A stretch of DNA of 64,000 nt. It comes from Gemmatimonadaceae bacterium (lineage in GTDB: Bacteria > Gemmatimonadota > Gemmatimonadetes > Gemmatimonadales > Gemmatimonadaceae). Below the pieces are notes generated by a model. The model did no database searches, had not been told where the DNA came from, and was given only the letters and a program-made list of their open reading frames with translations. The stretch spans positions 84,921 to 148,920 of the forward strand of contig JADLCY010000004.1 of the NCBI GenBank assembly GCA_020846935.1, read 5' to 3'. Shown in pieces: positions 1-64,000 of the stretch (position 1 is the first letter of the stretch; every line of letters starts with the position of its first letter). The translations under genes were made by a program, and so were the position numbers.

Positions 1-2
1 CC

Positions 3-2123
3 GATGTTGCCACCGGCAAGTCGAAGGTGCTGACGCAGACGCCGCTGCTCGCGACGCTCGTCACATCGCTCGCCTGGACGTCCGACGGCCGCATCGTCGC
101 CGTGCTCGTACCGGACAATCGAGGGGCCGAACCCGTACGGCCAGCGGTCGAGACCGGCCCGCTCGTGCGACTCACCGATCCGGCAAAGAATCCGCAGCGG
201 GTATTTGCGTCGCTCCTGCGCGATCCGTTCGAGAAGGACCAGATGAAGTACTTCATCACGGGTCAGCTCGCGATCGTCGACAGCAAGACGGGTGCGGTGA
301 AGAAGGTGGGCGCGCCGGCGATGATCAGCGCCGTCGATCCGTCGCCCGACGGCAAGTACATCCGGGTGACGCAGATGCAGGAGCCGTTCTCGTACATCGT
401 GCAGTACGGCAGCTTTGGCACGGTGGAGCAGGTGTGGGACGCCGACGGTCGCGTCGTTGCCGAGCTTGCGAAGCGTCCGCTGCGAACCAGCGGAGCCGAT
501 GACCCGCTCGCGACGCCCGGCGCGGGCGGCCCGCCGGTCGATACCACGCGCCGCAACGTCGCGTGGCTCCCAAACGGCCAGGGACTCTCGTTCCTCAGAC
601 AGGAGCGTCCGGCTCGGCCCGCCGCGACCGACTCCGCCGACGCACCGCGAGGCGGTGCGGCGAATCGCGGCAAGGATCGGCTGTATCAGTGGGCGCCACC
701 CTTCTCGACGGGCAGCGAAAAGGTCCTGCTCGAGAGCGACAACCGCATGGGCGGCGTGCTCTTCAACGACGACGCGACCATGGCCTTCGTCGCCGAAAAC
801 GTGAGCGGCACGGGCCACGTGTACGCGGTGGATCTCAACGAGCCGACGAAGAAGCACACGCTGTGGCGCATGCGCGGGATCAACGCGCAGGTCGGCGGTG
901 GCTTTGGCGGGTTTGGTGGCGGCCGCGGCGGCGCCGGCGACGACTCGGTGACCTTCTATCAGAACCCGGGCAACCTCGTCACGAAGACGGGCAAGGCGGG
1001 CCGCGACGTCGTGCAGGTTTCGGCGGACGGCAAGTTCGCCTTCCTGCGCGGCACACGGTACTTCCGTGACTGGGAAAGCCAGGCCCCACGCGGGTTCGTC
1101 GACAAGGTCGAGATCCGGACCGGGCAGAAGTCGCGCCTGTTCGAAGGTGCGGCCGATGTCTTCGAGACGGTGAACGCGTCGCTCGACGACGACATGACGC
1201 AGATGGTAATCACGCGGGAGTCGTCGACCCTGGTGCCCAACGCGATCCTCAGGTCGGCCAGCGGAACGCTCAACCTCACGAGCAACACCGATCCCACGCC
1301 GGAGTTCACGAAGGCCATCCGCAAGCGCATCAAGGTCACGCGCTCCGACGGCATCAACTTCATGGTGAACCTCACGCTGCCGGCCGACTACAAGTCCGGA
1401 ACGCGGCTGCCCGCCATGTTGTGGCTCTATCCCGGTGAGTTCACCGACCAGGGCGGCTACGATCGTACCCTGCGGACGGAGAACATCAATCGGTTCCCGC
1501 AGGGCGGACCGCGCACGATCGAGTTCCTCGTGCTGCAGGGATACGCGGTGGCCAACTTCGCGCCGCCGGTCATTGGCGCGTCGGGTCGCATGAACGACAA
1601 CTACGTCTCGGACCTGCAGCGCAACCTGAGCGCCGTCATCGACGAGCTCGATGCGCAGGGCTTCATCGATCGCACGCGGTTGGGCATTGGCGGACACAGC
1701 TATGGCGCCTTCACCACCGTGAACGCGATGGTGCACACTCCGTACTTCAAGGCGGGTATCGCCGGCGACGGCATGTACAATCGCACGCTCACGCCGTTCA
1801 ACTTCCAGAGCGAGCGCCGCGACTTCTACGAGGCCCAGGCGACGTACCTCGAGATGTCGCCGTTCTTCAGCGCCGACAAGCTGCAGGGCGCGCTGTTGAT
1901 GTATCACTCGATCGAGGACCAGAACGTGGGTACCGCCCTGCTGTCGTCGGAGCGGATGATGCACGCACTCGAAGGTCTCGGAAAAACCGCGTCGCTCTAC
2001 ATGTATCCGTACGAAGACCACGGCCCGGCAGCGCGTGAGACGCTGCTCGACCAGTGGGCCCGATGGACCGCGTGGCTGGACGTGTACGTAAAGAACGCGA
2101 ACAAGCCCAAGGTGGCGTCGTAG
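3..2123 (+). CDS. S9 family (prolyl oligopeptidase / dipeptidyl-peptidase-like) serine peptidase, 5' end cut by window edge
   Basis: The frame is open from nt 3, with no stop before the listed GTG at 27. The C-terminal alpha/beta-hydrolase part has the nucleophile elbow GGHSYGAF, an acid-residue region YHSIEDQNV and a His region YPYEDHGP, as in S9 peptidases. Confidence 0.8.
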   Translation, partial: DVATGKSKVLTQTPLLATLVTSLAWTSDGRIVAVLVPDNRGAEPVRPAVETGPLVRLTDPAKNPQRVFASLLRDPFEKDQMKYFITGQLAIVDSKTGAVKKVGAPAMISAVDPSPDGKYIRVTQMQEPFSYIVQYGSFGTVEQVWDADGRVVAELAKRPLRTSGADDPLATPGAGGPPVDTTRRNVAWLPNGQGLSFLRQERPARPAATDSADAPRGGAANRGKDRLYQWAPPFSTGSEKVLLESDNRMGGVLFNDDATMAFVAENVSGTGHVYAVDLNEPTKKHTLWRMRGINAQVGGGFGGFGGGRGGAGDDSVTFYQNPGNLVTKTGKAGRDVVQVSADGKFAFLRGTRYFRDWESQAPRGFVDKVEIRTGQKSRLFEGAADVFETVNASLDDDMTQMVITRESSTLVPNAILRSASGTLNLTSNTDPTPEFTKAIRKRIKVTRSDGINFMVNLTLPADYKSGTRLPAMLWLYPGEFTDQGGYDRTLRTENINRFPQGGPRTIEFLVLQGYAVANFAPPVIGASGRMNDNYVSDLQRNLSAVIDELDAQGFIDRTRLGIGGHSYGAFTTVNAMVHTPYFKAGIAGDGMYNRTLTPFNFQSERRDFYEAQATYLEMSPFFSADKLQGALLMYHSIEDQNVGTALLSSERMMHALEGLGKTASLYMYPYEDHGPAARETLLDQWARWTAWLDVYVKNANKPKVAS

Positions 2124-2167
2124 TTGTGGTGAGGAGGGCGTAGGGGCGCGTGATAGAGGTATCGAAG

Positions 2168-2197
2168 GGGGCTGAGCGATTCGGCCCCTTTCGCTTT
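2168..2197 (+). terminator. weak intrinsic-terminator-like hairpin after the S9 peptidase gene
   Basis: GGGGC (2168-2172) pairs with GCCCC (2184-2188) and is followed by TTTCGCTTT. The stem is short and the loop is long. Confidence 0.3.
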
Positions 2198-2275
2198 GCC
2201 GGGAACTCCAGTCCCTTTCGCAGCACTCCTTCCCCGAGACGCCTCACTCATCCGCCCCTGCGGCCCAGGCCCACG

Positions 2276-2371
2276 GTGTTCAAGAAGACGCTCATTCGCG
2301 TGATCGCCATCCAGGTCGTCGCGCTCGCGCTGCTCTGGCTGCTCCAGAGTCGCTACCACCATCCGGGCTGA
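2276..2371 (+). CDS. possible small single-TM protein coupled to the downstream SSF symporter
   Basis: A GTG at 2276 gives VFKKTLIRVIAIQVVALALLWLLQSRYHHPG with one hydrophobic helix. Its TGA stop ends 3 nt before the symporter ATG (2375). The longer 2150 start would span the hairpin at 2168-2197. Confidence 0.3.
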   Translation: MFKKTLIRVIAIQVVALALLWLLQSRYHHPG

Positions 2372-2374
2372 CCG

Positions 2375-4048
2375 ATGCATTGGATCAACTGGGTGATCAT
2401 TCTTGGTTGGCTCGCCTACGTCGCCATCGACGGCCTGCGACGCGCGCGCGGCACCACCGAGATCCGAGGGTACTTCCTGGCCAATCGCAGCCTGCCGTGG
2501 TGGGCCGTTGGGCTGTCGGTGATGGCGACGCAGCTCTCTGCCGTCACCATGATCGGGACCACGGGACAGGGTGCCACCGATGGCATGCGCTTCGTGCAGT
2601 TCTACTTCGGGCTGCCGCTGGCGATGGTCATTCTCGGCGTGACGCTCGTGCCGTTCCTGCACGGAGCCAACGTGTTCACGGCGTACGAGTATCTGGAGAA
2701 GCGATTCGACCCGAAGACACGCTCGCTCACCGCGTTCCTCTTTCTTCTCTCGCGCGGCATGTCGTGCGGCACGATCATCTCGGCGCCCGCGATCGTGTTC
2801 TCCGCCATCTTCGGATGGCCCATCGGCTGGTCGGTGGCGGCGATGGGCATTCCGACCGTGCTCTACACCATGATCGGCGGCGTACAGGCCGTGACCTGGG
2901 CCGACGTGAAGCAGATGGTGCTCGTGGTGCTCGCCATCGGGTCGGTGATCACCGTGTTGATCCTGCGCATTCCCGTGTCGCCCGACCAGGCCCTCGAGAT
3001 CGCCGGTGCTGCAGGGCGCATGAAGGTCTTCGACTTTCGCTTCACCCTCAACGAGCAATACACGTTCTGGTCCGGCCTCATTGGCGGGACGTTCCTGATG
3101 TTGTCGTACTTCGGCACCGACCAGAGTCAGGTGCAGCGCTACCTGACGGCCAAGTCCGTCGACGAAGCCCGCAGCTCACTGCTCATCTCTGCGTATTGGA
3201 AGATCCCGCTCCAGGCGGCGATCCTGCTGGTGGGCGTGCTGGTATTCGTGTTCTACCAGTTCCAGCCTCAGCCGCTGCTCTTCAATCCCGCGCACGAGCG
3301 CCGCGTGATCGCGGCCGACTCGTCAGGCTATGCCGCGCTGCAGCAGCGTTACGCCGCCGCGCTCGATGTGCGGCAGCAGGCCGCGCGCACGCTGGCTCAG
3401 GTCGCCGACGATCGGGCTGCCGATGACGCCTTCCGCGCCGCCGACAAGGGTGTGCAGGACATCCGTACCGAGGCGCTCGCCATGGCGGGCACCGTGACGG
3501 GCGAACCCACGCGCGACGTGAACTACATCATTCCGCACTTCGTGCTCAACGAGTTGCCGGTGGGGCTGGCCGGGATCTTTCTCGCGGCGGTGATGGCGGC
3601 GGCGATGTCGGCCGTTGCCGCCGAGCTCAACTCGCTGGCCACTGCGTCGGTGATCGACTTCTATCGGCGCTGGGTGCGAGCGGAGGCGAGTGATCGCCAT
3701 TTCCTCAACGTGTCCAAGGCTGCAACGGTCTTCTGGGGCATCTTCGCCTGCATCGTCGCCACCTTTGCCGGATCGTTGGGCTCGCTCATCGAAGTGGTGA
3801 ACCGGTTCGGGTCCTTCTTCTACGGTTCGATCCTTGGGGTGTTCCTGTTGGCGATGATCAAGCGGACCACGGGCACCGCGGCATTCGTTGCCATGCTGGC
3901 GGGCATGGCGTCGGTGACGGCGGTGTACGTGTTCCTCCCGCAGGTGGCGTTCCTCTGGCACAACGTGATCGCGGCCGTGGTGGTCGTCGTGGTCGGAGTG
4001 GTGCTGAGCGCAGGAGGCCATGTGCGCCCGGAGGTCTCGAAGGGCTAG
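2375..4048 (+). CDS. sodium:solute symporter family (SSF) transporter
   Basis: The 557-aa polytopic protein has an N-terminus typical of SSF: YFLANRSLPWWAVGLSVMATQLSAVTMIGTTGQ. A long cytoplasmic insert lies between helix bundles. Confidence 0.85.
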   Translation: MHWINWVIILGWLAYVAIDGLRRARGTTEIRGYFLANRSLPWWAVGLSVMATQLSAVTMIGTTGQGATDGMRFVQFYFGLPLAMVILGVTLVPFLHGANVFTAYEYLEKRFDPKTRSLTAFLFLLSRGMSCGTIISAPAIVFSAIFGWPIGWSVAAMGIPTVLYTMIGGVQAVTWADVKQMVLVVLAIGSVITVLILRIPVSPDQALEIAGAAGRMKVFDFRFTLNEQYTFWSGLIGGTFLMLSYFGTDQSQVQRYLTAKSVDEARSSLLISAYWKIPLQAAILLVGVLVFVFYQFQPQPLLFNPAHERRVIAADSSGYAALQQRYAAALDVRQQAARTLAQVADDRAADDAFRAADKGVQDIRTEALAMAGTVTGEPTRDVNYIIPHFVLNELPVGLAGIFLAAVMAAAMSAVAAELNSLATASVIDFYRRWVRAEASDRHFLNVSKAATVFWGIFACIVATFAGSLGSLIEVVNRFGSFFYGSILGVFLLAMIKRTTGTAAFVAMLAGMASVTAVYVFLPQVAFLWHNVIAAVVVVVVGVVLSAGGHVRPEVSKG

Positions 4049-4130
4049 AGCGCGCGGTGCCAGGCTTGGCGCCGCCGAACGCGTCGATGGCGCCGTCGAC
4101 GGCCTGGCCGCGCAGGTTGTTCCCGCTGGC

Positions 4131-4168
4131 TTGACAGGTCCGTATACTGTACTAGTCTTATTAGTACA
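4131..4168 (+). promoter_or_regulatory. putative promoter (TTGACA) and inverted-repeat operator upstream of the GntR gene
   Basis: A perfect -35-like TTGACA lies at 4131-4136. The inverted repeat TGTACTA (4148-4154) / TAGTACA (4162-4168) has a 7-nt spacer and sits in the only AT-rich patch of this region, 18 nt upstream of the GTG start at 4186. Confidence 0.5.
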
Positions 4169-4185
4169 GCTAATACGAGACGCGC

Positions 4186-4596
4186 GTGGCCAGAACCCGC
4201 CCCTTGATGCTGCAGATCGCCACCGGCGATCCGCGCCCCATCATCAAGCAGATCACCGACGCGGTACGGGTGAAGATCGCCACCGGCGAACTGGAGCCCG
4301 GCGATCAGCTGCCCAGCGTGCGCGGCCTGGCCCAGCAGCTGACCATCAATCCGAATACGGTGGCCAAGGCCTATGGCGAGCTGACCACCGAAGGCTGGCT
4401 GGAGTCCCGCCAGGGCATGGGCCTGTACGTGGCCACACCACGACAGCGCCTGTCCGATGCCGAGCGTGGGCGCCGGCTCGATGTGGCCATCGACCGCTTC
4501 GTCCACGACGTGGTGCCACTGGGTTTCCGGCCTGACGAGGTACAGGCGCGGGTCGCCCACGGGCTTCGGCAGCTTGCTCCCCGCAAGCGGGCCTGA
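4186..4596 (+). CDS. GntR family transcriptional regulator, short YtrA-like subtype
   Basis: The 136-aa protein has a winged-HTH signature: GDQLPSVRGLAQQLTINPNTVAKAYGELTTEGWLESRQGMGLYV. The short C-terminal helical tail is typical of YtrA-type regulators. Confidence 0.85.
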   Translation: MARTRPLMLQIATGDPRPIIKQITDAVRVKIATGELEPGDQLPSVRGLAQQLTINPNTVAKAYGELTTEGWLESRQGMGLYVATPRQRLSDAERGRRLDVAIDRFVHDVVPLGFRPDEVQARVAHGLRQLAPRKRA

Positions 4597-4625
4597 ACCC
4601 GCCGACTGACCTCCTTCCCGCCGAG

Positions 4626-4998
4626 ATGACCGCCATGAGCGATTCCATCGACTACGTGATCGAGACCCACGCGCTCAGCAAGCGCTACGGGCGCAAGCTC
4701 GCGCTGGACAATCTCGACCTGCGCATTCCGCGCGGGCGCATCCACGCCATCGTCGGTGCCAACGGCGCCGGCAAGTCCACGCTGTTCCGCATCCTGATGG
4801 GATTCGCCATTGGATCCGGTGCCGCGCGAGGCCTATGTGTTCGGCATGGAAGCCCTGCTGCAGGCCCACCTCGGTGGCGCAAGGCCGGTCGCGCCGGGCC
4901 AGCGTCTGCGCGCCTACCTGCGCGACAACCTGCGCCTGGCCGGCCCGGAGTTCCGCGAGTTCGCCAGGCAGCAGGGCCCGAAGCAAGCCGCTGAATGA
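4626..4998 (+). pseudogene. decayed ABC transporter ATP-binding gene (Walker A retained, remainder lost)
   Basis: The ORF starts like a YtrB-type ATPase (LDNLDLRIPRGRIHAIVGANGAGKSTLFRILMGF) and then loses ABC character. Another frame from 4810 continues with EAYVFGME. No Q-loop, LSGGQ signature or Walker B appears in any frame before the next gene at 5119. Confidence 0.55.
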
Positions 4999-5118
4999 TC
5001 CTTCATTCCGCCGTTCCAGCCGGCCCGTCCGCTTGACGATGTTCTGATCGTCCTATGCTCAGCGCTCGTCGTGGCACCTGAGCGTTGAGCCGGCTTGCTG
5101 CGTCGCTAGCATTCCAGA

Positions 5119-5697
5119 ATGCCTGTCCCGGCCCGGTTGATCACTCGACGCCTCGTCCTCCGACGCTACCGACCGGAGGATGCCGCCCTCCTCAAACCCG
5201 CGATTGACGAAAGCCTCGACCGACTCGTGCCGTGGATGCCGTGGGCCCGGCATGAGCCGACGCCCCTGGCCGCGTTGGCGGAGCGGCTCACGACCTTCGG
5301 CGCGAGCTTTGACGCCGGCACCGAGTGGGCCATGGGAATCTTCGATCCCGTGGAGTCTCGCTTGCTGGGCGGCATCGGTTTGCATCGGCGAGGCCCAGCC
5401 CACGTCCTGGAGATCGGCTACTGGATTCGGACAGGAGAGGAAGGTCGCGGGTATGTCACCGAAGCCGTTGCGGCGCTACGGCAGGTGGCCGCCGCCGTCC
5501 CTGGCATTTCTCACGTCCGCATCTGTTGTGATCCACGGAATCGCCGGAGCGCCGCCATCCCCGATCGCCTCGGCTTTACGTCTTTAGGGATTACGCCCCG
5601 CGACGACACTGAGGCCAATGCAGATCGACGGGACACCCTGACCTTCGAGTGGACGCTGACCGATCAGGGACAGGTAGGAGGGATTCCGGATTCCTGA
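5119..5697 (+). CDS. GNAT family N-acetyltransferase (RimJ/RimL-like)
   Basis: The N-terminus LITRRLVLRRYRPEDAALL, the EIGYWIRTGEEGRGYVTEAV acetyl-CoA-binding region and CDPRNRRSAAIPDRLGF are typical of Acetyltransf_3-type GNATs. Confidence 0.8.
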   Translation: MPVPARLITRRLVLRRYRPEDAALLKPAIDESLDRLVPWMPWARHEPTPLAALAERLTTFGASFDAGTEWAMGIFDPVESRLLGGIGLHRRGPAHVLEIGYWIRTGEEGRGYVTEAVAALRQVAAAVPGISHVRICCDPRNRRSAAIPDRLGFTSLGITPRDDTEANADRRDTLTFEWTLTDQGQVGGIPDS

Positions 5698-5892
5698 ACA
5701 GGTGAGACGGCTGGGCAGGCGGGCTCCCCCGGGTGGCATTTCGCCCACACACGCCACCCGGTGTACCCTGCGTGGATGGCGCGTGCGGTCGGCTCGGCTG
5801 TCACCGCGATATCGAGCGTTGCTGTCTGAACGCCGACAGCGAACGGGCGCCCCGCTGCGGGCGCCCGTGGCCGTTCATGACCGGTCGCCGAC

Positions 5893-7725
5893 CTAACGCG
5901 ACGCCGCCGCGAGACGCCGGATCTCGCCAGCCATGGTACGCACGCGATCACCGTCCTTCGCGCCCGCGACATCCTTGTCGACCTGCGCCGCAAGTGCATT
6001 CAGCGCCGATGCACGGGCCGCGCCACTCTTCATCTCCGCCATGTCGAGCGCGGAGGAGATCGCGTCCGTCCGCTCCGCGGCGAGCCCGCGGTTCCGAACC
6101 AGCTGGTCGAGATACGACCGCACCACGACGAACGCCGGCGGCCACGTCAGCTTCGGCTGGCTCTGCGGATTGTACCGCTCGAAGCGCACCAGCTTCGCCG
6201 CCGCAATCTCGTTCGGCGACAGCTGGTCGCTCGGCGTCAACTCGAGGATGTCCATGCCGCGATCGAGCTCGGACGAGATGATCAGGCCGTTCCAGTAATA
6301 CGCCCCCCACGAACCACCGATCGTGTTGCCTCCCCCTCGAACGTTGGGATCAGGCGGTGGCTGCGGCACGTCGGCGCCCTTGGGCGGATTGATGGACCCG
6401 CGGTCGAAGTATGCGATCTCGAGAGCGCTGTCGGGATTCGTGAAGTCCATGATGTTCACGCCCCCCTGGTACCACCCCTGCACGTACAGGTCGCGCCCCG
6501 GCACCGGAATGATGCCGCCATTGTGCGCCACGCAGTTCTCCTCGGCTGACTGCGCCGACCCGAGCTTGAAGTAGGCACGCTGGGTCTGCCGCTTCCTTCC
6601 GTCGAGCGTGATGACCGTGTTGCCGCCGAGTTCCTTCATGCTCGACGCCTGGCACATCGGGCCGGTGCCGCCGCCCCACTCCTCCGTCTGGATCAGCTTC
6701 TTGCCGTCATTGCTGAATGCCGCCGTGTGACGGCCCTGGAAATTGTTCGTGTCGACGAGCGCGTTGATGCGGATCGGTTTCTCGGGGTTCGTGATGTCCA
6801 CGAGGATGGAGTGCGTCTGGCACGAGGCAAGGAGCATGTTCATGGCCGGGTACGAGGTCACGTCGTGGCAATTGCGCGGCGTGGTTGGCATCTCCGGGTT
6901 GGCCGCCGCACGCTGGGCCCGCATCTCCTGACGGCGCGGGTCGTTGGGGAGGCAGTAGCGCTTGCACTCGCCGGCTGCATCGAGGCCCGTGAAGATGCGC
7001 GCCCCCGGAATCACCTCGGCTTTCTCCGGGTTGTCGAGCGGCACCCGGATGATGTCCAGCATGAAAAGGGAGTTCGTCGGGTCGGCCGGGTCGTTGCCGT
7101 TCTTGCATCCCGCGAGCTCGGTCTCCGGGCGCGCTGCCTGCCCACCGGACACGTAGAGGTAGATCGTGCGCGGATCCTTGGGGCTCGGTACCAGGGTGTG
7201 CGTGTGCGAGCCCTTGCAGGTCTGCACGTTCTTCACGAGCCTGGGCGCCTTCGGGTTGGAGACGTCGAAGATGCGCACGCCGGCCATGTGGTCCTTCGGA
7301 TCCTTCACGCCCCCGTCCGCGCAATCATTGCGGTTGCCCGCGCCTTCGGCGGACAGGAAGAGGAGGTGTTCGTAGATGGTTGGATCGCCCTGCGAGGTAA
7401 TGCACTTGGTGGCTGACACCATCACCGGGTTTGCCGGATCGGCGATGTCCCAGATCGTGAACCCGGCGAAGTTGGCCTGATAGATGTAGTGCGTGCCAAA
7501 CGCCAGGTCGGAATTGATGAACTTCAGGCCGGCGGTCGTGTCGAAAGCCGCTGGCTTCTTCACGAACGACACCTGCTTCATGTTGCTGATCGCGATGCCC
7601 GCGTCGAACCGGCCGGGCTTGAGGGTGCTTCGCGGATCCTTGTTGGACGGGTACGTCTGTGCCGACACGATGGTCGGGACGACGGTAGCGGCCAGCAGCA
7701 GGGTGAAGCCACGCATTCTGTGCAT
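5893..7725 (-). CDS. secreted LVIVD-repeat beta-propeller protein
   Basis: It has a signal peptide (MRGFTLLLAATVVPTIVSAQ). LVIVD-like repeats recur: FTIWDIADPANPVMV, VRIFDVSNPKAPRLV, SILVDITNPEKP, VNIMDFTNPDSA. Confidence 0.7.
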   Translation of the reverse strand: MHRMRGFTLLLAATVVPTIVSAQTYPSNKDPRSTLKPGRFDAGIAISNMKQVSFVKKPAAFDTTAGLKFINSDLAFGTHYIYQANFAGFTIWDIADPANPVMVSATKCITSQGDPTIYEHLLFLSAEGAGNRNDCADGGVKDPKDHMAGVRIFDVSNPKAPRLVKNVQTCKGSHTHTLVPSPKDPRTIYLYVSGGQAARPETELAGCKNGNDPADPTNSLFMLDIIRVPLDNPEKAEVIPGARIFTGLDAAGECKRYCLPNDPRRQEMRAQRAAANPEMPTTPRNCHDVTSYPAMNMLLASCQTHSILVDITNPEKPIRINALVDTNNFQGRHTAAFSNDGKKLIQTEEWGGGTGPMCQASSMKELGGNTVITLDGRKRQTQRAYFKLGSAQSAEENCVAHNGGIIPVPGRDLYVQGWYQGGVNIMDFTNPDSALEIAYFDRGSINPPKGADVPQPPPDPNVRGGGNTIGGSWGAYYWNGLIISSELDRGMDILELTPSDQLSPNEIAAAKLVRFERYNPQSQPKLTWPPAFVVVRSYLDQLVRNRGLAAERTDAISSALDMAEMKSGAARASALNALAAQVDKDVAGAKDGDRVRTMAGEIRRLAAASR

Positions 7726-7758
7726 CGGGTCTACTCCGGGGAACGGGGACTCAGGCGT

Positions 7759-8373
7759 TCACTCTTGAGGCAGCAGCGATAGCAGACGCCGCATGATGCC
7801 GATCTCGGCGGTTTGTGCCGTGACCACATCATTGGCGAAGACATTCGCGTCCACTTCCTGACCGGCGCCGGGGGACTTGAGGAGGTCTTCGACCATCTTG
7901 AGCGCGCCGGCGTGGTGCTTGATCATGCCGTTGAGAAAGAGTCGGTCGAAGGCGACACCCTTCGCCTCACTCAGCGCCTTGAGCTCGTCGTCGGTGAGCA
8001 TGCCGTCCATCCGCATGTCATGCCAGGAGGCTGTGTCCGGGGCGAACTGCCCGTACCGGCGGAGCCACTCCTGCATGATGAGGATCTCGGGCACCTGTGA
8101 CTGATCGATCTTCCGCGAGAGCTTGAGCACCTGCGGATTGGCGCCATTCGCTTCCGCCATCCGCGACATCACGATGGCCTGGGCGTGGTGGGCGATCATC
8201 CCCTGCATGAACTCGACGTCCGCCTTCGTATAGAGTGCACCCTTGGGGATGACGATCTCAGGGCCCATGCGGTGCTTACTGTGATCCATGCCCGACTGCG
8301 CGAAGGCGCGCGAGGAGCCGGCGGCGAGCGCGCAGGCAACGGTGAAAACGAGGATCGGACGAGAGGCCGTCAT
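7759..8373 (-). CDS. DUF305 family protein (secreted, ferritin-like four-helix)
   Basis: The DUF305 half-motifs are duplicated: DVEFMQGMIAHHAQAIVMS and DRLFLNGMIKHHAGALKMV. An ATG at 8373 gives the signal peptide MTASRPILVFTVACALAAGSSRAFA. The listed 8412 start is a TTG. Confidence 0.8.
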   Translation of the reverse strand: MTASRPILVFTVACALAAGSSRAFAQSGMDHSKHRMGPEIVIPKGALYTKADVEFMQGMIAHHAQAIVMSRMAEANGANPQVLKLSRKIDQSQVPEILIMQEWLRRYGQFAPDTASWHDMRMDGMLTDDELKALSEAKGVAFDRLFLNGMIKHHAGALKMVEDLLKSPGAGQEVDANVFANDVVTAQTAEIGIMRRLLSLLPQE

Positions 8374-8603
8374 GGCGAATGTGCTCCGGAGGCAGGCCTG
8401 CTTACGGAGCAAGCCGGCAGAGAAAGGCGCAAGGGGTGCGCTCGCGATCCCGTGCGGGTACGTGGCGAGCCTCCGGGTCTGTGATGCTCAACCGTGGGGC
8501 CGGTGCCACCGGGGCCCAGAATCTGTCGAAGGACGTGATCCGCCAGACCTGCCGCCCCGCGTGATCGCCCGGCACCTGGCCCGCCCGCTGGGCCGGGGAC
8601 TTG

Positions 8604-9167
8604 CTAGCCAGGAGGAAACCCGGCGGCGACCGTTACCTGCTCGGCCTGCCAGAGGTGCCGGCGTTCGTGCGCCACGCTGATACGCAGGTAGCTGCCGAGC
8701 GGTATGCGAAGCAGGCGGCTCACCGGCGAGGTGACGCGCAATCGTCCGAGGTCGAGTCCGCGCGCGCTGTCGAGGAGCGACTGCCATTCCACGCCCGTCT
8801 CGGCGTACGCGCGCATGACGTCATCCGGCGCGTGGTCGGATCGGGTCGCGATCCGAAACACGTCGGGCGACCTGGTCCGCCGTCGCGGAGGTGGTTCCAT
8901 CTCGGCCTCGAACCATCGCGAGAACCAGCCAACGGTGAACGTGCCCGTCCCCGAAATGCCGTCGGCACGACCCCGCGCGATCACTGGCCGCATCTTCGCC
9001 ACGACGGCTCGCGCTGTCACGCTCAGGTGCACAAGGCACTCGGCGACCGACCAGGACTCGGCAGCCGGTCGCCAGTTGAACTGCGTGTGGCTCAAAGGCT
9101 TCACCAGCTTTGCCGCGCGATCCTGGCAGGCTCGGAACTGCTCGGTTAGGTCGTCGAGGGAATGCAT
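8604..9167 (-). CDS. DinB/YfiT-like (DinB_2) family protein
   Basis: WSVAECLVHLSVTA and the C-terminal SVAHERRHLWQAE His-containing motifs are present. The internal ATG at 9167 (MHSLDDLTEQF) is preferred over the low-complexity N-terminal extension. Confidence 0.7.
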   Translation of the reverse strand: MHSLDDLTEQFRACQDRAAKLVKPLSHTQFNWRPAAESWSVAECLVHLSVTARAVVAKMRPVIARGRADGISGTGTFTVGWFSRWFEAEMEPPPRRRTRSPDVFRIATRSDHAPDDVMRAYAETGVEWQSLLDSARGLDLGRLRVTSPVSRLLRIPLGSYLRISVAHERRHLWQAEQVTVAAGFPPG

Positions 9168-9386
9168 GGAGGCCGAGGGAGTAGCGACGAGACCAGCGAG
9201 GGTGGACGAAGCAGCAGGGACGGAACATGATCCTCGTTCGCGGATCCGTCGGCGCGCGCCCCGTTCCCCCGTTGGTACTGGTGCAGTTTGAATAGAAGCC
9301 GGGCTCGCGGGTGTGAGTGTGCAAGGCCCCTCGTCCAACTCTGTCACGAACGCTCGCTACTGTCCACCTCGGCCCCTCCCCAAGCC

Positions 9387-9902
9387 ATGCTGAAGCTCAT
9401 CCTCGGGCTCCTTGGCACCCTCGTGCTGGCCGTCGCTCTCGTCACCGTGTGGGGTTCCCGACTGCCTCGCGAACATGTGGCATCGCGTGTGCTCCATCTC
9501 GCGCAACCGCGGGACAGCGTCTGGAGCGTGCTCACGGACTACGCCGGCCAGGCCTCGTGGCGTACGGACATCTCCGCGGTGCGCCGCCAGGAGGGCGCGT
9601 CACCGGAGGTATGGGTCGAAACTGGCTCCAACGGTGAAATGCCACTCGCGACGACTGTGAGTGAACCGCCCAGCCGGCTCATACGCACCATCGCGGACTC
9701 GACCCTGCCGTTCGGCGGGTCGTGGACGTATGAGCTGGCCGTTGAGAACGGCGGGACACGGCTCACCATCACCGAAGCGGGCGAGGTCTACCACCCGATC
9801 TTCCGGTTCGTTTCGCACTACTTCATGAGCCCGGCCGGCACCATCGAGGTAGTCATGAAGGCGCTGGCCGCGCGGTTCGGGGAACCGCCGCGGATCGAAT
9901 GA
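9387..9902 (+). CDS. SRPBCC (polyketide cyclase/START-like) domain protein with N-terminal anchor
   Basis: MLKLILGLLGTLVLAVALVTVW forms an anchor helix. VWSVLTDYAGQASW and GSWTYELAVENGGTRLTITE are typical of the SRPBCC fold. Confidence 0.65.
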   Translation: MLKLILGLLGTLVLAVALVTVWGSRLPREHVASRVLHLAQPRDSVWSVLTDYAGQASWRTDISAVRRQEGASPEVWVETGSNGEMPLATTVSEPPSRLIRTIADSTLPFGGSWTYELAVENGGTRLTITEAGEVYHPIFRFVSHYFMSPAGTIEVVMKALAARFGEPPRIE

Positions 9903-9937
9903 GCGGACGGGCTGGCGATTCACCTGCCCGTCCGCTC
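9901..9937. terminator. bidirectional hairpin between convergent SRPBCC and yceI genes
   Basis: A perfect 12-bp stem, GAGCGGACGGGC (9901-9912) / GCCCGTCCGCTC (9926-9937), encloses a 13-nt loop. It starts inside the TGA of the + strand gene and ends 5 nt before the yceI stop. Confidence 0.6.
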
Positions 9938-9941
9938 GGCC

Positions 9942-10469
9942 TCACGCCGCTTTCACGAACTCCGATTCGATCTCGATCTTCACGTCGTTGCCGACGGTAA
10001 GCCCGCCGGTCTCGAGGATCTGGTTCCAGACGAGACCGTAGGCCTCGCGGTTGATCTTGCCGGTGGCGCTGAAGGCCTTGCGATCGTTGCCCCAGGGATC
10101 CTTGATCGCGCCATCGAACTTCGCGTCGAGCACGATTTCGCGCGTGACTCCGCGGATGGTGAGGTTGCCGACGATGCGGAAGTCACCGTTCACATTGCCC
10201 TCGACTCGCGTGCTGACGAAGTCGAGCGTGGGATGATTGTCGGCATCAAAGAAGTCGGCCGAACGCAGGTGCGCGTCACGCTGCTCGGCGCGCGTGTCGA
10301 TAGAACCCGCGTCGATGGAAGCCGTCACACGGGAGTTGGCCGGATTCTGCTCGTCCAGCGAGATCGTCCCCGTGAACGACGCGAACCGACCGCGGACGGT
10401 GGAGATCATGAGGTGTTTCACGGCAAAGCCGACGTTGGTGTGGGTCGGGTCGATGGTCCAGGTCGTCAT
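9942..10469 (-). CDS. yceI: YceI family (polyisoprenoid-binding) protein
   Basis: WTIDPTHTNVGFAVKHLMISTVRGRFASFTG and SIDTRAEQRDAHLRSADFFDADNHP are hallmark YceI motifs. Confidence 0.85.
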   Translation of the reverse strand: MTTWTIDPTHTNVGFAVKHLMISTVRGRFASFTGTISLDEQNPANSRVTASIDAGSIDTRAEQRDAHLRSADFFDADNHPTLDFVSTRVEGNVNGDFRIVGNLTIRGVTREIVLDAKFDGAIKDPWGNDRKAFSATGKINREAYGLVWNQILETGGLTVGNDVKIEIESEFVKAA

Positions 10470-10498
10470 GGCGAGTTGGGTCGGAGGTGCGTCTTATG

Positions 10499-10519
10499 AC
10501 TAAGTAACTTAGTACTAAG
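10499..10519. promoter_or_regulatory. overlapping perfect palindromes about 30-50 nt upstream of the yceI start
   Basis: ACTAAGT-A-ACTTAGT (10499-10513) overlaps the 12-bp perfect palindrome CTTAGTACTAAG (10508-10519). They sit in an isolated AT-rich patch. Confidence 0.4.
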
Positions 10520-10710
10520 ATAATGTCCGGCGCCGACGCCCGCAAGGGCCTCGGCACGCGCTGGGCGCGCACGCGCAGCTGTGGTGCCTGATTCAGGCGG
10601 GATCGCTGCGGCAGGGCCGGAACCACCTCCACGACCAACACACCTTTCCTGGCGGATGATTCGATGCCCCGCGCCTCGGGGCCGAATCGTTCCGCGAAAA
10701 TCCGGTTCCA

Positions 10711-10740
10711 TTGACGCGGGCGTTGGGGCCCGGCTAGGTT
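10711..10740 (+). promoter_or_regulatory. candidate sigma70-type promoter for the Phe leader transcript
   Basis: TTGACG (10711-10716) is followed by 18 nt and then TAGGTT (10735-10740). The leader ATG lies 8 nt downstream of the -10, so the 5' UTR would be very short or absent. Confidence 0.3.
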
Positions 10741-10747
10741 AGGCGCC

Positions 10748-10822
10748 ATGAACGCCGCCGCCCGCCGCGCCTTTTTCTTCAGCTTTAGCCTCCCACACCC
10801 CGGGGAGAACGGCGGCGCGTAG
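10748..10822 (+). CDS. Phe-rich leader peptide (24 aa) of a transcription attenuator
   Basis: The ATG at 10748 through the TAG at 10820-10822 encodes [24 protein letters not shown]. Four Phe codons fall within five consecutive codons (TTT TTC TTC AGC TTT, 10772-10786). The ORF lies upstream of a terminator and a Phe-biosynthesis gene. Confidence 0.65.
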
Positions 10823-10846
10823 GCAGAAGACGCGATCGAGCCCAAA

Positions 10847-10872
10847 CCTCCCCGAGCGGGGAGGTTTTTTTT
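10847..10872 (+). terminator. rho-independent terminator (attenuator segment 3:4)
   Basis: CCTCCCC (10847-10853), loop GAGC and GGGGAGG (10858-10864) are followed by eight T (10865-10872). The structure ends 41 nt before the ATG at 10914. Confidence 0.75.
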
Positions 10873-10913
10873 GTCCCACGGAATCCCGGAACCAGGAACG
10901 GAGCATTTCCCCG

Positions 10914-12923
10914 ATGAGCCAGTCCATACCCGCCCTTGCCGAACTCCGCGAACGCATCGGCGCCCTCGACACGCAGCTGCTCGAACTGCTCGCGCAGCGG
11001 CAGGAGTGCGCCCGGGCGGTGGCCGAGAGCAAACTCGACGCGGCACTGCCCCTCCGCGACACCGAGCGTGAACGCGTGCTCCTGGGGCAACACGCGCAGC
11101 AGGGGCAGGCCCTTGGGCTGAATCCGCGCTTCGTCACCCGGGTGTTCCAGACGCTCATCGAGGAATCGCTCCGCACCCAGCGGCACACGCTGCAACCGCC
11201 TCCCAAGGCAACCAAAGTGGCCGTGCTCGGCGGGGAAGGATCCTACAGCGCGGCAGCTGCCCGGGCGTGCTTTACCGACAGCGACTACCAGATGGTACCC
11301 GGTCAGAAGTTCAGCGACGTGGTACGCCTGCTGCGCCGCGGCGAGGTCGACTACGCGGTCTTGCCGATCGAAAACAGTCTGACGGGTGCGATCAGCGCGG
11401 TGTACGACCTGCTGCGCGACGGCGACCTCTACATCGTGGGAGAGCACTACCTGCCGATCGTCCACAGCCTCCTCGCGCGTCCCGGTGTCACGCTCGGCGC
11501 ACTCCGACGTGTGCACGGTCACCCGCAATCGCTGGCGCAGTGCGAAACGTTCCTGCAGGGCCACGATCTGCTGCTGCACTACTGTGACAGCACGGCCGAG
11601 GCCCTGCGCACGGTGGCAGCGAGCGCCGAGCCCGACGCGGTGGTCGCCGGCGCAGACGCGGGGCGCGCACAGGGCCTGGTGGTGCTCGCCGAGGGCATCG
11701 CCAACGCACGCGAAGTCGAAACGCGCTTCATCGTGCTCGGCCGCGCGCGGGCAGCGGTACAGGAGTCGGTGGCGGCCAAGACGTCGCTGCTCTTCTCCAC
11801 CTGGTCACGCCCCGGCGCCCTGGTCGACGCACTGCAGGTGTTTCGCGATCGCGGGATCAACCTCACCCGCATCGAGTCGCGACCCATGGAGGGCGAGCCG
11901 TGGCAGATGATGTTCTTCGTCGATGCCGAGGGTAACGCAGACAGCAGCCGATTTGCCGAGGCGCTGCATGACGTGGCGCGGTGTACGCGGCTGTTGCGGG
12001 TGCTTGGCTGCTATCCGAACGATCGGGTTCCGCCGACCGACGTCCCGCTGGCGACGGTCGCGCAGTCGGAGGTCGCCGATGTGCCGGCCGCCGCGGCGCC
12101 GGCCGTACCCTCGGCAAAGGCTCCCGTGGCCAACAAGGCGTGGAAGCTCGCGAGCCGCGCACACAAGCCTGACGACACGATCATCGAGATCGGGCGGGCG
12201 CGCATCGGCGGCAACGGGTTCATGGTGATGGCGGGTCCGTGTTCCGTGGAGTCCGAAGGCCAGATCGAGCAGTGCGCCGAGTGGTCGGCGCAGCACGGCG
12301 CAGCGATGCTGCGCGGAGGGTGCTTCAAGCCGCGCACGTCACCCTACGCGTTCCAGGGCCTTGGCCTTCCGGGACTGGCCATGATGAAGGCCGCGGGCCA
12401 ACGCCACGGCCTGCCGATCATCACCGAGGTCATGGCTCCCGAGCAGGTCGACGACATCGCCGCTCAATCCGATGCCCTTCAGATCGGCGCACGCAACATG
12501 CAGAACTTCAGCCTGCTCAAGGCGGTGGGGAGAACGCACCTGCCGGTCCTGCTCAAGCGTGGGTTGATGAGTTCCGTGGACGAGTTGCTGCAGGCGGCCG
12601 AGTACATCCTGGCGGGCGGCAATCAGCAGGTGATGCTGTGCGAGCGCGGCATCCGCACTTTCGAGACGGCGACCCGCAACACCTTGGACCTGAGTGCGGT
12701 ACCCGTGCTCCGGGAGCTCACGCACCTGCCCATCATCGTGGACCCGTCGCACGCCGTGGGCCGTCGCGATCTCGTGGTGCCCATGGCGCTGGCTGCCAAG
12801 GCCGTTGGGGCGCACGGCATCATCGTCGAGTTCCACCCGCAGCCCGAGCAGGCCCTGTCCGACGGCCCGCAGGCGCTGTACTTCGAGCAGTTTGCCCAGA
12901 TGATGCAAAAGCTTCGTAGCTGA
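10914..12923 (+). CDS. pheA: fusion protein: chorismate mutase + prephenate dehydratase + ACT domain (P-protein) + type I-beta DAHP synthase
   Basis: Residues 1-90 form an AroQ-type chorismate mutase ([31 protein letters not shown]). Residues about 101-280 form the prephenate dehydratase ([30 protein letters not shown]). Residues about 289-367 form the ACT domain ([18 protein letters not shown]). Residues about 368-420 are an Ala/Pro-rich linker. Residues about 421-669 form the DAHP synthase ([27 protein letters not shown]). Confidence 0.9.
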
Positions 12924-12969
12924 CACCGGGTTGTCCCGGTCACACCGAAACGTGCGCATATTCCGCCAC

Positions 12970-14106
12970 ATGCGAATCTCGCTCACACGCGCGGCGCTCC
13001 TCGGCGTCCTGTCTGCGGCGACCGTCGACGCACAGTCGGTGGCCGTGACGCTCCTCTCCACCAGGGAGGTCGCGCTCGACGGCGGTGCAACCGAAATGCG
13101 CGGTCTGGTAGCGCTCGACATCTCCGGTACCCGGGTTCCCAAGCGATTCGTGCTGCGTGTGCCGCCCGTCGCGACATGGAACGGCGGGCTCGTGATCGGG
13201 GCGCACGGCGGCAGTGGCGGCGACAACTACGATCGCAGCGGCAAGGTCATTGGCACGGACGAGTCGGCACTCGACGACGTCGTGGGGCGGCAGGCACTCT
13301 CGATGGGATTTGCCTATGCCAGTGTCGATCGTGATGGCGCGGGCGCCTGGCGCGAAGGCTACGGGCTCACGCGCCAGTTCACACGTATCGCCGCCGAGCA
13401 GGTGGCACGGCGCCTGGGCCGCGCGCCGGCACGCACGTATCTCGTTGGCCTTTCGGCGGGCGGTGGCATTGCCCGTCTTGCGGCTGAGGACTCGCTCCGT
13501 GCGTACGCCGGTGTACTGATCATCGCCGGCGCTGGCGGCGACCGGCCAACGCGTCTCGATCGACAGCGCCGGATGGCGGAGCTGTGGCCGCAGGTCGATC
13601 CGCGAACCAGGCCAGAGCTGCCAGCCGACAGTCCGCTCCTCCGTGCCTACGCCGATGCGGTGGGTACGCCGATCGCGGCGCGGCGCCTGTGGCCATACAC
13701 CGGTGCGAGCGCCGTCGCCGCGACCTCTCGCGCCGCACCCGCGCGAACCGACGACGCGACCGGCGTGGTTCAGGTTCCCACGATCGAAGTCGTCGGGAGC
13801 TGGGACGATCTCGTGATCCGTGAGATCCGAGCGTACGATGCACGCGTACGACCGCGCGACCTCCACCGACTCTACGAGGTCGACGGTGCATGGCACATGT
13901 CGCCCGACGACGATGGCGTGTGGTCGTTCCAGTACATCGCGGAGACGCGCATGAAGCTCGGGAGCGACGTCGCCGACGCGATGGGCGAGGGCGCATCCTA
14001 CCTGCCGACCGTGCGCGATGCCTTCAGGCACCCGGTGCGGTGGGTCGAGCAGTCGGTTCCACCTCCGCCCAGTCGGGTGGTTCGGCCAGCGGATGGCCTG
14101 CAGTAA
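12970..14106 (+). CDS. secreted alpha/beta-hydrolase-fold protein, unknown specificity
   Basis: It has a signal peptide ([22 protein letters not shown]) and a candidate nucleophile elbow, [13 protein letters not shown] recognised no closer family. Confidence 0.5.
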
Positions 14107-14121
14107 CACACACACCTCGCG

Positions 14122-15006
14122 ATGACCTCGTCCTCTGGCGTCCTGCTCGACCTGCTCGACCTCGAACCCCTCGAAGTCAACATCTATCGCGGTCAGAACC
14201 GCGACCTCGGTGCGGGGCGGGTGTTCGGCGGCCAGGTGTTCGCGCAGGCTCTGGTCGCGGCGCGTCGAACGGTCGCCGAACCGCGGGAAGCACACTCGGC
14301 GCACGGATACTTCATTCTCCCCGGCGATCTCGCCGCCCCGATCGTCTACTTCGTCGATCGGCTTCGCGACGGCGGAAGCTTTGCGACGCGTCGCGTGACG
14401 GCGATCCAGCACGGCCAGGCGATCTTCAACCTCTCGGCATCGTTCCATCGCGCCGAAGACGGCCGGTCGCACCAGACGCCGATGCCAGAGGTGCCAGCGC
14501 CCGAATCACTCGCGCCCGAGCTGCAGCTCATTCGCGAGATGGCGGACCGCATCCCCGAGCCGCTGCGCGGTGTGCTCACGCAGGATCGACCGATCGACTT
14601 CCGACCGGTGGACCCGATCGACCCGTTCCGACCTGCGGCGCCGAGCGCGCCCGTGCGTCACGTCTGGTTCCGGGCCGTGGGCTCACTGCCTGACGAGTCC
14701 CTGATTCACCAGGCGGTGCTTGCCTACGCGTCCGACTACGGGCTCATCACCACCGCGCTTCAGCCACATGGTCTCACGTTTCGTTCGCGCGGGCTGCAGA
14801 TGGCGTCGCTCGATCATTCGGTCTGGATGCACCGGCCGTTTCGCGTGGATGACTGGCTGCTGTACGCCATGGACAGTCCGGTGGCCGCCGGGGCCCGTGG
14901 CTTTGCACGCGGGACCGTGTATACGCGCACCGGCGAGCTCGTCGCCTCCGTCGCGCAGGAGGGCCTCATGCGGGTTCGTGTCGAGCCCACACCACCCAAC
15001 CAATGA
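14122..15006 (+). CDS. tesB: acyl-CoA thioesterase II
   Basis: The protein is a double hot-dog. LLDLLDLEPLEVNIYRG, GRVFGGQVFAQAL, HSAHGYFILPGD and DGGSFATRRVTAIQHG are characteristic of TesB. Confidence 0.85.
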   Translation: MTSSSGVLLDLLDLEPLEVNIYRGQNRDLGAGRVFGGQVFAQALVAARRTVAEPREAHSAHGYFILPGDLAAPIVYFVDRLRDGGSFATRRVTAIQHGQAIFNLSASFHRAEDGRSHQTPMPEVPAPESLAPELQLIREMADRIPEPLRGVLTQDRPIDFRPVDPIDPFRPAAPSAPVRHVWFRAVGSLPDESLIHQAVLAYASDYGLITTALQPHGLTFRSRGLQMASLDHSVWMHRPFRVDDWLLYAMDSPVAAGARGFARGTVYTRTGELVASVAQEGLMRVRVEPTPPNQ

Positions 15007-16013
15007 TGCTGCCCAGGGTTCTCGGCGCATTCGCCATGGCGCTCGCCGTTCGCGCGGGAGCTGCGCAACAGGTGCATAAGCTGCCGGCCACGCCGCAAAC
15101 CGTCGTCTACGGCTACTACTGGGCCGAGGCAAAGCCGGTGCTGCGGATCAGGTCGGGCGACATCATCGACGTCGAGACGATGATCACGAGCACGCCGCAG
15201 CGCCTGGAGGCGGCAGGGTTGTCGGCAACCGACGTGCAGCAGGCGCTCCGCGACATCGTGGCTCAGGTGACGGATCGCGGCCCGGGCGGGCATATCCTCA
15301 CGGGGCCGGTATACGTCGAGGGAGCCGAGCCGGGAGACGTGCTCGAGGTGAAGGTCCTCTCGATCGGGCTGCCCACTGCCTATGGGTACAATGCATGTCA
15401 GGGCTTCATGCGCGAGCTGTGTGAACGACCCACGACGACCATCGTGCCCCTCGATCGCCAGCGCATGACCGCCGAGTTCCTGCCCGGCATCACCGTGCCG
15501 CTGCGGCCGTTCTTCGGCAGCATGGGCGTGGCACCGCCGCCGGCGCGCGGGCGTGTGAGTTCCGCTCCTCCGGACATCCACGCCGGGAACCTCGACAACA
15601 AGGAACTCGTGGTGGGCACGACGCTCTACATCCCCGTACACGTCGCGGGCGCCTTGTTCGAGGTGGGGGACGGGCACGCCGCGCAGGGCGATGGCGAGGT
15701 GGACATCACCGCCATCGAGACATCGCTCACCGGGCGACTGCAGCTCACGGTGCGCAAGGACATGAAGCTCGAATGGCCGCTGGGGGAAACGCGCACGCAC
15801 TGGATCACGATGGGCATGGACAAGGATCTCACGGTCGCGACGCGCATCTGCGTACAGAACACCGTCAGGTTTCTCATGGAGCGCGCGAGGCTTACGCAGA
15901 CGGAGGCCTATCAGCTCACCAGCGTGGCGGTGGATCTGCGCATCACGCAGTTGGTCGATGGCAACGTCGGCGTCCATGCCATGATCGACAAGGCACTGCT
16001 GGCTCGGCGCTGA
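15003..16013 (+). CDS. acetamidase/formamidase family protein (secreted)
   Basis: HILTGPVYVEGAEPGDVLEV, GNLDNKEL and FEVGDGHAAQGDGEVDITAIE are present. The ATGA start/stop overlap with tesB occupies 15003-15006. Confidence 0.8.
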   Translation: MMLPRVLGAFAMALAVRAGAAQQVHKLPATPQTVVYGYYWAEAKPVLRIRSGDIIDVETMITSTPQRLEAAGLSATDVQQALRDIVAQVTDRGPGGHILTGPVYVEGAEPGDVLEVKVLSIGLPTAYGYNACQGFMRELCERPTTTIVPLDRQRMTAEFLPGITVPLRPFFGSMGVAPPPARGRVSSAPPDIHAGNLDNKELVVGTTLYIPVHVAGALFEVGDGHAAQGDGEVDITAIETSLTGRLQLTVRKDMKLEWPLGETRTHWITMGMDKDLTVATRICVQNTVRFLMERARLTQTEAYQLTSVAVDLRITQLVDGNVGVHAMIDKALLARR

Positions 16014-16088
16014 GTTGTCGGGGCGCGGCTCTCCCGGCGCGCGCTGCGGCGCGTCAATTTGGTGCCGGATCGTCAGCCTGGAGGACGG

Positions 16089-17807
16089 ATGTCGCGACAG
16101 ACGCGGAAGGAGTTCCTCACGTTCGGTGCGCTGCTGGCCGGAGCGGCCACCATCGCGCGGGCGCCCTTTGCCCGGAGCGCGGCCGCCGAGCCGGAGCCGC
16201 CGCAGCAGAATCGTGGCAGTGGCATCGAGGCCGATAGCGTGGTGGTGAACGCACACGTCCACACGTCCGACGCGGCTCAGCCGCGCGCCGAGGCGTTCGC
16301 GGTGAAGGATGGGCGGATTCTTGCCGTCGGGCGATCGGCCGACATCCGGAACCTGGCGACGGCGCGCACGACGGTGATCGATGCTGCGGGGATGTTCGTG
16401 GCGCCCGGCTTCATCGACTGTCACAGTCACCCGAGCGGCATCAACGAGCTGTTCGGCGTGAACGCCAATGTGCGCACGGTGGCCGAGCTGCGCGCGAATA
16501 TCGGCAGGCGCGTGGCTCAGGTGCCGGCGAATCAGTGGGTCGAGGCGTTCATGTTCGACGACACCAAGCTCGATGTGCCGTTGACGCGTCAGCACCTGGA
16601 CGACATCTCGCCCAACCATCCCGTCTCGGTGAACCACCGCGGTGGGCACACGAGCTGGTACAACAGCAAGGCGCTCGAACTTGCGGGGGTGACACGGACG
16701 ACGCCCGATCCGGATCACGGGCGGTTCTTCCGGGATGAGCGGGGCGAGCTGACCGGACGCGTGGCCGAGCTGGCGCGGGGAGTATTCGCTCGGGTCGGCG
16801 TGCGCGAGCGCTTCTCGCCGGAACAGGAACGCGAGCGCGCGCGCCAGGGCATGCAGCACATGTCCCGCGAGTTCGCGAAGGTGGGACTCACGAGCGTGCA
16901 CGACGCGGGCACGAGTGCCGACAAGATCCGCGCCTACGAGGATGTGCAGCGCGCGGGAGAGCTGCGGCACCGCGCATGGATGATGATCCGCGGGGCCGCC
17001 TACCGCCAACTGCGCGATGCCGGCGTGTACAGTGGCTTCGGTGACGAGTGGGTGCGCGTCGGTGGCGTGAAGTACTCGGCGGATGGATCGGCGTCGGAGC
17101 GCACCATGCGCATGAGCACCCCGTACGTCGGCACCGACGACCATGGAATCCTGACGATGACGCAGCAGGAGATCCACGAAGCGGTGCAGGACGCGCACCG
17201 GAAGGGATGGCAGGTGGGCATCCATGCCAACGGGGACGTCACGATCGACATGGTGCTGCAGGCCTACGAACGCGTGTTGCAGGAAGCGCCGCACCCCGAT
17301 CGCCGTCACCGCATCGAGCATTGCACACTCGTGAACCCCTCGCTGCTGGAGCGTATCAAGGCAACGGGCACGATTCCCACGCCGTTCTGGACCTACGTCT
17401 ACTACCACGGTGAGAAGTGGTCGCAGTACGGTGACGACAAACTGCGCTGGATGTTCGCTCACCGCTCGTTTCTCGACATGGGGATCCGCGTGCCGGGCGC
17501 CTCGGACTACGGGCCGGGGCCGTACGAGCCACTGATGGCCATCCAGAGCATGGTCACGCGCCGGGACTATCGCGGCCGCGAATGGGGCCCGAACCAGAAG
17601 GTCTCGATCGATGAGGCGCTGAGCATCGCGACCATCAACGGCGCGTATGCCTCCTATGAAGAGCGGGTGAAGGGCTCGATCACGCCGGGCAAATACGCGG
17701 ACTTCGTGATCCTCGAACGCTCGCCGGCGGATGTGGCGCCGGATACGATCAAGGACATCCGGATCGTGCGCACCGTGGCCGGTGGCCGCACCACCCATCA
17801 GACGTGA
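16089..17807 (+). CDS. Amidohydro_3 family metal-dependent hydrolase with Tat-type signal
   Basis: GGAGGA precedes the ATG at 16089. The N-terminus is MSRQTRKEFLTFGALLAGAATIARAPFA. The FIDCHSHP metal site, IHANGD and GASDYGPGP are also present. Confidence 0.8.
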   Translation: MSRQTRKEFLTFGALLAGAATIARAPFARSAAAEPEPPQQNRGSGIEADSVVVNAHVHTSDAAQPRAEAFAVKDGRILAVGRSADIRNLATARTTVIDAAGMFVAPGFIDCHSHPSGINELFGVNANVRTVAELRANIGRRVAQVPANQWVEAFMFDDTKLDVPLTRQHLDDISPNHPVSVNHRGGHTSWYNSKALELAGVTRTTPDPDHGRFFRDERGELTGRVAELARGVFARVGVRERFSPEQERERARQGMQHMSREFAKVGLTSVHDAGTSADKIRAYEDVQRAGELRHRAWMMIRGAAYRQLRDAGVYSGFGDEWVRVGGVKYSADGSASERTMRMSTPYVGTDDHGILTMTQQEIHEAVQDAHRKGWQVGIHANGDVTIDMVLQAYERVLQEAPHPDRRHRIEHCTLVNPSLLERIKATGTIPTPFWTYVYYHGEKWSQYGDDKLRWMFAHRSFLDMGIRVPGASDYGPGPYEPLMAIQSMVTRRDYRGREWGPNQKVSIDEALSIATINGAYASYEERVKGSITPGKYADFVILERSPADVAPDTIKDIRIVRTVAGGRTTHQT

Positions 17808-18511
17808 GCTCGGATCGACCATCGCGGGCCGACGCGAGGGCGCAACTGACCTTGGGAGTCATCACGCTGGGGCAGTCGCCGCACCCGGAACTCGAGCAGG
17901 CGTTCGTCGACGCGGCGTCCACGGTCCGCGTGCGTGTGCGCGGTGCGCTCGATGGGCTGGGACCGCAGGAGATCGCCGACCTTGCCCGGCGGCGTACCGA
18001 CGCGCCCGTCCTCGTGCGCCTGGTCGATGGTTCGACGCGCACGATAGGCATGGAGTGGCTGCACCCGCTGGTCGAACGACTGGCGCGCGAACTCATGGAA
18101 GCGGATGCGCGCCTCATCGTCATCGCATGCACGGGAGACTTCCCGCCGTGTCGCTGCGAGGTGCCCATCCTCCAGCCATCGGTCGTGTGCCGAAACGAAC
18201 TGGCCGCGAGGAGTCCCCGGGCCCGCGTGGGCATCGTGGCGCCGGTCGAGGCCGAGGCGCGGGTGACGGCGGCGCGATGGCTGGCGGATGGCTTCCTCCC
18301 GGTCGTGACCTGGGCCTCGCCACGACGCCATGTGGAGGTGATGCGGGCGGGCCAGGCGATGCGTGATGCCGACGTCGACGTGGTCATGCTGGACGACCTT
18401 GGACACGATGTGGGGAGCGCCGAGGAGTTCGCGCGGCGCTGTGGAAAGACTGTCGTGACGGCGCGAGCGCTCGTGGCGCGCGCGGTGCAGGCGGAGCTGC
18501 TCACCCGCTAG
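17804..18511 (+). CDS. AroM-like (Asp/Glu-racemase-fold) protein of unknown function
   Basis: LTLGVITLGQSP, LIVIACTGDF, VGIVAPVEAE and DVVMLDDLGH resemble the AroM family as I recall it. The GTGA overlap with the upstream amidohydrolase stop occupies 17804-17807. Confidence 0.55.
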   Translation: MSSDRPSRADARAQLTLGVITLGQSPHPELEQAFVDAASTVRVRVRGALDGLGPQEIADLARRRTDAPVLVRLVDGSTRTIGMEWLHPLVERLARELMEADARLIVIACTGDFPPCRCEVPILQPSVVCRNELAARSPRARVGIVAPVEAEARVTAARWLADGFLPVVTWASPRRHVEVMRAGQAMRDADVDVVMLDDLGHDVGSAEEFARRCGKTVVTARALVARAVQAELLTR

Positions 18512-18613
18512 CCGCGCCCCGATAGCGGGCTCGGCGTCGCGGTTCGGTGGACGACGGCGGGATTCCGGGAGAGATTCGCGGACGCTTTCGTCGATCCCCT
18601 GTCCCCGCGTCCC

Positions 18614-19846
18614 ATGTCCCGTCCCCTTGGCGTTGGCTTCATCGGCTCCGGCTTCAACACGCGCTTTCACATTCAGGGATGGCGTGGTGTGCGCGAGGGC
18701 GACGTGCTCGGCGTGTGGAGCCCGAACGCGAAGAATGCGGCCGACGCGGCAAAGCTGGCCCGTACGCTCGACGTGGGTGCGGCCAGGCCCTACAAGTCGA
18801 TTGCTGACATGGTGTCCGACCCGGCGATCGACGCGATCTGGCTCTGCGGCCCCAACCACGCGCGCATCGAGAACGTGGAGGAGATCGTCGACGCGGTGAA
18901 GCGTGGAAAGGGCGAACTCAAGGGCATTGCGAGCGAGAAACCGCTCGCTCGCAACGTGCAGGAGGCGACGCAGGTCGCGAAGATGGTGGCGTCGGTGGGG
19001 CTGCAGACGGGATACCTGGAAAATCAGCTCTTTGCGCCCCACGTGGAGTACGGCAAGGCGCTGATCTGGGCGCGTGGCGCGGCCACGACCGGTCGGCCCT
19101 ACCTCGCGCGTGCGGCTGAGGAGCACGCGGGGCCCCACGGGCCGTGGTTCTGGCAGGGCAATCTGCAGGGCGGGGGCGTGCTGAACGACATGATGTGCCA
19201 CTCCGCGCTGGTCGTGCGGCACCTGCTCACCAAGCCGGGCGAGCCGCTGTCGACGGTAAAGCCGGTGCGGGTGACGGGCCACATCGCCTCGCTCAAGTGG
19301 ACGCGGCCGCACTACGCGGCCCAGCTCAGGAAGACCATGGGCGCCGACTACACGAAGACGCCGTCGGAGGACTTTGCGAGCGTGATGATCGAGTTCGAGT
19401 CGGCCGACGGGTACCGGATGATCGGTGAGGCGAGCACGTCGTGGAGCTACATCGGCGCCGGCCTGCGCCTCTCGGCGGAACTCCTCGGGCCCGAGTACTC
19501 GATGAAGTGGAACTCGCTCGACAGCGGGCTCCAGCTGTTTTTCTCGCGCGAGGTCAAGGGAAGGGCGGGCGAAGATCTCGTGGAGAAGCAGAACGCGGAG
19601 CAGGGCGTGATGCCGGTGGTGCCCGAGGAGTACCTCGCGTACGGGTACACCGGCGAAGACCGTCACTTTTGCCGCGTGTTTCTGGGGAAGGAGACGGCGC
19701 GACTCACGTTTGACGACGGCGTGGACGTGGTGCGCATGTTGATGACGGCGTACCAGAGCGCCGAGCAGGGAAAGACGCTGGCGTTCCCGCCAAAGGGGAT
19801 CGACCGGTTCGTGCCAGCGGTGGCCAAGGGGGAATGGCGACCGTAG
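18614..19846 (+). CDS. Gfo/Idh/MocA family oxidoreductase
   Basis: The N-terminal Rossmann motif is GVGFIGSGFNTRFH. EKPLARN and the C-terminal alpha/beta domain follow. Confidence 0.8.
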   Translation: MSRPLGVGFIGSGFNTRFHIQGWRGVREGDVLGVWSPNAKNAADAAKLARTLDVGAARPYKSIADMVSDPAIDAIWLCGPNHARIENVEEIVDAVKRGKGELKGIASEKPLARNVQEATQVAKMVASVGLQTGYLENQLFAPHVEYGKALIWARGAATTGRPYLARAAEEHAGPHGPWFWQGNLQGGGVLNDMMCHSALVVRHLLTKPGEPLSTVKPVRVTGHIASLKWTRPHYAAQLRKTMGADYTKTPSEDFASVMIEFESADGYRMIGEASTSWSYIGAGLRLSAELLGPEYSMKWNSLDSGLQLFFSREVKGRAGEDLVEKQNAEQGVMPVVPEEYLAYGYTGEDRHFCRVFLGKETARLTFDDGVDVVRMLMTAYQSAEQGKTLAFPPKGIDRFVPAVAKGEWRP

Positions 19847-20068
19847 CCCGGCCGCCATCGTCAACGATGTCTCGTCAGGCACGCCACCAGGGGCAAACGC
19901 GGGCGCGTGCCGGCAACCAGGCCATAGGCGGGCGTCGGGTTCGCGCCATGCGCACGATACCTGTCGCTGGTGCCTTCACACCGAAGTAGCCCGATCGGGC
20001 CCGCAACCACCTCTTCACCCTGCCAGTTGATGCGATCCGTCACCACCTGGATGCCACGCGCACGGTCG

Positions 20069-21481
20069 ATGACCATCGCGCGTGTCCTGCTGCTGTCGCT
20101 CCTCGCCACCCCGGTCGCTGCGCAGCGGCCCACACTGGCTCCGGCGACGCGTGCGTATGTACGCATCGACACGAACGTCGTCGCGTTGACCAATGTGCGT
20201 GTCATCGATGGCACCGGAGCTGCCCCGCGGGACGCGCAAACGGTCGTCATCCGCGACGGAAACATCGCCGCCGTTGGAGACGCTGCGACGACGGTGGTGC
20301 CGGCCGGCGCGCTGCAGGTCGATCTCACGGGCAAGACGCTGATACCCGGGCTGGTCATGGTGCACGAGCACCTGTACTACCCGGCGGGGCCCGGCATCTA
20401 TGGCAACTACACGGAGTCGTTCTCGCGACTCTACCTCGCTGGCGGCGTGACCTCGATGCGCACCGGCGGCAACATGAACGGCTACTCCGAACTCAACATC
20501 GCCAGGGCGATCGAGCGCGGCGACAAAGCCGGCCCCTGGATCGACGCCACGGCGCCATACCTCAACGGGCCGAACGCGTTCATCCAGATGCATGCGCTGC
20601 GCACGCCGGCCGAAGCGCGGACGTTCGTGAACTTCTGGGCCGATCAGGGCGCCACGTCGTTCAAGGCCTACATGCAGATCTCGCGCGAGGTGCTCAGGGC
20701 CGCGATCGACGCCGCACACGCCCGGGGTCTCAAGGTCACCGGCCACCTCTGCTCGGTGACATACCGCGAGGCAGCAGGACTCGGCATCGACAATCTCGAG
20801 CACGGCTTCCTGGCCGCGACGGACTTTGTCACCGGCAAGGTGCCTGACGAATGCCCCGGGCAGGGTCGCGGCCAGCAGTCCGTGAATGCGATCGACCCGT
20901 CCAGCGACGCGGTGCGCTCACTCATCCAGGAGTTGGTTCGCCGCAAGGTCGCGCTCACGTCGACGATGACGGTGTTCGAGACGTTCACGCCGGGCCGACC
21001 GATGCCGCCCGGGATCGAGGTGCTCGTACCCGCGATGCGGGAAGCTTATGAGCGGCAGCACGCCCAGGTTGCGCGAAATGCCACGTCGCTCTACTCGACG
21101 CTGCTTCCGAAGGGGATGGCGCTCGAGCTGGCGTTTGCGCGCGCCGGTGGCCTGCTGGTGGCGGGTACCGACCCCACGGGCGGTGGCGGCGTCATCCCGG
21201 GGTTCTCCAACCAGCGCGCGGTGGAGCTGCTGGTCGAAGGCGGCTTCACGCCGGTCGAGGCGATCCGGGTAGCCACATTGAACGGAGCCACCTACCTTGG
21301 CAGAGCGTCGCGCGTCGGGTCGATCAACGTGGGCAAGCAGGCCGACCTGGTGGTGATCAACGGGAACCCCGCCGTCAGGGTCGCCGACATTCGCCACGTG
21401 GAGCTGGTCTTCAGGCAGGGCGTGGGGTATGACCCGGCGAAGCTCATTGCGTCCGTGACTGGACGCGTGGGCCTCTTCTAG
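20069..21481 (+). CDS. secreted amidohydrolase family protein (Xaa-Pro dipeptidase / imidazolonepropionase-like)
   Basis: It has a signal peptide (MTIARVLLLSLLATPVAAQ). VRVIDGTGAAPRDAQTVVIRDGNIAAVG, LIPGLVMVHEHL and KQADLVVINGNP are also present. Confidence 0.8.
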   Translation: MTIARVLLLSLLATPVAAQRPTLAPATRAYVRIDTNVVALTNVRVIDGTGAAPRDAQTVVIRDGNIAAVGDAATTVVPAGALQVDLTGKTLIPGLVMVHEHLYYPAGPGIYGNYTESFSRLYLAGGVTSMRTGGNMNGYSELNIARAIERGDKAGPWIDATAPYLNGPNAFIQMHALRTPAEARTFVNFWADQGATSFKAYMQISREVLRAAIDAAHARGLKVTGHLCSVTYREAAGLGIDNLEHGFLAATDFVTGKVPDECPGQGRGQQSVNAIDPSSDAVRSLIQELVRRKVALTSTMTVFETFTPGRPMPPGIEVLVPAMREAYERQHAQVARNATSLYSTLLPKGMALELAFARAGGLLVAGTDPTGGGGVIPGFSNQRAVELLVEGGFTPVEAIRVATLNGATYLGRASRVGSINVGKQADLVVINGNPAVRVADIRHVELVFRQGVGYDPAKLIASVTGRVGLF

Positions 21482-21604
21482 CGGCGGAGGGAGGGAAGGC
21501 GGATTCGACAGGCGATTGATGAGATGGCTGCGACCAGTCGGATGGCCGGACAGGTGGATCGTCAGGATAGTCGAGGACACCAACAACAACGGACACTTCA
21601 ACTC

Positions 21605-22870
21605 ATGTTCCGAAACTTCGGGTTCGCGCTCCTTCTGGTTCCTTCCCTGGCAGCGGCGCAGGGCACGCGGGCGCAATGCGCCCCTGACAACGCGGGCCTC
21701 AGGCTCCCGGACGGATTCTGCGCGCAGATCGTCGCCGACAGCATTGGCCCGGCGCGCCACATCACCGTGGCGCCTAACGGCGACCTGTTCGTGGCCGTGC
21801 GCAGCACGAACACGCAGCGCGGCGCCCTGGTGATGCTCCGGGACACGAACAACGACGGCACGGCCGACGTGGTCTCGCGCATCGGCGCGCTCACCGGAAG
21901 CGAGGCCGTGTACCACGACGGCTACGTCTACTTCGGCACCGACACCGCGATCGTACGCTACCGCTGGAGCCCCGGCGGGATCGATCGCGGGGCCTCGCCA
22001 GACACCGTCGTGATGGGCCTGCGCGCCGAGCGCGGGCATCATGCCGCCAAGAGCTTCGCGATCTCCCGGGACGGGTCGATCTTCGTGAACATCGGGGCGC
22101 CTTCGAACGCATGCGAAGAACGCATGAACGCACCGGGCACCAAGGGTCAGGATCCGTGTCCCTTCCTCGAGACCTCCGGAGGAATCTGGCGATTCGATGC
22201 AAAGAAGCTCCGGCAATCGCAGGCGGACGGCGAGCGCTGGGCAACGGGCATCCGCAACATCATGGCGATCACCATGGACCCCGCGGGGCGCATCCCGTGG
22301 GGCACGCAACACGGGCGCGACCTGCTGGCCAGCAACTGGGGCAAGACGTTCCCGCTGTACACCGAGGCCAAGAGCGCCGAGAATCCCGGTGAGGAGATGT
22401 TCAGGCTCGACAAGGGCGGCGACTTTGGCTGGCCGTACTGCTACTGGGACGTCGACCAGAAAAAGAAGGTGCTGGCGCCGGAGTACGGTGGCGACGGTGT
22501 GAAGCCGGGGAAGTGCGCCGCGGTGGGTCAGCCGATGGCCGCCTACCCGGGTCACTGGGCGCCTAACGGGATGGTCTTCTACACGGCGAACGCATTTCCG
22601 GCGAAGTACCGGCAGGGTGCGTTCATCGCGTTCCATGGCTCGTGGAACCGCGCGCCGCTCCCGCAGGCCGGCTTCAATGTGGTCTATCAACCCTTTGCCA
22701 GTGGGCGCCCCAGCGGAGCGTACGAGATCTTCGCCGATGGGTTCCGCGGTGCGGCCAACGAACAGCAACGTCGCCCCACGGGGCTCGCCGTCGCTTCCGA
22801 CGGATCGCTGCTCGTCACCGATGACCGTGCGGGGCGCGTCTACCGCATTCGCTGGGTCGGCGGCCGGTAA
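21605..22870 (+). CDS. secreted sorbosone/glucose dehydrogenase-like beta-propeller protein
   Basis: It has a signal peptide (MFRNFGFALLLVPSLAAAQG). RLPDGFCAQIVADSIGPARHITVAPNGDLFVAV and RPTGLAVASDGSLLVTDDRAGRVYRI are also present. Confidence 0.6.
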   Translation: MFRNFGFALLLVPSLAAAQGTRAQCAPDNAGLRLPDGFCAQIVADSIGPARHITVAPNGDLFVAVRSTNTQRGALVMLRDTNNDGTADVVSRIGALTGSEAVYHDGYVYFGTDTAIVRYRWSPGGIDRGASPDTVVMGLRAERGHHAAKSFAISRDGSIFVNIGAPSNACEERMNAPGTKGQDPCPFLETSGGIWRFDAKKLRQSQADGERWATGIRNIMAITMDPAGRIPWGTQHGRDLLASNWGKTFPLYTEAKSAENPGEEMFRLDKGGDFGWPYCYWDVDQKKKVLAPEYGGDGVKPGKCAAVGQPMAAYPGHWAPNGMVFYTANAFPAKYRQGAFIAFHGSWNRAPLPQAGFNVVYQPFASGRPSGAYEIFADGFRGAANEQQRRPTGLAVASDGSLLVTDDRAGRVYRIRWVGGR

Positions 22871-22895
22871 CAGCACCGAAGTTCCTTGCACGAAG

Positions 22896-22940
22896 ACGGC
22901 GCCGCGGGGATGTGGATCCCGCGGCGCCGTTGCACGTTTT
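22896..22940 (+). terminator. intrinsic terminator after the dehydrogenase-like gene
   Basis: A perfect 13-bp stem, ACGGCGCCGCGGG (22896-22908) / CCCGCGGCGCCGT (22918-22930), encloses a 9-nt loop. TTTT follows at 22937-22940. Confidence 0.6.
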
Positions 22941-22964
22941 CGCGACCCTCGCTGCCACTCGCCC

Positions 22965-24089
22965 ATGACTGACTCCAGCCTCAGCCCACGCGTCCTGCTG
23001 GCCGCCTTCGCGCTGGCCACCATCACACCGGCCGCGTCGATCGCACAGACACGCACGCGCAACGTGGTGCTGATCGTGAGCGACGGGCTGCGCTGGCAGG
23101 AAGTCTTTCGCGGCGCCGAGCGCGCCCTCGTGAGCCGCACGGCTGGCGGTGTGCGCGACACGACCGCGGCTCTGAGGCGCTGGTATCGCGAAGATCTCGC
23201 GTCGCGCCGGCGCACGCTCCTTCCGTTTCTCTGGGGGAGGATCGCGAATGACGGCGTGCTGCTCGGCAACCAGGACAGCGGGAGCGTGGCGGCGATCACC
23301 AATACCATGCGCTTCTCGTATCCGGGCTACAACGAGCTGTTGACCGGCGCTGCCGATCCGCGGATCGACAGCAACGAATATCCGCCCAACCCGAACATCA
23401 CGGTGTTCGAGTGGCTCGCCCGCCGCCCGGCCTACCGAGGGAAAGTGGCGGCGATCGCCACCTGGGATGCCTTTCGCCGGATCTTCAATCGGGAGCGTGC
23501 CGGCTTCGACGTCTTCGACGGGTGGGACGAGCCCTTCCACGGGGCCATGGCGCGCACGCCGCGCGCCGCGTTCGTGAACGAGTGGTACCGCACCTCGGTA
23601 CGGATGTGGGACGGCAACGCCTTCGACGCCCCGATGCACGCCGCCACGAAGGAGTACATCCGCCAGCGAAAGCCACGCGTGCTGTTCGTCGGTTACGGCG
23701 AAACCGACGAGTGGGCGCACTCGGGCATGTACGACATGCTGCTCCAGTCCGCCCACCGTGTCGACGGCTACATCCGTGACCTATGGGAGACGATGCAGGC
23801 CATGCCCGAATACCGTGGCACCACGACGTTCATCATCACCACCGATCACGGTCGCGGCGACGGGCCATCGAAGTGGCGCGACCACGGTGAGGATGTGACC
23901 GGCGCGGAGAACATCTGGTTGGCTGTCATCGGGCCGGACACCCCGGCGCTCGGAGAAGTCACGCGTGCGGCTCGTGTGGCGCAGTCGCAGGTCGCGGCCA
24001 CGCTCGCCGCACTGCTCGGCGAGGACTGGCGCGCGACAAACCCGCAGGCCGGCGCACCCATCACATCGGTCGTGGGTCGCCGTCGGTGA
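22965..24089 (+). CDS. alkaline-phosphatase-superfamily protein (secreted)
   Basis: An ATG at 22965 gives the signal peptide MTDSSLSPRVLLAAFALATITPAASIAQ. VVLIVSDGLRW and FIITTDHGRGD resemble the metal-ligand regions of the AP superfamily. The upstream part of the listed ORF overlaps the previous gene. Confidence 0.5.
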   Translation: MTDSSLSPRVLLAAFALATITPAASIAQTRTRNVVLIVSDGLRWQEVFRGAERALVSRTAGGVRDTTAALRRWYREDLASRRRTLLPFLWGRIANDGVLLGNQDSGSVAAITNTMRFSYPGYNELLTGAADPRIDSNEYPPNPNITVFEWLARRPAYRGKVAAIATWDAFRRIFNRERAGFDVFDGWDEPFHGAMARTPRAAFVNEWYRTSVRMWDGNAFDAPMHAATKEYIRQRKPRVLFVGYGETDEWAHSGMYDMLLQSAHRVDGYIRDLWETMQAMPEYRGTTTFIITTDHGRGDGPSKWRDHGEDVTGAENIWLAVIGPDTPALGEVTRAARVAQSQVAATLAALLGEDWRATNPQAGAPITSVVGRRR

Positions 24090-24093
24090 CCGC

Positions 24094-25437
24094 CTAGAGC
24101 GTGAACCCTGCGCGGTAGGTCGGCAGGATCCACTCCGCCGGGATGTTCGCGGTCTTCACCGCGCCGGTCACCGGATCCAACTCGATCGTGCGCCCGGATC
24201 GAACGGCGAGGTTGCCGAGCACGATCATCTCGGTGAGCGGGCCGGCGTGGCTCACGAAGCTCGAGCCGGGCTGCGTGCCGTTCTTGACCGCGGCAATGAA
24301 CTCCTTGTAGACGCCGGGCGTGCGTTCGTACTTCTTCGGCACGGGAGTGGCCAGGATGACGGCGTTCTTTGCCGGGTCGCAGAGCTGTGGATCGCCGCCG
24401 TACGTGCCGGCCAGGAGCGAACCCTTGTCGCCCACCCACAGCTGCCCGCCCTCGGGGTCGTTAGGCCATGGGCGTGTCATGCCCCACTCCTCGGGCCGCG
24501 GTGGAAACAGCGAGCCGTCACGCCACGTCACGGTCACTGGCGGGCGACCGTTGCGCGCCGGAAACTCGTAGGTGATGCGCGACGAACGCGGGGCCGTCTC
24601 GGCGAACAGGGCCGTCGACTCCGGGATCACGCGCGCGGGGTAGCCAAGCTCGAGAATCCAGAACGCGGCGTCCATGAGGTGACAGGCCATGTCGCCCATC
24701 GCGCCGGTGCCAAAGTCCCAGTAGCCGCGCCAGTTGAACGGTGCATAGCTCGGGTGGTATGGGCGTTCCGCGGCCGGGCCGAGCCAGAGGTTCCAGTCGA
24801 GCGTGGGCGGAACGTTGTGCATGTCCGTGGGCCGATTGATGCCCTGCGGCCAGATCGGTCGGTTGGTAAAGAACTCGACGCGCTGCACCGAGCCGATCGC
24901 GCCCGACTCGATCCATTCGCGGAGCACGCGTGTGGTGTCCATCGCGTGCCCCTGGTTCCCCATCTGCGTGGCCTGCTTCGGGCGACGTGCCGCCTCGGCC
25001 TTGAGCGCGCGCACTTCGCCAACGGTGCGCGCGAGCGGCTTCTGGCAGTACACGTGTTTCCCCACCTTGAGCGCCATCATCGCGATCGCGGCGTGCGTGT
25101 GATCGGGCGTGGTGATCGTGACGGCGTCGAAGCCGGCGGCATCGCGATCGAACAGCTGCCGATAATCGCGGTAGCGCTTCGCCTGAGGAAAGCGCAACGC
25201 TGCGCGCTCGGCCTGTCGATCATCAACGTCACAGAGGAACGCGATGTTGTTGTCGGGCGCGATGCCGACGACGTCGTTGTAACCCATGCCGCCCACGCCG
25301 ATGCAGGCGATGTTGACCGTATCGCTCGGCGCCTGGTATCCCCGGCCGAGCACGTGGCGCGGGACGATGGTGAAGGCGAAGGCGCCTGCGCCGGCCTTGG
25401 ACACGTCGGACACGAAGCTGCGACGGGACTGGGTCAT
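24094..25437 (-). CDS. Gfo/Idh/MocA family oxidoreductase with Tat signal
   Basis: The start is MTQSRRSFVSDVSKAGAGAFAFT at 25437. NIACIGVGGMGYND and CQKPLART are also present. Confidence 0.8.
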   Translation of the reverse strand: MTQSRRSFVSDVSKAGAGAFAFTIVPRHVLGRGYQAPSDTVNIACIGVGGMGYNDVVGIAPDNNIAFLCDVDDRQAERAALRFPQAKRYRDYRQLFDRDAAGFDAVTITTPDHTHAAIAMMALKVGKHVYCQKPLARTVGEVRALKAEAARRPKQATQMGNQGHAMDTTRVLREWIESGAIGSVQRVEFFTNRPIWPQGINRPTDMHNVPPTLDWNLWLGPAAERPYHPSYAPFNWRGYWDFGTGAMGDMACHLMDAAFWILELGYPARVIPESTALFAETAPRSSRITYEFPARNGRPPVTVTWRDGSLFPPRPEEWGMTRPWPNDPEGGQLWVGDKGSLLAGTYGGDPQLCDPAKNAVILATPVPKKYERTPGVYKEFIAAVKNGTQPGSSFVSHAGPLTEMIVLGNLAVRSGRTIELDPVTGAVKTANIPAEWILPTYRAGFTL

Positions 25438-25450
25438 GGCTCGGAACGGG

Positions 25451-26698
25451 TTAACGGGTATCGACCGACGGGATCTTCGCCGGGCGGAAGAGCAGGAGAA
25501 AGAGCAGGAAGACCACGGCCGCCATCGCCGCGGGTTGCAGCCAGATCGCCGTCCAGTCATGCACGACGGCCAGGCACTCGCGCGCGCTTGCCGCGGCTTC
25601 GCTGCAGGTCGGGTTGGGCGACGACGAGCGGTTCACGACGAAGCCGGAGACAAACGCGCCGATGAAGTAGCCCAGGCCGTTGGTGACGAAGTTGATGAAG
25701 CCCTGGGCGGCCGCGCGCGTCTTCTCGCCCGCCTTCTGGTCGGTGTAGATCTGACCACTCACGAAGAAGAAGTCGTAGCAGACGCCGTGCAGCAGGATCC
25801 CGATGTAGAGCAGCGGTAGCCCTCCTGCGGCATTGCCCTCGGCGAACGCCACGTAGCGCAGCGCCCATGCCGCCATGCCCACCAGCATGATGGTCTTGAT
25901 GCCGAAACGCCGCAGGAAGAAGGGCAACAGCACCATGAAGCCGATCTCCGACCACTGCCCGAACGTCTGGATGAACGCCGGGTCCGGAGCGTTGATCTCG
26001 TTGAGAAACGGATTGGCGAACGTGTAGTAGAACTGCAGCGGAATGCACAGTAGAAAGGAGCCGAGCACGAAGATCGAGAAGTCGCGGTCCCTGAGGAGCG
26101 CCAGGGCGTCGAGCCCCAGGGCGTCGCGTGCGGAGAACGGGGTGCCCGCCGCCTTGGGCGGCGTGTGCGGCAGCAGGAACGCAAAGATGCCGAGCACCAC
26201 GGACGCCGCGGCGCCGATGAGCATGGGAGTGGACTGCGCATCCGCCTTGAGCACCTTGCCGACGATCGTGCCGGCGGCGATCCAGCCGATGGTGCCGAGG
26301 ACGCGAATGAGCGGGAAGTCCTTGCCCGGATCCTTCACGTGGTGGAAGGAGATGGAATTCGTGAGGCTCAGCGTCGGCATGTAGCAGAGCGCATACAGAA
26401 TCAGCATCGGGTAGAACGTGCTGAAGCTCGTCTGTTGCGACACGAGATACATCACACCCGCGCCGGCGAGGTGCAGGATCACGAGAAGCTTTTCGGAGGC
26501 GAAGAACCGATCGGCGACCATGCCCACAAAGAACGGCGAGATGAGCGCCGCGATCGCCGTTGCGCCGTAGGCGAGTCCGATCTCGCCGTCGGTGAATCGC
26601 AGACCCTGCCCGAGGTACGTGCCCATCGTCACGAACCAGCTCCCCCAGATGAAGTACTGGAGGAACATCATGATGGAGAGCTTCGTGCGGACGGACAT
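25451..26698 (-). CDS. nucleoside:H+ symporter family (NupG/XapB-like) MFS transporter
   Basis: The N-terminus is typical of Nuc_H_symport proteins: [29 protein letters not shown] ... [13 protein letters not shown]. About 12 helices are present. Confidence 0.8.
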
Positions 26699-26768
26699 GA
26701 GGGGCGATGGGTTGGGAGTTGGTGGCGGTCCGCGCAACGCGCGTGCGCCCTCGGAGATCGACCTACCG

Positions 26769-27452
26769 CTACCCTCGCCCGACCCCGAACGTCCTGATGC
26801 GCATGTTGCGGAACGCGACCCAATCGCCGTGATCCTGGAGTCCGATGAAGCCCCGTGATGCCCGGGCGTAGGTGGGCCACTCCACGAACTTCGAGGCCTT
26901 CATGCGGCGCTCCCAGTCCGGCGACCAGAGCTCGAACTCCACCACCTTGCGGCCATTGAGCCAGTGCTCGACGTGCGCGCCGCGCGCCACGATGCGGGCC
27001 ACGTTCCATTCGCCGACCGGCTTCACCGCGTCGCGTGGCGCGGGATACAGCGCGTAGTTGGCGCCCGCGACGGTGAGCTCGGTCGTATTGTCGGGGTGTC
27101 CGATGTTGTCGAGCACCTGATACTCGGCGGCGTTCTCGTAGATGCGCGCGGTCGCCTCGCCCGCGCGATAGAAGACGCCGCTGTTTCCCTTCGGCCCGAC
27201 CTTCCACTCGAACTCGAGTTCGAAGTCGCCGAAAGCCTCGGCACCGTAGACGATGTCACCGCCGGCCGCGACGCGCGTGAGGGCGTCGTCGACGACCTTC
27301 CAGCCGTCGGGCAGTCCTGCCTTCTGGTAGCCGCGCCAGCCTGTCGCTCGCGCGTCGATCAGCGATCGCCAGGGGCCGGCAGTCTGTGCGGCCAGGGGAG
27401 AGGTCATGAGTGTCAGCGGAAGCATCGCGACAACGAACCGGGACCGGCGCAT
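26769..27452 (-). CDS. DUF1080 (3-keto-disaccharide hydrolase-like) secreted protein
   Basis: It has a signal peptide. [32 protein letters not shown] and [17 protein letters not shown] are also present. Confidence 0.8.
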
Positions 27453-27702
27453 CGGCAGCAGAGTGAGGTCGCGGCCAACGTAGGGCCGCTCGCGTCACGG
27501 CGGAAGAGCGAACCGCGCTGTGCAAAGCACGGCGGAGCAGCGCACTCCCGCCGGTTGCCGGGCAACGTCGACCGGGCGGCGCTCCCGAGGGGCCCGCGCG
27601 GTCGCAGCCGCGGTCGCTCCGCTCGCAACGGACCCGTTGCACACAGCCGGGGACCGGACGCGCCGGGATTCGCGTATCATTGGGCAACGCACACCACTCC
27701 CC

Positions 27703-29145
27703 ATGACCCGACTTCACCTGCGTTCTGGCCGCGCGATCGCTCTCGCCGGCCTTGGCGTCGCCCTTCTGTCCTGCGCCACCAACCCGGTCACCGGCCGTCG
27801 CGAGCTCTCCCTCGTCTCGGAGTCGCAGGAGATCCAGATGGGATTGCAAGCGGCCAAAGAGGCCGCCGTGCAGATGGGCGTGTACCCGGATTCCCAGCTG
27901 CAGCGTTACGTCAGCTCGTTAGGCATGCCGCTGGCCAGGTCGTCCGAACGGCCCAGCCTGCCGTGGTCGTTCACGGTGATCGATGACCCGATGGTCAACG
28001 CCTTCGCCCTTCCCGGCGGGCCGGTCTTCGTGACGCGCGGCATCCTCGCCTACATGAACTCGGAGGCGCAGCTCGTCTCGGTGCTCGGCCATGAGATTGG
28101 CCATATCACGGCCCGACACTCGGTCAACCAGATGTCCCGCGCCCAACTCGCCCAGATCGGCCTCGTTGGCGCCATGATCGCCGCGCCGGAGCTGCAGCAG
28201 TTCGGCAACCTCGGAAGCCAGGCACTCGGCGTGATGTTCATGAAGTTCGGGCGTGACGACGAGACGCAGTCCGATGACCTCGGCTTTCGATACATGACGG
28301 CGGCGTCATACGATCCCGCGGAGATGGCCGAGATGTTCCGGACGCTCGAGCGGACCAGCGCCGGTTCCGAGCGCGCGCCCGAGTGGCTCTCGACGCACCC
28401 GGACCCCGGCAACCGCGTGGAGAAGACGCGCGAACGCATCGCGGCGTGGTCGCGGCCCGCTGGCGCGCTCAAGGTCAACCGCGACGCGTTTCTGCAGCAC
28501 ATCGACGGCATCGTGTTCGGCGACGATCCCAGGCAGGGCTACTTCCAGCAGCAGGTCTTCTATCACCCGTCCATGAAGTTCCGCCTGGACTTCCCATCGG
28601 GATGGCGGACTCAGAACGCGCCCACGCAGGTGGCAGCGGTGAGCACCCAGCAGGACGCCATCATCGTGCTGTCGGCAGCCGGGAACGCGGCGCCATCGCA
28701 GGCCGCTGCGCAGTTCGCCAACCAGCAAGGCGTGCGCGCGCTCGGCACATCGACGAACAGCATCAACGGGCTGCCGGCAGCCGTCACCCAGTTCACCGCG
28801 CAGGCCGAGCAGACCGTGCTTGCCGGCTACGCCGCGTTTGTCCAGCTCGACGGGGCGACCTTTCAGATCCTCGCCTATGCCCCACAGCCACGCATCGCGT
28901 CCTACGACGGCGCGTTCCGCGCCGCCATCGGTTCATTCCAGCGCGTGACCGACGCGCGCGTGCTCGGCGTGAAGCCGCAACGCCTGCGACTCGTACGCCT
29001 CGCCAGCGCGATGACGCTCGCGCAGTTCCAGCAGCAGTACCCCTCGCCGATCCCCATCGAGCAGCTCGCCGTGATCAACGGGGTGGAGAACGCGAACGCT
29101 TTGTTCCCGGCCGGCAGCCGCGTGAAGCGCGTGGTGGTCGAGTAG
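27703..29145 (+). CDS. M48 family metallopeptidase lipoprotein
   Basis: The lipobox is LGVALLSC. The zinc motif is VLGHEIGHITARH. DDETQSDDLGFRYM lies downstream, followed by a long C-terminal domain. Confidence 0.85.
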   Translation: MTRLHLRSGRAIALAGLGVALLSCATNPVTGRRELSLVSESQEIQMGLQAAKEAAVQMGVYPDSQLQRYVSSLGMPLARSSERPSLPWSFTVIDDPMVNAFALPGGPVFVTRGILAYMNSEAQLVSVLGHEIGHITARHSVNQMSRAQLAQIGLVGAMIAAPELQQFGNLGSQALGVMFMKFGRDDETQSDDLGFRYMTAASYDPAEMAEMFRTLERTSAGSERAPEWLSTHPDPGNRVEKTRERIAAWSRPAGALKVNRDAFLQHIDGIVFGDDPRQGYFQQQVFYHPSMKFRLDFPSGWRTQNAPTQVAAVSTQQDAIIVLSAAGNAAPSQAAAQFANQQGVRALGTSTNSINGLPAAVTQFTAQAEQTVLAGYAAFVQLDGATFQILAYAPQPRIASYDGAFRAAIGSFQRVTDARVLGVKPQRLRLVRLASAMTLAQFQQQYPSPIPIEQLAVINGVENANALFPAGSRVKRVVVE

Positions 29146-29173
29146 GGGCTTGCGTCGGGCCCAGGGGCCCGTG

Positions 29174-29204
29174 CATACTACCCTCAACATTTGAGGGTAG
29201 TATG
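29174..29204. promoter_or_regulatory. perfect 14-bp inverted repeat covering the padR Shine-Dalgarno and start codon
   Basis: CATACTACCCTCAA (29174-29187), spacer CAT and TTGAGGGTAGTATG (29191-29204) form the repeat. The right arm contains GAGGG and the padR ATG (29202-29204). Confidence 0.6.
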
Positions 29205-29534
29205 GCCGCAGACCAGATGCCGCTCCTGCAGGGCACGCTCGACGTGCTCGTGCTCAAGACGCTCACGTGGGGTCCCAATCACGGCTACGGCGTGGCCCGC
29301 TGGATTCGCGAGACCACGGAAGACGCGCTCGCCATCGAAGACGGGGCGCTCTACACGTCGCTGCACCGGCTCGAACGACGCGGTCTCGTGGAGAGCGAGT
29401 GGGGAACCACCGCCGAAGGGCGCCGCGTGAAGCAGTACGATCTCACGACAGCGGGACGTCGCGCGCTGCGTGCGCAGGCCGAGCAGTGGCATCGGTACGT
29501 GACGGCCGTTGGGCGCGTGCTGCAACCCGCCTGA
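29202..29534 (+). CDS. PadR family transcriptional regulator
   Basis: LLQGTLDVLVLKTLTWGPNHGYGVARWIRE ... GALYTSLHRLERRGLVESEWG ... GRRVKQYDLT is a canonical PadR winged helix. Confidence 0.85.
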   Translation: MAADQMPLLQGTLDVLVLKTLTWGPNHGYGVARWIRETTEDALAIEDGALYTSLHRLERRGLVESEWGTTAEGRRVKQYDLTTAGRRALRAQAEQWHRYVTAVGRVLQPA

Positions 29535-29542
29535 GGAGCCCG

Positions 29543-32305
29543 ATGCCGCGGCTCCCTGGCCTTCGCCGGCTCTTTCGCCACGTCGACTCGGTCGACCGCG
29601 TGCAGCGCGACGTCGACGACGAGATCGCCTTTCACCTCGACGCCGTGACCGCGGAACTGGTGGCCGGCGGCCTCGACGAGGGAGCGGCGCGGCGCGAGGC
29701 CGAACGTCGGTTCGGGCCGGTCGACCAGCACCGCTCCTCGCTCAAGAGCGAAGGGCGCGAGCGCCTGACCCGTGCTCGGTGGCGCACGGCGCTCGATGAG
29801 CTGCGGAGCGACCTGGGCTACGCGGTGCGCGGCCTGGTGCGCGAGCCACTGTTCGCCCTCGGCGCGATCTTCACGCTGGCCATCGGTATCGCGGCGAACA
29901 GCACCATGTTCAGCGTCATCGACCGGTTGCTGCTGCGTGCGCCGCCGCACGTGCGCGATACCCCGGAGATGTCGCTGGTGTACTTCACGCGGCCCGAGGG
30001 CTCGGGTCGCGCGTTCACGAGGAACAACACATCGTGGCCCGACTTTGCGGCGCTGCGCGACAGTTCCGGCGCGGTGAAGGACGCCGCCGCCTACTTTCTC
30101 GCCGAGGGCTCGCTCGACCAGGGGCCCGCTGCCCGCAAGGTGAGCCTCGGGCTGGCGACCGGGAACTTCTTCAACCTCCTCGGCGCGTCACCGGCGCTTG
30201 GCCGGTGGTTCACCCCGGCCGAAGACGACCCTGCGGCCACCGAACCGGCCGTGGTGCTCGCGGACGCGTTGTGGCGCGGACAGTTCAACGCGGACCCGGC
30301 GGTGCTTGGCCGCGCCGTTCGTCTCGACGGTCGCATGCACACCGTGGTTGGGGTGGCGCCGCCAGGATTTCACGGCCCGCAATCGCTGCGGGTGGACGCG
30401 TGGATCCCGATCCGCACGGCGGCTGGTCGCACGATCGGCGCCGACTTCGAGACGTCGCGCAACTGGTTCTGGATCAAGGTGGTGGCCGAGCGCCGTGCCG
30501 ACGTCCCGCTGACCATGGCCGCCGAGCGCGCGACACTGGTGCATCAGCGCGCCAATCGGGAGTCCAAACAGAGCGATTCGTTGGCGCGGGTGGTGTTCGC
30601 GTCCATGGTGCCGGCGCGCGGGGCGGGCGTCGAGCGCACGCCGGGCATCGAGCAGGGCGGTCGCGCTGGATTCACGCCGCAAGGCCGCATTGCGGCCTGG
30701 TTGGGCGGCGTGGCGGCGGTCGTGCTCCTCATCGTGTGCGCTAACCTCGCCAACCTGCTGCTCTCGCGCGCCAGCCGCCGGCGGCGGGAGATCGCGGTGC
30801 GCCTCGCCATGGGCGTACGGCGCGGGCGACTCGTCAGGCAGTTGCTGAGCGAGACGCTGCTCCTGTCCCTCGCCAGCGGGTCGGTCGGCCTGCTGCTGGC
30901 ATGGTGGGGCAGTGCGTTCATGCGACGCACGTTCCTGGCAGAGATGGCGTGGGACTCCGCGGCGATCGATGCACGCGTGGTGGCGTTCACGCTGTGCGCG
31001 TGCCTGGTTACGGTCGTCATGGCCGGCCTGGCACCGGCGCTGGTCGCGAGCCGGCAGGACCTGACAACGGCTCTCAAGGCCGGCACACGCGGCGGCGGGC
31101 ATCGCCGCACGACGCTCCAGCGCGCCCTGCTCGTGGCGCAGGCAGCGCTGTCGGTCGTGCTGCTTGTCGGCGCTGGGCTGTTCGTGCGATCACTGCGCAA
31201 CGTGGCGTCCGTCCACCTGGGGTACGACGCGTCAAAGGTGCTCGTGGCCGATGTCGACCTGGGCCCGGTCTTCGCGGGCGCCAACCGGGACTCGGTCGAC
31301 GTGGAAGTCGATCGCTTCTGGGCCGAAGCGCTGGAGCGCGTGGGCCACCTGCCGGGCGTGGCTTCGGCCGCGCTCGGCGTTACGACGCCGTTTGCGTCGA
31401 GCTGGGCGAGCGACTTCAAGCTGCCCGGGCGCGACTCGCTCCCGGAGCTGCGTGGCGAAGGACCATATGTGAACTCGGTGAGTCCAGCCTTCCTCGCCAC
31501 GCTGGGCACCCGCGTGACACGCGGCCGGGGGTTCCTGCCCACCGACGTGAAGGGCGCCGAACCCGTCGGAGTCATCAACGAGGAGATGGCGACTCGTCTG
31601 TGGCCCGGCCAGAATCCAATCGGGCAGTGCATGAAAGTCGGTGGCGACTCGGTGCCCTGCACCACCGTCGTCGGCGTCATGGAGAACAGCTTCCGCGACA
31701 ACCTGCGTGAAGAGACCGTGCCTCAGTACCTCGTGGTGCTCGGACAGGCGACGTGGCAGCAACCGACCTGGCGTTCGCTCTTCGTGCGTACGAACGGCGA
31801 TCCTGCCGTCGTCGCGGCACTGGTGCGCGAACGCCTGCAGACGCAGCGGCCCGACCTCCCCTACGCGCACGTCCGAACGCTGCGATCGATCATCGAGCCG
31901 GAGATCGAGCCCTGGCAGCTTGGCGCAACGATGTTCGGTGTGTTTGGGGGACTGGCGCTCCTGGTGGCGGCCATCGGCCTCTACGCCGTGGTCGCCTACG
32001 ACGTCTCGCAACGCTGGCACGAGCTGGGGGTGCGCTCGGCGTTGGGCGCGCGGCCGGGGCAGCTGCGCGGGCTCATCGTGGGCGATGGTGTGCGGCACGC
32101 CATGGTTGGGCTCGTGATCGGCGGGGTTGTCGCGTGGGCCTTTGCCCCGCTGGCGTCCGGCATGTTGTATCGCGTCGCGCCGCGCGACCCTGTGACCTAC
32201 TCGATCGTGGCGGGCGTGCTGCTGGGCGCCGCCGCCGTGGCGTGCCTCCTGCCCGCTCGCCGCGCGGCGCGGGTGGCACCGGCGGACGTGCTGCGGGGCG
32301 ACTGA
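29543..32305 (+). CDS. duplicated FtsX/MacB-type ABC permease (ADOP-type orphan permease)
   Basis: GAGGAG precedes the ATG at 29543. The N-terminus MPRLPGLRRLFRHVDSVDRVQRDVDDEIAFHL is characteristic of PadR-associated permeases. There are two MacB_PCD/FtsX modules and no adjacent ATPase gene. Confidence 0.85.
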   Translation: MPRLPGLRRLFRHVDSVDRVQRDVDDEIAFHLDAVTAELVAGGLDEGAARREAERRFGPVDQHRSSLKSEGRERLTRARWRTALDELRSDLGYAVRGLVREPLFALGAIFTLAIGIAANSTMFSVIDRLLLRAPPHVRDTPEMSLVYFTRPEGSGRAFTRNNTSWPDFAALRDSSGAVKDAAAYFLAEGSLDQGPAARKVSLGLATGNFFNLLGASPALGRWFTPAEDDPAATEPAVVLADALWRGQFNADPAVLGRAVRLDGRMHTVVGVAPPGFHGPQSLRVDAWIPIRTAAGRTIGADFETSRNWFWIKVVAERRADVPLTMAAERATLVHQRANRESKQSDSLARVVFASMVPARGAGVERTPGIEQGGRAGFTPQGRIAAWLGGVAAVVLLIVCANLANLLLSRASRRRREIAVRLAMGVRRGRLVRQLLSETLLLSLASGSVGLLLAWWGSAFMRRTFLAEMAWDSAAIDARVVAFTLCACLVTVVMAGLAPALVASRQDLTTALKAGTRGGGHRRTTLQRALLVAQAALSVVLLVGAGLFVRSLRNVASVHLGYDASKVLVADVDLGPVFAGANRDSVDVEVDRFWAEALERVGHLPGVASAALGVTTPFASSWASDFKLPGRDSLPELRGEGPYVNSVSPAFLATLGTRVTRGRGFLPTDVKGAEPVGVINEEMATRLWPGQNPIGQCMKVGGDSVPCTTVVGVMENSFRDNLREETVPQYLVVLGQATWQQPTWRSLFVRTNGDPAVVAALVRERLQTQRPDLPYAHVRTLRSIIEPEIEPWQLGATMFGVFGGLALLVAAIGLYAVVAYDVSQRWHELGVRSALGARPGQLRGLIVGDGVRHAMVGLVIGGVVAWAFAPLASGMLYRVAPRDPVTYSIVAGVLLGAAAVACLLPARRAARVAPADVLRGD

Positions 32306-32306
32306 C

Positions 32307-32879
32307 TCAGTCCGACTTTCCTCCGAACAACGGCAGCTGATCGACCGACGTCGCGCCCTCGATGGCGAGGAGCGCGCGCTTGGTGTCGCGCCCACCGCGC
32401 GCCGAGAATCCGCCGAGCCCTCCGCCCGCGGCGAGGATGCGATGGCAGGGGACCACGAGGGGGAACGGGTTCTGCGCCAGCGCCTGCCCAACGCCTCGGG
32501 CTGCGGTCGGATCGCCCAACTGCCGCGCAAGCTCGCCGTAGGTTGACGTCGAGCCGGGGAGGATGGCACGGGCCAGGGCATACACGCGCGCGTTGAACGG
32601 GGGGACGCCACGCACGTCGAGCACCACGTCCCGGAGGTCGTCGCGTGTGCCCTCGAGCAGTGCGGTCATGCCGATGATGGCTCGGGCTACCGGCGGTGGC
32701 GCGGACACCGAGCGCGCATCCGGAAAGCGCTTCGCGAGACGTCGGCCCGTGGCGTGAGGTCCGCCCGCTTCGGGCAGCTGCACGCCAACGATGCCGGCCT
32801 CGCTCCAGGCCACGCCGCAACGTCCCACCGCCGTGTCAAACACGGCGTAGCCGACGGCGTGACCCGGACCATGCGTCAT
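32307..32879 (-). CDS. ogt: methylated-DNA--protein-cysteine methyltransferase
   Basis: The active-site motif is LVVPCHRILAAGGGLGGF. TYGELARQLG forms the helix-turn-wing. Confidence 0.85.
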   Translation of the reverse strand: MTHGPGHAVGYAVFDTAVGRCGVAWSEAGIVGVQLPEAGGPHATGRRLAKRFPDARSVSAPPPVARAIIGMTALLEGTRDDLRDVVLDVRGVPPFNARVYALARAILPGSTSTYGELARQLGDPTAARGVGQALAQNPFPLVVPCHRILAAGGGLGGFSARGGRDTKRALLAIEGATSVDQLPLFGGKSD

Positions 32880-33295
32880 CGCGACGATGGAGGCACCAGT
32901 CCGGCGAGTCGGAAGTACAGCACGAGCTGTCCGTAGTGCTCGCCGTTGTGTTCGATGAAGCTGATGACCGTATCCACGTCCGCCGCCGCCGTCGAGCCAT
33001 TCATGTGGCGGATCTCCTTGCCCACGTCATCGAAGGAGCGCCGAAGAACATCGACGACCTTGGCCTTGGTGGGTGCCGCGGACCTTGGCACTTCGTTGGC
33101 GCTACCGTCGGCGTCCTGCTGTTGCAGCCTGCGGGCTGCGTAGTCGTTCCAGAATGCGACGTGCCGCAGCTGCTCGGCAAACGTGCGCGTGCCGCTCGAC
33201 GGGGCGGCGTCGTAGCGGTCCTCGGGAAAGTCCTTTGCCAGCTCGACGAGCTTGTCACCGATCTCCGTCCAGCGGGCCTGCAGGGTCTCGTGCAT
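32876..33295 (-). CDS. DinB superfamily protein
   Basis: The start is MHETLQARWTEIGDKL. FAEQLRHVAFWN and FIEHNGEHYGQLVLYFR are His-containing DinB motifs. The stop overlaps the ogt start by 4 nt. Confidence 0.7.
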   Translation of the reverse strand: MHETLQARWTEIGDKLVELAKDFPEDRYDAAPSSGTRTFAEQLRHVAFWNDYAARRLQQQDADGSANEVPRSAAPTKAKVVDVLRRSFDDVGKEIRHMNGSTAAADVDTVISFIEHNGEHYGQLVLYFRLAGLVPPSSR

Positions 33296-33413
33296 GGTGC
33301 ATTCACTCCGATGCGGGGGTTGAGCGCGCCGACTCACCGAGTCGGACGCGCGTCAGCCTACCCGATCCGCTGTCGGCGAAGCTTGCGGATTGTTGCGCGA
33401 TTTCGGGGAGCCG

Positions 33414-34247
33414 TCATCGGCGCGCCCAACGGGGGAGTGCCATCGCGCGCAACGTGGCGCGGTTGGCACGCGAAGGGACCACACCGAACCGCTCGCGGAA
33501 CATCGTGACGAAGTGGCTGAGCGAGGCGAACCCGACGCGATAGCACGCATCGGACACGCTCGCACCCTGCTCGAGCAGTCGTACCGCCTCGCGCAGGCGC
33601 ACCGTCATCAGATAGCGATGCGGCGGCATGCCCACCTGCTCGCGGAACATGCGCGCGAAATGAAACGGGCTCATGTGCGCCGCCTTCGCGAGCGCATCGA
33701 GCGTGAGTGCGGAGGCGTACGAGGTATCGATCAGCTCAACTGCGCGATCCAGCTGTCGGGCCATGGCCGTCGCATTGGAAGCGCGGCGGCGCGGAGCCGG
33801 CACGTCGCCGAACGAGTCCACCAGTGACGCGGCGAGCAGCTCAAGCCGCATCTCCTGTCCGGGCGCGCAGGTCGCGAGCCGGCGACGCACGAACGCGCGC
33901 CGGTTATCGACCACCCCGTGAGGCGGCGCCAGCTCCGGGACTCCCGCTGAGCGCAGGTGCTCCCATGCGTGTTCACTGAAGGAGAGTGAGAGACAGCGAT
34001 CCGTCGGCGTGTCGCAGTCGTGACGCACTGAGAATGTCATGCCCGGTGTGGTGAGGAAGAGGGATCCCGGCCCCAGCCGCCACCGATCGCGGCCCATCAC
34101 TACGTCGAATGAGCCTTCGTCGACGAAGGCCACGGCGTGCCGGCGTGTACACTCGACGTCCGGGTCCGTGTGCGCGACGCCGTGCGGGTGATCAAACGCG
34201 GCCAGCGATACGGCCGGCGTTTCCAGGATCAGGGCGTGGCGGTTCAT
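33414..34247 (-). CDS. AraC family transcriptional regulator
   Basis: The C-terminal double HTH reads LDALAKAAHMSPFHFARMFREQVGMPPHRYL ... ACYRVGFASLSHFVTMFRERFG. The N-terminal sensor region is cupin-like. Confidence 0.85.
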   Translation of the reverse strand: MNRHALILETPAVSLAAFDHPHGVAHTDPDVECTRRHAVAFVDEGSFDVVMGRDRWRLGPGSLFLTTPGMTFSVRHDCDTPTDRCLSLSFSEHAWEHLRSAGVPELAPPHGVVDNRRAFVRRRLATCAPGQEMRLELLAASLVDSFGDVPAPRRRASNATAMARQLDRAVELIDTSYASALTLDALAKAAHMSPFHFARMFREQVGMPPHRYLMTVRLREAVRLLEQGASVSDACYRVGFASLSHFVTMFRERFGVVPSRANRATLRAMALPRWARR

Positions 34248-34293
34248 GGTTCACCAAGGTACGGCCGGCGAGAAGGTTCCCGGGTCGTCGTAT

Positions 34294-34616
34294 GGGCGAA
34301 CGGTGATTCAGCACGTCCGACCGGTTGCTGGCGATGTCGATCAGTCAGCCAGAACGCGAGGGATCGACGCCGGCCTCCGTCCCGAACGACCGGCTGCGGG
34401 CGGGCGAACGGTGATCCCGCGCGTCGAGCGTCCCTGGCGATGTCGACCATCCGGTCCGAACGCGAGGGCTTCGACGCCGGCCTCCGTCCCGAACGACCGG
34501 CTGCGGGCGGGCGAACGGTGATCCCGCGCGTCGAGCGGTCCCTGGCGATGTCGATCAGCCGGTTCGAACGCGAGGGCTCGACGCCTGCCTCCGTGCCAAA
34601 CTACTGGCTGCGGTTG
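34294..34616. repeat. three tandem copies of a roughly 108-bp unit
   Basis: GGGCGAACGGTGAT recurs at 34294, 34402 and 34509, giving periods of 108 and 107. The blocks CTGGCGATGTCGA, GAACGCGAGGG and CGACGCC occur in all three copies. The last copy runs into the stop codon of the upstream minus-strand gene (34601-34603). Confidence 0.8.
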
Positions 34617-36193
34617 CGGTCCCTGCCCGACGGGGCGTTGAGGCGCGTCTTGGTCCAGATCACGATCGCCGCACACGAGGTGGAGCCCGCCATCTGGAAC
34701 TGGGCTGGCACGGAGGTGCCGTTGTAGACCTCGATCGCGCCGATCTCCCACGGTGGCACCAGCCGGTCGACGTCGCCGGGGAAGATCGCCTCCCACACGG
34801 CACCGTCCACGAAGTAGCGCACGCACCCGTTCACCATGTTGCGCGAACTCTGGACCACGTAGTCCGTGCCCGACGGCACGACGCGCAGCCCCGGAATGGT
34901 GCGGAAGACGTCGGTGAGCAGGTTCGGTGCGCGTTTGGTGATGTCGTCGCCGTTCAGGAAGTATCCGAACCCGGACTTCTTGCGCTGCGTGAAGCCGACC
35001 TTTTCGAGTCCGGCGTCGGCCTGGGCCTCGACGCGCACCTCGGCGAGCACGGTGGCCGCGCGCGACATCGTGATAGTCATGTCCGCGACCTGTCGGGTCG
35101 ACAGCTCCACCGCCTGCTCCACCGGGGCAAGGCCGATCTGCCTGACGACGACGGACTGCGTGCCCGAGGGCAGCGAGTCGAGCCGGAACACGCCCCCCTC
35201 GCCGGTCAGCGTCATTCCCGCGGTGTTGAGCACGTCGACGCGCGCGCCGACGATCGGCGCACCCGCCGCGTTCAGCACTCGGCCGGTGAGTCTCGCGCTG
35301 CCCTTTTGCAGGGTGGCCGCCGAGAACGACTTGCCCACCGCGGCCTCGCGCATGCGTCGCGTGGCGCTGTCGCCGGTGGACACCGCGACCGTGTTGGCGC
35401 TGCCGATCTTGAGGCCCTGCACGACGAGCGCGTCACCTTCGAACTTCACACGCACTTCCGATGTCGTGATGCCCTTGAAGTCGGCCTGCAGCGTGCCCTC
35501 GAACGCGTTGGGCAGGCCGCAGATACGGTAGACGCCGTCCTCACCGGCGAGCGCGTCGCGTCGCCGCGGCACGCGTCGCAAACCGGCGTTGATCGACATT
35601 TCTTCCCACACGACCGACACGCGCCCGCCCTTCACCGGTTGTTCGGTATCGGCATCGAGCAGCCGGCCGATGATCGCCGACGGGCCGAGCGCACGCCGCG
35701 CCGCCGGGCACGACACTTCGACCAGCGTGGCGCCCGACGGCACCGTGAGCTGCACGCTCTCCACCGCGCCGTCTTTGAGCTCGATGTCGTTGGTGATCAT
35801 CGTCATGCCGAGCGAGTCAAGCATCACATGATCGACCCGCACCTTGTACGTGCCCGGCGGGATGCTGTCGACGCGAAAGACGCCCTTGTCGGTGGTGATC
35901 GTCGAGCGATTCGTCCCCTCGACCATCACGCGCGCGTCAGCGAGCGGCGACATGTGCACGGAATCGAACACCGTGCCAAACAGCGTTGCCGAGGGCGCTC
36001 GCGGTACCACGACCTCGGCGGGCTTTGCAGTTGCGCTGCTATCGGCGGCCCTGGTCGAGTCCGCCTTGGCGGCCGCCCGCGCGGGCGGTCGCCGCGGTGG
36101 CTGCTTCTGTTGCTGCGCGAGCACGCTGCTGCTGGACGAGAGCGCCAGGCAGAGCAGCACGGCGGCGTGGCGGCTGGCGGGGGCAAGTCGCAT
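34601..36193 (-). CDS. CarboxypepD_reg-repeat protein with C-terminal TonB-plug-like domain (secreted)
   Basis: It has a signal peptide and repeated G(T/R)V.D....P..GA.V modules such as LFGTVFDSVHMSPLADARVMVEG and LTGRVLNAAGAPIVGARVDV. The C-terminus has LTDVFRTIPGLRV ... IEVYNG. Confidence 0.7.
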   Translation of the reverse strand: MRLAPASRHAAVLLCLALSSSSSVLAQQQKQPPRRPPARAAAKADSTRAADSSATAKPAEVVVPRAPSATLFGTVFDSVHMSPLADARVMVEGTNRSTITTDKGVFRVDSIPPGTYKVRVDHVMLDSLGMTMITNDIELKDGAVESVQLTVPSGATLVEVSCPAARRALGPSAIIGRLLDADTEQPVKGGRVSVVWEEMSINAGLRRVPRRRDALAGEDGVYRICGLPNAFEGTLQADFKGITTSEVRVKFEGDALVVQGLKIGSANTVAVSTGDSATRRMREAAVGKSFSAATLQKGSARLTGRVLNAAGAPIVGARVDVLNTAGMTLTGEGGVFRLDSLPSGTQSVVVRQIGLAPVEQAVELSTRQVADMTITMSRAATVLAEVRVEAQADAGLEKVGFTQRKKSGFGYFLNGDDITKRAPNLLTDVFRTIPGLRVVPSGTDYVVQSSRNMVNGCVRYFVDGAVWEAIFPGDVDRLVPPWEIGAIEVYNGTSVPAQFQMAGSTSCAAIVIWTKTRLNAPSGRDRNRSQ

Positions 36194-36384
36194 ACGGCAC
36201 GATCGGGGAAGAGCGAATGACCTTGCGGTCAGGCAAGATACGACCGGGCGAGATCAGGCGCTCGGGGCAGGCCTCGTGATTTGCCTCCGGGCGCAGACGA
36301 GATGGTACTGCCTCTGCCGCCTCGCGTTCCACTTTCGGTCACCGTGGGACGAACCCGACTTCGGTTCGCCCCACGAGCCTGGCC

Positions 36385-39300
36385 TCAGCGGTCGTCCTGC
36401 TCGAACGGCGAGGACGCGGCGCCCGTACCGCTCGCGCGCACGACCTTCAGGCGCTGCCGCACCGACGTGCCCCCGGCGACGACCGTGACCAGGTACTCGC
36501 CGGGGCCCACCGTGGGCGCCTGAGGCCGACCCTGCAGGGCCTGGAAAGCGTTCTGGCCGGGAGGCGAAATGGCCTGGATGATCTGGAACGCGACCTGGGG
36601 GTCGGTAATGCCCGCCTGCGCTGCGCGGCCGGCCGCGCCACCGGCACCGCCCCCGCGTGGCATGGCGGCCTGCTCACCGGGCCGCGGATTGAAGCGATCA
36701 CCAGCGAACGCGGGCGTGGGGCCGGATGCCGCGCCGCCGACGCCGAACGCCTGCATCATCTGATTCATGTCGCCACCCTCGACCATACGCCGGAAGTTGG
36801 CGACGGCCGCGGAATCCATGCCTGACTTCAGCAGCGAGTCGAACACGAAGGCCCGCCGATTGGCAGCCACCGCGGAGTCGCGGCGCTGCGAGGGACTGAG
36901 CGGCCGCGGGGGCGGCGCCTTGCCCCGGAAATCCCAAACGACCTTGTGCACCCCGATCCCGGACGGGCCGGTGAGCGTGCGCAGCGTGTCGCCGGTGACG
37001 TCCTGGATATAGATGCGCGTCGCGGTGTTGCCGCGCTCTGTCAGCCGATAGGTGATCTCAGCGCCATAGGTCGGAACCGGTTGAGCGAACCACATGTGAC
37101 CGTACGACGCGCCACCCGGGCCCTGGCCTTCGATCGGCGGATCGCCCCACTGGAAAGCGATGCGTGGCTCATAGACATGTACTGCGGTTGCCACGACCGC
37201 TGGCGTCTCCTGCTGCAGCGGCAGGATGTCGACGATCCAGACGCCACGTCCATGCGTGGCGGCAATGAGCTCGTGGTCGCGCGGATGGATCTTGAGATCG
37301 GTCACGGGGACGGTTGGCAAGCCGGTCATGAACCGTCGCCACGACACGCCACCATTGGACGACGCATAAGCGCCGACATCGGTTCCGACGAAGAGCAGGT
37401 TCGGGTTCACCAGATCCTGCTTGATGACGTGCACGAAGTCGGGGCCACCGGTGGGCAGGTTCGCGGCGATCGACACGAAGCTCTTGCCGTAGTCGGTGGT
37501 GCGGTACACGTAGGGCGCAAAGTCGCCGACGCGATGATTGTCGAACGTCACGAACCACGTCGAGGAGTCGTGCGGGGACGGCTCGATTTCGCTCACATAC
37601 GCGTTGGCCGGCAGGCCGGGGAAGTTCTTCGAATGTTCGTCCCAGCTGCCGCCATCGTTCCGGCTGCTCCACACGCGCCCGTCATCGGTTCCGACATAGA
37701 GCAGCCCGGGCCGCAGCGGCGACTCGGCGAGCGAGACGATCGTGCCGTACGTCTCCGCGCCCGTGGCGTCTGGGGTGATGCCGCCCGTGGCTCGAGTGGA
37801 GACGCGGATCTTCATGGTGTCCGCGTAGCTCAGATCCGGCGAGATGGGGAACATCTCGTCGCCGCGTTTCGTGGACTTCATCACGCGGTTGGCACCGAGG
37901 TAGAGCGTAGTGTTGCTGTGCGGTGAGATGAAGTACGGCGTGTTCCAGTTCCAGCGGAGATCGAGGCCGGCCGAGTCGGCTTTCTGGCGCGCGCGCAACT
38001 CGGCGATGCGCTTCCTGATCGCCGAGGATTCGCGCACGGTCGTGTCGCCGCGCGCGACGATGATCGAGTCTTCCCACGCCTGCCAGGTGGCACGCCATGT
38101 CGGCTTGGCCAGCGACGTGCGTTCACCGGTGCGCATGTCCACACGTCCGACGTTGCCGCCCTGCGTCTCGGAATACGCGATGTGGGCTTCCACCGGATCC
38201 TGCTGTGTGACGAAGCCGTCGCCACCGCTGAGCGTGGCCCACATCGCGTTCGTGATCACGCCGCTCCGGCGGCGCGAGGGGCCGCACCACGATCCGTTGT
38301 CCTGCAGCCCGGCACAGACGCGGTAGGGCACCTGCATGTCGAACGACACGTTGTAGGGCTGGGCCAGCGTGAACGTGTTGGGGAACACGTAGCTGCCGCC
38401 CTGGTCAAAGCTCACGCCCACGCCGCCGTCGTTGCCGACGATCATGCGTTCGGGGTCGACCGGGTCGATCCACATGCCATGGTGATCCACGTGCAGACCT
38501 ACGGTCGCGTTCATCGCCGTCTTCCCGCCGTCGTTGGACACCTTCACCGGCGTGGAGGACCAGTACACGCGATCGGGATTCTTCGGGTGCACGCGAACCT
38601 GCGAGTAATAGAAGGGCCGCGTGTTTTCGTTGTTCGTGCGCGTCCATGTGGCGCCGCCGTCGGCAGAGCGGTAGAGTCCCGACGGTCGCGTCTGTGGCGC
38701 CTTCTTCGGCGCGTTGCGCGGCTGTGGATTGGCCGCGGTGTCGGCTTCGACCATGGTGTAGATCACGCGCGGGTCCGATGGTGCGATCGCGATGCTGATG
38801 CGGCCTTTCATTGTTTCCGGAAAGCCGCCGCCCTTGATCTCGGTCCACGTGCGACCGGCATCGGTGGACTTCCAGAGCGCCGATCCAGGGCCCCCCGACT
38901 GCAGGGAGTACGGGCTCCGTACGCGTTCCCAGCTCGCGGCCCACACCACGTCGGGGTTCGACGGATCGAGTGCCACGTCCACCACGCCGGCCTTGTCGGA
39001 GACGAACTTGACCAGCTCCCACGATTGGCCGCTGTCCGTCGTCTTGTACAGGCCGCGCTCCTTGTTGGCGTTCCAGATCGCGCCCACCGCGGCCACGTAC
39101 ACGATGTCGGGGTTGGTCGGATGCACGACCACGCGGCCGATGGCCTGCGTGCGCTCGAGGCCCATGAGCTTCCATGTGAGCCCGCCGTCGTTGGACTTGT
39201 AGACGCCGCCGCCGGGCGAGATCGAGTTGCGCGAGTTCGCCTCGCCCGTGCCCGCCCAGATCTGCATCGTGTCACTGGGCGCGATGGCGAGGTCGCCCAT

Positions 39301-39588
39301 CGAGATCACGCGCTCGCGGTCGAAGACCGGGCGCCACGTGACGCCGTTGTTGGTGCTCTTCCAGATGCCACCGGCCGCGGCGGCGAGGAAGAACGTCTTG
39401 GAGGGCGACGGAATGCCTTCGACGTCGGAGACGCGACCGCTGGTGTTGGCCGGGCCGACGTTGCGCCACTTGAGCGCAGCGATGGCGAGCGTGTCGCCGT
39501 CGTACCCGTTTATCTGTGCAGAGACCACGGGCGTGGTGGTGCACAGGAGTACGCACGCGGCGGCGAGTCGGAGCGCGGGATGAGACAT
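36385..39588 (-). CDS. sortilin/VPS10-like BNR (Asp-box) repeat protein, secreted
   Basis: The start is MSHPALRLAAACVLLCTTTPVVSAQ at 39588. Many Asp-box repeats are present: KSTNNGVTW, KSNDGGLTW, KTTDSGQSW, KSTDAGRTW, RSADGGATW, SRNDGGSW. Confidence 0.8.
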   Translation of the reverse strand: MSHPALRLAAACVLLCTTTPVVSAQINGYDGDTLAIAALKWRNVGPANTSGRVSDVEGIPSPSKTFFLAAAAGGIWKSTNNGVTWRPVFDRERVISMGDLAIAPSDTMQIWAGTGEANSRNSISPGGGVYKSNDGGLTWKLMGLERTQAIGRVVVHPTNPDIVYVAAVGAIWNANKERGLYKTTDSGQSWELVKFVSDKAGVVDVALDPSNPDVVWAASWERVRSPYSLQSGGPGSALWKSTDAGRTWTEIKGGGFPETMKGRISIAIAPSDPRVIYTMVEADTAANPQPRNAPKKAPQTRPSGLYRSADGGATWTRTNNENTRPFYYSQVRVHPKNPDRVYWSSTPVKVSNDGGKTAMNATVGLHVDHHGMWIDPVDPERMIVGNDGGVGVSFDQGGSYVFPNTFTLAQPYNVSFDMQVPYRVCAGLQDNGSWCGPSRRRSGVITNAMWATLSGGDGFVTQQDPVEAHIAYSETQGGNVGRVDMRTGERTSLAKPTWRATWQAWEDSIIVARGDTTVRESSAIRKRIAELRARQKADSAGLDLRWNWNTPYFISPHSNTTLYLGANRVMKSTKRGDEMFPISPDLSYADTMKIRVSTRATGGITPDATGAETYGTIVSLAESPLRPGLLYVGTDDGRVWSSRNDGGSWDEHSKNFPGLPANAYVSEIEPSPHDSSTWFVTFDNHRVGDFAPYVYRTTDYGKSFVSIAANLPTGGPDFVHVIKQDLVNPNLLFVGTDVGAYASSNGGVSWRRFMTGLPTVPVTDLKIHPRDHELIAATHGRGVWIVDILPLQQETPAVVATAVHVYEPRIAFQWGDPPIEGQGPGGASYGHMWFAQPVPTYGAEITYRLTERGNTATRIYIQDVTGDTLRTLTGPSGIGVHKVVWDFRGKAPPPRPLSPSQRRDSAVAANRRAFVFDSLLKSGMDSAAVANFRRMVEGGDMNQMMQAFGVGGAASGPTPAFAGDRFNPRPGEQAAMPRGGGAGGAAGRAAQAGITDPQVAFQIIQAISPPGQNAFQALQGRPQAPTVGPGEYLVTVVAGGTSVRQRLKVVRASGTGAASSPFEQDDR

Positions 39589-40191
39589 GTGACGGTGGCG
39601 AGGTGGGGAGACCGCGCATGAGTGAGCGCGCCGGATTCTATGTGGGGGCCACAAGCATGGGGAGGGAATGCCGTGCGGGGCCACGGGTGCGGGCGCGGGA
39701 CCAGCCAGCGGTCGCTGGGGAGTTTGCGCTGTGGGGAGGATCCTGAGGGTCTACGCGCGACCGGCTGGGGAGTGGTCGGACATTCGCGCAAGTACGGCAT
39801 CGACCTGTGCTGCGTCGTTGCCTTCTCCAGGCTTTCTCAGCGATGGCAGATAACCGGCCTGTTTGGCCGTGGTGCGATCGTGTGTTGATCGTGGTACAGC
39901 GTTCGCGTTGCTCCGGTCGCGCTTCCTCCGCGCTGTCGTTCTCGAGTGATGCTCTCCATCATAGAGTCTTGTGCGCCGTTCGGGCGCAGCATAAGAAGTC
40001 GACCGGCGTTCTGGTGACCAACGCCCAAGGTGATGGTGGTGTGGGACTTGGCCGCCATCTTCCTGAGGCAGGGCGCAGGTCGTATGCTGCGGATGGCGTG
40101 CTGGATAAGACCTTCGACGTGCGGCGAAGGGTTTGCAGCGCAGCCCAATACACGTTAGACCGAAGCACACCCTCTTGCGAGGAACTCACGA

Positions 40192-41022
40192 TTGCCGATG
40201 TCCCGTTTCCTCTTCGCGAGACTGAACCTCATCGCCGAGTACGACGACAAGCGGGCGTTCGTCCTGAAGGGGCTCAGTGGCCACCAGACCCGCAAGGTGC
40301 GATCGCACTTGTGGGGATTCTTCGAGGTCGAAGAGCTACCCGACTTTCCTGACTACGTAACGGGCTACCTCACGAAGCTCAAGCCGCTGTATGCCGAGGA
40401 GGTCGGGAATCTCGAAACTCATCAACTTGGCACCTCCGACGTAGCGAACCTAGCGGTAGCGAAGTCTCGCTTCTTTCTGCATATCCGGACGGGTATCGTC
40501 GCGTACCATGTGATCTCAAACCACGTTACGCGGCCGGTGTTCGAGGAGCAGTTTGCGCGGCTCTTCGAAGAGGGGCACCAGAAGTTCTTTGTGTCCGCGG
40601 ACCTGCAGACTATTGAGGCACGCGAGAGCTTCATGAAAGCGCTCGCATCAATGGAGCGCGTTGCCTTCCTCACACTCGAGCTGCATCCAACGAACCCATC
40701 TTTCTCGGAGATCTATCGAACGGTGGACGAGCGCCTAAAGCGGATTAAGGCGAAGTCCTACCGCGAGGAGATCGCCGCCTCCCGCGAGGGTCCAGGCCTG
40801 GTAGTAGGCGACGATGAGGATGTCGCGCGAAAGGTGACAATGGCTGAGGACGGCTATGGCCGGGCAGTCGCGGTCGGGACGCGCAACGGGAAGCGCTCCT
40901 CGATCGCCACAAGCCAGAATCCTGTCTCAACCCACGCGGATACCCGAGAGCGATCAGCGGGCCAGATTCTAGGTGCGATTGTGGACGACTTCGCCGCCCT
41001 GTTTCGGAGGATCTCCGAGTGA
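40192..41022 (+). CDS. hypothetical soluble protein (276 aa), first gene of a two-gene cassette
   Basis: GAGGAA (40179-40184) lies 7 nt before the TTG at 40192; an ATG follows at 40198. No hydrophobic helices and no motif I can assign. G+C is visibly lower than in neighbouring genes. Confidence 0.7.
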   Translation: MPMSRFLFARLNLIAEYDDKRAFVLKGLSGHQTRKVRSHLWGFFEVEELPDFPDYVTGYLTKLKPLYAEEVGNLETHQLGTSDVANLAVAKSRFFLHIRTGIVAYHVISNHVTRPVFEEQFARLFEEGHQKFFVSADLQTIEARESFMKALASMERVAFLTLELHPTNPSFSEIYRTVDERLKRIKAKSYREEIAASREGPGLVVGDDEDVARKVTMAEDGYGRAVAVGTRNGKRSSIATSQNPVSTHADTRERSAGQILGAIVDDFAALFRRISE

Positions 41023-41498
41023 GCCGCCGTCTCGGGATGCTCATCGGCATCGACGTCATCGCCGCACTCATTGTGCTTGCCGTGCTGCTTGCCTCACTGC
41101 CGACGTTCGTGCCCGTTCAGGTCGCCAAAGAGTTCTTCGGCGTGAGCGCTTCGGTGCTGTCAATCGTGTTCTCAGTATTTACGGCAGCTCTCGCGGTGAT
41201 CATCTCGTCCCCCGACGACAAGTTTGTGCGCTGGCTTGAGTCTGAGGGGATCTATAGGGACATTCTGTTCGGATTCAAGTCTACTCTTCTCGCGCTCTTC
41301 ACTGCCCTTGTCTCAAGCATCGGCGCGTTTTCGTGGACCGTGTTTCAGATTGAGGCTGGAGTGCGACTTCAACATCGGTCGGGGCTTCTAATTGGCTCCA
41401 CCTTGCTCGCCTATGCTTTGGTCGCAACGTTGCTCAGCACGCTAGCCGCGATTCGGCATGCTCACGCGAGGGCGGACTTCCTGCGCGGCTCGGTCTAA
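41019..41498 (+). CDS. hypothetical four-helix integral membrane protein (159 aa), second gene of the cassette
   Basis: GGAGGA (41006-41011) lies 7 nt before the GTG at 41019, and GTGA overlaps the upstream stop. The four hydrophobic segments are MLIGIDVIAALIVLAVLLASL, VSASVLSIVFSVFTAALAVIISS, STLLALFTALVSSIGAFSWTVF and LLIGSTLLAYALVATLLSTLAAI. Confidence 0.7.
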   Translation: MSRRLGMLIGIDVIAALIVLAVLLASLPTFVPVQVAKEFFGVSASVLSIVFSVFTAALAVIISSPDDKFVRWLESEGIYRDILFGFKSTLLALFTALVSSIGAFSWTVFQIEAGVRLQHRSGLLIGSTLLAYALVATLLSTLAAIRHAHARADFLRGSV

Positions 41499-41532
41499 CG
41501 GCAGTTGGTGACCGACGGCCGTCTAGGGAAGC

Positions 41533-41583
41533 TGGTGGGCGGCCGCACCTTATCGTACCTTTCGGTACGGCGCGGCCGCCCAC
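41533..41583. terminator. nested perfect hairpin between convergent cassette and doc genes
   Basis: The outer 13-bp stem is GGTGGGCGGCCGC (41533-41545) / GCGGCCGCCCACC (41571-41583). It encloses an inner hairpin, CGTACC-TTTC-GGTACG (41553-41568). Confidence 0.55.
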
Positions 41584-41620
41584 CTGCATCTTATTGAATC
41601 GGCCGCGGCACAACTTGACG

Positions 41621-42025
41621 TTAGGCGGCCCCCTGAGGCAACTTGACCAACCCTGCGCGAAGCCACTTCGCGAGCTTTGCCTCCGTAAGGCGCCCGTCGG
41701 CCAGTGCGACCATGTGCGCGACCACGTCGGCGTCGGGCGCGACGAAGTCCCAGCCGTTGAGCCCCAGGAAAATGACCGCCACGAGGAATGCGATGCGCTT
41801 GTTGCCGTCGTTGAACGGGTGGTTCCGGGCCAGTCCGAAGGCATACGCGGCGGCGAGCGAGGCATGATCGACGCGTTTGCCGTAGGCCAGCTTGTTGCAC
41901 GGCCGCGCCAGGGCGCTCTCGAGTGCCCCCTCATCCCGGAGACCAGGCATGCCGCCATGCGCGCGCAGCTGATCGAGATGCACCGCCTCGACGAGCGCGC
42001 GTGGAACCCAGCGAGGCTCGCGCAC
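41621..42025 (-). CDS. doc: Doc (death-on-curing) family Fic-fold toxin
   Basis: The Doc/Fic motif is HPFNDGNKRIAF. LRDEGALESALARP lies upstream. The start is a GTG at 42025, 6 nt after the antitoxin stop. Confidence 0.85.
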   Translation of the reverse strand: MREPRWVPRALVEAVHLDQLRAHGGMPGLRDEGALESALARPCNKLAYGKRVDHASLAAAYAFGLARNHPFNDGNKRIAFLVAVIFLGLNGWDFVAPDADVVAHMVALADGRLTEAKLAKWLRAGLVKLPQGAA

Positions 42026-42031
42026 GCCGCG

Positions 42032-42259
42032 TTACTTCGCCAGTTCGCGGAGGGCGTGCCGGTACCGTTTCGCGGCGCGCGCCGCGAGCGCCAGGCCGGC
42101 TTCGATGGTGGGATCGTAGGGCGTGAGCAGAATCCCGTTCTCGGTCTCGATCGCCAGCATCGAGTCGCCGACGGCGAGGTGGAGACGGTCGGCCATATCT
42201 TTCGGCAGGGTCGCGCCGACGGACCCGCCGACTTGCCGGAGTTTGATGGGACGCACCAT
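42032..42259 (-). CDS. AbrB/MazE/SpoVT-type antitoxin
   Basis: MVRPIKLRQVGGSVGATLPKDMADRLHLAVGDSMLAIETENGILLTP is a looped-hinge-helix (SpoVT/AbrB) fold signature. The ATG is at 42259. Confidence 0.8.
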   Translation of the reverse strand: MVRPIKLRQVGGSVGATLPKDMADRLHLAVGDSMLAIETENGILLTPYDPTIEAGLALAARAAKRYRHALRELAK

Positions 42260-42267
42260 CTTGCAAG

Positions 42268-42285
42268 GTAGCACACCCGTGCTAC
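42268..42285. promoter_or_regulatory. inverted repeat just upstream of the antitoxin start (candidate TA operator)
   Basis: GTAGCAC (42268-42274), ACCC and GTGCTAC (42279-42285) form the repeat. It lies 9 nt upstream of the antitoxin ATG, in the divergent intergenic region. Confidence 0.45.
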
Positions 42286-42331
42286 TGCGCCAAGGAGCCT
42301 CCAGTCCATTGTTGCAGCTGACGGCGGAGCT

Positions 42332-42832
42332 ATGGAGGGCGCTGAGGCACTCGCCGCGCTCGTGTCCACAGTGCGAAATGCCCCATTCCGCCGCAGCACC
42401 CTGCGTCGCGATGGCGCGTTTCGGCAGTGGACCAACGGAGATCTCCACGCGCGCCTTGAGCCGACGGAAACTGGCCATCGACTGCGATCGAGTACGCGCA
42501 AGGGTGAGGGGCCGGTCCTTCTGCGGCTGGGCGCCGCGGCCTTCGCTCTGTCGACGATGATGGCGGCGGCGATGCCGGTCGCCCCGGGCTGGGCCACCAT
42601 CGGACTCACCGCCTTCTCCGGCGTGGTCGGCCTGGCGGGGCTGTCGGTCCTCGCACTTCGCCTGCCCCGCTGGGCCCGAGTGCGCGCCGCGCAGATGGAA
42701 CAGATTGGAGTGCGCTTCGCCGCCTTGACCGAACAGAGGTCACTGCCCGCGCATCCCTCTGCGGGAGCCCGGGACGCGGTCGGCGATGCGTCGCCCGTGC
42801 TGGCAGCCACCGGGCGCGACGGGCTGACGTGA
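42332..42832 (+). CDS. hypothetical protein with two predicted TM helices
   Basis: The ORF has strong third-position G/C bias. Two hydrophobic segments are present (LLRLGAAAFALSTMMAAAMPV and IGLTAFSGVVGLAGLSVLAL). I recognised no family. Confidence 0.4.
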   Translation: MEGAEALAALVSTVRNAPFRRSTLRRDGAFRQWTNGDLHARLEPTETGHRLRSSTRKGEGPVLLRLGAAAFALSTMMAAAMPVAPGWATIGLTAFSGVVGLAGLSVLALRLPRWARVRAAQMEQIGVRFAALTEQRSLPAHPSAGARDAVGDASPVLAATGRDGLT

Positions 42833-42954
42833 GCCTTGGGGCGGGGCGCTGAGCCTCGGCGCGGGTCCCCACCTAAACGCTGAGAGCCCACCTGGCGTAG
42901 ACCCGTTCTCCGGACGCTTTACACTTTTGGGTGTGGAGGTCCGTTGGCGCCCCT

Positions 42955-45900
42955 TCAAGTCGCTCGCGCCAACAACGGAAACCCGAGCTGGCGCGCACGC
43001 ACCCCTGCCTCCACCAACCGACGCTCGGCGGACTTGAGTCCGGCGCGCTGTAGCTCCGGCGCACACTCGGTCACGAGCCACACGCTGGCGTAGGCATCGA
43101 GCCCGTCGAGACGGTCCACGGCACGCGCGAACACGTCCTGCGCCACGTTCGGATGACCGCCAGCAATCGCCATGCGCACCGCGAACGCGTCCACGAGTTC
43201 GCGGCCGGGGAACCACCAGTCCGGACGCGCATCAGCGACCAGCGCACTCGTACGCGCCCACCGCTGCTGCGTCGACGCCGACGTCGGGCCACCATTGCTC
43301 AATGCGGCGCCCGCCGTCGCGGCAAGCTCCATCCACGCCAGATCGAGGTCGCGCGCTCGCCGAGCCACGGCATCGAACTGCGCCTGCGCCCGATCACGAT
43401 CACCGCCGTCCCTGAGGAGCCGCGCGCCATCGAACAGCGTGCCGATGCGCTCGGGCTCGTCTTCCATGGTCGTGAACAGTCGCTCCGCGTCACCAAGCCA
43501 CTGGCGCGCCTCGTCATGATTGCCCTGGCGCGTACGTACGACGCCGAGCGCGCGGGAGATGCGTGCCGCGAGCGGGGCGTGATGGCTCGCGCGCGCCCGT
43601 TCCAGCGCCTGCACGAGCAGGTCCTCACCTTCGGACGACGCCTCCTGACGACACAGCGCCTCGCCAAGCACCTGCAGCGCGCGTGCGTCGTGCGTCGCGT
43701 GGGGACGCGCGCGCTGGCGTTCCAGCGCCTGACGCAAACGTGGCAGGCCCAGCTCGGGTGACTCCGCCAGTTGCGCGGTTCCCAGCTCAAGCATGGCCTC
43801 GGTGACGATGGCGTCGTCGCCGTGCGCAACACCCAGTTCGAGCGCCCGGCTCGCGAAGTGCTCGGCCATCGGCCAGTCGGCACGCTCGGCGGCGCTGGCG
43901 GCAGCGGCGAGGGCGCTCAGCGCCTCTTCGCGCGGGTGCACGCTGGCGGCGTCGTCGACGAGTCGTCGCAAGGCGTCCATCGTGTCGCCGGAGAAGGCGC
44001 CGCGCCGCTGCCGGATCCACGCGCGGACCCGGCGTCCGCGGATCGCGGTCGCGTCTACGGGTTGGCGGTCGAGCCACTCGAGCGCGAGGTCCGCCTGGGC
44101 CTCGGCCTGCGCGAGCCGGCCGGCCTGCAGCGCCACCTCGGCGTGCCGGACGCGGATGGTCGCGAGGTCTGCTGACGAGGGGGCGTGGCGCTGCGCGACC
44201 AGCAGGGCGGCGATGGCCGCGTCGTGAACACCGGTACCTAACGAGCGCTCCGCCGCTGCGCGTGCGTAGGCAAAGGCGGCGGCATCGTTGCCGGCGGCGT
44301 GGTAGTGGCCGGCGATCGCGTCCACCGAGGACGGGGCACGGAGTTCCATCACGCGAGCCGCAAGGTCGTGCACCTGCTGGCGCTGTCGCTCCGCCATCCC
44401 GCGCACACAGGCCTCGACGAGCAGCGGGTGGCCGAAGGCGTAGCGTCCTTCCGCGGGGTCTCCGACCGCCACGAGGATCGATGCGCGTACCGCTTCTTCG
44501 AGGGCGAGTCGCGCCTGGCCCTCAGGGACGCCGGTGACCGACACCAGCAGCTCGACGGTGAGGACGTTCTGCAGCACGGCGGCCGACGACAGGATGCTGC
44601 GCGAGGAGCCGGAGAGCCGATCGAGTCGTCGATCGAGCACCCAGCCGATACCGCTCGCCACGTCGCGCGGCCCCGGTTCGCGCCATTCCCACCGCGTGCC
44701 GCCGTACCAGATCGTGCCGTCGTCGCACCCGGCGCGCAGCAGGTGGAGCACGTGCAGCGGGATCCCTTCGGCGTAGTCATGGATCCAGCGCGCGACGTCG
44801 TCACCGGGGGCCGCATCGCGGAACACGAGCCGGATCCAGCGTCGCACTTCGTCGAGCCCAAAGCGCCGCAGCGTCACATGCGTGGTGCGCGCGTGCGCCA
44901 GGATCCGTCGCCGCCACTCGACCGCGCCGGGATGCACCTCGGGCCGCATGGTGTGGATGACGAGGAGGTGCTCGTCGTCCACCGCGGTGAGCAGGGCGTC
45001 GAGCACGGCCCAGCTGGCTGGCGTGGCGAGGTGCATGTCTTCGAGCACGACAACCAGCGGTCGTTCCCGCGCCGCTCGACGGACCACCGCGGTGATCTCC
45101 TGCTGCAGCAGTGTCGCGTCGGGCTCCTCGTCCTCGACGTCGGCCGGCGCCAGTTCGCCCGGCACAAGCGCAGGCAGCGCGCGCCAGGCGCGATCATGCA
45201 CGACGCCGGCCTTGGCCAGCGCGCTCACCACCGCGGGCCACGGCGCGAGCGGTCCGCCGGAGCCGTCGGCGGTCGTGATCCCGGTGGCAAGGAGCCCGTT
45301 GCGCAGTCGCACCTCGGGCTCGAGCTGCCTGACGAGTGCGCTCTTTCCGACCCCGGCTTCGCCGGAAATGCCGACGAGCCGAGGTTCGCCACGCGCGGCG
45401 AGGTCCAGCTGAGCGACGACGGATCGCAGCTCTTCTTCGCGGCCGGTGAACACGTCGAAGTCCAGCCCGTGTCGCGCGCGCGCCGACTCACCGTGGTCGG
45501 CCACCACGACGCGGCCACCGCCTTCGCTTCGCGCACGGAAGAGCGCCCGATCGCCGGCGGCGAGCAAGGCTTCCACCGTCTCGCCATCACCGGGCGCCAC
45601 CGCCACCGCGACCGAGGCGACCACCACGAGCGTCTCGTCAGGCGCGTGGCGCAGCGCGCAGCGCAGTCCACCCACCGCGTCTCGCAGCCGCTCGGCGACC
45701 TCCGTCGCCACGTTGACCGTGGTCTCCGGCAGCAGGACCACGAACTCGTCGCTCCCGCGACGGCCGATGAGATCACCGGTGCGCACGCCGCGTTGCAGCA
45801 CCTTGGCCACGGCCCACAAGACGTCGTCGCCCTGCAGCCGACCCCAGGTCGCGTTGACACGCGCAAAGTCGTCGATGTCGACGATGAGGATGGCGACATC

Positions 45901-47622
45901 ACCTTCAGGTCCGCGTCGCGCGCCGAGTGCCGCACTCGCGCGCGCGCTCCAGGACACGAAGTCGGCCGCACCGGTGAGTGGGTCGTCGGCCAGCGCGGTC
46001 GCGTTGCCCTGCGGCGTGACGGGAACGGCAACCGAAGACGTCACGCCGGGGATGGCGACGCCCTCGCGCACCACGTCCTCGAACACGCGGAAGACGGCGG
46101 GGTCGAACTGTCGCCCCACATCGCGCCGCATGACCTCGATCGCTTCGTCGCGGGTCAGCGGATCCTTGAAAGCGCGCCGAGCCAGGAGCGCATCGAACAC
46201 ATCGGCCACACAGAAGATGCGTGCCGCCAGCGGGATCTCCTCGCCGGCGCGACCGTGCGGATAGCCCGACCCGTTCCAGCACTCGTGATGCGACTCGACG
46301 ATGGGCCGCACTTCCCAGGGGAAGTCGGTATCGGCGAGCAACTCCGCGCCTGCGGCGGGGTGCCGCTTCACGGCCGACCACTCGTCCGCGGTGAGGCGCC
46401 CGCGTTTGTTGAGGATTGCCGGCGCGATCGCGAGCTTTCCGAGGTCGTGCAGGTACGCACCGACCCGGTAGCCGAACAGTGCCGTGGGGGCGATACCCAT
46501 GCGGCGTGCGATCTCCACGGTAAGGTCGGCCACGCGATCGACGTGACCCGCGGTATCGTGATCGACTGCTTCGAATCGTTGGGCCCAGTGCCGGGTCACG
46601 TCGAGGAACGTGCGTTCGAGCCGCCGGAGTCGTCGGGCGCGTTCCACCGAGCCGGTCTGCCCAAGGAGCCGGGCCAGGCTTCGGTAGGCATGGTTGAGTG
46701 CGCCAAGCGTGCGACGATGGTCGGGGCGACGGGCCAGGACCTCGGTGCGCTCGCAGGCCAGCTCGCCCAGCAGCATGGCGTCGTCGAGGGCATGCGCCTG
46801 GCGCTCGGCGTCCTCGAACAGCCGGAGCGCGCGATCGAGGTCGCCCAGCTCGCGGGCGACGATGCCCGTCATCGCCACGCTTTCGGTCGCGAGCCCCGGA
46901 TGTTCGGCGCGCCGCGCCATGTCGAGCGCGCGCTCGGCGGACACGCGGGCGCGCTCGACGTTGGACCGGTCGATCGCCATCTGCGAGCGCACCAGCTCGA
47001 GCCGGGCCAGCGATGGCAGGTCACTCGCCCGCTGCGCCCGCGGCAGTGCGTCCGCCAGCGCCTGCTCGGCGGCATTCCATCGTTTGAGATCGACGTAGAA
47101 GCGGGCGAGCTGCAGCTGTACCCGCACCGTGTCGGCGTCATCCCCGCGTTCGCGGAAGCCCGCGGCCGCGGCTTCGAGCTGGTCGAGGCTCGCGCCCCAG
47201 TCGTCGCGCACGAGCGCGACCGAGGCAAGGTGCTCGCTGCCTAACGCGACGAGCCAGCCCTGCCCCGCCGCCGCGGCCCGCACGCCCATTTCGCGGAAGT
47301 CGGCTTCGGCGTCGTCCAGCGCGCCCGCTTCGCACGCCAGCCGACCGCGCAGCTCCAGCGCCTCGGCGACGATCGCATCCATGTCGCCAAAGTCGGGGAG
47401 CGCAAACACGGCCTCGAGACAATCCCGCGCTTCCGCGTTCCGACCCGACGCCACGAACGTCCGGGCGATCTGCAGGAGCAGCGCAGCGACTGCAGGCGGT
47501 GGGGCGTCGTGATCGAGTTCCCGCATCGCGCGCTCGTAGTATTCGCGAGCGGCCTGAAACTCACCTCGCGCTTCAGCGAGGCGGCCGGGGTCCAGGGAGT
47601 GCGGATCGAGACGCGATGGCAT
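42955..47622 (-). CDS. large multidomain signalling protein: TPR-like N-terminus, HD-GYP, GGDEF-like, P-loop STAND/AAA_16 NTPase, long TPR-like C-terminus
   Basis: The start was reassigned to the ATG at 47622 (MPSRLDPHSL). HD-GYP motifs are LHDLGK and HHECWNGSGYP (nt 46258-46290). The GGDEF-like motif is RRGSDEF (45742-45762), with RTGD five residues upstream. Walker A is GEAGVGKS (45340-45363) and Walker B-like is LVVVLEDMH (45031-45057). About 690 further helical residues follow, and I recognised no HTH. Confidence 0.85.
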   Translation of the reverse strand: MPSRLDPHSLDPGRLAEARGEFQAAREYYERAMRELDHDAPPPAVAALLLQIARTFVASGRNAEARDCLEAVFALPDFGDMDAIVAEALELRGRLACEAGALDDAEADFREMGVRAAAAGQGWLVALGSEHLASVALVRDDWGASLDQLEAAAAGFRERGDDADTVRVQLQLARFYVDLKRWNAAEQALADALPRAQRASDLPSLARLELVRSQMAIDRSNVERARVSAERALDMARRAEHPGLATESVAMTGIVARELGDLDRALRLFEDAERQAHALDDAMLLGELACERTEVLARRPDHRRTLGALNHAYRSLARLLGQTGSVERARRLRRLERTFLDVTRHWAQRFEAVDHDTAGHVDRVADLTVEIARRMGIAPTALFGYRVGAYLHDLGKLAIAPAILNKRGRLTADEWSAVKRHPAAGAELLADTDFPWEVRPIVESHHECWNGSGYPHGRAGEEIPLAARIFCVADVFDALLARRAFKDPLTRDEAIEVMRRDVGRQFDPAVFRVFEDVVREGVAIPGVTSSVAVPVTPQGNATALADDPLTGAADFVSWSARASAALGARRGPEGDVAILIVDIDDFARVNATWGRLQGDDVLWAVAKVLQRGVRTGDLIGRRGSDEFVVLLPETTVNVATEVAERLRDAVGGLRCALRHAPDETLVVVASVAVAVAPGDGETVEALLAAGDRALFRARSEGGGRVVVADHGESARARHGLDFDVFTGREEELRSVVAQLDLAARGEPRLVGISGEAGVGKSALVRQLEPEVRLRNGLLATGITTADGSGGPLAPWPAVVSALAKAGVVHDRAWRALPALVPGELAPADVEDEEPDATLLQQEITAVVRRAARERPLVVVLEDMHLATPASWAVLDALLTAVDDEHLLVIHTMRPEVHPGAVEWRRRILAHARTTHVTLRRFGLDEVRRWIRLVFRDAAPGDDVARWIHDYAEGIPLHVLHLLRAGCDDGTIWYGGTRWEWREPGPRDVASGIGWVLDRRLDRLSGSSRSILSSAAVLQNVLTVELLVSVTGVPEGQARLALEEAVRASILVAVGDPAEGRYAFGHPLLVEACVRGMAERQRQQVHDLAARVMELRAPSSVDAIAGHYHAAGNDAAAFAYARAAAERSLGTGVHDAAIAALLVAQRHAPSSADLATIRVRHAEVALQAGRLAQAEAQADLALEWLDRQPVDATAIRGRRVRAWIRQRRGAFSGDTMDALRRLVDDAASVHPREEALSALAAAASAAERADWPMAEHFASRALELGVAHGDDAIVTEAMLELGTAQLAESPELGLPRLRQALERQRARPHATHDARALQVLGEALCRQEASSEGEDLLVQALERARASHHAPLAARISRALGVVRTRQGNHDEARQWLGDAERLFTTMEDEPERIGTLFDGARLLRDGGDRDRAQAQFDAVARRARDLDLAWMELAATAGAALSNGGPTSASTQQRWARTSALVADARPDWWFPGRELVDAFAVRMAIAGGHPNVAQDVFARAVDRLDGLDAYASVWLVTECAPELQRAGLKSAERRLVEAGVRARQLGFPLLARAT

Positions 47623-47716
47623 TTCACGGTTCAGCAAGGCAACTATAGACGATTCACGGCGGCCCCGGTTGCGGAAGTCGAGTGCCGCGCGGGAGTTACG
47701 CCAGACCCCTCTGTGT

Positions 47717-48469
47717 ATGCGTGTCGTTTCGCTCTGTCCGTCGCTCACCGAGCTCGTCTTCGACCTGGGGATGGGCCCCGCGCTCGTCGGCCGCACGAAG
47801 TTCTGCGTGCATCCTGCACCGGGGGTGGCCAACGTGGAAACAGTCGGCGGGACAAAGACGCCCAAGGTGGCCCGTATCATCGACTTGCGTCCCGATATCG
47901 TGCTCATGAACGACGAGGAGAATCGTCGGGAAGACGCCGGGGCGCTGACCGCGGCCGGAGTTCGCGTCCACTCGACCATGCCGATCACCGCGGAGGAGAC
48001 GGCCGCCATGGTGCGATCGATCGCTGATGCGCTCGGCGCCACCGATGCCGGAGAGGCGGTCGCGCGCGACATCGAGCGGCGGGCGGCGCGCGTGCGTGCG
48101 GCCGCGACGTCTGCGCCGCACGTCGACTATGCGTACCTCATTTGGCGCGAGCCCTGGATGACCGTGAGCGACGACACCTTCATCGCCGGGCTCCTGGGCA
48201 TGGCCGGCGGCCGCAACGTCTTTGCTGACGCGAAAGACCGATATCCCACGATCACGCTCGAGCAGCTCGCAGAACGGTCGCCATCGGTGGTGTTGCTGTC
48301 GAGCGAACCGTTTCCGTTCGCTGAAAAACACGTCGACGAGCTGTCATCCACGCTGGGCTGGGAGGTGGGCCGCTTTCGACTGGTAGACGGCGAGCTGCTT
48401 TCGTGGCACGGTTCGCGGACGCCCCGGGGAATCGACTACGCCGAATCCGTCATCGCGGCGGCGCGGTGA
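47717..48469 (+). CDS. BtuF-like helical-backbone binding protein (cobalamin/metal receptor fold), no signal peptide
   Basis: MRVVSLCPSLTELVFDLGMGPALVGRTKFCVHP ... VGGTKTPKVARIIDLRPDIVLMN is typical of the Peripla_BP_2 / cobalamin-binding family. Confidence 0.7.
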   Translation: MRVVSLCPSLTELVFDLGMGPALVGRTKFCVHPAPGVANVETVGGTKTPKVARIIDLRPDIVLMNDEENRREDAGALTAAGVRVHSTMPITAEETAAMVRSIADALGATDAGEAVARDIERRAARVRAAATSAPHVDYAYLIWREPWMTVSDDTFIAGLLGMAGGRNVFADAKDRYPTITLEQLAERSPSVVLLSSEPFPFAEKHVDELSSTLGWEVGRFRLVDGELLSWHGSRTPRGIDYAESVIAAAR

Positions 48470-48594
48470 CGAGTGGCGCACATGGCGGCCCGCGTGGCTG
48501 CGGGCCGTCCAGCGATTCGCGCGCGTCATCCCATCGCGCGCGGCCCGGTCGGCAGGCATCGCGATCTTCGTCGTCCCGACACGCCCGAGCAGTC

Positions 48595-49482
48595 ATGATC
48601 CGCGCCGCCCTCCTGCTTGCCACGCTGTACGCGCTGCCACTTGCCGCGCAGGCGCCCCCGATGCGCATCGATCACGAGCGCGTGCGGCCGCGCGTCCACG
48701 TCTTCTCGGGATTCCTGAACGGCAACGTGCTGGTGCTCGAGACCAACGACGGACTGCTGATCGTCGATGCGCAGAGCGGCAAGCGGGTCGGCGCCCTGGA
48801 CTCGGCCATCACGAATGTGACGAAGGCGCCGGTGCGATGGGTGGTGAACACCCACTATCACGCCGACCACACCGAGGGGAACGCGTGGTTCCGTGCCCGA
48901 GGGGCGCGCGTGCTGGCGCACCGCAACGTGGCCATTCAGGCGGCGAAGGACACGACGATCACCGACCGTGACTGGCACCGCACGCCGTTGGCCGACTCGG
49001 CGACGCCAACGGATGCCTTCGACGATCGGCGCGAGCTGAAGATCGGGGGCGAACGCGTGGTCGTGCTGCATCCGCGCGATGCGCACACGGACGGCGACGC
49101 GATGATCTGGCTTCCCGCGCAGAACGTGCTGCACATCGGCGACATCCTCGAGGTGGGCGCGCCGCCGTTCATCGATTGGTGGGCGGGTGGTTCACTCGAG
49201 GGCATGGTGCGCGCCATCGACGATGTGCTCGGCTGGGTCGACGCGTCCACGGCCATCGTGCCCGGGCATGGTCCGACTTCAACCAGGGACGACCTCGTGC
49301 GCTATCGCGCGATGCTCGTCACGGTGAGTGAGCGGGTGCGAACCGGGATCGCGAGCGGCGTGGCGTCGGACTCACTGGCCGAACGTGCCGTTGCCGGTTT
49401 CGAGAGCCTGCTGGGTGGCACGCGGCGCGCAAGCGAGCTGTCCCGGCAGCTGATCTACGGGTTCTCGAAGGGACGGAAGTAG
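48595..49482 (+). CDS. MBL-fold metallo-hydrolase (secreted)
   Basis: It has a signal peptide (MIRAALLLATLYALPLAAQA). The motif is VNTHYHADHTEGN. AHTDGD and VPGHG lie downstream. Confidence 0.8.
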   Translation: MIRAALLLATLYALPLAAQAPPMRIDHERVRPRVHVFSGFLNGNVLVLETNDGLLIVDAQSGKRVGALDSAITNVTKAPVRWVVNTHYHADHTEGNAWFRARGARVLAHRNVAIQAAKDTTITDRDWHRTPLADSATPTDAFDDRRELKIGGERVVVLHPRDAHTDGDAMIWLPAQNVLHIGDILEVGAPPFIDWWAGGSLEGMVRAIDDVLGWVDASTAIVPGHGPTSTRDDLVRYRAMLVTVSERVRTGIASGVASDSLAERAVAGFESLLGGTRRASELSRQLIYGFSKGRK

Positions 49483-49488
49483 CCGAGC

Positions 49489-51843
49489 TCAGCGCCTGAA
49501 GAGGTACGACAGCTTGACGAAGAACCCGTCGCGTACGCGCTCGAAGTGCCGAAAGCGGAAGGCATCGGGCTCGGTGAGCGAACTGCCATAGCCGGCAAAC
49601 ACCACCGTGCCGGGGCTCGGGACATAGCTGAACAGCCAGTCCATGCGGAGGTCACGCGTGGCCGTTGCGGTTGCGCGGCGGTAGGTGGCTCCGTTGAGGA
49701 TGGCGAGCGGCAGTTCGGTGGCGGGATCGCGCAGGGCGTCGCGCGTTCGGTGGTCATATTGGCCCACGAAGCGCAGGAAGAGTGCGCGGCTCAGCTGATA
49801 CTCCAGGCGCAGGCGCGGCACGCTGGCACGCGAAAGCGTGGTGCCGTCCCGAGAGCGCGTATAGTGCGAATAGAGGTACGATCCGGTGAGGCGCATCTGA
49901 TCGGTCGGCCGCAGGTCCACCTCGCCGGTGAGGTCCACGCGGCGCGCGGTGGACGTCTCGAAGAACTCGATGTCGCGTCCGATGAAGCCCGTGAACCGCC
50001 CGGTCCAACGCTCGAACTGCGGTGTGTTGAGCCGGAGGAGGACCACGGCGGTCGGCGTTCGGCGCGACGGCGTGAACGCTGCTGTGTCGATGGCGCCGCC
50101 GGTCGCGGGGCGCAGCACGCGATAGCGGGCGTAGGTGCGCGTGTCAAACAGGAAGGTCTCGCGCACCGGCGTCACGCTCAGCACCCAGCCGCCCCGGATA
50201 TTGAAGACATTCTCCGCCTGGATCTTGGTTTCCTGCACGCTCTTGCCATCGCGGAACCGATCGAAGGTCCAGAGCCAGTCGAAGCCTTGCCGAATGAGAT
50301 AGCTCTCGATGAAGTCGCCCGGCTTGCCGAACCACGAGAAGCGGTTGTACGCCGTGGTCGACACGAAGTCGGTGCGGGGGACAAAGCCGGCCGCGGCGCG
50401 GAAGTCCTCGCCGATGCCGCTGAACGTGTAGCGATAGCCGTAGCGCAGGCCGGTGCGGTTGGCGCCGAAGTCCCAGAGGGGTGCGGTGCGCGTGTCGCCA
50501 CCGGCCGGGTCGCGCGTAGCGCTTCCCCCGAGCGAGGCATTGAAGCTGTAGGCGCCCTTCCAGACCAGGCGGGTGTCGGCCACGCCTACTCGGCTGAAGC
50601 CGTCGCCCTCGGTGCGATCGGTGAGCGTGAGCCCCATCGTGGACGCCTGGAACACGTCACGACGCAGACGCAGGATATTGAACAGCGGACGGTCCTTCCC
50701 GTCTTGTGAGGCGTCGTCGCTGTCCAGTGCGCCCATGTATGCGACGCTCGTGCGACCGAAGCGCCCGGTGAGCTTGGTCGCGAGGTCCGGCTGCAGGATC
50801 TGTCGTGTGTACACGAGGTTGTTGGGCGCATCGAACTGCTCGATGCCGTCAATGAAGAACGGGCGCCGCTCGGGGAAGAACAGCGAGAAGCGTGTGTCGC
50901 CCGGTACCTGTGCCGCGTCGGCCTCCACCTGGGAGAAGTCCGGACGGACGGTCGCGTTCATCGTCAGGTTGGGCACGATGCGCCACCGGAGATTGCCACC
51001 GAGGTTGGGCTTTGACGTGTACGTCCACTCGGGAGTCGGTGCGCCGTTGAGCGACTCGGTGAGTTCGGGGTTGAGCTCCACCACGGCCTCGCGGCGCAGG
51101 TCATGCAGGCCCCGGAGCGTGCCCGATTGCACGAGGAAGGATGCCGCGCCGCGACGTGCCGGTGTCCATGTCTGCTGGTAGCCGGAGTGCTGGACAAATC
51201 GCACGACCTGCAGCGCCCAGTCCTGCAAGTTCGTGCCCTGGAATCGAAGGCTCTTGAGCGGAATGGCCACCTCGAGCTCGTAGCCGGTGTCAGTCACGCG
51301 CCCTCGTGAGGCAAACACAAAGTCCGGGCTGAGATCGATGAACGCGGGCGGGTTGCCGCCAAAGGTCTGGCCGCGGGGCTGCGGTGGGCTGAACCCCTCG
51401 GTGCGAACACCGTCAGCCTGTGCGCCCAGCGGGTTGATGCCAAACACGAATGCGCGTCGCCGGTCGTTGAAGGGATCGATCAGCAGCTGGATGTAGTCAT
51501 CCATGTCGATCTTGTCGCGCGCGGCGAGCGTGGCATGTACCGAGCCGTGTGTCTCGTGCGCGACGACGCCGAAGTAGACGTGGGTCGACGAGTACCAGAC
51601 CCTCACTTCCGTCGAGTCGTGCGCCTCGCGCCCGTCGATGGGCAGATACGCCGAGAACCCGGTGAGCAGGGCGGCGCGCTGCCAGACGGGCTCATCGAGC
51701 ACGCCATCCACGGACACGCTATCGTCGAAGCGGGGCACCTCGGCGACCAGGCCGCCGCGGCGGCCGTGATAGGTGCGATCCTGTGCGTGTGCGGACAGGG
51801 GCGCGGCACTCGCAACCGCGAGCAGGAAAACGGCGAGACGCAC
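49489..51843 (-). CDS. CBM9-like + DUF5916-type outer-membrane protein
   Basis: It has a signal peptide. VDGVLDEPVWQRAALLTGFSAYLPIDGREAHDSTEVRVWYSSTHVYFG is typical of this family. The C-terminal region is long and beta-rich, ending LSYLFRR. Confidence 0.7.
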   Translation of the reverse strand: MRLAVFLLAVASAAPLSAHAQDRTYHGRRGGLVAEVPRFDDSVSVDGVLDEPVWQRAALLTGFSAYLPIDGREAHDSTEVRVWYSSTHVYFGVVAHETHGSVHATLAARDKIDMDDYIQLLIDPFNDRRRAFVFGINPLGAQADGVRTEGFSPPQPRGQTFGGNPPAFIDLSPDFVFASRGRVTDTGYELEVAIPLKSLRFQGTNLQDWALQVVRFVQHSGYQQTWTPARRGAASFLVQSGTLRGLHDLRREAVVELNPELTESLNGAPTPEWTYTSKPNLGGNLRWRIVPNLTMNATVRPDFSQVEADAAQVPGDTRFSLFFPERRPFFIDGIEQFDAPNNLVYTRQILQPDLATKLTGRFGRTSVAYMGALDSDDASQDGKDRPLFNILRLRRDVFQASTMGLTLTDRTEGDGFSRVGVADTRLVWKGAYSFNASLGGSATRDPAGGDTRTAPLWDFGANRTGLRYGYRYTFSGIGEDFRAAAGFVPRTDFVSTTAYNRFSWFGKPGDFIESYLIRQGFDWLWTFDRFRDGKSVQETKIQAENVFNIRGGWVLSVTPVRETFLFDTRTYARYRVLRPATGGAIDTAAFTPSRRTPTAVVLLRLNTPQFERWTGRFTGFIGRDIEFFETSTARRVDLTGEVDLRPTDQMRLTGSYLYSHYTRSRDGTTLSRASVPRLRLEYQLSRALFLRFVGQYDHRTRDALRDPATELPLAILNGATYRRATATATRDLRMDWLFSYVPSPGTVVFAGYGSSLTEPDAFRFRHFERVRDGFFVKLSYLFRR

Positions 51844-51872
51844 GTGAGCGGGAGGTAAGGGGAGCGCCGCGA

Positions 51873-52682
51873 TCAGCCGTCGGTCCGGCTCCAGCGGAAG
51901 AAAATCACCGACAGACCAACGAACGCGACGGCGGCGCCCGTCATGGACATCAGGACGCCAGCCAGTTGATGGTCGTCGCGCGAGGAGAAGCCGGGGAACG
52001 GCGGCGCGAGTTCATAGATACCGTAGAGCGGTCGTTCCGCGTTCACCATGAACCCCACGAGCCCGAACATGACCGGCGAGAACATCAGTCCGGCCACGAG
52101 GTAGAGCATACGGAGCGGCGGCACGAAGCGAGGCCGTTCCGGGGCGGGGAGCAGGATCGGCCACCAGAAGAGCACACCGCCAGTGAGCCAGAGCAGATCG
52201 ATGACCATGGAGCCAAGTTGGGCGCGCACGGGCCCGAGGGTACTGCTCATCAGGCCATCGACCACCGGTGGCAGGTGCGTGAGGAGCACGAGCGAGTTGA
52301 AAGCGATCAGGGCGGGGATGGGTCGCGTGAGCCGTTCGAGGATGCGCGAGCCGCCGGCGAGACGGGCCGCGTCAGGGCTGATTCCCGCCAACAGCGCGGC
52401 CGGCGCCAGCAGTCCGATGAGCAGGAACTGCACCATGTGGACGCTGGCCAGGTACCCGGCGCCTAACGCGCCGATGGGCCAGTCCAGCGCCAGCCAGAGG
52501 AGCACGAGGCCAAGCACCGTCAGCGGATGCATGGGCGGCGCGACCGTGCCCGTTCGGCGCGCCCCGGCCCGGTTCCACCGCGCGATGCCGACGGCGAGCA
52601 GGATGATGAAGAGCCAGACGCCTGGATAGGCCGTCCATGTCCAGGTCCAGGCCGTGTCCCTGGCGGAGCACCAGAACTGCAT
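51873..52682 (-). CDS. ctaG: cytochrome c oxidase assembly factor CtaG-like membrane protein
   Basis: The 269-aa polytopic protein has a Trp-rich N-terminus (WTWTWTAYPGVWLF). It lies immediately downstream of a SCO1/PCuAC gene. Confidence 0.6.
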   Translation of the reverse strand: MQFWCSARDTAWTWTWTAYPGVWLFIILLAVGIARWNRAGARRTGTVAPPMHPLTVLGLVLLWLALDWPIGALGAGYLASVHMVQFLLIGLLAPAALLAGISPDAARLAGGSRILERLTRPIPALIAFNSLVLLTHLPPVVDGLMSSTLGPVRAQLGSMVIDLLWLTGGVLFWWPILLPAPERPRFVPPLRMLYLVAGLMFSPVMFGLVGFMVNAERPLYGIYELAPPFPGFSSRDDHQLAGVLMSMTGAAVAFVGLSVIFFRWSRTDG

Positions 52683-52689
52683 GTCGTCG

Positions 52690-53769
52690 CTAGGGTTGGC
52701 GGGCCGCGGTCAGCTGGGCGTCGAGGTCGGCGTATGCCACGACCATCGGCGCGATCACGTACTCACCAGCCCTGGCGAAGCGCAGTCGCAGGGGAAACGA
52801 CTCCCCGGCGATCGGCTTTCGCGTCAGGCCCATGAGCATGACGTGGGTGCCGCCCGGCAGCAGCTCCAGGCGCGCTCCTGGTGCGAGCGGAAGCGAGGCC
52901 ACGTGTTCCATGCGCATGGTGCCGCCGTCCCGACGCGTGGCGTGCATCGCGGCGCTGGCGGCGTCGGGGCTCCACACGCCGGTGAGCGTGTCGGCCTCAC
53001 CGTTGTTCTGCACGACGAGATAGATCGACGCCTCGCTCGTCGAAACCGGGGCGGCCATCAGCGCGGCGCGGACTTCGATGGGTGGCGCCTCCGGGATGTT
53101 CGCCGCTCCGATGGTCGCCGGTGGCGGCCCGGTGCGCGCCGCGCTCGTGGGCACCTCACCACGCGCCAGGCGTGGGAGGTCGTTGGCCCAATCCTCCTGC
53201 CGGATTCCAAACGGATACTCGATGCGCGCCTGGTCATCGAGGCCAAACGCAATGACCTGCGCGCCGTGGCCCACCAGGTAGTTTGCCGAGTCGGCGCCGG
53301 GGGGGATTTCGATGCGTGCCGGCGCGATGCCGAGCGACACCTGCAGTTGGCCAAGCGCCTCGGGTGGGGCCGTGAGGCCGACGAACGTCGGGTCGAATGC
53401 GGCCAGCCACTCCTTGAGGCGCTCGGGCGTGTCGCGCGCCGGGTCCGTGGTGACGAACAGGAACATGACCTTGTCGCGCACTTCGAACGGCATGGTGCGC
53501 AACACGGCGGCCACGTTGGCTGCGTGGAGCGGGCAGACGTCCGGGCAGTGAGTGTAGCCGAAGAACAGCAACGCAACCTTGCCCGCCGTCTTCACGCGCA
53601 GGTTCCAGGGTTGCCCGTTGACGTCGGTGAACGTGAAATCGGGCTTCTCGAGCGGTGGGGTGAGCAGCACGCCGCGGAAGGCGCTGGCGGCCTCACGGCC
53701 AGGCATCGCGCCACGATCACAGGCGAGGCCGGCGGCCAGGGCCACGAGCAGGAGGAAACGTCGACGCAT
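52690..53769 (-). CDS. fusion of SCO1/SenC thioredoxin-like copper chaperone with PCu(A)C copper chaperone
   Basis: The start is MRRRFLLLVALAAGLAC at 53769. The SCO motif is FFGYTHCPDVCP. The C-terminal half carries MHATRRDGGTMRMEHV and GGTHVMLMGL, matching the H..M / HxM Cu(I) ligand pattern of PCuAC. Confidence 0.8.
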   Translation of the reverse strand: MRRRFLLLVALAAGLACDRGAMPGREAASAFRGVLLTPPLEKPDFTFTDVNGQPWNLRVKTAGKVALLFFGYTHCPDVCPLHAANVAAVLRTMPFEVRDKVMFLFVTTDPARDTPERLKEWLAAFDPTFVGLTAPPEALGQLQVSLGIAPARIEIPPGADSANYLVGHGAQVIAFGLDDQARIEYPFGIRQEDWANDLPRLARGEVPTSAARTGPPPATIGAANIPEAPPIEVRAALMAAPVSTSEASIYLVVQNNGEADTLTGVWSPDAASAAMHATRRDGGTMRMEHVASLPLAPGARLELLPGGTHVMLMGLTRKPIAGESFPLRLRFARAGEYVIAPMVVAYADLDAQLTAARQP

Positions 53770-53860
53770 AAGGGGCGCTGAGGGGCTGCCATAAGCTAAC
53801 CCGGTGCCGCTGGTTGGCATTGGGAGCCGGCCGTACCTTCCGGCGTCCCTCCCACTGCAC

Positions 53861-54376
53861 ATGCCGACCGCCCTTCGACGACCGCTGTTCCTGCTGGCCC
53901 TGCTCACGGTGGCGGCATGTCACCGAACACCGGCGACGACCACGGTGATCCTTGTTAGGCACGCCGAACGCCCGCCGGGCACCGACCCGGATCTCAACGC
54001 GGCCGGACGTGCGCGCGCCGAGTCGCTGGCGGTGTCCCTGGCACGCAGCAACGTCTCGGCCATCCTGCACACCCAGTTCAAGCGGGCGCAGCAAACCGCT
54101 GCACCGCTGGCCACACGGCTTGGCGTCGTCGCCGAAGTCGTGGCTGCGACCGGTACGGAGGCGCAGCACGCGCAGGCGGTCGTGCAGCGCGTGCAGGGTC
54201 TCGTCGGGCAGACGATCCTGTATGTCGGTCATTCCAACACGGTGCCCGCGGTGATCCAGGCCCTGGGCATCGCGCCACCGCCGGCGATTGCCGATACGGA
54301 GTACCAGCACTTCTTCGTGGTCACCCGGGTCGGGAACGGTCCCGCGACGCTCGTGCGCGTGCGCTACGGTCAATAG
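53861..54376 (+). CDS. histidine phosphatase (phosphoglycerate-mutase-like) family lipoprotein
   Basis: MPTALRRPLFLLALLTVAAC forms the lipobox. VILVRHAERP is the catalytic RHA/G motif. YVGHSNT is also present. Confidence 0.7.
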   Translation: MPTALRRPLFLLALLTVAACHRTPATTTVILVRHAERPPGTDPDLNAAGRARAESLAVSLARSNVSAILHTQFKRAQQTAAPLATRLGVVAEVVAATGTEAQHAQAVVQRVQGLVGQTILYVGHSNTVPAVIQALGIAPPPAIADTEYQHFFVVTRVGNGPATLVRVRYGQ

Positions 54377-54389
54377 CGCGACGGGTTCG

Positions 54390-54845
54390 TTGTCAACGGA
54401 TATTCCGTGTTTCGAGGTGCGTGACTCGCCCATTCAGGGGTCGGGTGGCTTTGCCGTACGCGTCATTCCCGCCGGAACGCGGATCGTGGAGTACGTCGGC
54501 GAGCGGCTCACACCGGCGGAGTCGGAGGCACGCTACCCTGACGTGCCCGGCGTGCGGCATCACACGTTCCTGTTTGCGATCGATGACGACGTGGTGATCG
54601 ATGCGGCGGTCGGCGGCAACGAGGCGCGCTTCATCAATCACTCCTGCGAGCCCAATTGCGACGCGGTGATCGAAGACGGGCGCATCTGGATCGAGAGCCT
54701 GCGCGACATCGCGCCCGGCGAGGAACTCGCGTACGACTACGCCTACATCCTCGACGAGCGCCACTCGCCCGCGGCCAAGCGCCGCTATCCGTGCCAGTGC
54801 GGATCGCGCGCGTGTCGGGGGACGATCCTCGGCAAGAAGCGCTGA
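54390..54845 (+). CDS. SET-domain protein-lysine methyltransferase-like protein with post-SET Cys motif
   Basis: FEVRDSPIQGSGGFA, ARFINHSCEPNC, GEELAYDY and the C-terminal CQCGSRACRG are present. The start is uncertain: TTG at 54390 or GTG at 54417. The listed 54288 start overlaps the upstream gene. Confidence 0.8.
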   Translation: MSTDIPCFEVRDSPIQGSGGFAVRVIPAGTRIVEYVGERLTPAESEARYPDVPGVRHHTFLFAIDDDVVIDAAVGGNEARFINHSCEPNCDAVIEDGRIWIESLRDIAPGEELAYDYAYILDERHSPAAKRRYPCQCGSRACRGTILGKKR

Positions 54846-56171
54846 CTAAGCATCCTCGCGCTGCCGGCTGCGCGCTTCCTGCTGTCGCCCGAGCCAGAGT
54901 CCGACACCGAGCCACGCGAGCGAGAGCGGGACCGCCACGAGCGCCTCACCCGCGGCCGTGACACCAAGGCGTGCCAGCCCCGCTGTCGACCAGGCACCGA
55001 TCTGGTCGCCGAGCCGATACACAAAGGTGTCGATGAAGTTCTTGGCCTTGTACTTGTCTTCGCGGGAGAGCACGGTGTAGAGCACTTCGCGCGTCGGCCT
55101 CGCCACGGCAAACTCGCCGCTGCGCCTGAGCACCTGGAAGACGACGAATACGGCGATCGTTGGCACCGCGCCGAGCGTGGCAAAACCGATGACCGAGAGC
55201 GCGGGGAGCAGCGTCAGCGTGATGGCCACGCCGAGCAGCTTCACGATGCGTCCGGTGAGAAAGACCTGGGTCAGCAGGGTGAGCACGTTCACCGCGAGAT
55301 CGAGCTGTGCAAAGAACGCGGTGCGGGCGCCCGCGTCTGCGTAGGCCCGGTCGGCGAACGTCGCCTGCTGCAGATACAGCGTGGTGGACCCGATGGTGAA
55401 GAGGACCATGTACGTGCAGATCCCCAGGAGGTACGGCGAAGACACGACGTGCGACACGCCGGCGAGCGTGCCACCGCCGATGACCGCGTCGTGGTCGCCC
55501 GAACGACGGTCGGCCGTGGCTCCCATGTGCCGCCCGAGCGCCAGCACGGACTGCGTGCTCAGTTCGAGCAGGGCGATGGATACGAGCAGCAGGGTGATCG
55601 GGCCGAGGGCCTGCGCGAGCGAGGCCGTGACGATCGATCCGACGATGCCGCCCAGCGTGCCACCGAACCCGATGAACCCGAAGAGTCGCTTGCCCTGCGC
55701 GCTGGTGAAGACGTCCGTCATGAAGGACCAGAACACCGACACGACGAACAGGTTGAACACCGCGGTCCACACAAAGAAGACGCGGCCGGCCCAGAGGGCG
55801 TGTTCGGGCCGCATGACGCGGAACACGATGAAGAAGATCGCGAGGTTGGCGACGAAGAAGCGGTTGGCCCAGGGGATAAACCGTCGGCGTGGGAGCCGCG
55901 CGACCAGTGCCGCAAAGGGCGGATGCACGGCCAGCATCGCGACCAGCGTCGCGGTGAACAGCCACGGGATGTTGCGCACGCCGCCGGCCACCCCCACCTG
56001 CTCGCGCAGCGGCCGGATGATGTAGTAGCTGGACAACACGCAGAAGAAGTACGCGCAGGCCAGGAGCATGACCCGGACTTCCCCTGGGCGCACGTCAACG
56101 ATGCGCTGCAGGAGCCGCTCGAGGGGCGTGGCCGGAGCGATGGGGACGGACGGTCGGTCGGAGTCGGGCAC
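54846..56171 (-). CDS. MFS-type transporter resembling the TLC / Npt nucleotide-exchange family
   Basis: The 441-aa protein has about 12 helices. The N-terminus VRPGEVRVMLLACAYFFCVLSSYYIIRPLREQ resembles the conserved start of ATP/ADP-translocase-like carriers. The assignment is from memory only. Confidence 0.5.
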   Translation of the reverse strand: MPDSDRPSVPIAPATPLERLLQRIVDVRPGEVRVMLLACAYFFCVLSSYYIIRPLREQVGVAGGVRNIPWLFTATLVAMLAVHPPFAALVARLPRRRFIPWANRFFVANLAIFFIVFRVMRPEHALWAGRVFFVWTAVFNLFVVSVFWSFMTDVFTSAQGKRLFGFIGFGGTLGGIVGSIVTASLAQALGPITLLLVSIALLELSTQSVLALGRHMGATADRRSGDHDAVIGGGTLAGVSHVVSSPYLLGICTYMVLFTIGSTTLYLQQATFADRAYADAGARTAFFAQLDLAVNVLTLLTQVFLTGRIVKLLGVAITLTLLPALSVIGFATLGAVPTIAVFVVFQVLRRSGEFAVARPTREVLYTVLSREDKYKAKNFIDTFVYRLGDQIGAWSTAGLARLGVTAAGEALVAVPLSLAWLGVGLWLGRQQEARSRQREDA

Positions 56172-56307
56172 GGTCGACGGGTGGGTTCCGGAGCCCCGTC
56201 AACCTACGGGTCGGGTCGCGGAGGGACTACCCGCCCGTCGCACCCGCGGACTCGGTTGACACGAGGGTCGCGGCGTCGCAGCGTGCGGGGCCTTCACCTC
56301 TCTCGCC

Positions 56308-57717
56308 ATGCGTCTTTCTCGCGCTGTCGCTGGCCTCGCTGCGTTGCTCCTGCCTTCCGTGGTCACCGCTCAGGAAGGCGCGCGCACGGCATGGGACTCC
56401 CTTGCCCGGTCGATCTTCGAGGAACTCGTCGAGATCAACACGCAAGGCAGCACCGGGAGTACACTCGCCGCCGCGCAGGCCATGGCGGCGCGGCTCAAGG
56501 CGCACGGCTTTCCGGACTCCGACGTCGTCGTGATCGAAAACGCGCCGAAGAAGGGCAATCTCGTCGCGCGACTGCGCGGTCGGGCCTCGGGCAAGAAGCC
56601 GATCCTCCTCCTCTCGCATATCGATGTCGTGGAAGCGCGGCCCGAAGACTGGACGCTCCCGCCATTCGAGTTCATCGAAAAGGACGGCACGTTCTACGGG
56701 CGCGGCGTCGCCGACGACAAGGACGAGGGTGCGATCGGCCTCACCAACCTGATCCGCCTCAAGCGGGAGGGATTCGTGCCCGACCGCGACATCGTCGTCG
56801 CGCTCACCACGGACGAAGAAGGCGGGCCCGCCAACGGGGTGGACCACATCCTGAAGAATCGTCCGGACCTGTTCGACGTGGAGTACGCCTTCAACGAGGG
56901 CGGAGGCGGCCGCGTCGGGCCGGCCGGTAAGTATGTGTCGCACGACGTGCAGGCGAGCGAAAAGAAGTACCAGATGTTCACGCTCGAGGCGACCAACCCG
57001 GGCGGGCACAGCTCCGTGCCGGTGCGGGACAACGCGATCACCGAACTCTCGAAGGCCCTGGTCAAGGTCGGCGAGTTCGACTTTCCCGTGCACCTCAACG
57101 AGGTGACGCGGGCGTATTTCTCGCGCCTGTCGCAGACGGTGGATCCGGAGCTGGGTTCCGCGATGCGCGCGGTGGTGGCCAACCCCGGAAATGCGGCCGC
57201 GGTTGCCCGGGTCTCGCGCGACCCGCGCTACAACTCGCAGATGCGCACGACCTGTGTGGCGACGATGCTGGACGGCGGCCACGCCCCGAACGCGCTGCCG
57301 CAGCGGGCGCGCGGACACGTGAATTGCCGCATCCTGCCTGACGAGTCACCGCAGGACGTGAAGGCCGCGCTCGAACGCGCGATCGCCACCGACAAGGTAA
57401 AGGTGACCATGGAGGGCGAGGCGCGGAACTCGCCGCCGTCGCCACTCACGAAGGACCTGATGTCCGAGATCGAGCGCGTCACCAGGGAGATGTGGCCCGG
57501 GATCCCGGTGATTCCCACCATGAGCACCGGCGCGACCGATGGCGTGTACCTGCGCTCGTCCCGGATCCCCACCTACGGCGTCTCGGGCCTGTTCTACGGC
57601 GAGACGTTTTCGCACGGCATGAACGAGCGGATCCCGGTGAAAGGGTTCTACGACGGCCTCGAGTTCATGTACCGACTCGTCAAGGGCGTGTCGTCGACGG
57701 TGAAGGTCGTGCAATAG
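56308..57717 (+). CDS. M20 family metallopeptidase (secreted)
   Basis: It has a signal peptide. LLSHIDVVEARPEDWTLPPFE, FYGRGVADDKDEG and NEGGGG are also present. Confidence 0.8.
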   Translation: MRLSRAVAGLAALLLPSVVTAQEGARTAWDSLARSIFEELVEINTQGSTGSTLAAAQAMAARLKAHGFPDSDVVVIENAPKKGNLVARLRGRASGKKPILLLSHIDVVEARPEDWTLPPFEFIEKDGTFYGRGVADDKDEGAIGLTNLIRLKREGFVPDRDIVVALTTDEEGGPANGVDHILKNRPDLFDVEYAFNEGGGGRVGPAGKYVSHDVQASEKKYQMFTLEATNPGGHSSVPVRDNAITELSKALVKVGEFDFPVHLNEVTRAYFSRLSQTVDPELGSAMRAVVANPGNAAAVARVSRDPRYNSQMRTTCVATMLDGGHAPNALPQRARGHVNCRILPDESPQDVKAALERAIATDKVKVTMEGEARNSPPSPLTKDLMSEIERVTREMWPGIPVIPTMSTGATDGVYLRSSRIPTYGVSGLFYGETFSHGMNERIPVKGFYDGLEFMYRLVKGVSSTVKVVQ

Positions 57718-57793
57718 GTTGGTGCTGGCGCGTGCCGAGCGCGGGACCGGACCGGGTATCATTCACGCGCCCTCCTGACCACGTTCCTCACTC

Positions 57794-59287
57794 GTGACGT
57801 CCTTCACTCCGCCTTTCACGCGCGATCCGGCCACCGGGTCGGGATCGAAGTCCGCGCGGTCCGGTGTGGTGGTCGTCGTAGGGCGAGCCGCGCAGCTGGT
57901 CCTGCAGTTCGGCCTCGCCATCCTCCTGGCCCGACTCCTCTCTCCCGAGGACTTCGGTGTACAGGCCATGGTGTTTCCGGTCGCCCTCCTCGTCCAGGGG
58001 ATCGCCAACAGCGGACTGCAGAGCGCGATCATCCAGCACGAGTCGCTGGACGACGTGCAGGCGAGCGCACTCTTCTGGGCCTCCCTGCGATGGAACGCCC
58101 TGCTGTGCGCGGGCATGGCGGCGAGTGGCGTCCTGCTCATGGCGATCAACCGCGAGCCGCGCGTGTTGCCCGTTACCATCGCGTGGGCCGCCATCACACT
58201 CGGCGCCACGCTTTCGGCGATCCATGAAGCACTGCTCAAGCGGCAGTTCCGCTTTGGTGCGGTGCTCGGTGCGCATCTCACGGGGCTCGTCCTTTCGATC
58301 GGTGTGGCGGTGGTGGCCGCGCGGCTCGGTGCGCGTCACTGGGCGATCATCCTGCAGATGGCGGTGGTGGAGTTTGTGCGTGTCGCGATCGTCTGGCGCC
58401 TTCTCCCGTGGCGCCCGCTCTCGCCGGTGCGCCTCGGGCCCGAACGACACGCGGCGTCGGCCGAATTGCGGGCCTATTGGCGCGGCTTCGCCGGTGCACG
58501 ATTCATGGGATGGATGAGTGAACAGGCCGACCGCATCGCGGTGGGTGTGATGGGCGGCGCCGCGCCGCTTGGCCTCTACGACTTTGCCAGGCGCTGGGGA
58601 CAGTTCGCGTTCGTGGAGGTGTACACGCCGCTCTCAGAGGTTGCGATCGCCACGTTGAGCGCCGTGCGCCGCGATGCCGAGGCTCAGGCCACACAGGTGC
58701 GCAACGCCTTCCTGCCCGTCCTCGCGATCTCGCTGCCCATCCTGGGCTTCTTGTTCGCCGAGGCGGATGGCGTGCTGCTGTTCCTGTTTGGGGCGCAGTG
58801 GGTGCCCGCGGCGCCGGCCATGCGCGCGATCGCCGTCGCCACCGCGGTCGGCAGCATCGGGCGCCTGGCGTATTGGGTCTCGCTCTCCACCGGGCAGACC
58901 ACGCGTCAGTTCCGCTGGACGGTGATCATCACACCCGTATTTCTCGCCGGCATTCTCGTGGGGGCGCGATGGGGTCCCTTCGGCGTGGCGGTGGGGTTCG
59001 CCGTCGCCAACCTGCTCACGTCGATTCCCGGCGTGTTCTACCTGCTGGCGACAACGAGCCTGCGCGTGCGTCCGTTGCTGGCGACGTGGACGGTGCCAAT
59101 GCTGGCAGCTGTTGGGGGCGTCGCTGCGCTGCGTCTGCTCGATCCCTCGTTGCCCTCGAGCGGGCGCCTGGTTGGACTGGTGGAGCGCGGATTCGTCTTT
59201 CTGGCAACGTACGTCGTGCTCTGGCTCCTCATCCCCGGCGGTCGAGGGATGCTTCGCGGACTCCGACCCTCTGCGCGCGCGACCTGA
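57794..59287 (+). CDS. MOP-superfamily polysaccharide/oligosaccharide flippase (Wzx-like)
   Basis: The 497-aa protein has about 12-14 helices. ILLARLLSPEDFGVQAMVFPVALLVQGIANSGLQSAIIQ is typical of polysaccharide biosynthesis (Polysacc_synt) proteins. Confidence 0.7.
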   Translation: MTSFTPPFTRDPATGSGSKSARSGVVVVVGRAAQLVLQFGLAILLARLLSPEDFGVQAMVFPVALLVQGIANSGLQSAIIQHESLDDVQASALFWASLRWNALLCAGMAASGVLLMAINREPRVLPVTIAWAAITLGATLSAIHEALLKRQFRFGAVLGAHLTGLVLSIGVAVVAARLGARHWAIILQMAVVEFVRVAIVWRLLPWRPLSPVRLGPERHAASAELRAYWRGFAGARFMGWMSEQADRIAVGVMGGAAPLGLYDFARRWGQFAFVEVYTPLSEVAIATLSAVRRDAEAQATQVRNAFLPVLAISLPILGFLFAEADGVLLFLFGAQWVPAAPAMRAIAVATAVGSIGRLAYWVSLSTGQTTRQFRWTVIITPVFLAGILVGARWGPFGVAVGFAVANLLTSIPGVFYLLATTSLRVRPLLATWTVPMLAAVGGVAALRLLDPSLPSSGRLVGLVERGFVFLATYVVLWLLIPGGRGMLRGLRPSARAT

Positions 59288-59434
59288 TCGTCGAATCGCT
59301 CGCGAGGATCTCAACACGGCCTGAGACGCGCCGGCGCGGGCCGCGGTCAGGGATCGCCTCACGCACGCTTCCCGGCGCCTGTGCACGGCGCCACGTTCCA
59401 GCGGCAAGCGTTCGTCCACCCACACCGTCGTTCC

Positions 59435-62143
59435 ATGCGCCGTCTCCTCGCCGTGACGTGGTTCAGTTGCGCGCTCGCCGCGCCTGCTGCTGCACAGTCC
59501 CGTCCCGCCATTGCTCCCGCCGACTACGGCAAGTGGGAGACCCCGGGCCCGGCGTCGCTCTCTCCGGACGGTCGGTGGATTGCGTACACCGTGCAGCGTG
59601 TGGACGAACAGGTGGAGGTGCGTGTGCGTCGGCTCGACCGCGACTCCACCCTCGTCATCGCCAACGCGTCGGCGCCGGTGTTCAACGCCGACTCGCGGTG
59701 GCTGGCATACACCGTGTCGCCAACGCCGGCGGAACGGGAACGGCTCGAACGCGACCGGAAACCGGTGCGCACGTCCACGGGTCTGCTCGAGCTCGGAACG
59801 CTCGCGCGCCACGCGCTGGCCCAGTCATCGTCCCATCGGTTCAGCGCCGACGGACGCCATCTCGCGGTGCGATTGGTGCCGACCGACGCGGCGAAGCGCG
59901 ACGCGGCAGATCTGCTCGTGCGTGACCTGGCCGCCGGTACGAGCCAAACGATCGGCAACGTGGCGAGCTATGCGTGGTCCGATCGGGGGGCCCAGCTCGC
60001 TCTTGCGCTGGAGACCGACGGGCAGGCCGGCAACGGCGTGCAGCTGCTGGACGCTGGCAACGGACGTTTGCGGACGCTGGCCTCGTCCACCGATCGGTAC
60101 CGCGGCCTGGCGTGGCGACGGGGCGCGATGGACCTGGCGGTGCTGCGCTCCCAGCCCACCAACGGCTACCGTGACAGCACGAACGTCGTCCTCGCCTGGC
60201 GCGGCGTGGGATCTGCCAGCGAACGTCGCTTCACCCTCGATCCGGCGGGCGGTCGTGGGGTGCTGGCGACGTTGCGCGTCGCCGAGCAGCGCAAACCCGA
60301 GTGGCGCCGCGACGGCCGAGGACTCGCGATCGGCCTTCGGCCACGCCTCGTCACGGCCGACACGGCATCGCCGCGCGAGAAGGCCTCGGACGTGCAGGTC
60401 TGGCACGCGCGAGACGTGCGTCCCATCCCGATGCAGAAGGTGCAGGAGCAGGCGGATCTGCGACGCACCTTCTATTCAGTCTGGTGGCTCGACGACGATC
60501 GGGTGGTGCAGATCGGCAGTGCGCTCGCCGAGCAAGTCACCGTCGCGGACACCGGCAACGTCGCCCTGGAGACCAACGCGGAGCGATACGCCTTTGGCCA
60601 GATGTTTGGTCGGCCGCAGCGCGACATCGATGTGGTCGACCTGGCCAGCGGGCAGCGGAAGCGTGTGCTCAGCGGAACGCGGTTTGGGGCGCTGCCCAGT
60701 CCCGATGGGCGCCGCGTGGCCTGGTTCAGCTCAGGGCAGTGGCGGTTCACGGACCTGGTCACCGGCGCCACCCAGGCGGCCACCACACCGGCGGGCAGCG
60801 GTTTCACGGATACCGAAGACGACCATCCGGTGCCGGAGCGCGGACCCTGGGGCAACGCGGGCTGGTCGTCCGACAGCCGCTGGTTCATCGCCTACGATCG
60901 CTACGACGTCTGGCGGCTGGCCGCGGACGGCTCGCGTGCCGAGCGCCTGACGAGTGGTGCGGCAGAGCGCCGGGTGCATCGCGTGCTTCGTACGGAACCG
61001 TTCGACCAGCGTGGCCCGCTGGACCTCGCGCGCCCCGTCTACCTGCAGGTTGCCGGTGAGTGGAGCAAGGAGAACGGCATTGCGCGTCTCGTTCCAGGGC
61101 AGGGCGTTCAGCTCGTTGCGAGTGGCGCGGCGGCATTCTCACGCTTGCTCCGAGCCGATAGTGCGGCGACCGTGGCGTGGGTGCGCGAGCGGTTCGACGA
61201 ACCGCCCAACTGGTATGTAGCGACACCGGGTCCCGCGGGCGCGGCGCGCCGCGTGAGCGATCTCGATCCGTTCCAGGCCGACTACGCGTGGGGACGCGCC
61301 GAGCTGGTGGAGTTCAGGAGTGACTCGGGGCGCGTGCTGCAGGGGGTGCTGTATTACCCGGCCAACCACGACCCGTCGCGGAAGTACCCGATGATCGTGA
61401 ACACGTACGAGCTCATGAGCGGTGCGATCCACAACTATGTGCCGCCTTCGGAGCGCTCGTACTACAACCGCACGGTGTGGACGAGCCGCGGCTACTTTGT
61501 CTTCACGCCCGACGTCGTGTTCCGCGCCGGCGATCCCGGTCGCTCGTACCTCGAGTGCGTGATTCCGGCGGTCCGCGCGGTGATCGCCATGGGTGTGGTG
61601 GACTCAGCCCGCATCGGACTGGTAGGGCATTCGTGGGGCGGCTACGAAGCGGCGTACGCGCCCACGCAGACCAATCTGTTCGCGACATCGATCGCCGGCG
61701 CGGCGATCACCAACTTTCTCTCGTTCCCGGGCGCGTTTCACTGGACGCCGGGCATGCCGGAGCTGGATCACTGGGAGACGGGGCAGGCGCGCATGGGCAA
61801 GGCGCCGTGGGAGGACTTCGAGGGCCACGTGCGCAACTCGCCCGCCGCGTTCGTGGACAAGCTGCAGCGCCCGATGCTCATGATGTTTGGCGACGCGGAT
61901 GGCACCGTCGATTGGCATCAGGGCGTCGAGTTCTACAACTTCGCGCGCCGCGCCGGCAAGGAGGACTTCGTGATGCTCGTCTATCCCGGCGAGGATCACG
62001 GTCTGCGAAAGAAGGAGAACCAGGTGGACTACCACCGGCGCATCCTCGAGTGGTTCGGCCATTGGCTCAAGGGTGAGCCGGCGCCGGCGTGGATCCGAAG
62101 CGGTGTCGCGTGGCAGCGGGCGGCGGCCGGGGCCGAGCGATGA
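59435..62143 (+). CDS. S9 family prolyl oligopeptidase-like serine peptidase (secreted)
   Basis: The start is MRRLLAVTWFSCALAAPAAAQ at 59435, followed by an N-terminal beta-propeller. The catalytic motifs are GHSWGGYEA, FGDADGTVD and YPGEDHGL. Confidence 0.8.
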   Translation: MRRLLAVTWFSCALAAPAAAQSRPAIAPADYGKWETPGPASLSPDGRWIAYTVQRVDEQVEVRVRRLDRDSTLVIANASAPVFNADSRWLAYTVSPTPAERERLERDRKPVRTSTGLLELGTLARHALAQSSSHRFSADGRHLAVRLVPTDAAKRDAADLLVRDLAAGTSQTIGNVASYAWSDRGAQLALALETDGQAGNGVQLLDAGNGRLRTLASSTDRYRGLAWRRGAMDLAVLRSQPTNGYRDSTNVVLAWRGVGSASERRFTLDPAGGRGVLATLRVAEQRKPEWRRDGRGLAIGLRPRLVTADTASPREKASDVQVWHARDVRPIPMQKVQEQADLRRTFYSVWWLDDDRVVQIGSALAEQVTVADTGNVALETNAERYAFGQMFGRPQRDIDVVDLASGQRKRVLSGTRFGALPSPDGRRVAWFSSGQWRFTDLVTGATQAATTPAGSGFTDTEDDHPVPERGPWGNAGWSSDSRWFIAYDRYDVWRLAADGSRAERLTSGAAERRVHRVLRTEPFDQRGPLDLARPVYLQVAGEWSKENGIARLVPGQGVQLVASGAAAFSRLLRADSAATVAWVRERFDEPPNWYVATPGPAGAARRVSDLDPFQADYAWGRAELVEFRSDSGRVLQGVLYYPANHDPSRKYPMIVNTYELMSGAIHNYVPPSERSYYNRTVWTSRGYFVFTPDVVFRAGDPGRSYLECVIPAVRAVIAMGVVDSARIGLVGHSWGGYEAAYAPTQTNLFATSIAGAAITNFLSFPGAFHWTPGMPELDHWETGQARMGKAPWEDFEGHVRNSPAAFVDKLQRPMLMMFGDADGTVDWHQGVEFYNFARRAGKEDFVMLVYPGEDHGLRKKENQVDYHRRILEWFGHWLKGEPAPAWIRSGVAWQRAAAGAER

Positions 62144-62339
62144 GGCCACCGACATAGCACATCAACGTCTTGCCCGGTGTGCATCGCGGATCGTCCGTGG
62201 GGACGTGATGCGTCCGCTGCCCGAACGCATCACGCTCCGGCGGCTGCACCACCGGTGGCGTTGGTCGACGCGATGGTCGGCGCGTGCCTGGTGGCGTCCA
62301 CAGATGCGACAAGGATTGAGATACCCTTCAGACGGCGAC

Positions 62340-62367
62340 GGGGGCGGCACCTTCCGGTGCCGCCCCC
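62340..62367. terminator. GC-rich hairpin between convergent peptidase and SusD-like genes
   Basis: A perfect 12-bp stem, GGGGGCGGCACC (62340-62351) / GGTGCCGCCCCC (62356-62367), has a TTCC loop. There is no clear U-tract on either strand. Confidence 0.4.
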
Positions 62368-62391
62368 GCCACTTCCCGTATCTCGGGTCTC

Positions 62392-63762
62392 CTACTGCCC
62401 GCACCCTGGCTGCACGGTGCTCACCTTGGCGTTCGCCAGTCGCTCACCGTTTGTGATCGGAAACAGCGATCCGGGGCATACCTTGGCGTCGGATGTGGAG
62501 GTCCAATCGGGATCGCTGATCCCGAAACGGAACATGTCGTTCAGGCGCCGTCCCTGCATGATGGTGTTCACCCGACGTGAATGCACCAGTATGTCGATCG
62601 CCGTGGGCTGCCCAGCGCCGCCGGTCCACGACGGCAGGGCATTGAGCGCACGCAGCTGGTTGATCCGCGCGCTGAACTCACCGCTGTTCCCCTTCGCCAA
62701 TGCAACCTCGGCGGCGATCAGCAGCATGTCGCGCGAGCCGGTCACCGTCACCGGCGACAACGTGCTTCCGTTCACGAACTCTGTGAGCAGCGCCGCGACC
62801 ACCGGGTCGGCCTGCCCGGTGATGGGATCCTTCAGCGCGACGGTCATCACCTTGGTGGTGTAGTTGTACGTGGCAAGCGCCGGGTTGAAGATCACTTCAC
62901 GCCGGGAGTTCACGCACGAGGGGAAGAAGCAGTTCCCCCATCCCATCCCGCTCTGCACTTCCAGCTTGAAGCGGTAATCACTGCCGATGAGGGGCAGTGC
63001 GGCGATGGCATCGTCGGCTGCACCCTGCACGTCCACCAGCGGCTGCGCGGGTGTCTTGCCCGACGGATTCAGCTTGAGCCACACCGCACGGTCGAACTTG
63101 GCTCGGGCGCGCATGGCCAGCACCTGACCCTTCAGCACCGTGTTGGCCGATGGCACCGAGGCCAGCGCACGCGTCAACGCGGTCTCCGCCGAGTCATACA
63201 GCGTGACCATCTTGTCCGGCCCCACCGCGTCGCCCGCTTCACGCTGGCTCGACGCAATCACGAAGTTGTCGAAGTTGTTGGCCAGGAGATCGTACGTGAT
63301 GGCGGCATACAGGTTGGCCAGCGCGAGTTGCGTCGGATCGGCGAGCGTCCCGTCCTTCCTGAACTGCTCGAGTTGCGTGATGGTACGCGCCGACATGAAG
63401 CGCGCCGGCGTCATCCCGTTGAACGCATCCTCCAGGAACTCGTTGTAGGGGTCGCGCAGTTCCCCGCGGTTGAGTCGGTCAACGCCGTCCAGCGAACCGC
63501 TCCAGATGATGTTGTCGCTGGCGATTTCCGCGTGCCCCACCACTTGCGCGGCACCGCGCGTAAGCGCTGCCAGCGCACCGTTGACCTGTGCAGTGGCGGA
63601 GGCCGGCACGGCAAGCGCTTCGGCATTGACGTTGTTGGGATTCTCCACTTCCAGCAGGCTGCCGCACGCGCTCGTCGCTCCTGCGGCGAGCAGCGTGGCC
63701 ACCAGCGCCACGGCGCGCGCCTTCCGGCGCGCACGCATCGGATCGGTGTGTCGGATATTCAT
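62392..63762 (-). CDS. SusD/RagB-like outer-membrane lipoprotein
   Basis: The lipobox is LLAAGATSAC. The size and helical character fit the family. It lies immediately downstream of a SusC-type TonB-dependent receptor C-terminus. The start is at 63762 (MNIRH) or the following Met. Confidence 0.7.
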   Translation of the reverse strand: MNIRHTDPMRARRKARAVALVATLLAAGATSACGSLLEVENPNNVNAEALAVPASATAQVNGALAALTRGAAQVVGHAEIASDNIIWSGSLDGVDRLNRGELRDPYNEFLEDAFNGMTPARFMSARTITQLEQFRKDGTLADPTQLALANLYAAITYDLLANNFDNFVIASSQREAGDAVGPDKMVTLYDSAETALTRALASVPSANTVLKGQVLAMRARAKFDRAVWLKLNPSGKTPAQPLVDVQGAADDAIAALPLIGSDYRFKLEVQSGMGWGNCFFPSCVNSRREVIFNPALATYNYTTKVMTVALKDPITGQADPVVAALLTEFVNGSTLSPVTVTGSRDMLLIAAEVALAKGNSGEFSARINQLRALNALPSWTGGAGQPTAIDILVHSRRVNTIMQGRRLNDMFRFGISDPDWTSTSDAKVCPGSLFPITNGERLANAKVSTVQPGCGQ

Positions 63763-63778
63763 GATCGTCGATGCTCCT

Positions 63779-64000
63779 TTAGAAGCCGAGTCGGAGTGTG
63801 AGCGTGAAGCGACGCGGAATGGGCAGCGCGAACGTGTCGCTCGAGTCGTAGAAGTTGTTGTCGATCTGGTTGGACGAGAGGCTGTTGGAGACCCCCGCAA
63901 CGTTGATCTCCGGGTCGGTGCCCGGGTAGCGCGTCCAGAGCAGCAGGTTTCGAGCGGCAAACATCAGCGACATCTCGCTGGCGCCGATGCGCGAGGCCAG
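63779..64000 (-). CDS. TonB-dependent receptor (SusC/RagA-like), C-terminal fragment cut by window edge
   Basis: The frame is open to nt 64000. The C-terminus NLLLWTRYPGTDPEIN ... RRFTLTLRLGF ends in an aromatic residue, as in outer-membrane beta-barrels. Confidence 0.7.
   Translation of the reverse strand: MASRIGASEMSLMFAARNLLLWTRYPGTDPEINVAGVSNSLSSNQIDNNFYDSSDTFALPIPRRFTLTLRLGF

Follow-up and report, generated by a model that had tools for sequence, protein, structure and literature searches.

A conserved Gemmatimonadota protein predicted to place c-di-GMP turnover under a STAND ATPase switch

The gene at 42955..47622 on the minus strand of the window (the 64-kb stretch of Gemmatimonadaceae DNA analysed here) encodes a 1555-aa protein which, judged from its sequence, is probably a soluble cytoplasmic c-di-GMP turnover enzyme controlled by a STAND ATPase switch of the MalT/Apaf-1 type. 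It is clear that the four modules of this protein are present and intact. From the N-terminus the order is a TPR-like region (residues 7-320), HD-GYP (326-520), GGDEF (546-708), a STAND core (722-1075) and a TPR sensor that runs to the C-terminus. Coordinates given below for parts of the protein all refer to the minus strand.

Results

The gene and its reading frame

The reading frame was established from the ORF list, its translation and the alignment of homologues, and comprises 1555 codons and a stop, beginning at an ATG at 47622. The longest minus-strand ORF extends further, from 42955 to 48072; the part upstream of this ATG is the shadow of a divergent gene, a Peripla_BP_2 gene (Pfam 6e-20) on the plus strand at 47669-48469. 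The product starting at 47622 aligns end to end, with 98-100% coverage, to around 100 homologues of 1520-1640 amino acids, and therefore the coordinates and length are correct. The preliminary description of this DNA had proposed a protein of about this size while allowing that a frameshift might split the ORF; there is none, and the gene is single and uninterrupted. Two further minus-strand ORFs, of 485 aa (41434-42891) and 211 aa (47696-48331), were rejected as neighbouring genes; both are shadows, since the real genes occupy other frames or the opposite strand.

The gene forms a monocistronic unit, keeps its synteny in relatives and has no paralogue elsewhere within the 64-kb window. Consensus scans gave no sigma-70-like promoter site and a single terminator-like hairpin, inside the gene and at chance level, both scans being uninformative for the phylum Gemmatimonadota. 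No TM-like segment was found in the protein, where the KD19 peak of 1.73 lies within the HD-GYP core, and the product is predicted to be a soluble cytoplasmic signalling protein.

Domain order and the N-terminal TPR block

The succession of TPR, HD-GYP, GGDEF-like, STAND NTPase and TPR tail that had been read from the letters was borne out by Pfam, AlphaFold2 and Foldseek. Pfam supports both of the proposed enzyme domains, with HD_5 at residues 357-510 (1e-31) and GGDEF at 547-702 (4e-27), and places AAA_16 at 725-889 (2e-21), four TPR_12 stretches in the tail and weaker TPR matches within the first 330 residues. AlphaFold2 gave a pLDDT of 88.7 for the model covering residues 1-1150 and of 91.6 for the model with the STAND core and tail; the pTM of the 1-1150 model was 0.53, so that inter-domain geometry is not predicted. 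For every domain the Foldseek matches were consistent with the Pfam and AlphaFold2 assignment.

The N-terminal region (residues 7-320, 46663..47604), identified by AlphaFold2, Foldseek and the weak Pfam TPR matches, is a superhelix of 16 helices forming around 8 repeats of some 40 residues, with pLDDT mostly above 90, and its Foldseek match is to the TPR domains of LGN/Pins (3ro2, TMt 0.74). Low-pLDDT, disordered linkers lie between domains at residues 529-540 and 711-720. The proposed lack of a recognisable DNA-binding output also held. No profile for GerE, LuxR, SARP or another HTH domain matched anywhere in the protein, and in the models, which show the N-terminal TPR repeats, an NBD-HD-WHD core and a helical tail, both termini are TPR rather than the HTH of a MalT/LuxR- or SARP-type protein.

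The STAND core and the C-terminal sensor

The STAND core (NBD-HD-WHD; residues 722-1075, 44398..45459) was assigned from Pfam, the AlphaFold2 model and Foldseek, in which the TPR-STAND protein PH0952 (6mfv) was the first match (E 5e-13); Avs3 (8dgc) followed at 2e-9, and further matches were to Apaf-1, MalT (8bob), CED-4, plant NLRs and EfAvs5. Sequence searches against the PDB were of less use: with the NOD by itself nothing was significant bar one plant NLR, matched at the level of the Walker A motif, and with the whole-family profile the STAND part was uninformative, GGDEF and TPR entries swamping the output.

Motif invariance was scored on 31-69 aligned homologues and a census was taken on 102 family clusters. 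The Walker A motif GEAGVGKS (residues 754-761, 45340..45363) is found in 101 of the 102 clusters, and its G754, E755, G757, G759 and K760 are invariant. In Walker B, VVVLEDM (residues 857-863, 45034..45054), D862 is invariant in the set of 31 homologues and nearly so in the set of 69. The family also keeps the sensor-1 T891-x-R893, the GxP motif E952-G953-x-P955 and the WHD motif F1063-x-H1065 with little or no variation, and the assignment as a STAND-type P-loop NTPase is confirmed. The C-terminal repeat sensor and terminal effector of such a protein are also present, in the form of the TPR tail and the N-terminal enzyme domains. The arm and TPR sensor (residues 1078-1555, 42958..44391), defined by the four TPR_12 matches and AlphaFold2, make up around 24 TPR-type helices and are all-helical to the last residue. 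Inside the sensor is a nearly invariant WWFxGRE motif (residues 1469-1475, 43195-43218), of which W1470, F1471, G1473, R1474 and E1475 are conserved.

The HD-GYP domain

The HD-GYP domain with its N-terminal helix (residues 326-520, 46063..46647) was recognised by Pfam HD_5, by PDB sequence matches to V-cGAP3 (5z7c, 1e-36), PmGH (4mcw, 2e-27) and PA4781 (4r8z, 1e-23), and by Foldseek (TMt around 0.8 to PA4781, 4r8z, and DvhD, 9rbz). It has the HD superfamily fold, the HD dyad and the added metal ligands, all of the ligands being kept in the window copy; E351, D354, H360, H392, D393, K396, H421, H445, H446, E447 and D474 are invariant in the 31-69 homologues. The signature, HHECWNGSGYP (residues 445-455, 46258..46290), has an intact GYP and differs from the family consensus HHExWDGSGYP, itself of the HHExxDGxGYP type, by a D to N change at N450 that occurs in the window copy only. 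In the census it is kept in 101 of the 102 clusters. The nearest solved relative, V-cGAP3 (5z7c), is a 3'3'-cGAMP phosphodiesterase; the substrate of the domain could therefore include cGAMP, and since V-cGAP3 prefers 3'3'-cGAMP the choice of substrate cannot be read from the structure match.

The GGDEF domain: cyclase or sensor

The GGDEF domain (residues 546-708, 45499..45987; Pfam GGDEF 4e-27, TIGR00254 2e-31) clearly has the GGDEF fold, with a Foldseek TMt of around 0.9 to 3ign and 4urs. Its active-site signature (residues 623-627, 45742..45756) reads GSDEF and so departs from the canonical GG[DE]EF at the second glycine, which makes the earlier label of "GGDEF-like" an apt one. Among 94 scorable family members the signature is GGDEF in 32, AGDEF in 23, GSDEF in 21 and something else in 18, and lineages within the clade of the window copy variously have S, D, E, A or T in place of the second Gly. 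Five residues upstream of GSDEF lies an RxxD I-site, RTGD (residues 614-617, 45772..45783); RxxD is present in 88 of the 94.

The remainder of the site is well kept, D584, D599, R621, D625, E626 and F627 being invariant and N590 nearly so. Between them D584, N590, D599, R621 and D625/E626 supply the equivalents of PleD D327, N335, D344, R366 and E370, while the lysine matching PleD K442 is R in the window copy. The roles of the metal- and guanine-contact residues are those established in PleD structures. D599 is the equivalent of PleD D344, and its invariance points to specificity for guanine and not to that of the Hypr type; on this ground the domain was not read as a Hypr-GGDEF (cGAMP synthase).

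The preliminary description gave the protein a dual effector, of phosphodiesterase type and diguanylate cyclase type. Both domains are indeed present, but with GSDEF in the window copy and the GG positions drifting across the clade it is only the HD-GYP that is invariant, and for that reason the HD-GYP phosphodiesterase is best read as the constant enzymatic output of the family. By analogy with characterised domains, the GGDEF domain of the window copy may serve regulation instead of catalysis. In a published summary the GSDEF domain of SesB and the GEDEF domain of PdeA are reported to be without cyclase activity, yet to regulate a partner phosphodiesterase (PMC13571940). Carrying this over to the window copy is an extrapolation from other proteins and, in the words of PMC3974145, "each DGC follows its own rules".

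Alternatively, the window copy may be truly bifunctional, its GSDEF domain making c-di-GMP and its STAND module toggling net synthesis and degradation, like GGDEF-EAL proteins. The other catalytic and substrate residues (D582/D584, N590, D599, R621, D625 and E626) are kept, as is the product-inhibition I-site, a feature that makes most sense in an active cyclase; variants at the first position of the signature, AGDEF and SGDEF, can be active in other enzymes (PMC3974145); and nearly all HD-GYP and GGDEF hybrids were rated as likely bifunctional by Seshasayee et al. (PMC2952852). We nevertheless consider bifunctionality unlikely, as the residue replaced in the window copy is the second glycine, where the GSDEF and GEDEF domains reported without cyclase activity also differ, the range of S, D, E, A or T at that position in the clade looks like relaxed constraint and not a tuned variant, and the equivalent of PleD K442 is R.

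It is also conceivable, but very improbable, that both enzyme domains are silent in the window copy, which would then be a c-di-GMP- and GTP-binding scaffold assembling partners on its two TPR arms. Both GSDEF and N450 would fit, the two TPR regions are large protein-interaction surfaces, and degenerate GGDEF receptors such as PopA and PelD are well known (cited in PMC3974145). Against this, every HD-GYP metal ligand is invariant, the window copy included, and strict conservation in 101 of 102 clusters is what would be expected of an active hydrolase.

Distribution of the long and short forms

Around 100 full-length relatives, 32-70% identical, have the same architecture and a constant length, and all those with an organism name are from Gemmatimonadota. 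The family looks like a phylum-wide set of orthologues, presumably inherited vertically. A scan of a genome collection with the full protein gave only unrelated HD-GYP/GGDEF loci (Aquificota, Nitrosomonas and others) because single-protein patterns are too specific. A look-up of the window protein itself gave no record.

A shorter GGDEF-STAND-TPR core (around 1050-1250 aa) is often present in uncultivated bacteria, namely WOR-3, Hydrothermota, TA06, Aegiribacteria and lineages related to them, and such GGDEF-AAA_16-TPR forms also occur in Aerophobetes, Auribacterota and some Gemmatimonadaceae. Examples are P0159, P0124 and P0138 (MGQ0537469.1), the last from Gemmatimonadaceae. The short forms are 24-38% identical to the window protein over residues 540-1150; their architecture was confirmed by Pfam in 9 of 9 tested and is common to the best 120 matches of P0159, and AGDEF or GGDEF sites are common among them. 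A rough NJ tree puts all the long forms, along with seven short ones, in a single clade that arises from within the short forms, and the Gemmatimonadaceae P0138 branches beside this clade. Database annotation of the short forms is merely as "tetratricopeptide repeat protein" or "diguanylate cyclase".

Because the short core is common in several uncultivated lineages, the GGDEF-STAND fusion is widespread and annotated. It had been anticipated that the architecture might prove both widespread and already characterised; the first part holds, and the literature search found no characterisation of a GGDEF-STAND fusion.

The neighbouring islet

The gene adjoins a low-GC islet with a Doc/MazE toxin-antitoxin pair and a DUF4747-like pair, and a role in defence had been thought conceivable. 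At the syntenic locus L006, which has a 60% identical orthologue, SCO1, CtaG, Peripla_BP_2, the gene and Sortilin/BNR are contiguous and the islet is absent. Since the gene lies directly beside the Sortilin/BNR gene in this relative (L006/L007), the islet is a local insertion in the window. More distant orthologues sit among unrelated housekeeping and metabolic genes. PADLOC found no defence model for the protein or the islet ORFs, and for the protein it listed no more than a fragment of Cas3-HD (E 0.002) and one generic model for TPR (E 0.007). The cell-killing effector and patchy, island-linked distribution of Avs proteins are not seen, and no curated defence-protein model is matched. The gene is best taken as a regulator of the housekeeping type, and a part in phage defence is not supported. 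That the protein is instead an Avs-like antiviral STAND, tied to the islet and triggered by a phage protein to make or destroy a signalling nucleotide, is hardly credible: the STAND fold does resemble Avs3 and EfAvs5 among others, some Avs systems recognise proteins through TPR sensors and the islet is adjacent, but the PADLOC similarities are trivial, the absence of the islet from the syntenic locus and the distant gene contexts argue otherwise, the family is phylum-wide and of constant length rather than patchy or mobile, and its strongest fold match is to the non-defence PH0952.

Discussion

Since the STAND motifs vary little or not at all among family members, it is a reasonable inference that c-di-GMP metabolism is switched here by oligomerisation. 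STAND proteins pass from a closed, ADP-bound state to an open, ATP-bound multimer under TPR autoinhibition (PMC6468293). At rest the present protein would be a closed monomer with ADP bound in the NOD, and its arm and TPR sensor would keep it inactive in the manner of PH0952 and MalT. Binding of a ligand (a small molecule, peptide or protein) to the C-terminal TPR would open the NOD, ATP would displace ADP and the protein would multimerise, bringing together the N-terminal enzyme domains on their two disordered linkers. Condensation of two GTP requires a pair of GGDEF domains, and HD-GYP domains too are functional as dimers; the balance between c-di-GMP synthesis and breakdown would consequently shift on oligomerisation. 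Both activities are probably real in those clades whose signature is GGDEF or AGDEF, to which orthologues such as MBK8250023.1 and HEY5417844.1 belong. In the window copy and its close relatives the GSDEF domain is more likely, by analogy, a GTP- and c-di-GMP-sensing dimerisation module, a role which would leave the HD-GYP phosphodiesterase as the catalytic output. The LGN-like N-terminal TPR superhelix could be a second input or a docking site for a partner protein.

The closest known STAND proteins in layout are MalT, PH0952 and AfsR (6mfv, 8bob; PMC6468293, PMC10427625, PMC10936776). They have the same NBD-HD-WHD core, arm and TPR sensor, with the Walker A/B, sensor-1 R, GxP and WHD His motifs in common, and in PH0952 and AfsR the effector is N-terminal, as it is here. 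Their effector, however, is a DNA-binding domain, where the window protein has a c-di-GMP enzyme pair and an extra N-terminal TPR block, and sequence similarity to the solved STANDs is negligible. Rv0386-type mycobacterial cyclases and the TOMM kinase/cyclase family TIGR03903 likewise place a palm-type, dimerisation-dependent cyclase directly N-terminal to AAA_16 and TPR, the mycobacterial arrangement being described in a preprint (bioRxiv 10.1101/2024.03.06.583649); TIGR03903 aligns to residues 726-1138 at 2e-25, far below its cut-off. In these class III proteins the cyclase is of the Guanylate_cyc family, whereas the window protein has GGDEF, lacks a C-terminal LuxR HTH and adds an HD-GYP hydrolase and N-terminal TPR block. 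The short GGDEF-AAA_16-TPR proteins have the same GGDEF-NOD-TPR core without the N-terminal TPR and HD-GYP.

From the other direction, GAF-HD_5-GGDEF hybrids (P0103-P0120) have the same tandem of HD-GYP followed by GGDEF and are around 40% identical over both domains. Seshasayee et al. (2010) listed 74 HD-GYP and GGDEF hybrids, of which GAU1030 of Gemmatimonas aurantiaca T-27 was one of two without an intact GGDEF site (PMC2952852); it matches the behaviour of the present family and is a putative orthologue. Such hybrids carry an N-terminal PAS, GAF or REC domain and nothing after GGDEF, in contrast to the C-terminal STAND-TPR that is the main regulator here. The solved HD-GYP enzymes PmGH (4mcw), PA4781 (4r8z), V-cGAP3 (5z7c) and DvhD (9rbz) share the full metal-ligand set and GYP loop, and unlike the window protein have REC, GAF-like or PAS domains as their regulators.

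To our knowledge c-di-GMP enzymes are almost always under small N-terminal sensors (PAS, GAF, REC, CHASE); in the window protein the regulatory part falls to a large STAND ATPase at the C-terminal side, together with its TPR sensor. Two well-studied kinds of signalling would thereby be joined, the proximity-induced activation of STAND hubs and the dimerisation-dependent catalysis of GGDEF and HD-GYP domains. STANDs take many effectors, and the fusion is therefore no surprise in kind. We suggest tentatively, while holding it to be on the doubtful side, that the family and the wider GGDEF-STAND-TPR group of FCB-related uncultivated phyla may be the first second-messenger enzymes licensed by STAND ATP-dependent oligomerisation and, in Gemmatimonadota, may act throughout the phylum as a master switch fed by two TPR inputs that are independent of each other. 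If this is true, the hub, which resembles an apoptosome or resistosome, acts by making or destroying c-di-GMP, where others turn on a protease, a nuclease or transcription. The clade-wise decay of GG, with the rest of the site retained, offers a natural series for the transition of a GGDEF domain from enzyme to sensor. Gemmatimonadota is an abundant and little-studied soil phylum; because the protein is conserved across it and the core is common in several candidate phyla, one worked-out member would annotate hundreds of large "TPR protein" or "diguanylate cyclase" genes.

The gene and its domains

The minus-strand open frame in the ORF listing of the window runs from 48072 to 42955. The part of it 5' of the ATG at 47622 was rejected as coding; it lies antisense to a divergent plus-strand Peripla_BP_2 gene (47669-48469; Pfam 6e-20), whose shadow it is. 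Translation from this ATG gives a product of 1555 aa that aligns with around 100 database clusters of 1520-1640 aa at 98-100% coverage of length. Because this alignment is end to end, the gene is, as judged from sequence, intact, and the coordinates (42955-47622) and length of the preliminary description are right; the frameshift considered there is not seen, the ORF being uninterrupted and of family length. No paralogue was found within the 64-kb window and no transmembrane-like segment in the protein.

Pfam places HD_5 at aa 357-510 (1e-31), GGDEF at aa 547-702 (4e-27), AAA_16 at aa 725-889 (2e-21) and four stretches of TPR_12 in the C-terminal tail; the N-terminal 330 residues give weak TPR matches. 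NCBIfam is consistent with these domains, with no equivalog among its models. The protein was modelled with AlphaFold2 in two segments from an alignment of 69 family sequences (aa 1-1150, pLDDT 88.7, pTM 0.53; aa 720-1555, pLDDT 91.6, pTM 0.73). In the models, aa 7-320 form a regular 16-helix array of about eight TPR-like repeats of 40 residues, which superposes on the LGN/Pins peptide-binding TPR domain (Foldseek TMt up to 0.74). There follow the HD-GYP domain (aa 326-520; Foldseek TMt ~0.8 to PA4781 and DvhD), a disordered linker (aa 529-540), the GGDEF domain (aa 546-708; TMt ~0.9 to several cyclases), a second disordered linker (aa 711-720), the NBD-HD-WHD core (aa 722-1075) and, from there to the last residue, ~24 TPR-type helices; no helix-turn-helix is present anywhere in the modelled protein. 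For the C-terminal 836 residues Foldseek ranks the TPR-sensor STAND PH0952 first (6mfv, E 5e-13), ahead of Avs3, Apaf-1, MalT, CED-4 and plant NLRs; a sequence-only search against solved STAND structures found none detectably related. Pfam/NCBIfam, AlphaFold2 and Foldseek thus agree with the architecture first proposed (TPR, HD-GYP, GGDEF-like, STAND and TPR tail, with no DNA-binding output), and the domain searches support both HD-GYP and GGDEF.

Conservation of the modules

Conservation was assessed in two alignments of full-length relatives (31 and 69 sequences; 32-72% identity) and in a motif census of 102 clusters. In the HD-GYP domain E351, D354, H360, H392-D393, K396, H421, H445-H446-E447, G451, G453-Y454-P455 and D474 are invariant, and the HHExW[DN]GxGYP signature occurs in all clusters of the census except one (101/102); position 450 is N instead of D solely in the window copy. 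The STAND motifs are fixed to the same degree: Walker A (GE.G.GK[ST]), Walker B (D862), sensor-1 (T891-x-R893), GxP (E952-G953-x-P955) and the winged-helix F1063-x-H1065 are conserved in the family, and a WWFxGRE motif in the TPR tail (aa 1469-1475) is nearly invariant. By the sequence and fold criteria applied, the protein belongs to the HD-GYP and STAND families.

The GGDEF domain retains D584, N590, D599, R621, D625, E626 and F627, and the RxxD site is kept in 88 of 94 family members. We take the invariant D599 to be at the PleD-D344 position, the guanine-specificity residue; since this Asp is invariant, established residue roles point to a guanine-specific domain and speak against a Hypr-type cGAMP synthase. 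In the family motif census the two signature glycines differ between clades: the 23 deepest-branching members have AGDEF, the 32 of the middle clade GGDEF, and the window clade GSDEF (21 members) or SGDEF, SSDEF, SADEF, GDDEF, GEDEF, GADEF, GTDEF, TGDEF, DADEF or ETDEF. The window protein, with GSDEF, is a GGDEF-domain family member that departs from the canonical active site. According to a published summary, GSDEF (SesB) and GEDEF (PdeA) domains are reportedly without cyclase activity yet regulate the attached phosphodiesterase (PMC13571940). A GTP- and c-di-GMP-sensing or dimerising module is more probable here than a cyclase, and we give this role about an even chance. Alternatively, the window copy could be truly bifunctional, its GGDEF domain acting as a cyclase too; enzymes with AGDEF or SGDEF can have activity (PMC3974145), but for this GSDEF protein we consider it unlikely.

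Genomic neighbourhood

Upstream of the gene, beyond the divergent Peripla_BP_2 gene, are those for a metallo-beta-lactamase-fold protein, DUF5916 (784 aa), a caa3 CtaG assembly factor and a SCO1/SenC-PCuAC fusion (48403-53907), the last with a role in copper delivery to cytochrome oxidase. Downstream, a ~3.2-kb low-GC stretch precedes the gene for a secreted Sortilin/Vps10-BNR protein of 1099 aa (36385-39684, minus strand). In L006 and L008, loci of relatives, this conserved backbone surrounds the orthologue as well. The gene looks monocistronic. Its ATG is ~46 bp from the longest possible Peripla_BP_2 start, a TTG (47622-47669), though the true start is probably further inside, as the Pfam domain begins at aa 19; the equivalent gap in L006 is ~115 bp. 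A consensus scan, uninformative for this phylum, gave no sigma-70-like promoter. In L008, the locus of the 52%-identical relative, an insertion (3112-4343) of a WYL/HTH_PafC regulator and a SusC/SusD pair separates the orthologue from Peripla_BP_2; the intergenic region upstream therefore recurs as an insertion point.

The low-GC islet that separates the target from the Sortilin/BNR gene (39700-42900; GC 0.56-0.62 versus ~0.68) carries a DUF4747-like ORF (40192-41022, plus; E 1.5e-4, below the Pfam cut-off), a hydrophobic 159-aa ORF overlapping it by 4 nt (41019-41498, plus), a Fic/Doc toxin (41621-42025, minus; 3e-15, motif HPFNDGNKR) and a MazE/AbrB antitoxin (42032-42478, minus; domain at aa 81-124, start probably internal). 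Two long minus-strand ORFs (41434-42891 and 47696-48331) are Arg/Ser/Pro-rich shadow frames, typical of high-GC DNA, and were rejected because the real genes there are the Doc/MazE pair and the plus-strand Peripla_BP_2. No tRNA occurs at 36-49 kb of the window, and none flanks the islet. At L006/L007 (60%-identical relative) the order SCO1-CtaG-Peripla_BP_2-orthologue-Sortilin/BNR is contiguous without the islet, only ~140 bp separating orthologue and Sortilin; therefore the islet is an insertion in the window genome. PADLOC matches no defence model to the protein or the islet ORFs, and the defence link suggested earlier is not supported. The 52%-identical relative retains the DUF5916-MBL-Peripla_BP_2 side, relatives of 33-42% identity have unrelated metabolic and regulatory neighbours, and no conserved partner gene was found among the compared loci.

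Relatives and origin

All named full-length relatives (for example MDP1857850.1, HEX4931533.1, MBK8250023.1 and HEY5417844.1) are Gemmatimonadota or Gemmatimonadaceae MAGs, annotated as 'diguanylate cyclase' or 'HD domain-containing phosphohydrolase'; the next-ranked matches are GAF-HD_5-GGDEF proteins with only ~12% query coverage. With aa 540-1150 (GGDEF plus the STAND core, NOD) as query, HMMER searched 1.84 billion representatives exhaustively and returned these long forms and many proteins of 1020-1250 aa aligning from their own N-terminus. By custom domain HMMs, the 146 newly listed matches include ~80 GGDEF-NOD(-TPR) proteins without HD-GYP and ~20 long forms, the remainder being tandem GGDEF, multi-NOD or NOD N-terminal to GGDEF. 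Pfam confirmed GGDEF, AAA_16 and TPR in 9 of 9 short forms tested, and a homology search from one, P0159, gave this architecture in the best 120 of 120 matches, those named being from WOR-3, Hydrothermota, TA06, Aegiribacteria, Aerophobetes and Auribacterota.

In a rough NJ tree of the GGDEF-NOD core, without support values and with some short forms possibly truncated gene calls, one clade holds all long forms and seven short forms, the remaining short forms lying outside; P0138, from Gemmatimonadaceae, adjoins it. The tree suggests a single accretion of TPR and HD-GYP onto a GGDEF-STAND-TPR ancestor. The short forms nearest the long family (P0141, P0143, P0144, P0145, P0148 and P0149; GGDEF-NOD-TPR, ~1020 aa) have neither an xGDEF signature nor a Walker A by regex, although Pfam nonetheless detects GGDEF and AAA_16 in P0141; these may be doubly degenerate paralogues, i.e. 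pseudo-enzymes. Five proteins of 1400-1750 aa (P0212, P0213, P0231, P0232 and P0249) have the reverse order, one or two NOD modules and then a C-terminal GGEEF/GGDEF of canonical signature; GGDEF-STAND joining has therefore occurred more than once, in both orientations.

Comparison with known systems and proposed mechanism

By relationship, the short GGDEF-AAA_16-TPR proteins, which are uncharacterised, come closest; by mechanism, the closest analogues are actinobacterial cyclase-AAA_16-TPR proteins and N-effector TPR-STANDs (PH0952, AfsR). In 2010, 74 HD-GYP and GGDEF hybrids were counted, and the GGDEF site of GAU1030 of Gemmatimonas aurantiaca was noted as non-intact (PMC2952852); GAU1030 probably belongs to this family. 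A literature search that took in few subscription journals turned up no description of a fusion of GGDEF with STAND, and this absence is no proof. Of the earlier concern that the architecture might be widespread and already characterised, the first part holds in databases; for the second no published characterisation was found. The protein is a STAND whose effectors are c-di-GMP domains, of a kind found widely in databases yet unstudied.

The module set, its intactness and its conservation pattern are directly established; the mechanism beyond these draws on established STAND and c-di-GMP enzymology. GGDEF activity requires a dimer in which both protomers carry GTP, and HD-GYP enzymes likewise form dimers. 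STAND proteins rest as closed ADP-bound monomers autoinhibited by arm and sensor, and an inducer on the sensor leads to opening, ADP/ATP exchange and multimerisation (PMC6468293; MalT, PMC10427625; AfsR, PMC10936776). Oligomerisation of the STAND core would bring together HD-GYP and GGDEF, held on flexible linkers in the N-terminal effector position; because these c-di-GMP domains are dimerisation-dependent and lie at that position, an oligomeric switch is favoured. The constant catalytic output is predicted to be the HD-GYP phosphodiesterase, and the LGN-like TPR at the N-terminus could plausibly serve as a second input or for docking. The earlier interpretation thus keeps its architecture and plausible switch, on module set and conservation, and loses its defence component to the PADLOC and L006 results. 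By analogy with these systems, the protein is quite likely an oligomeric switch of c-di-GMP turnover, gated by a ligand and dependent on ATP.
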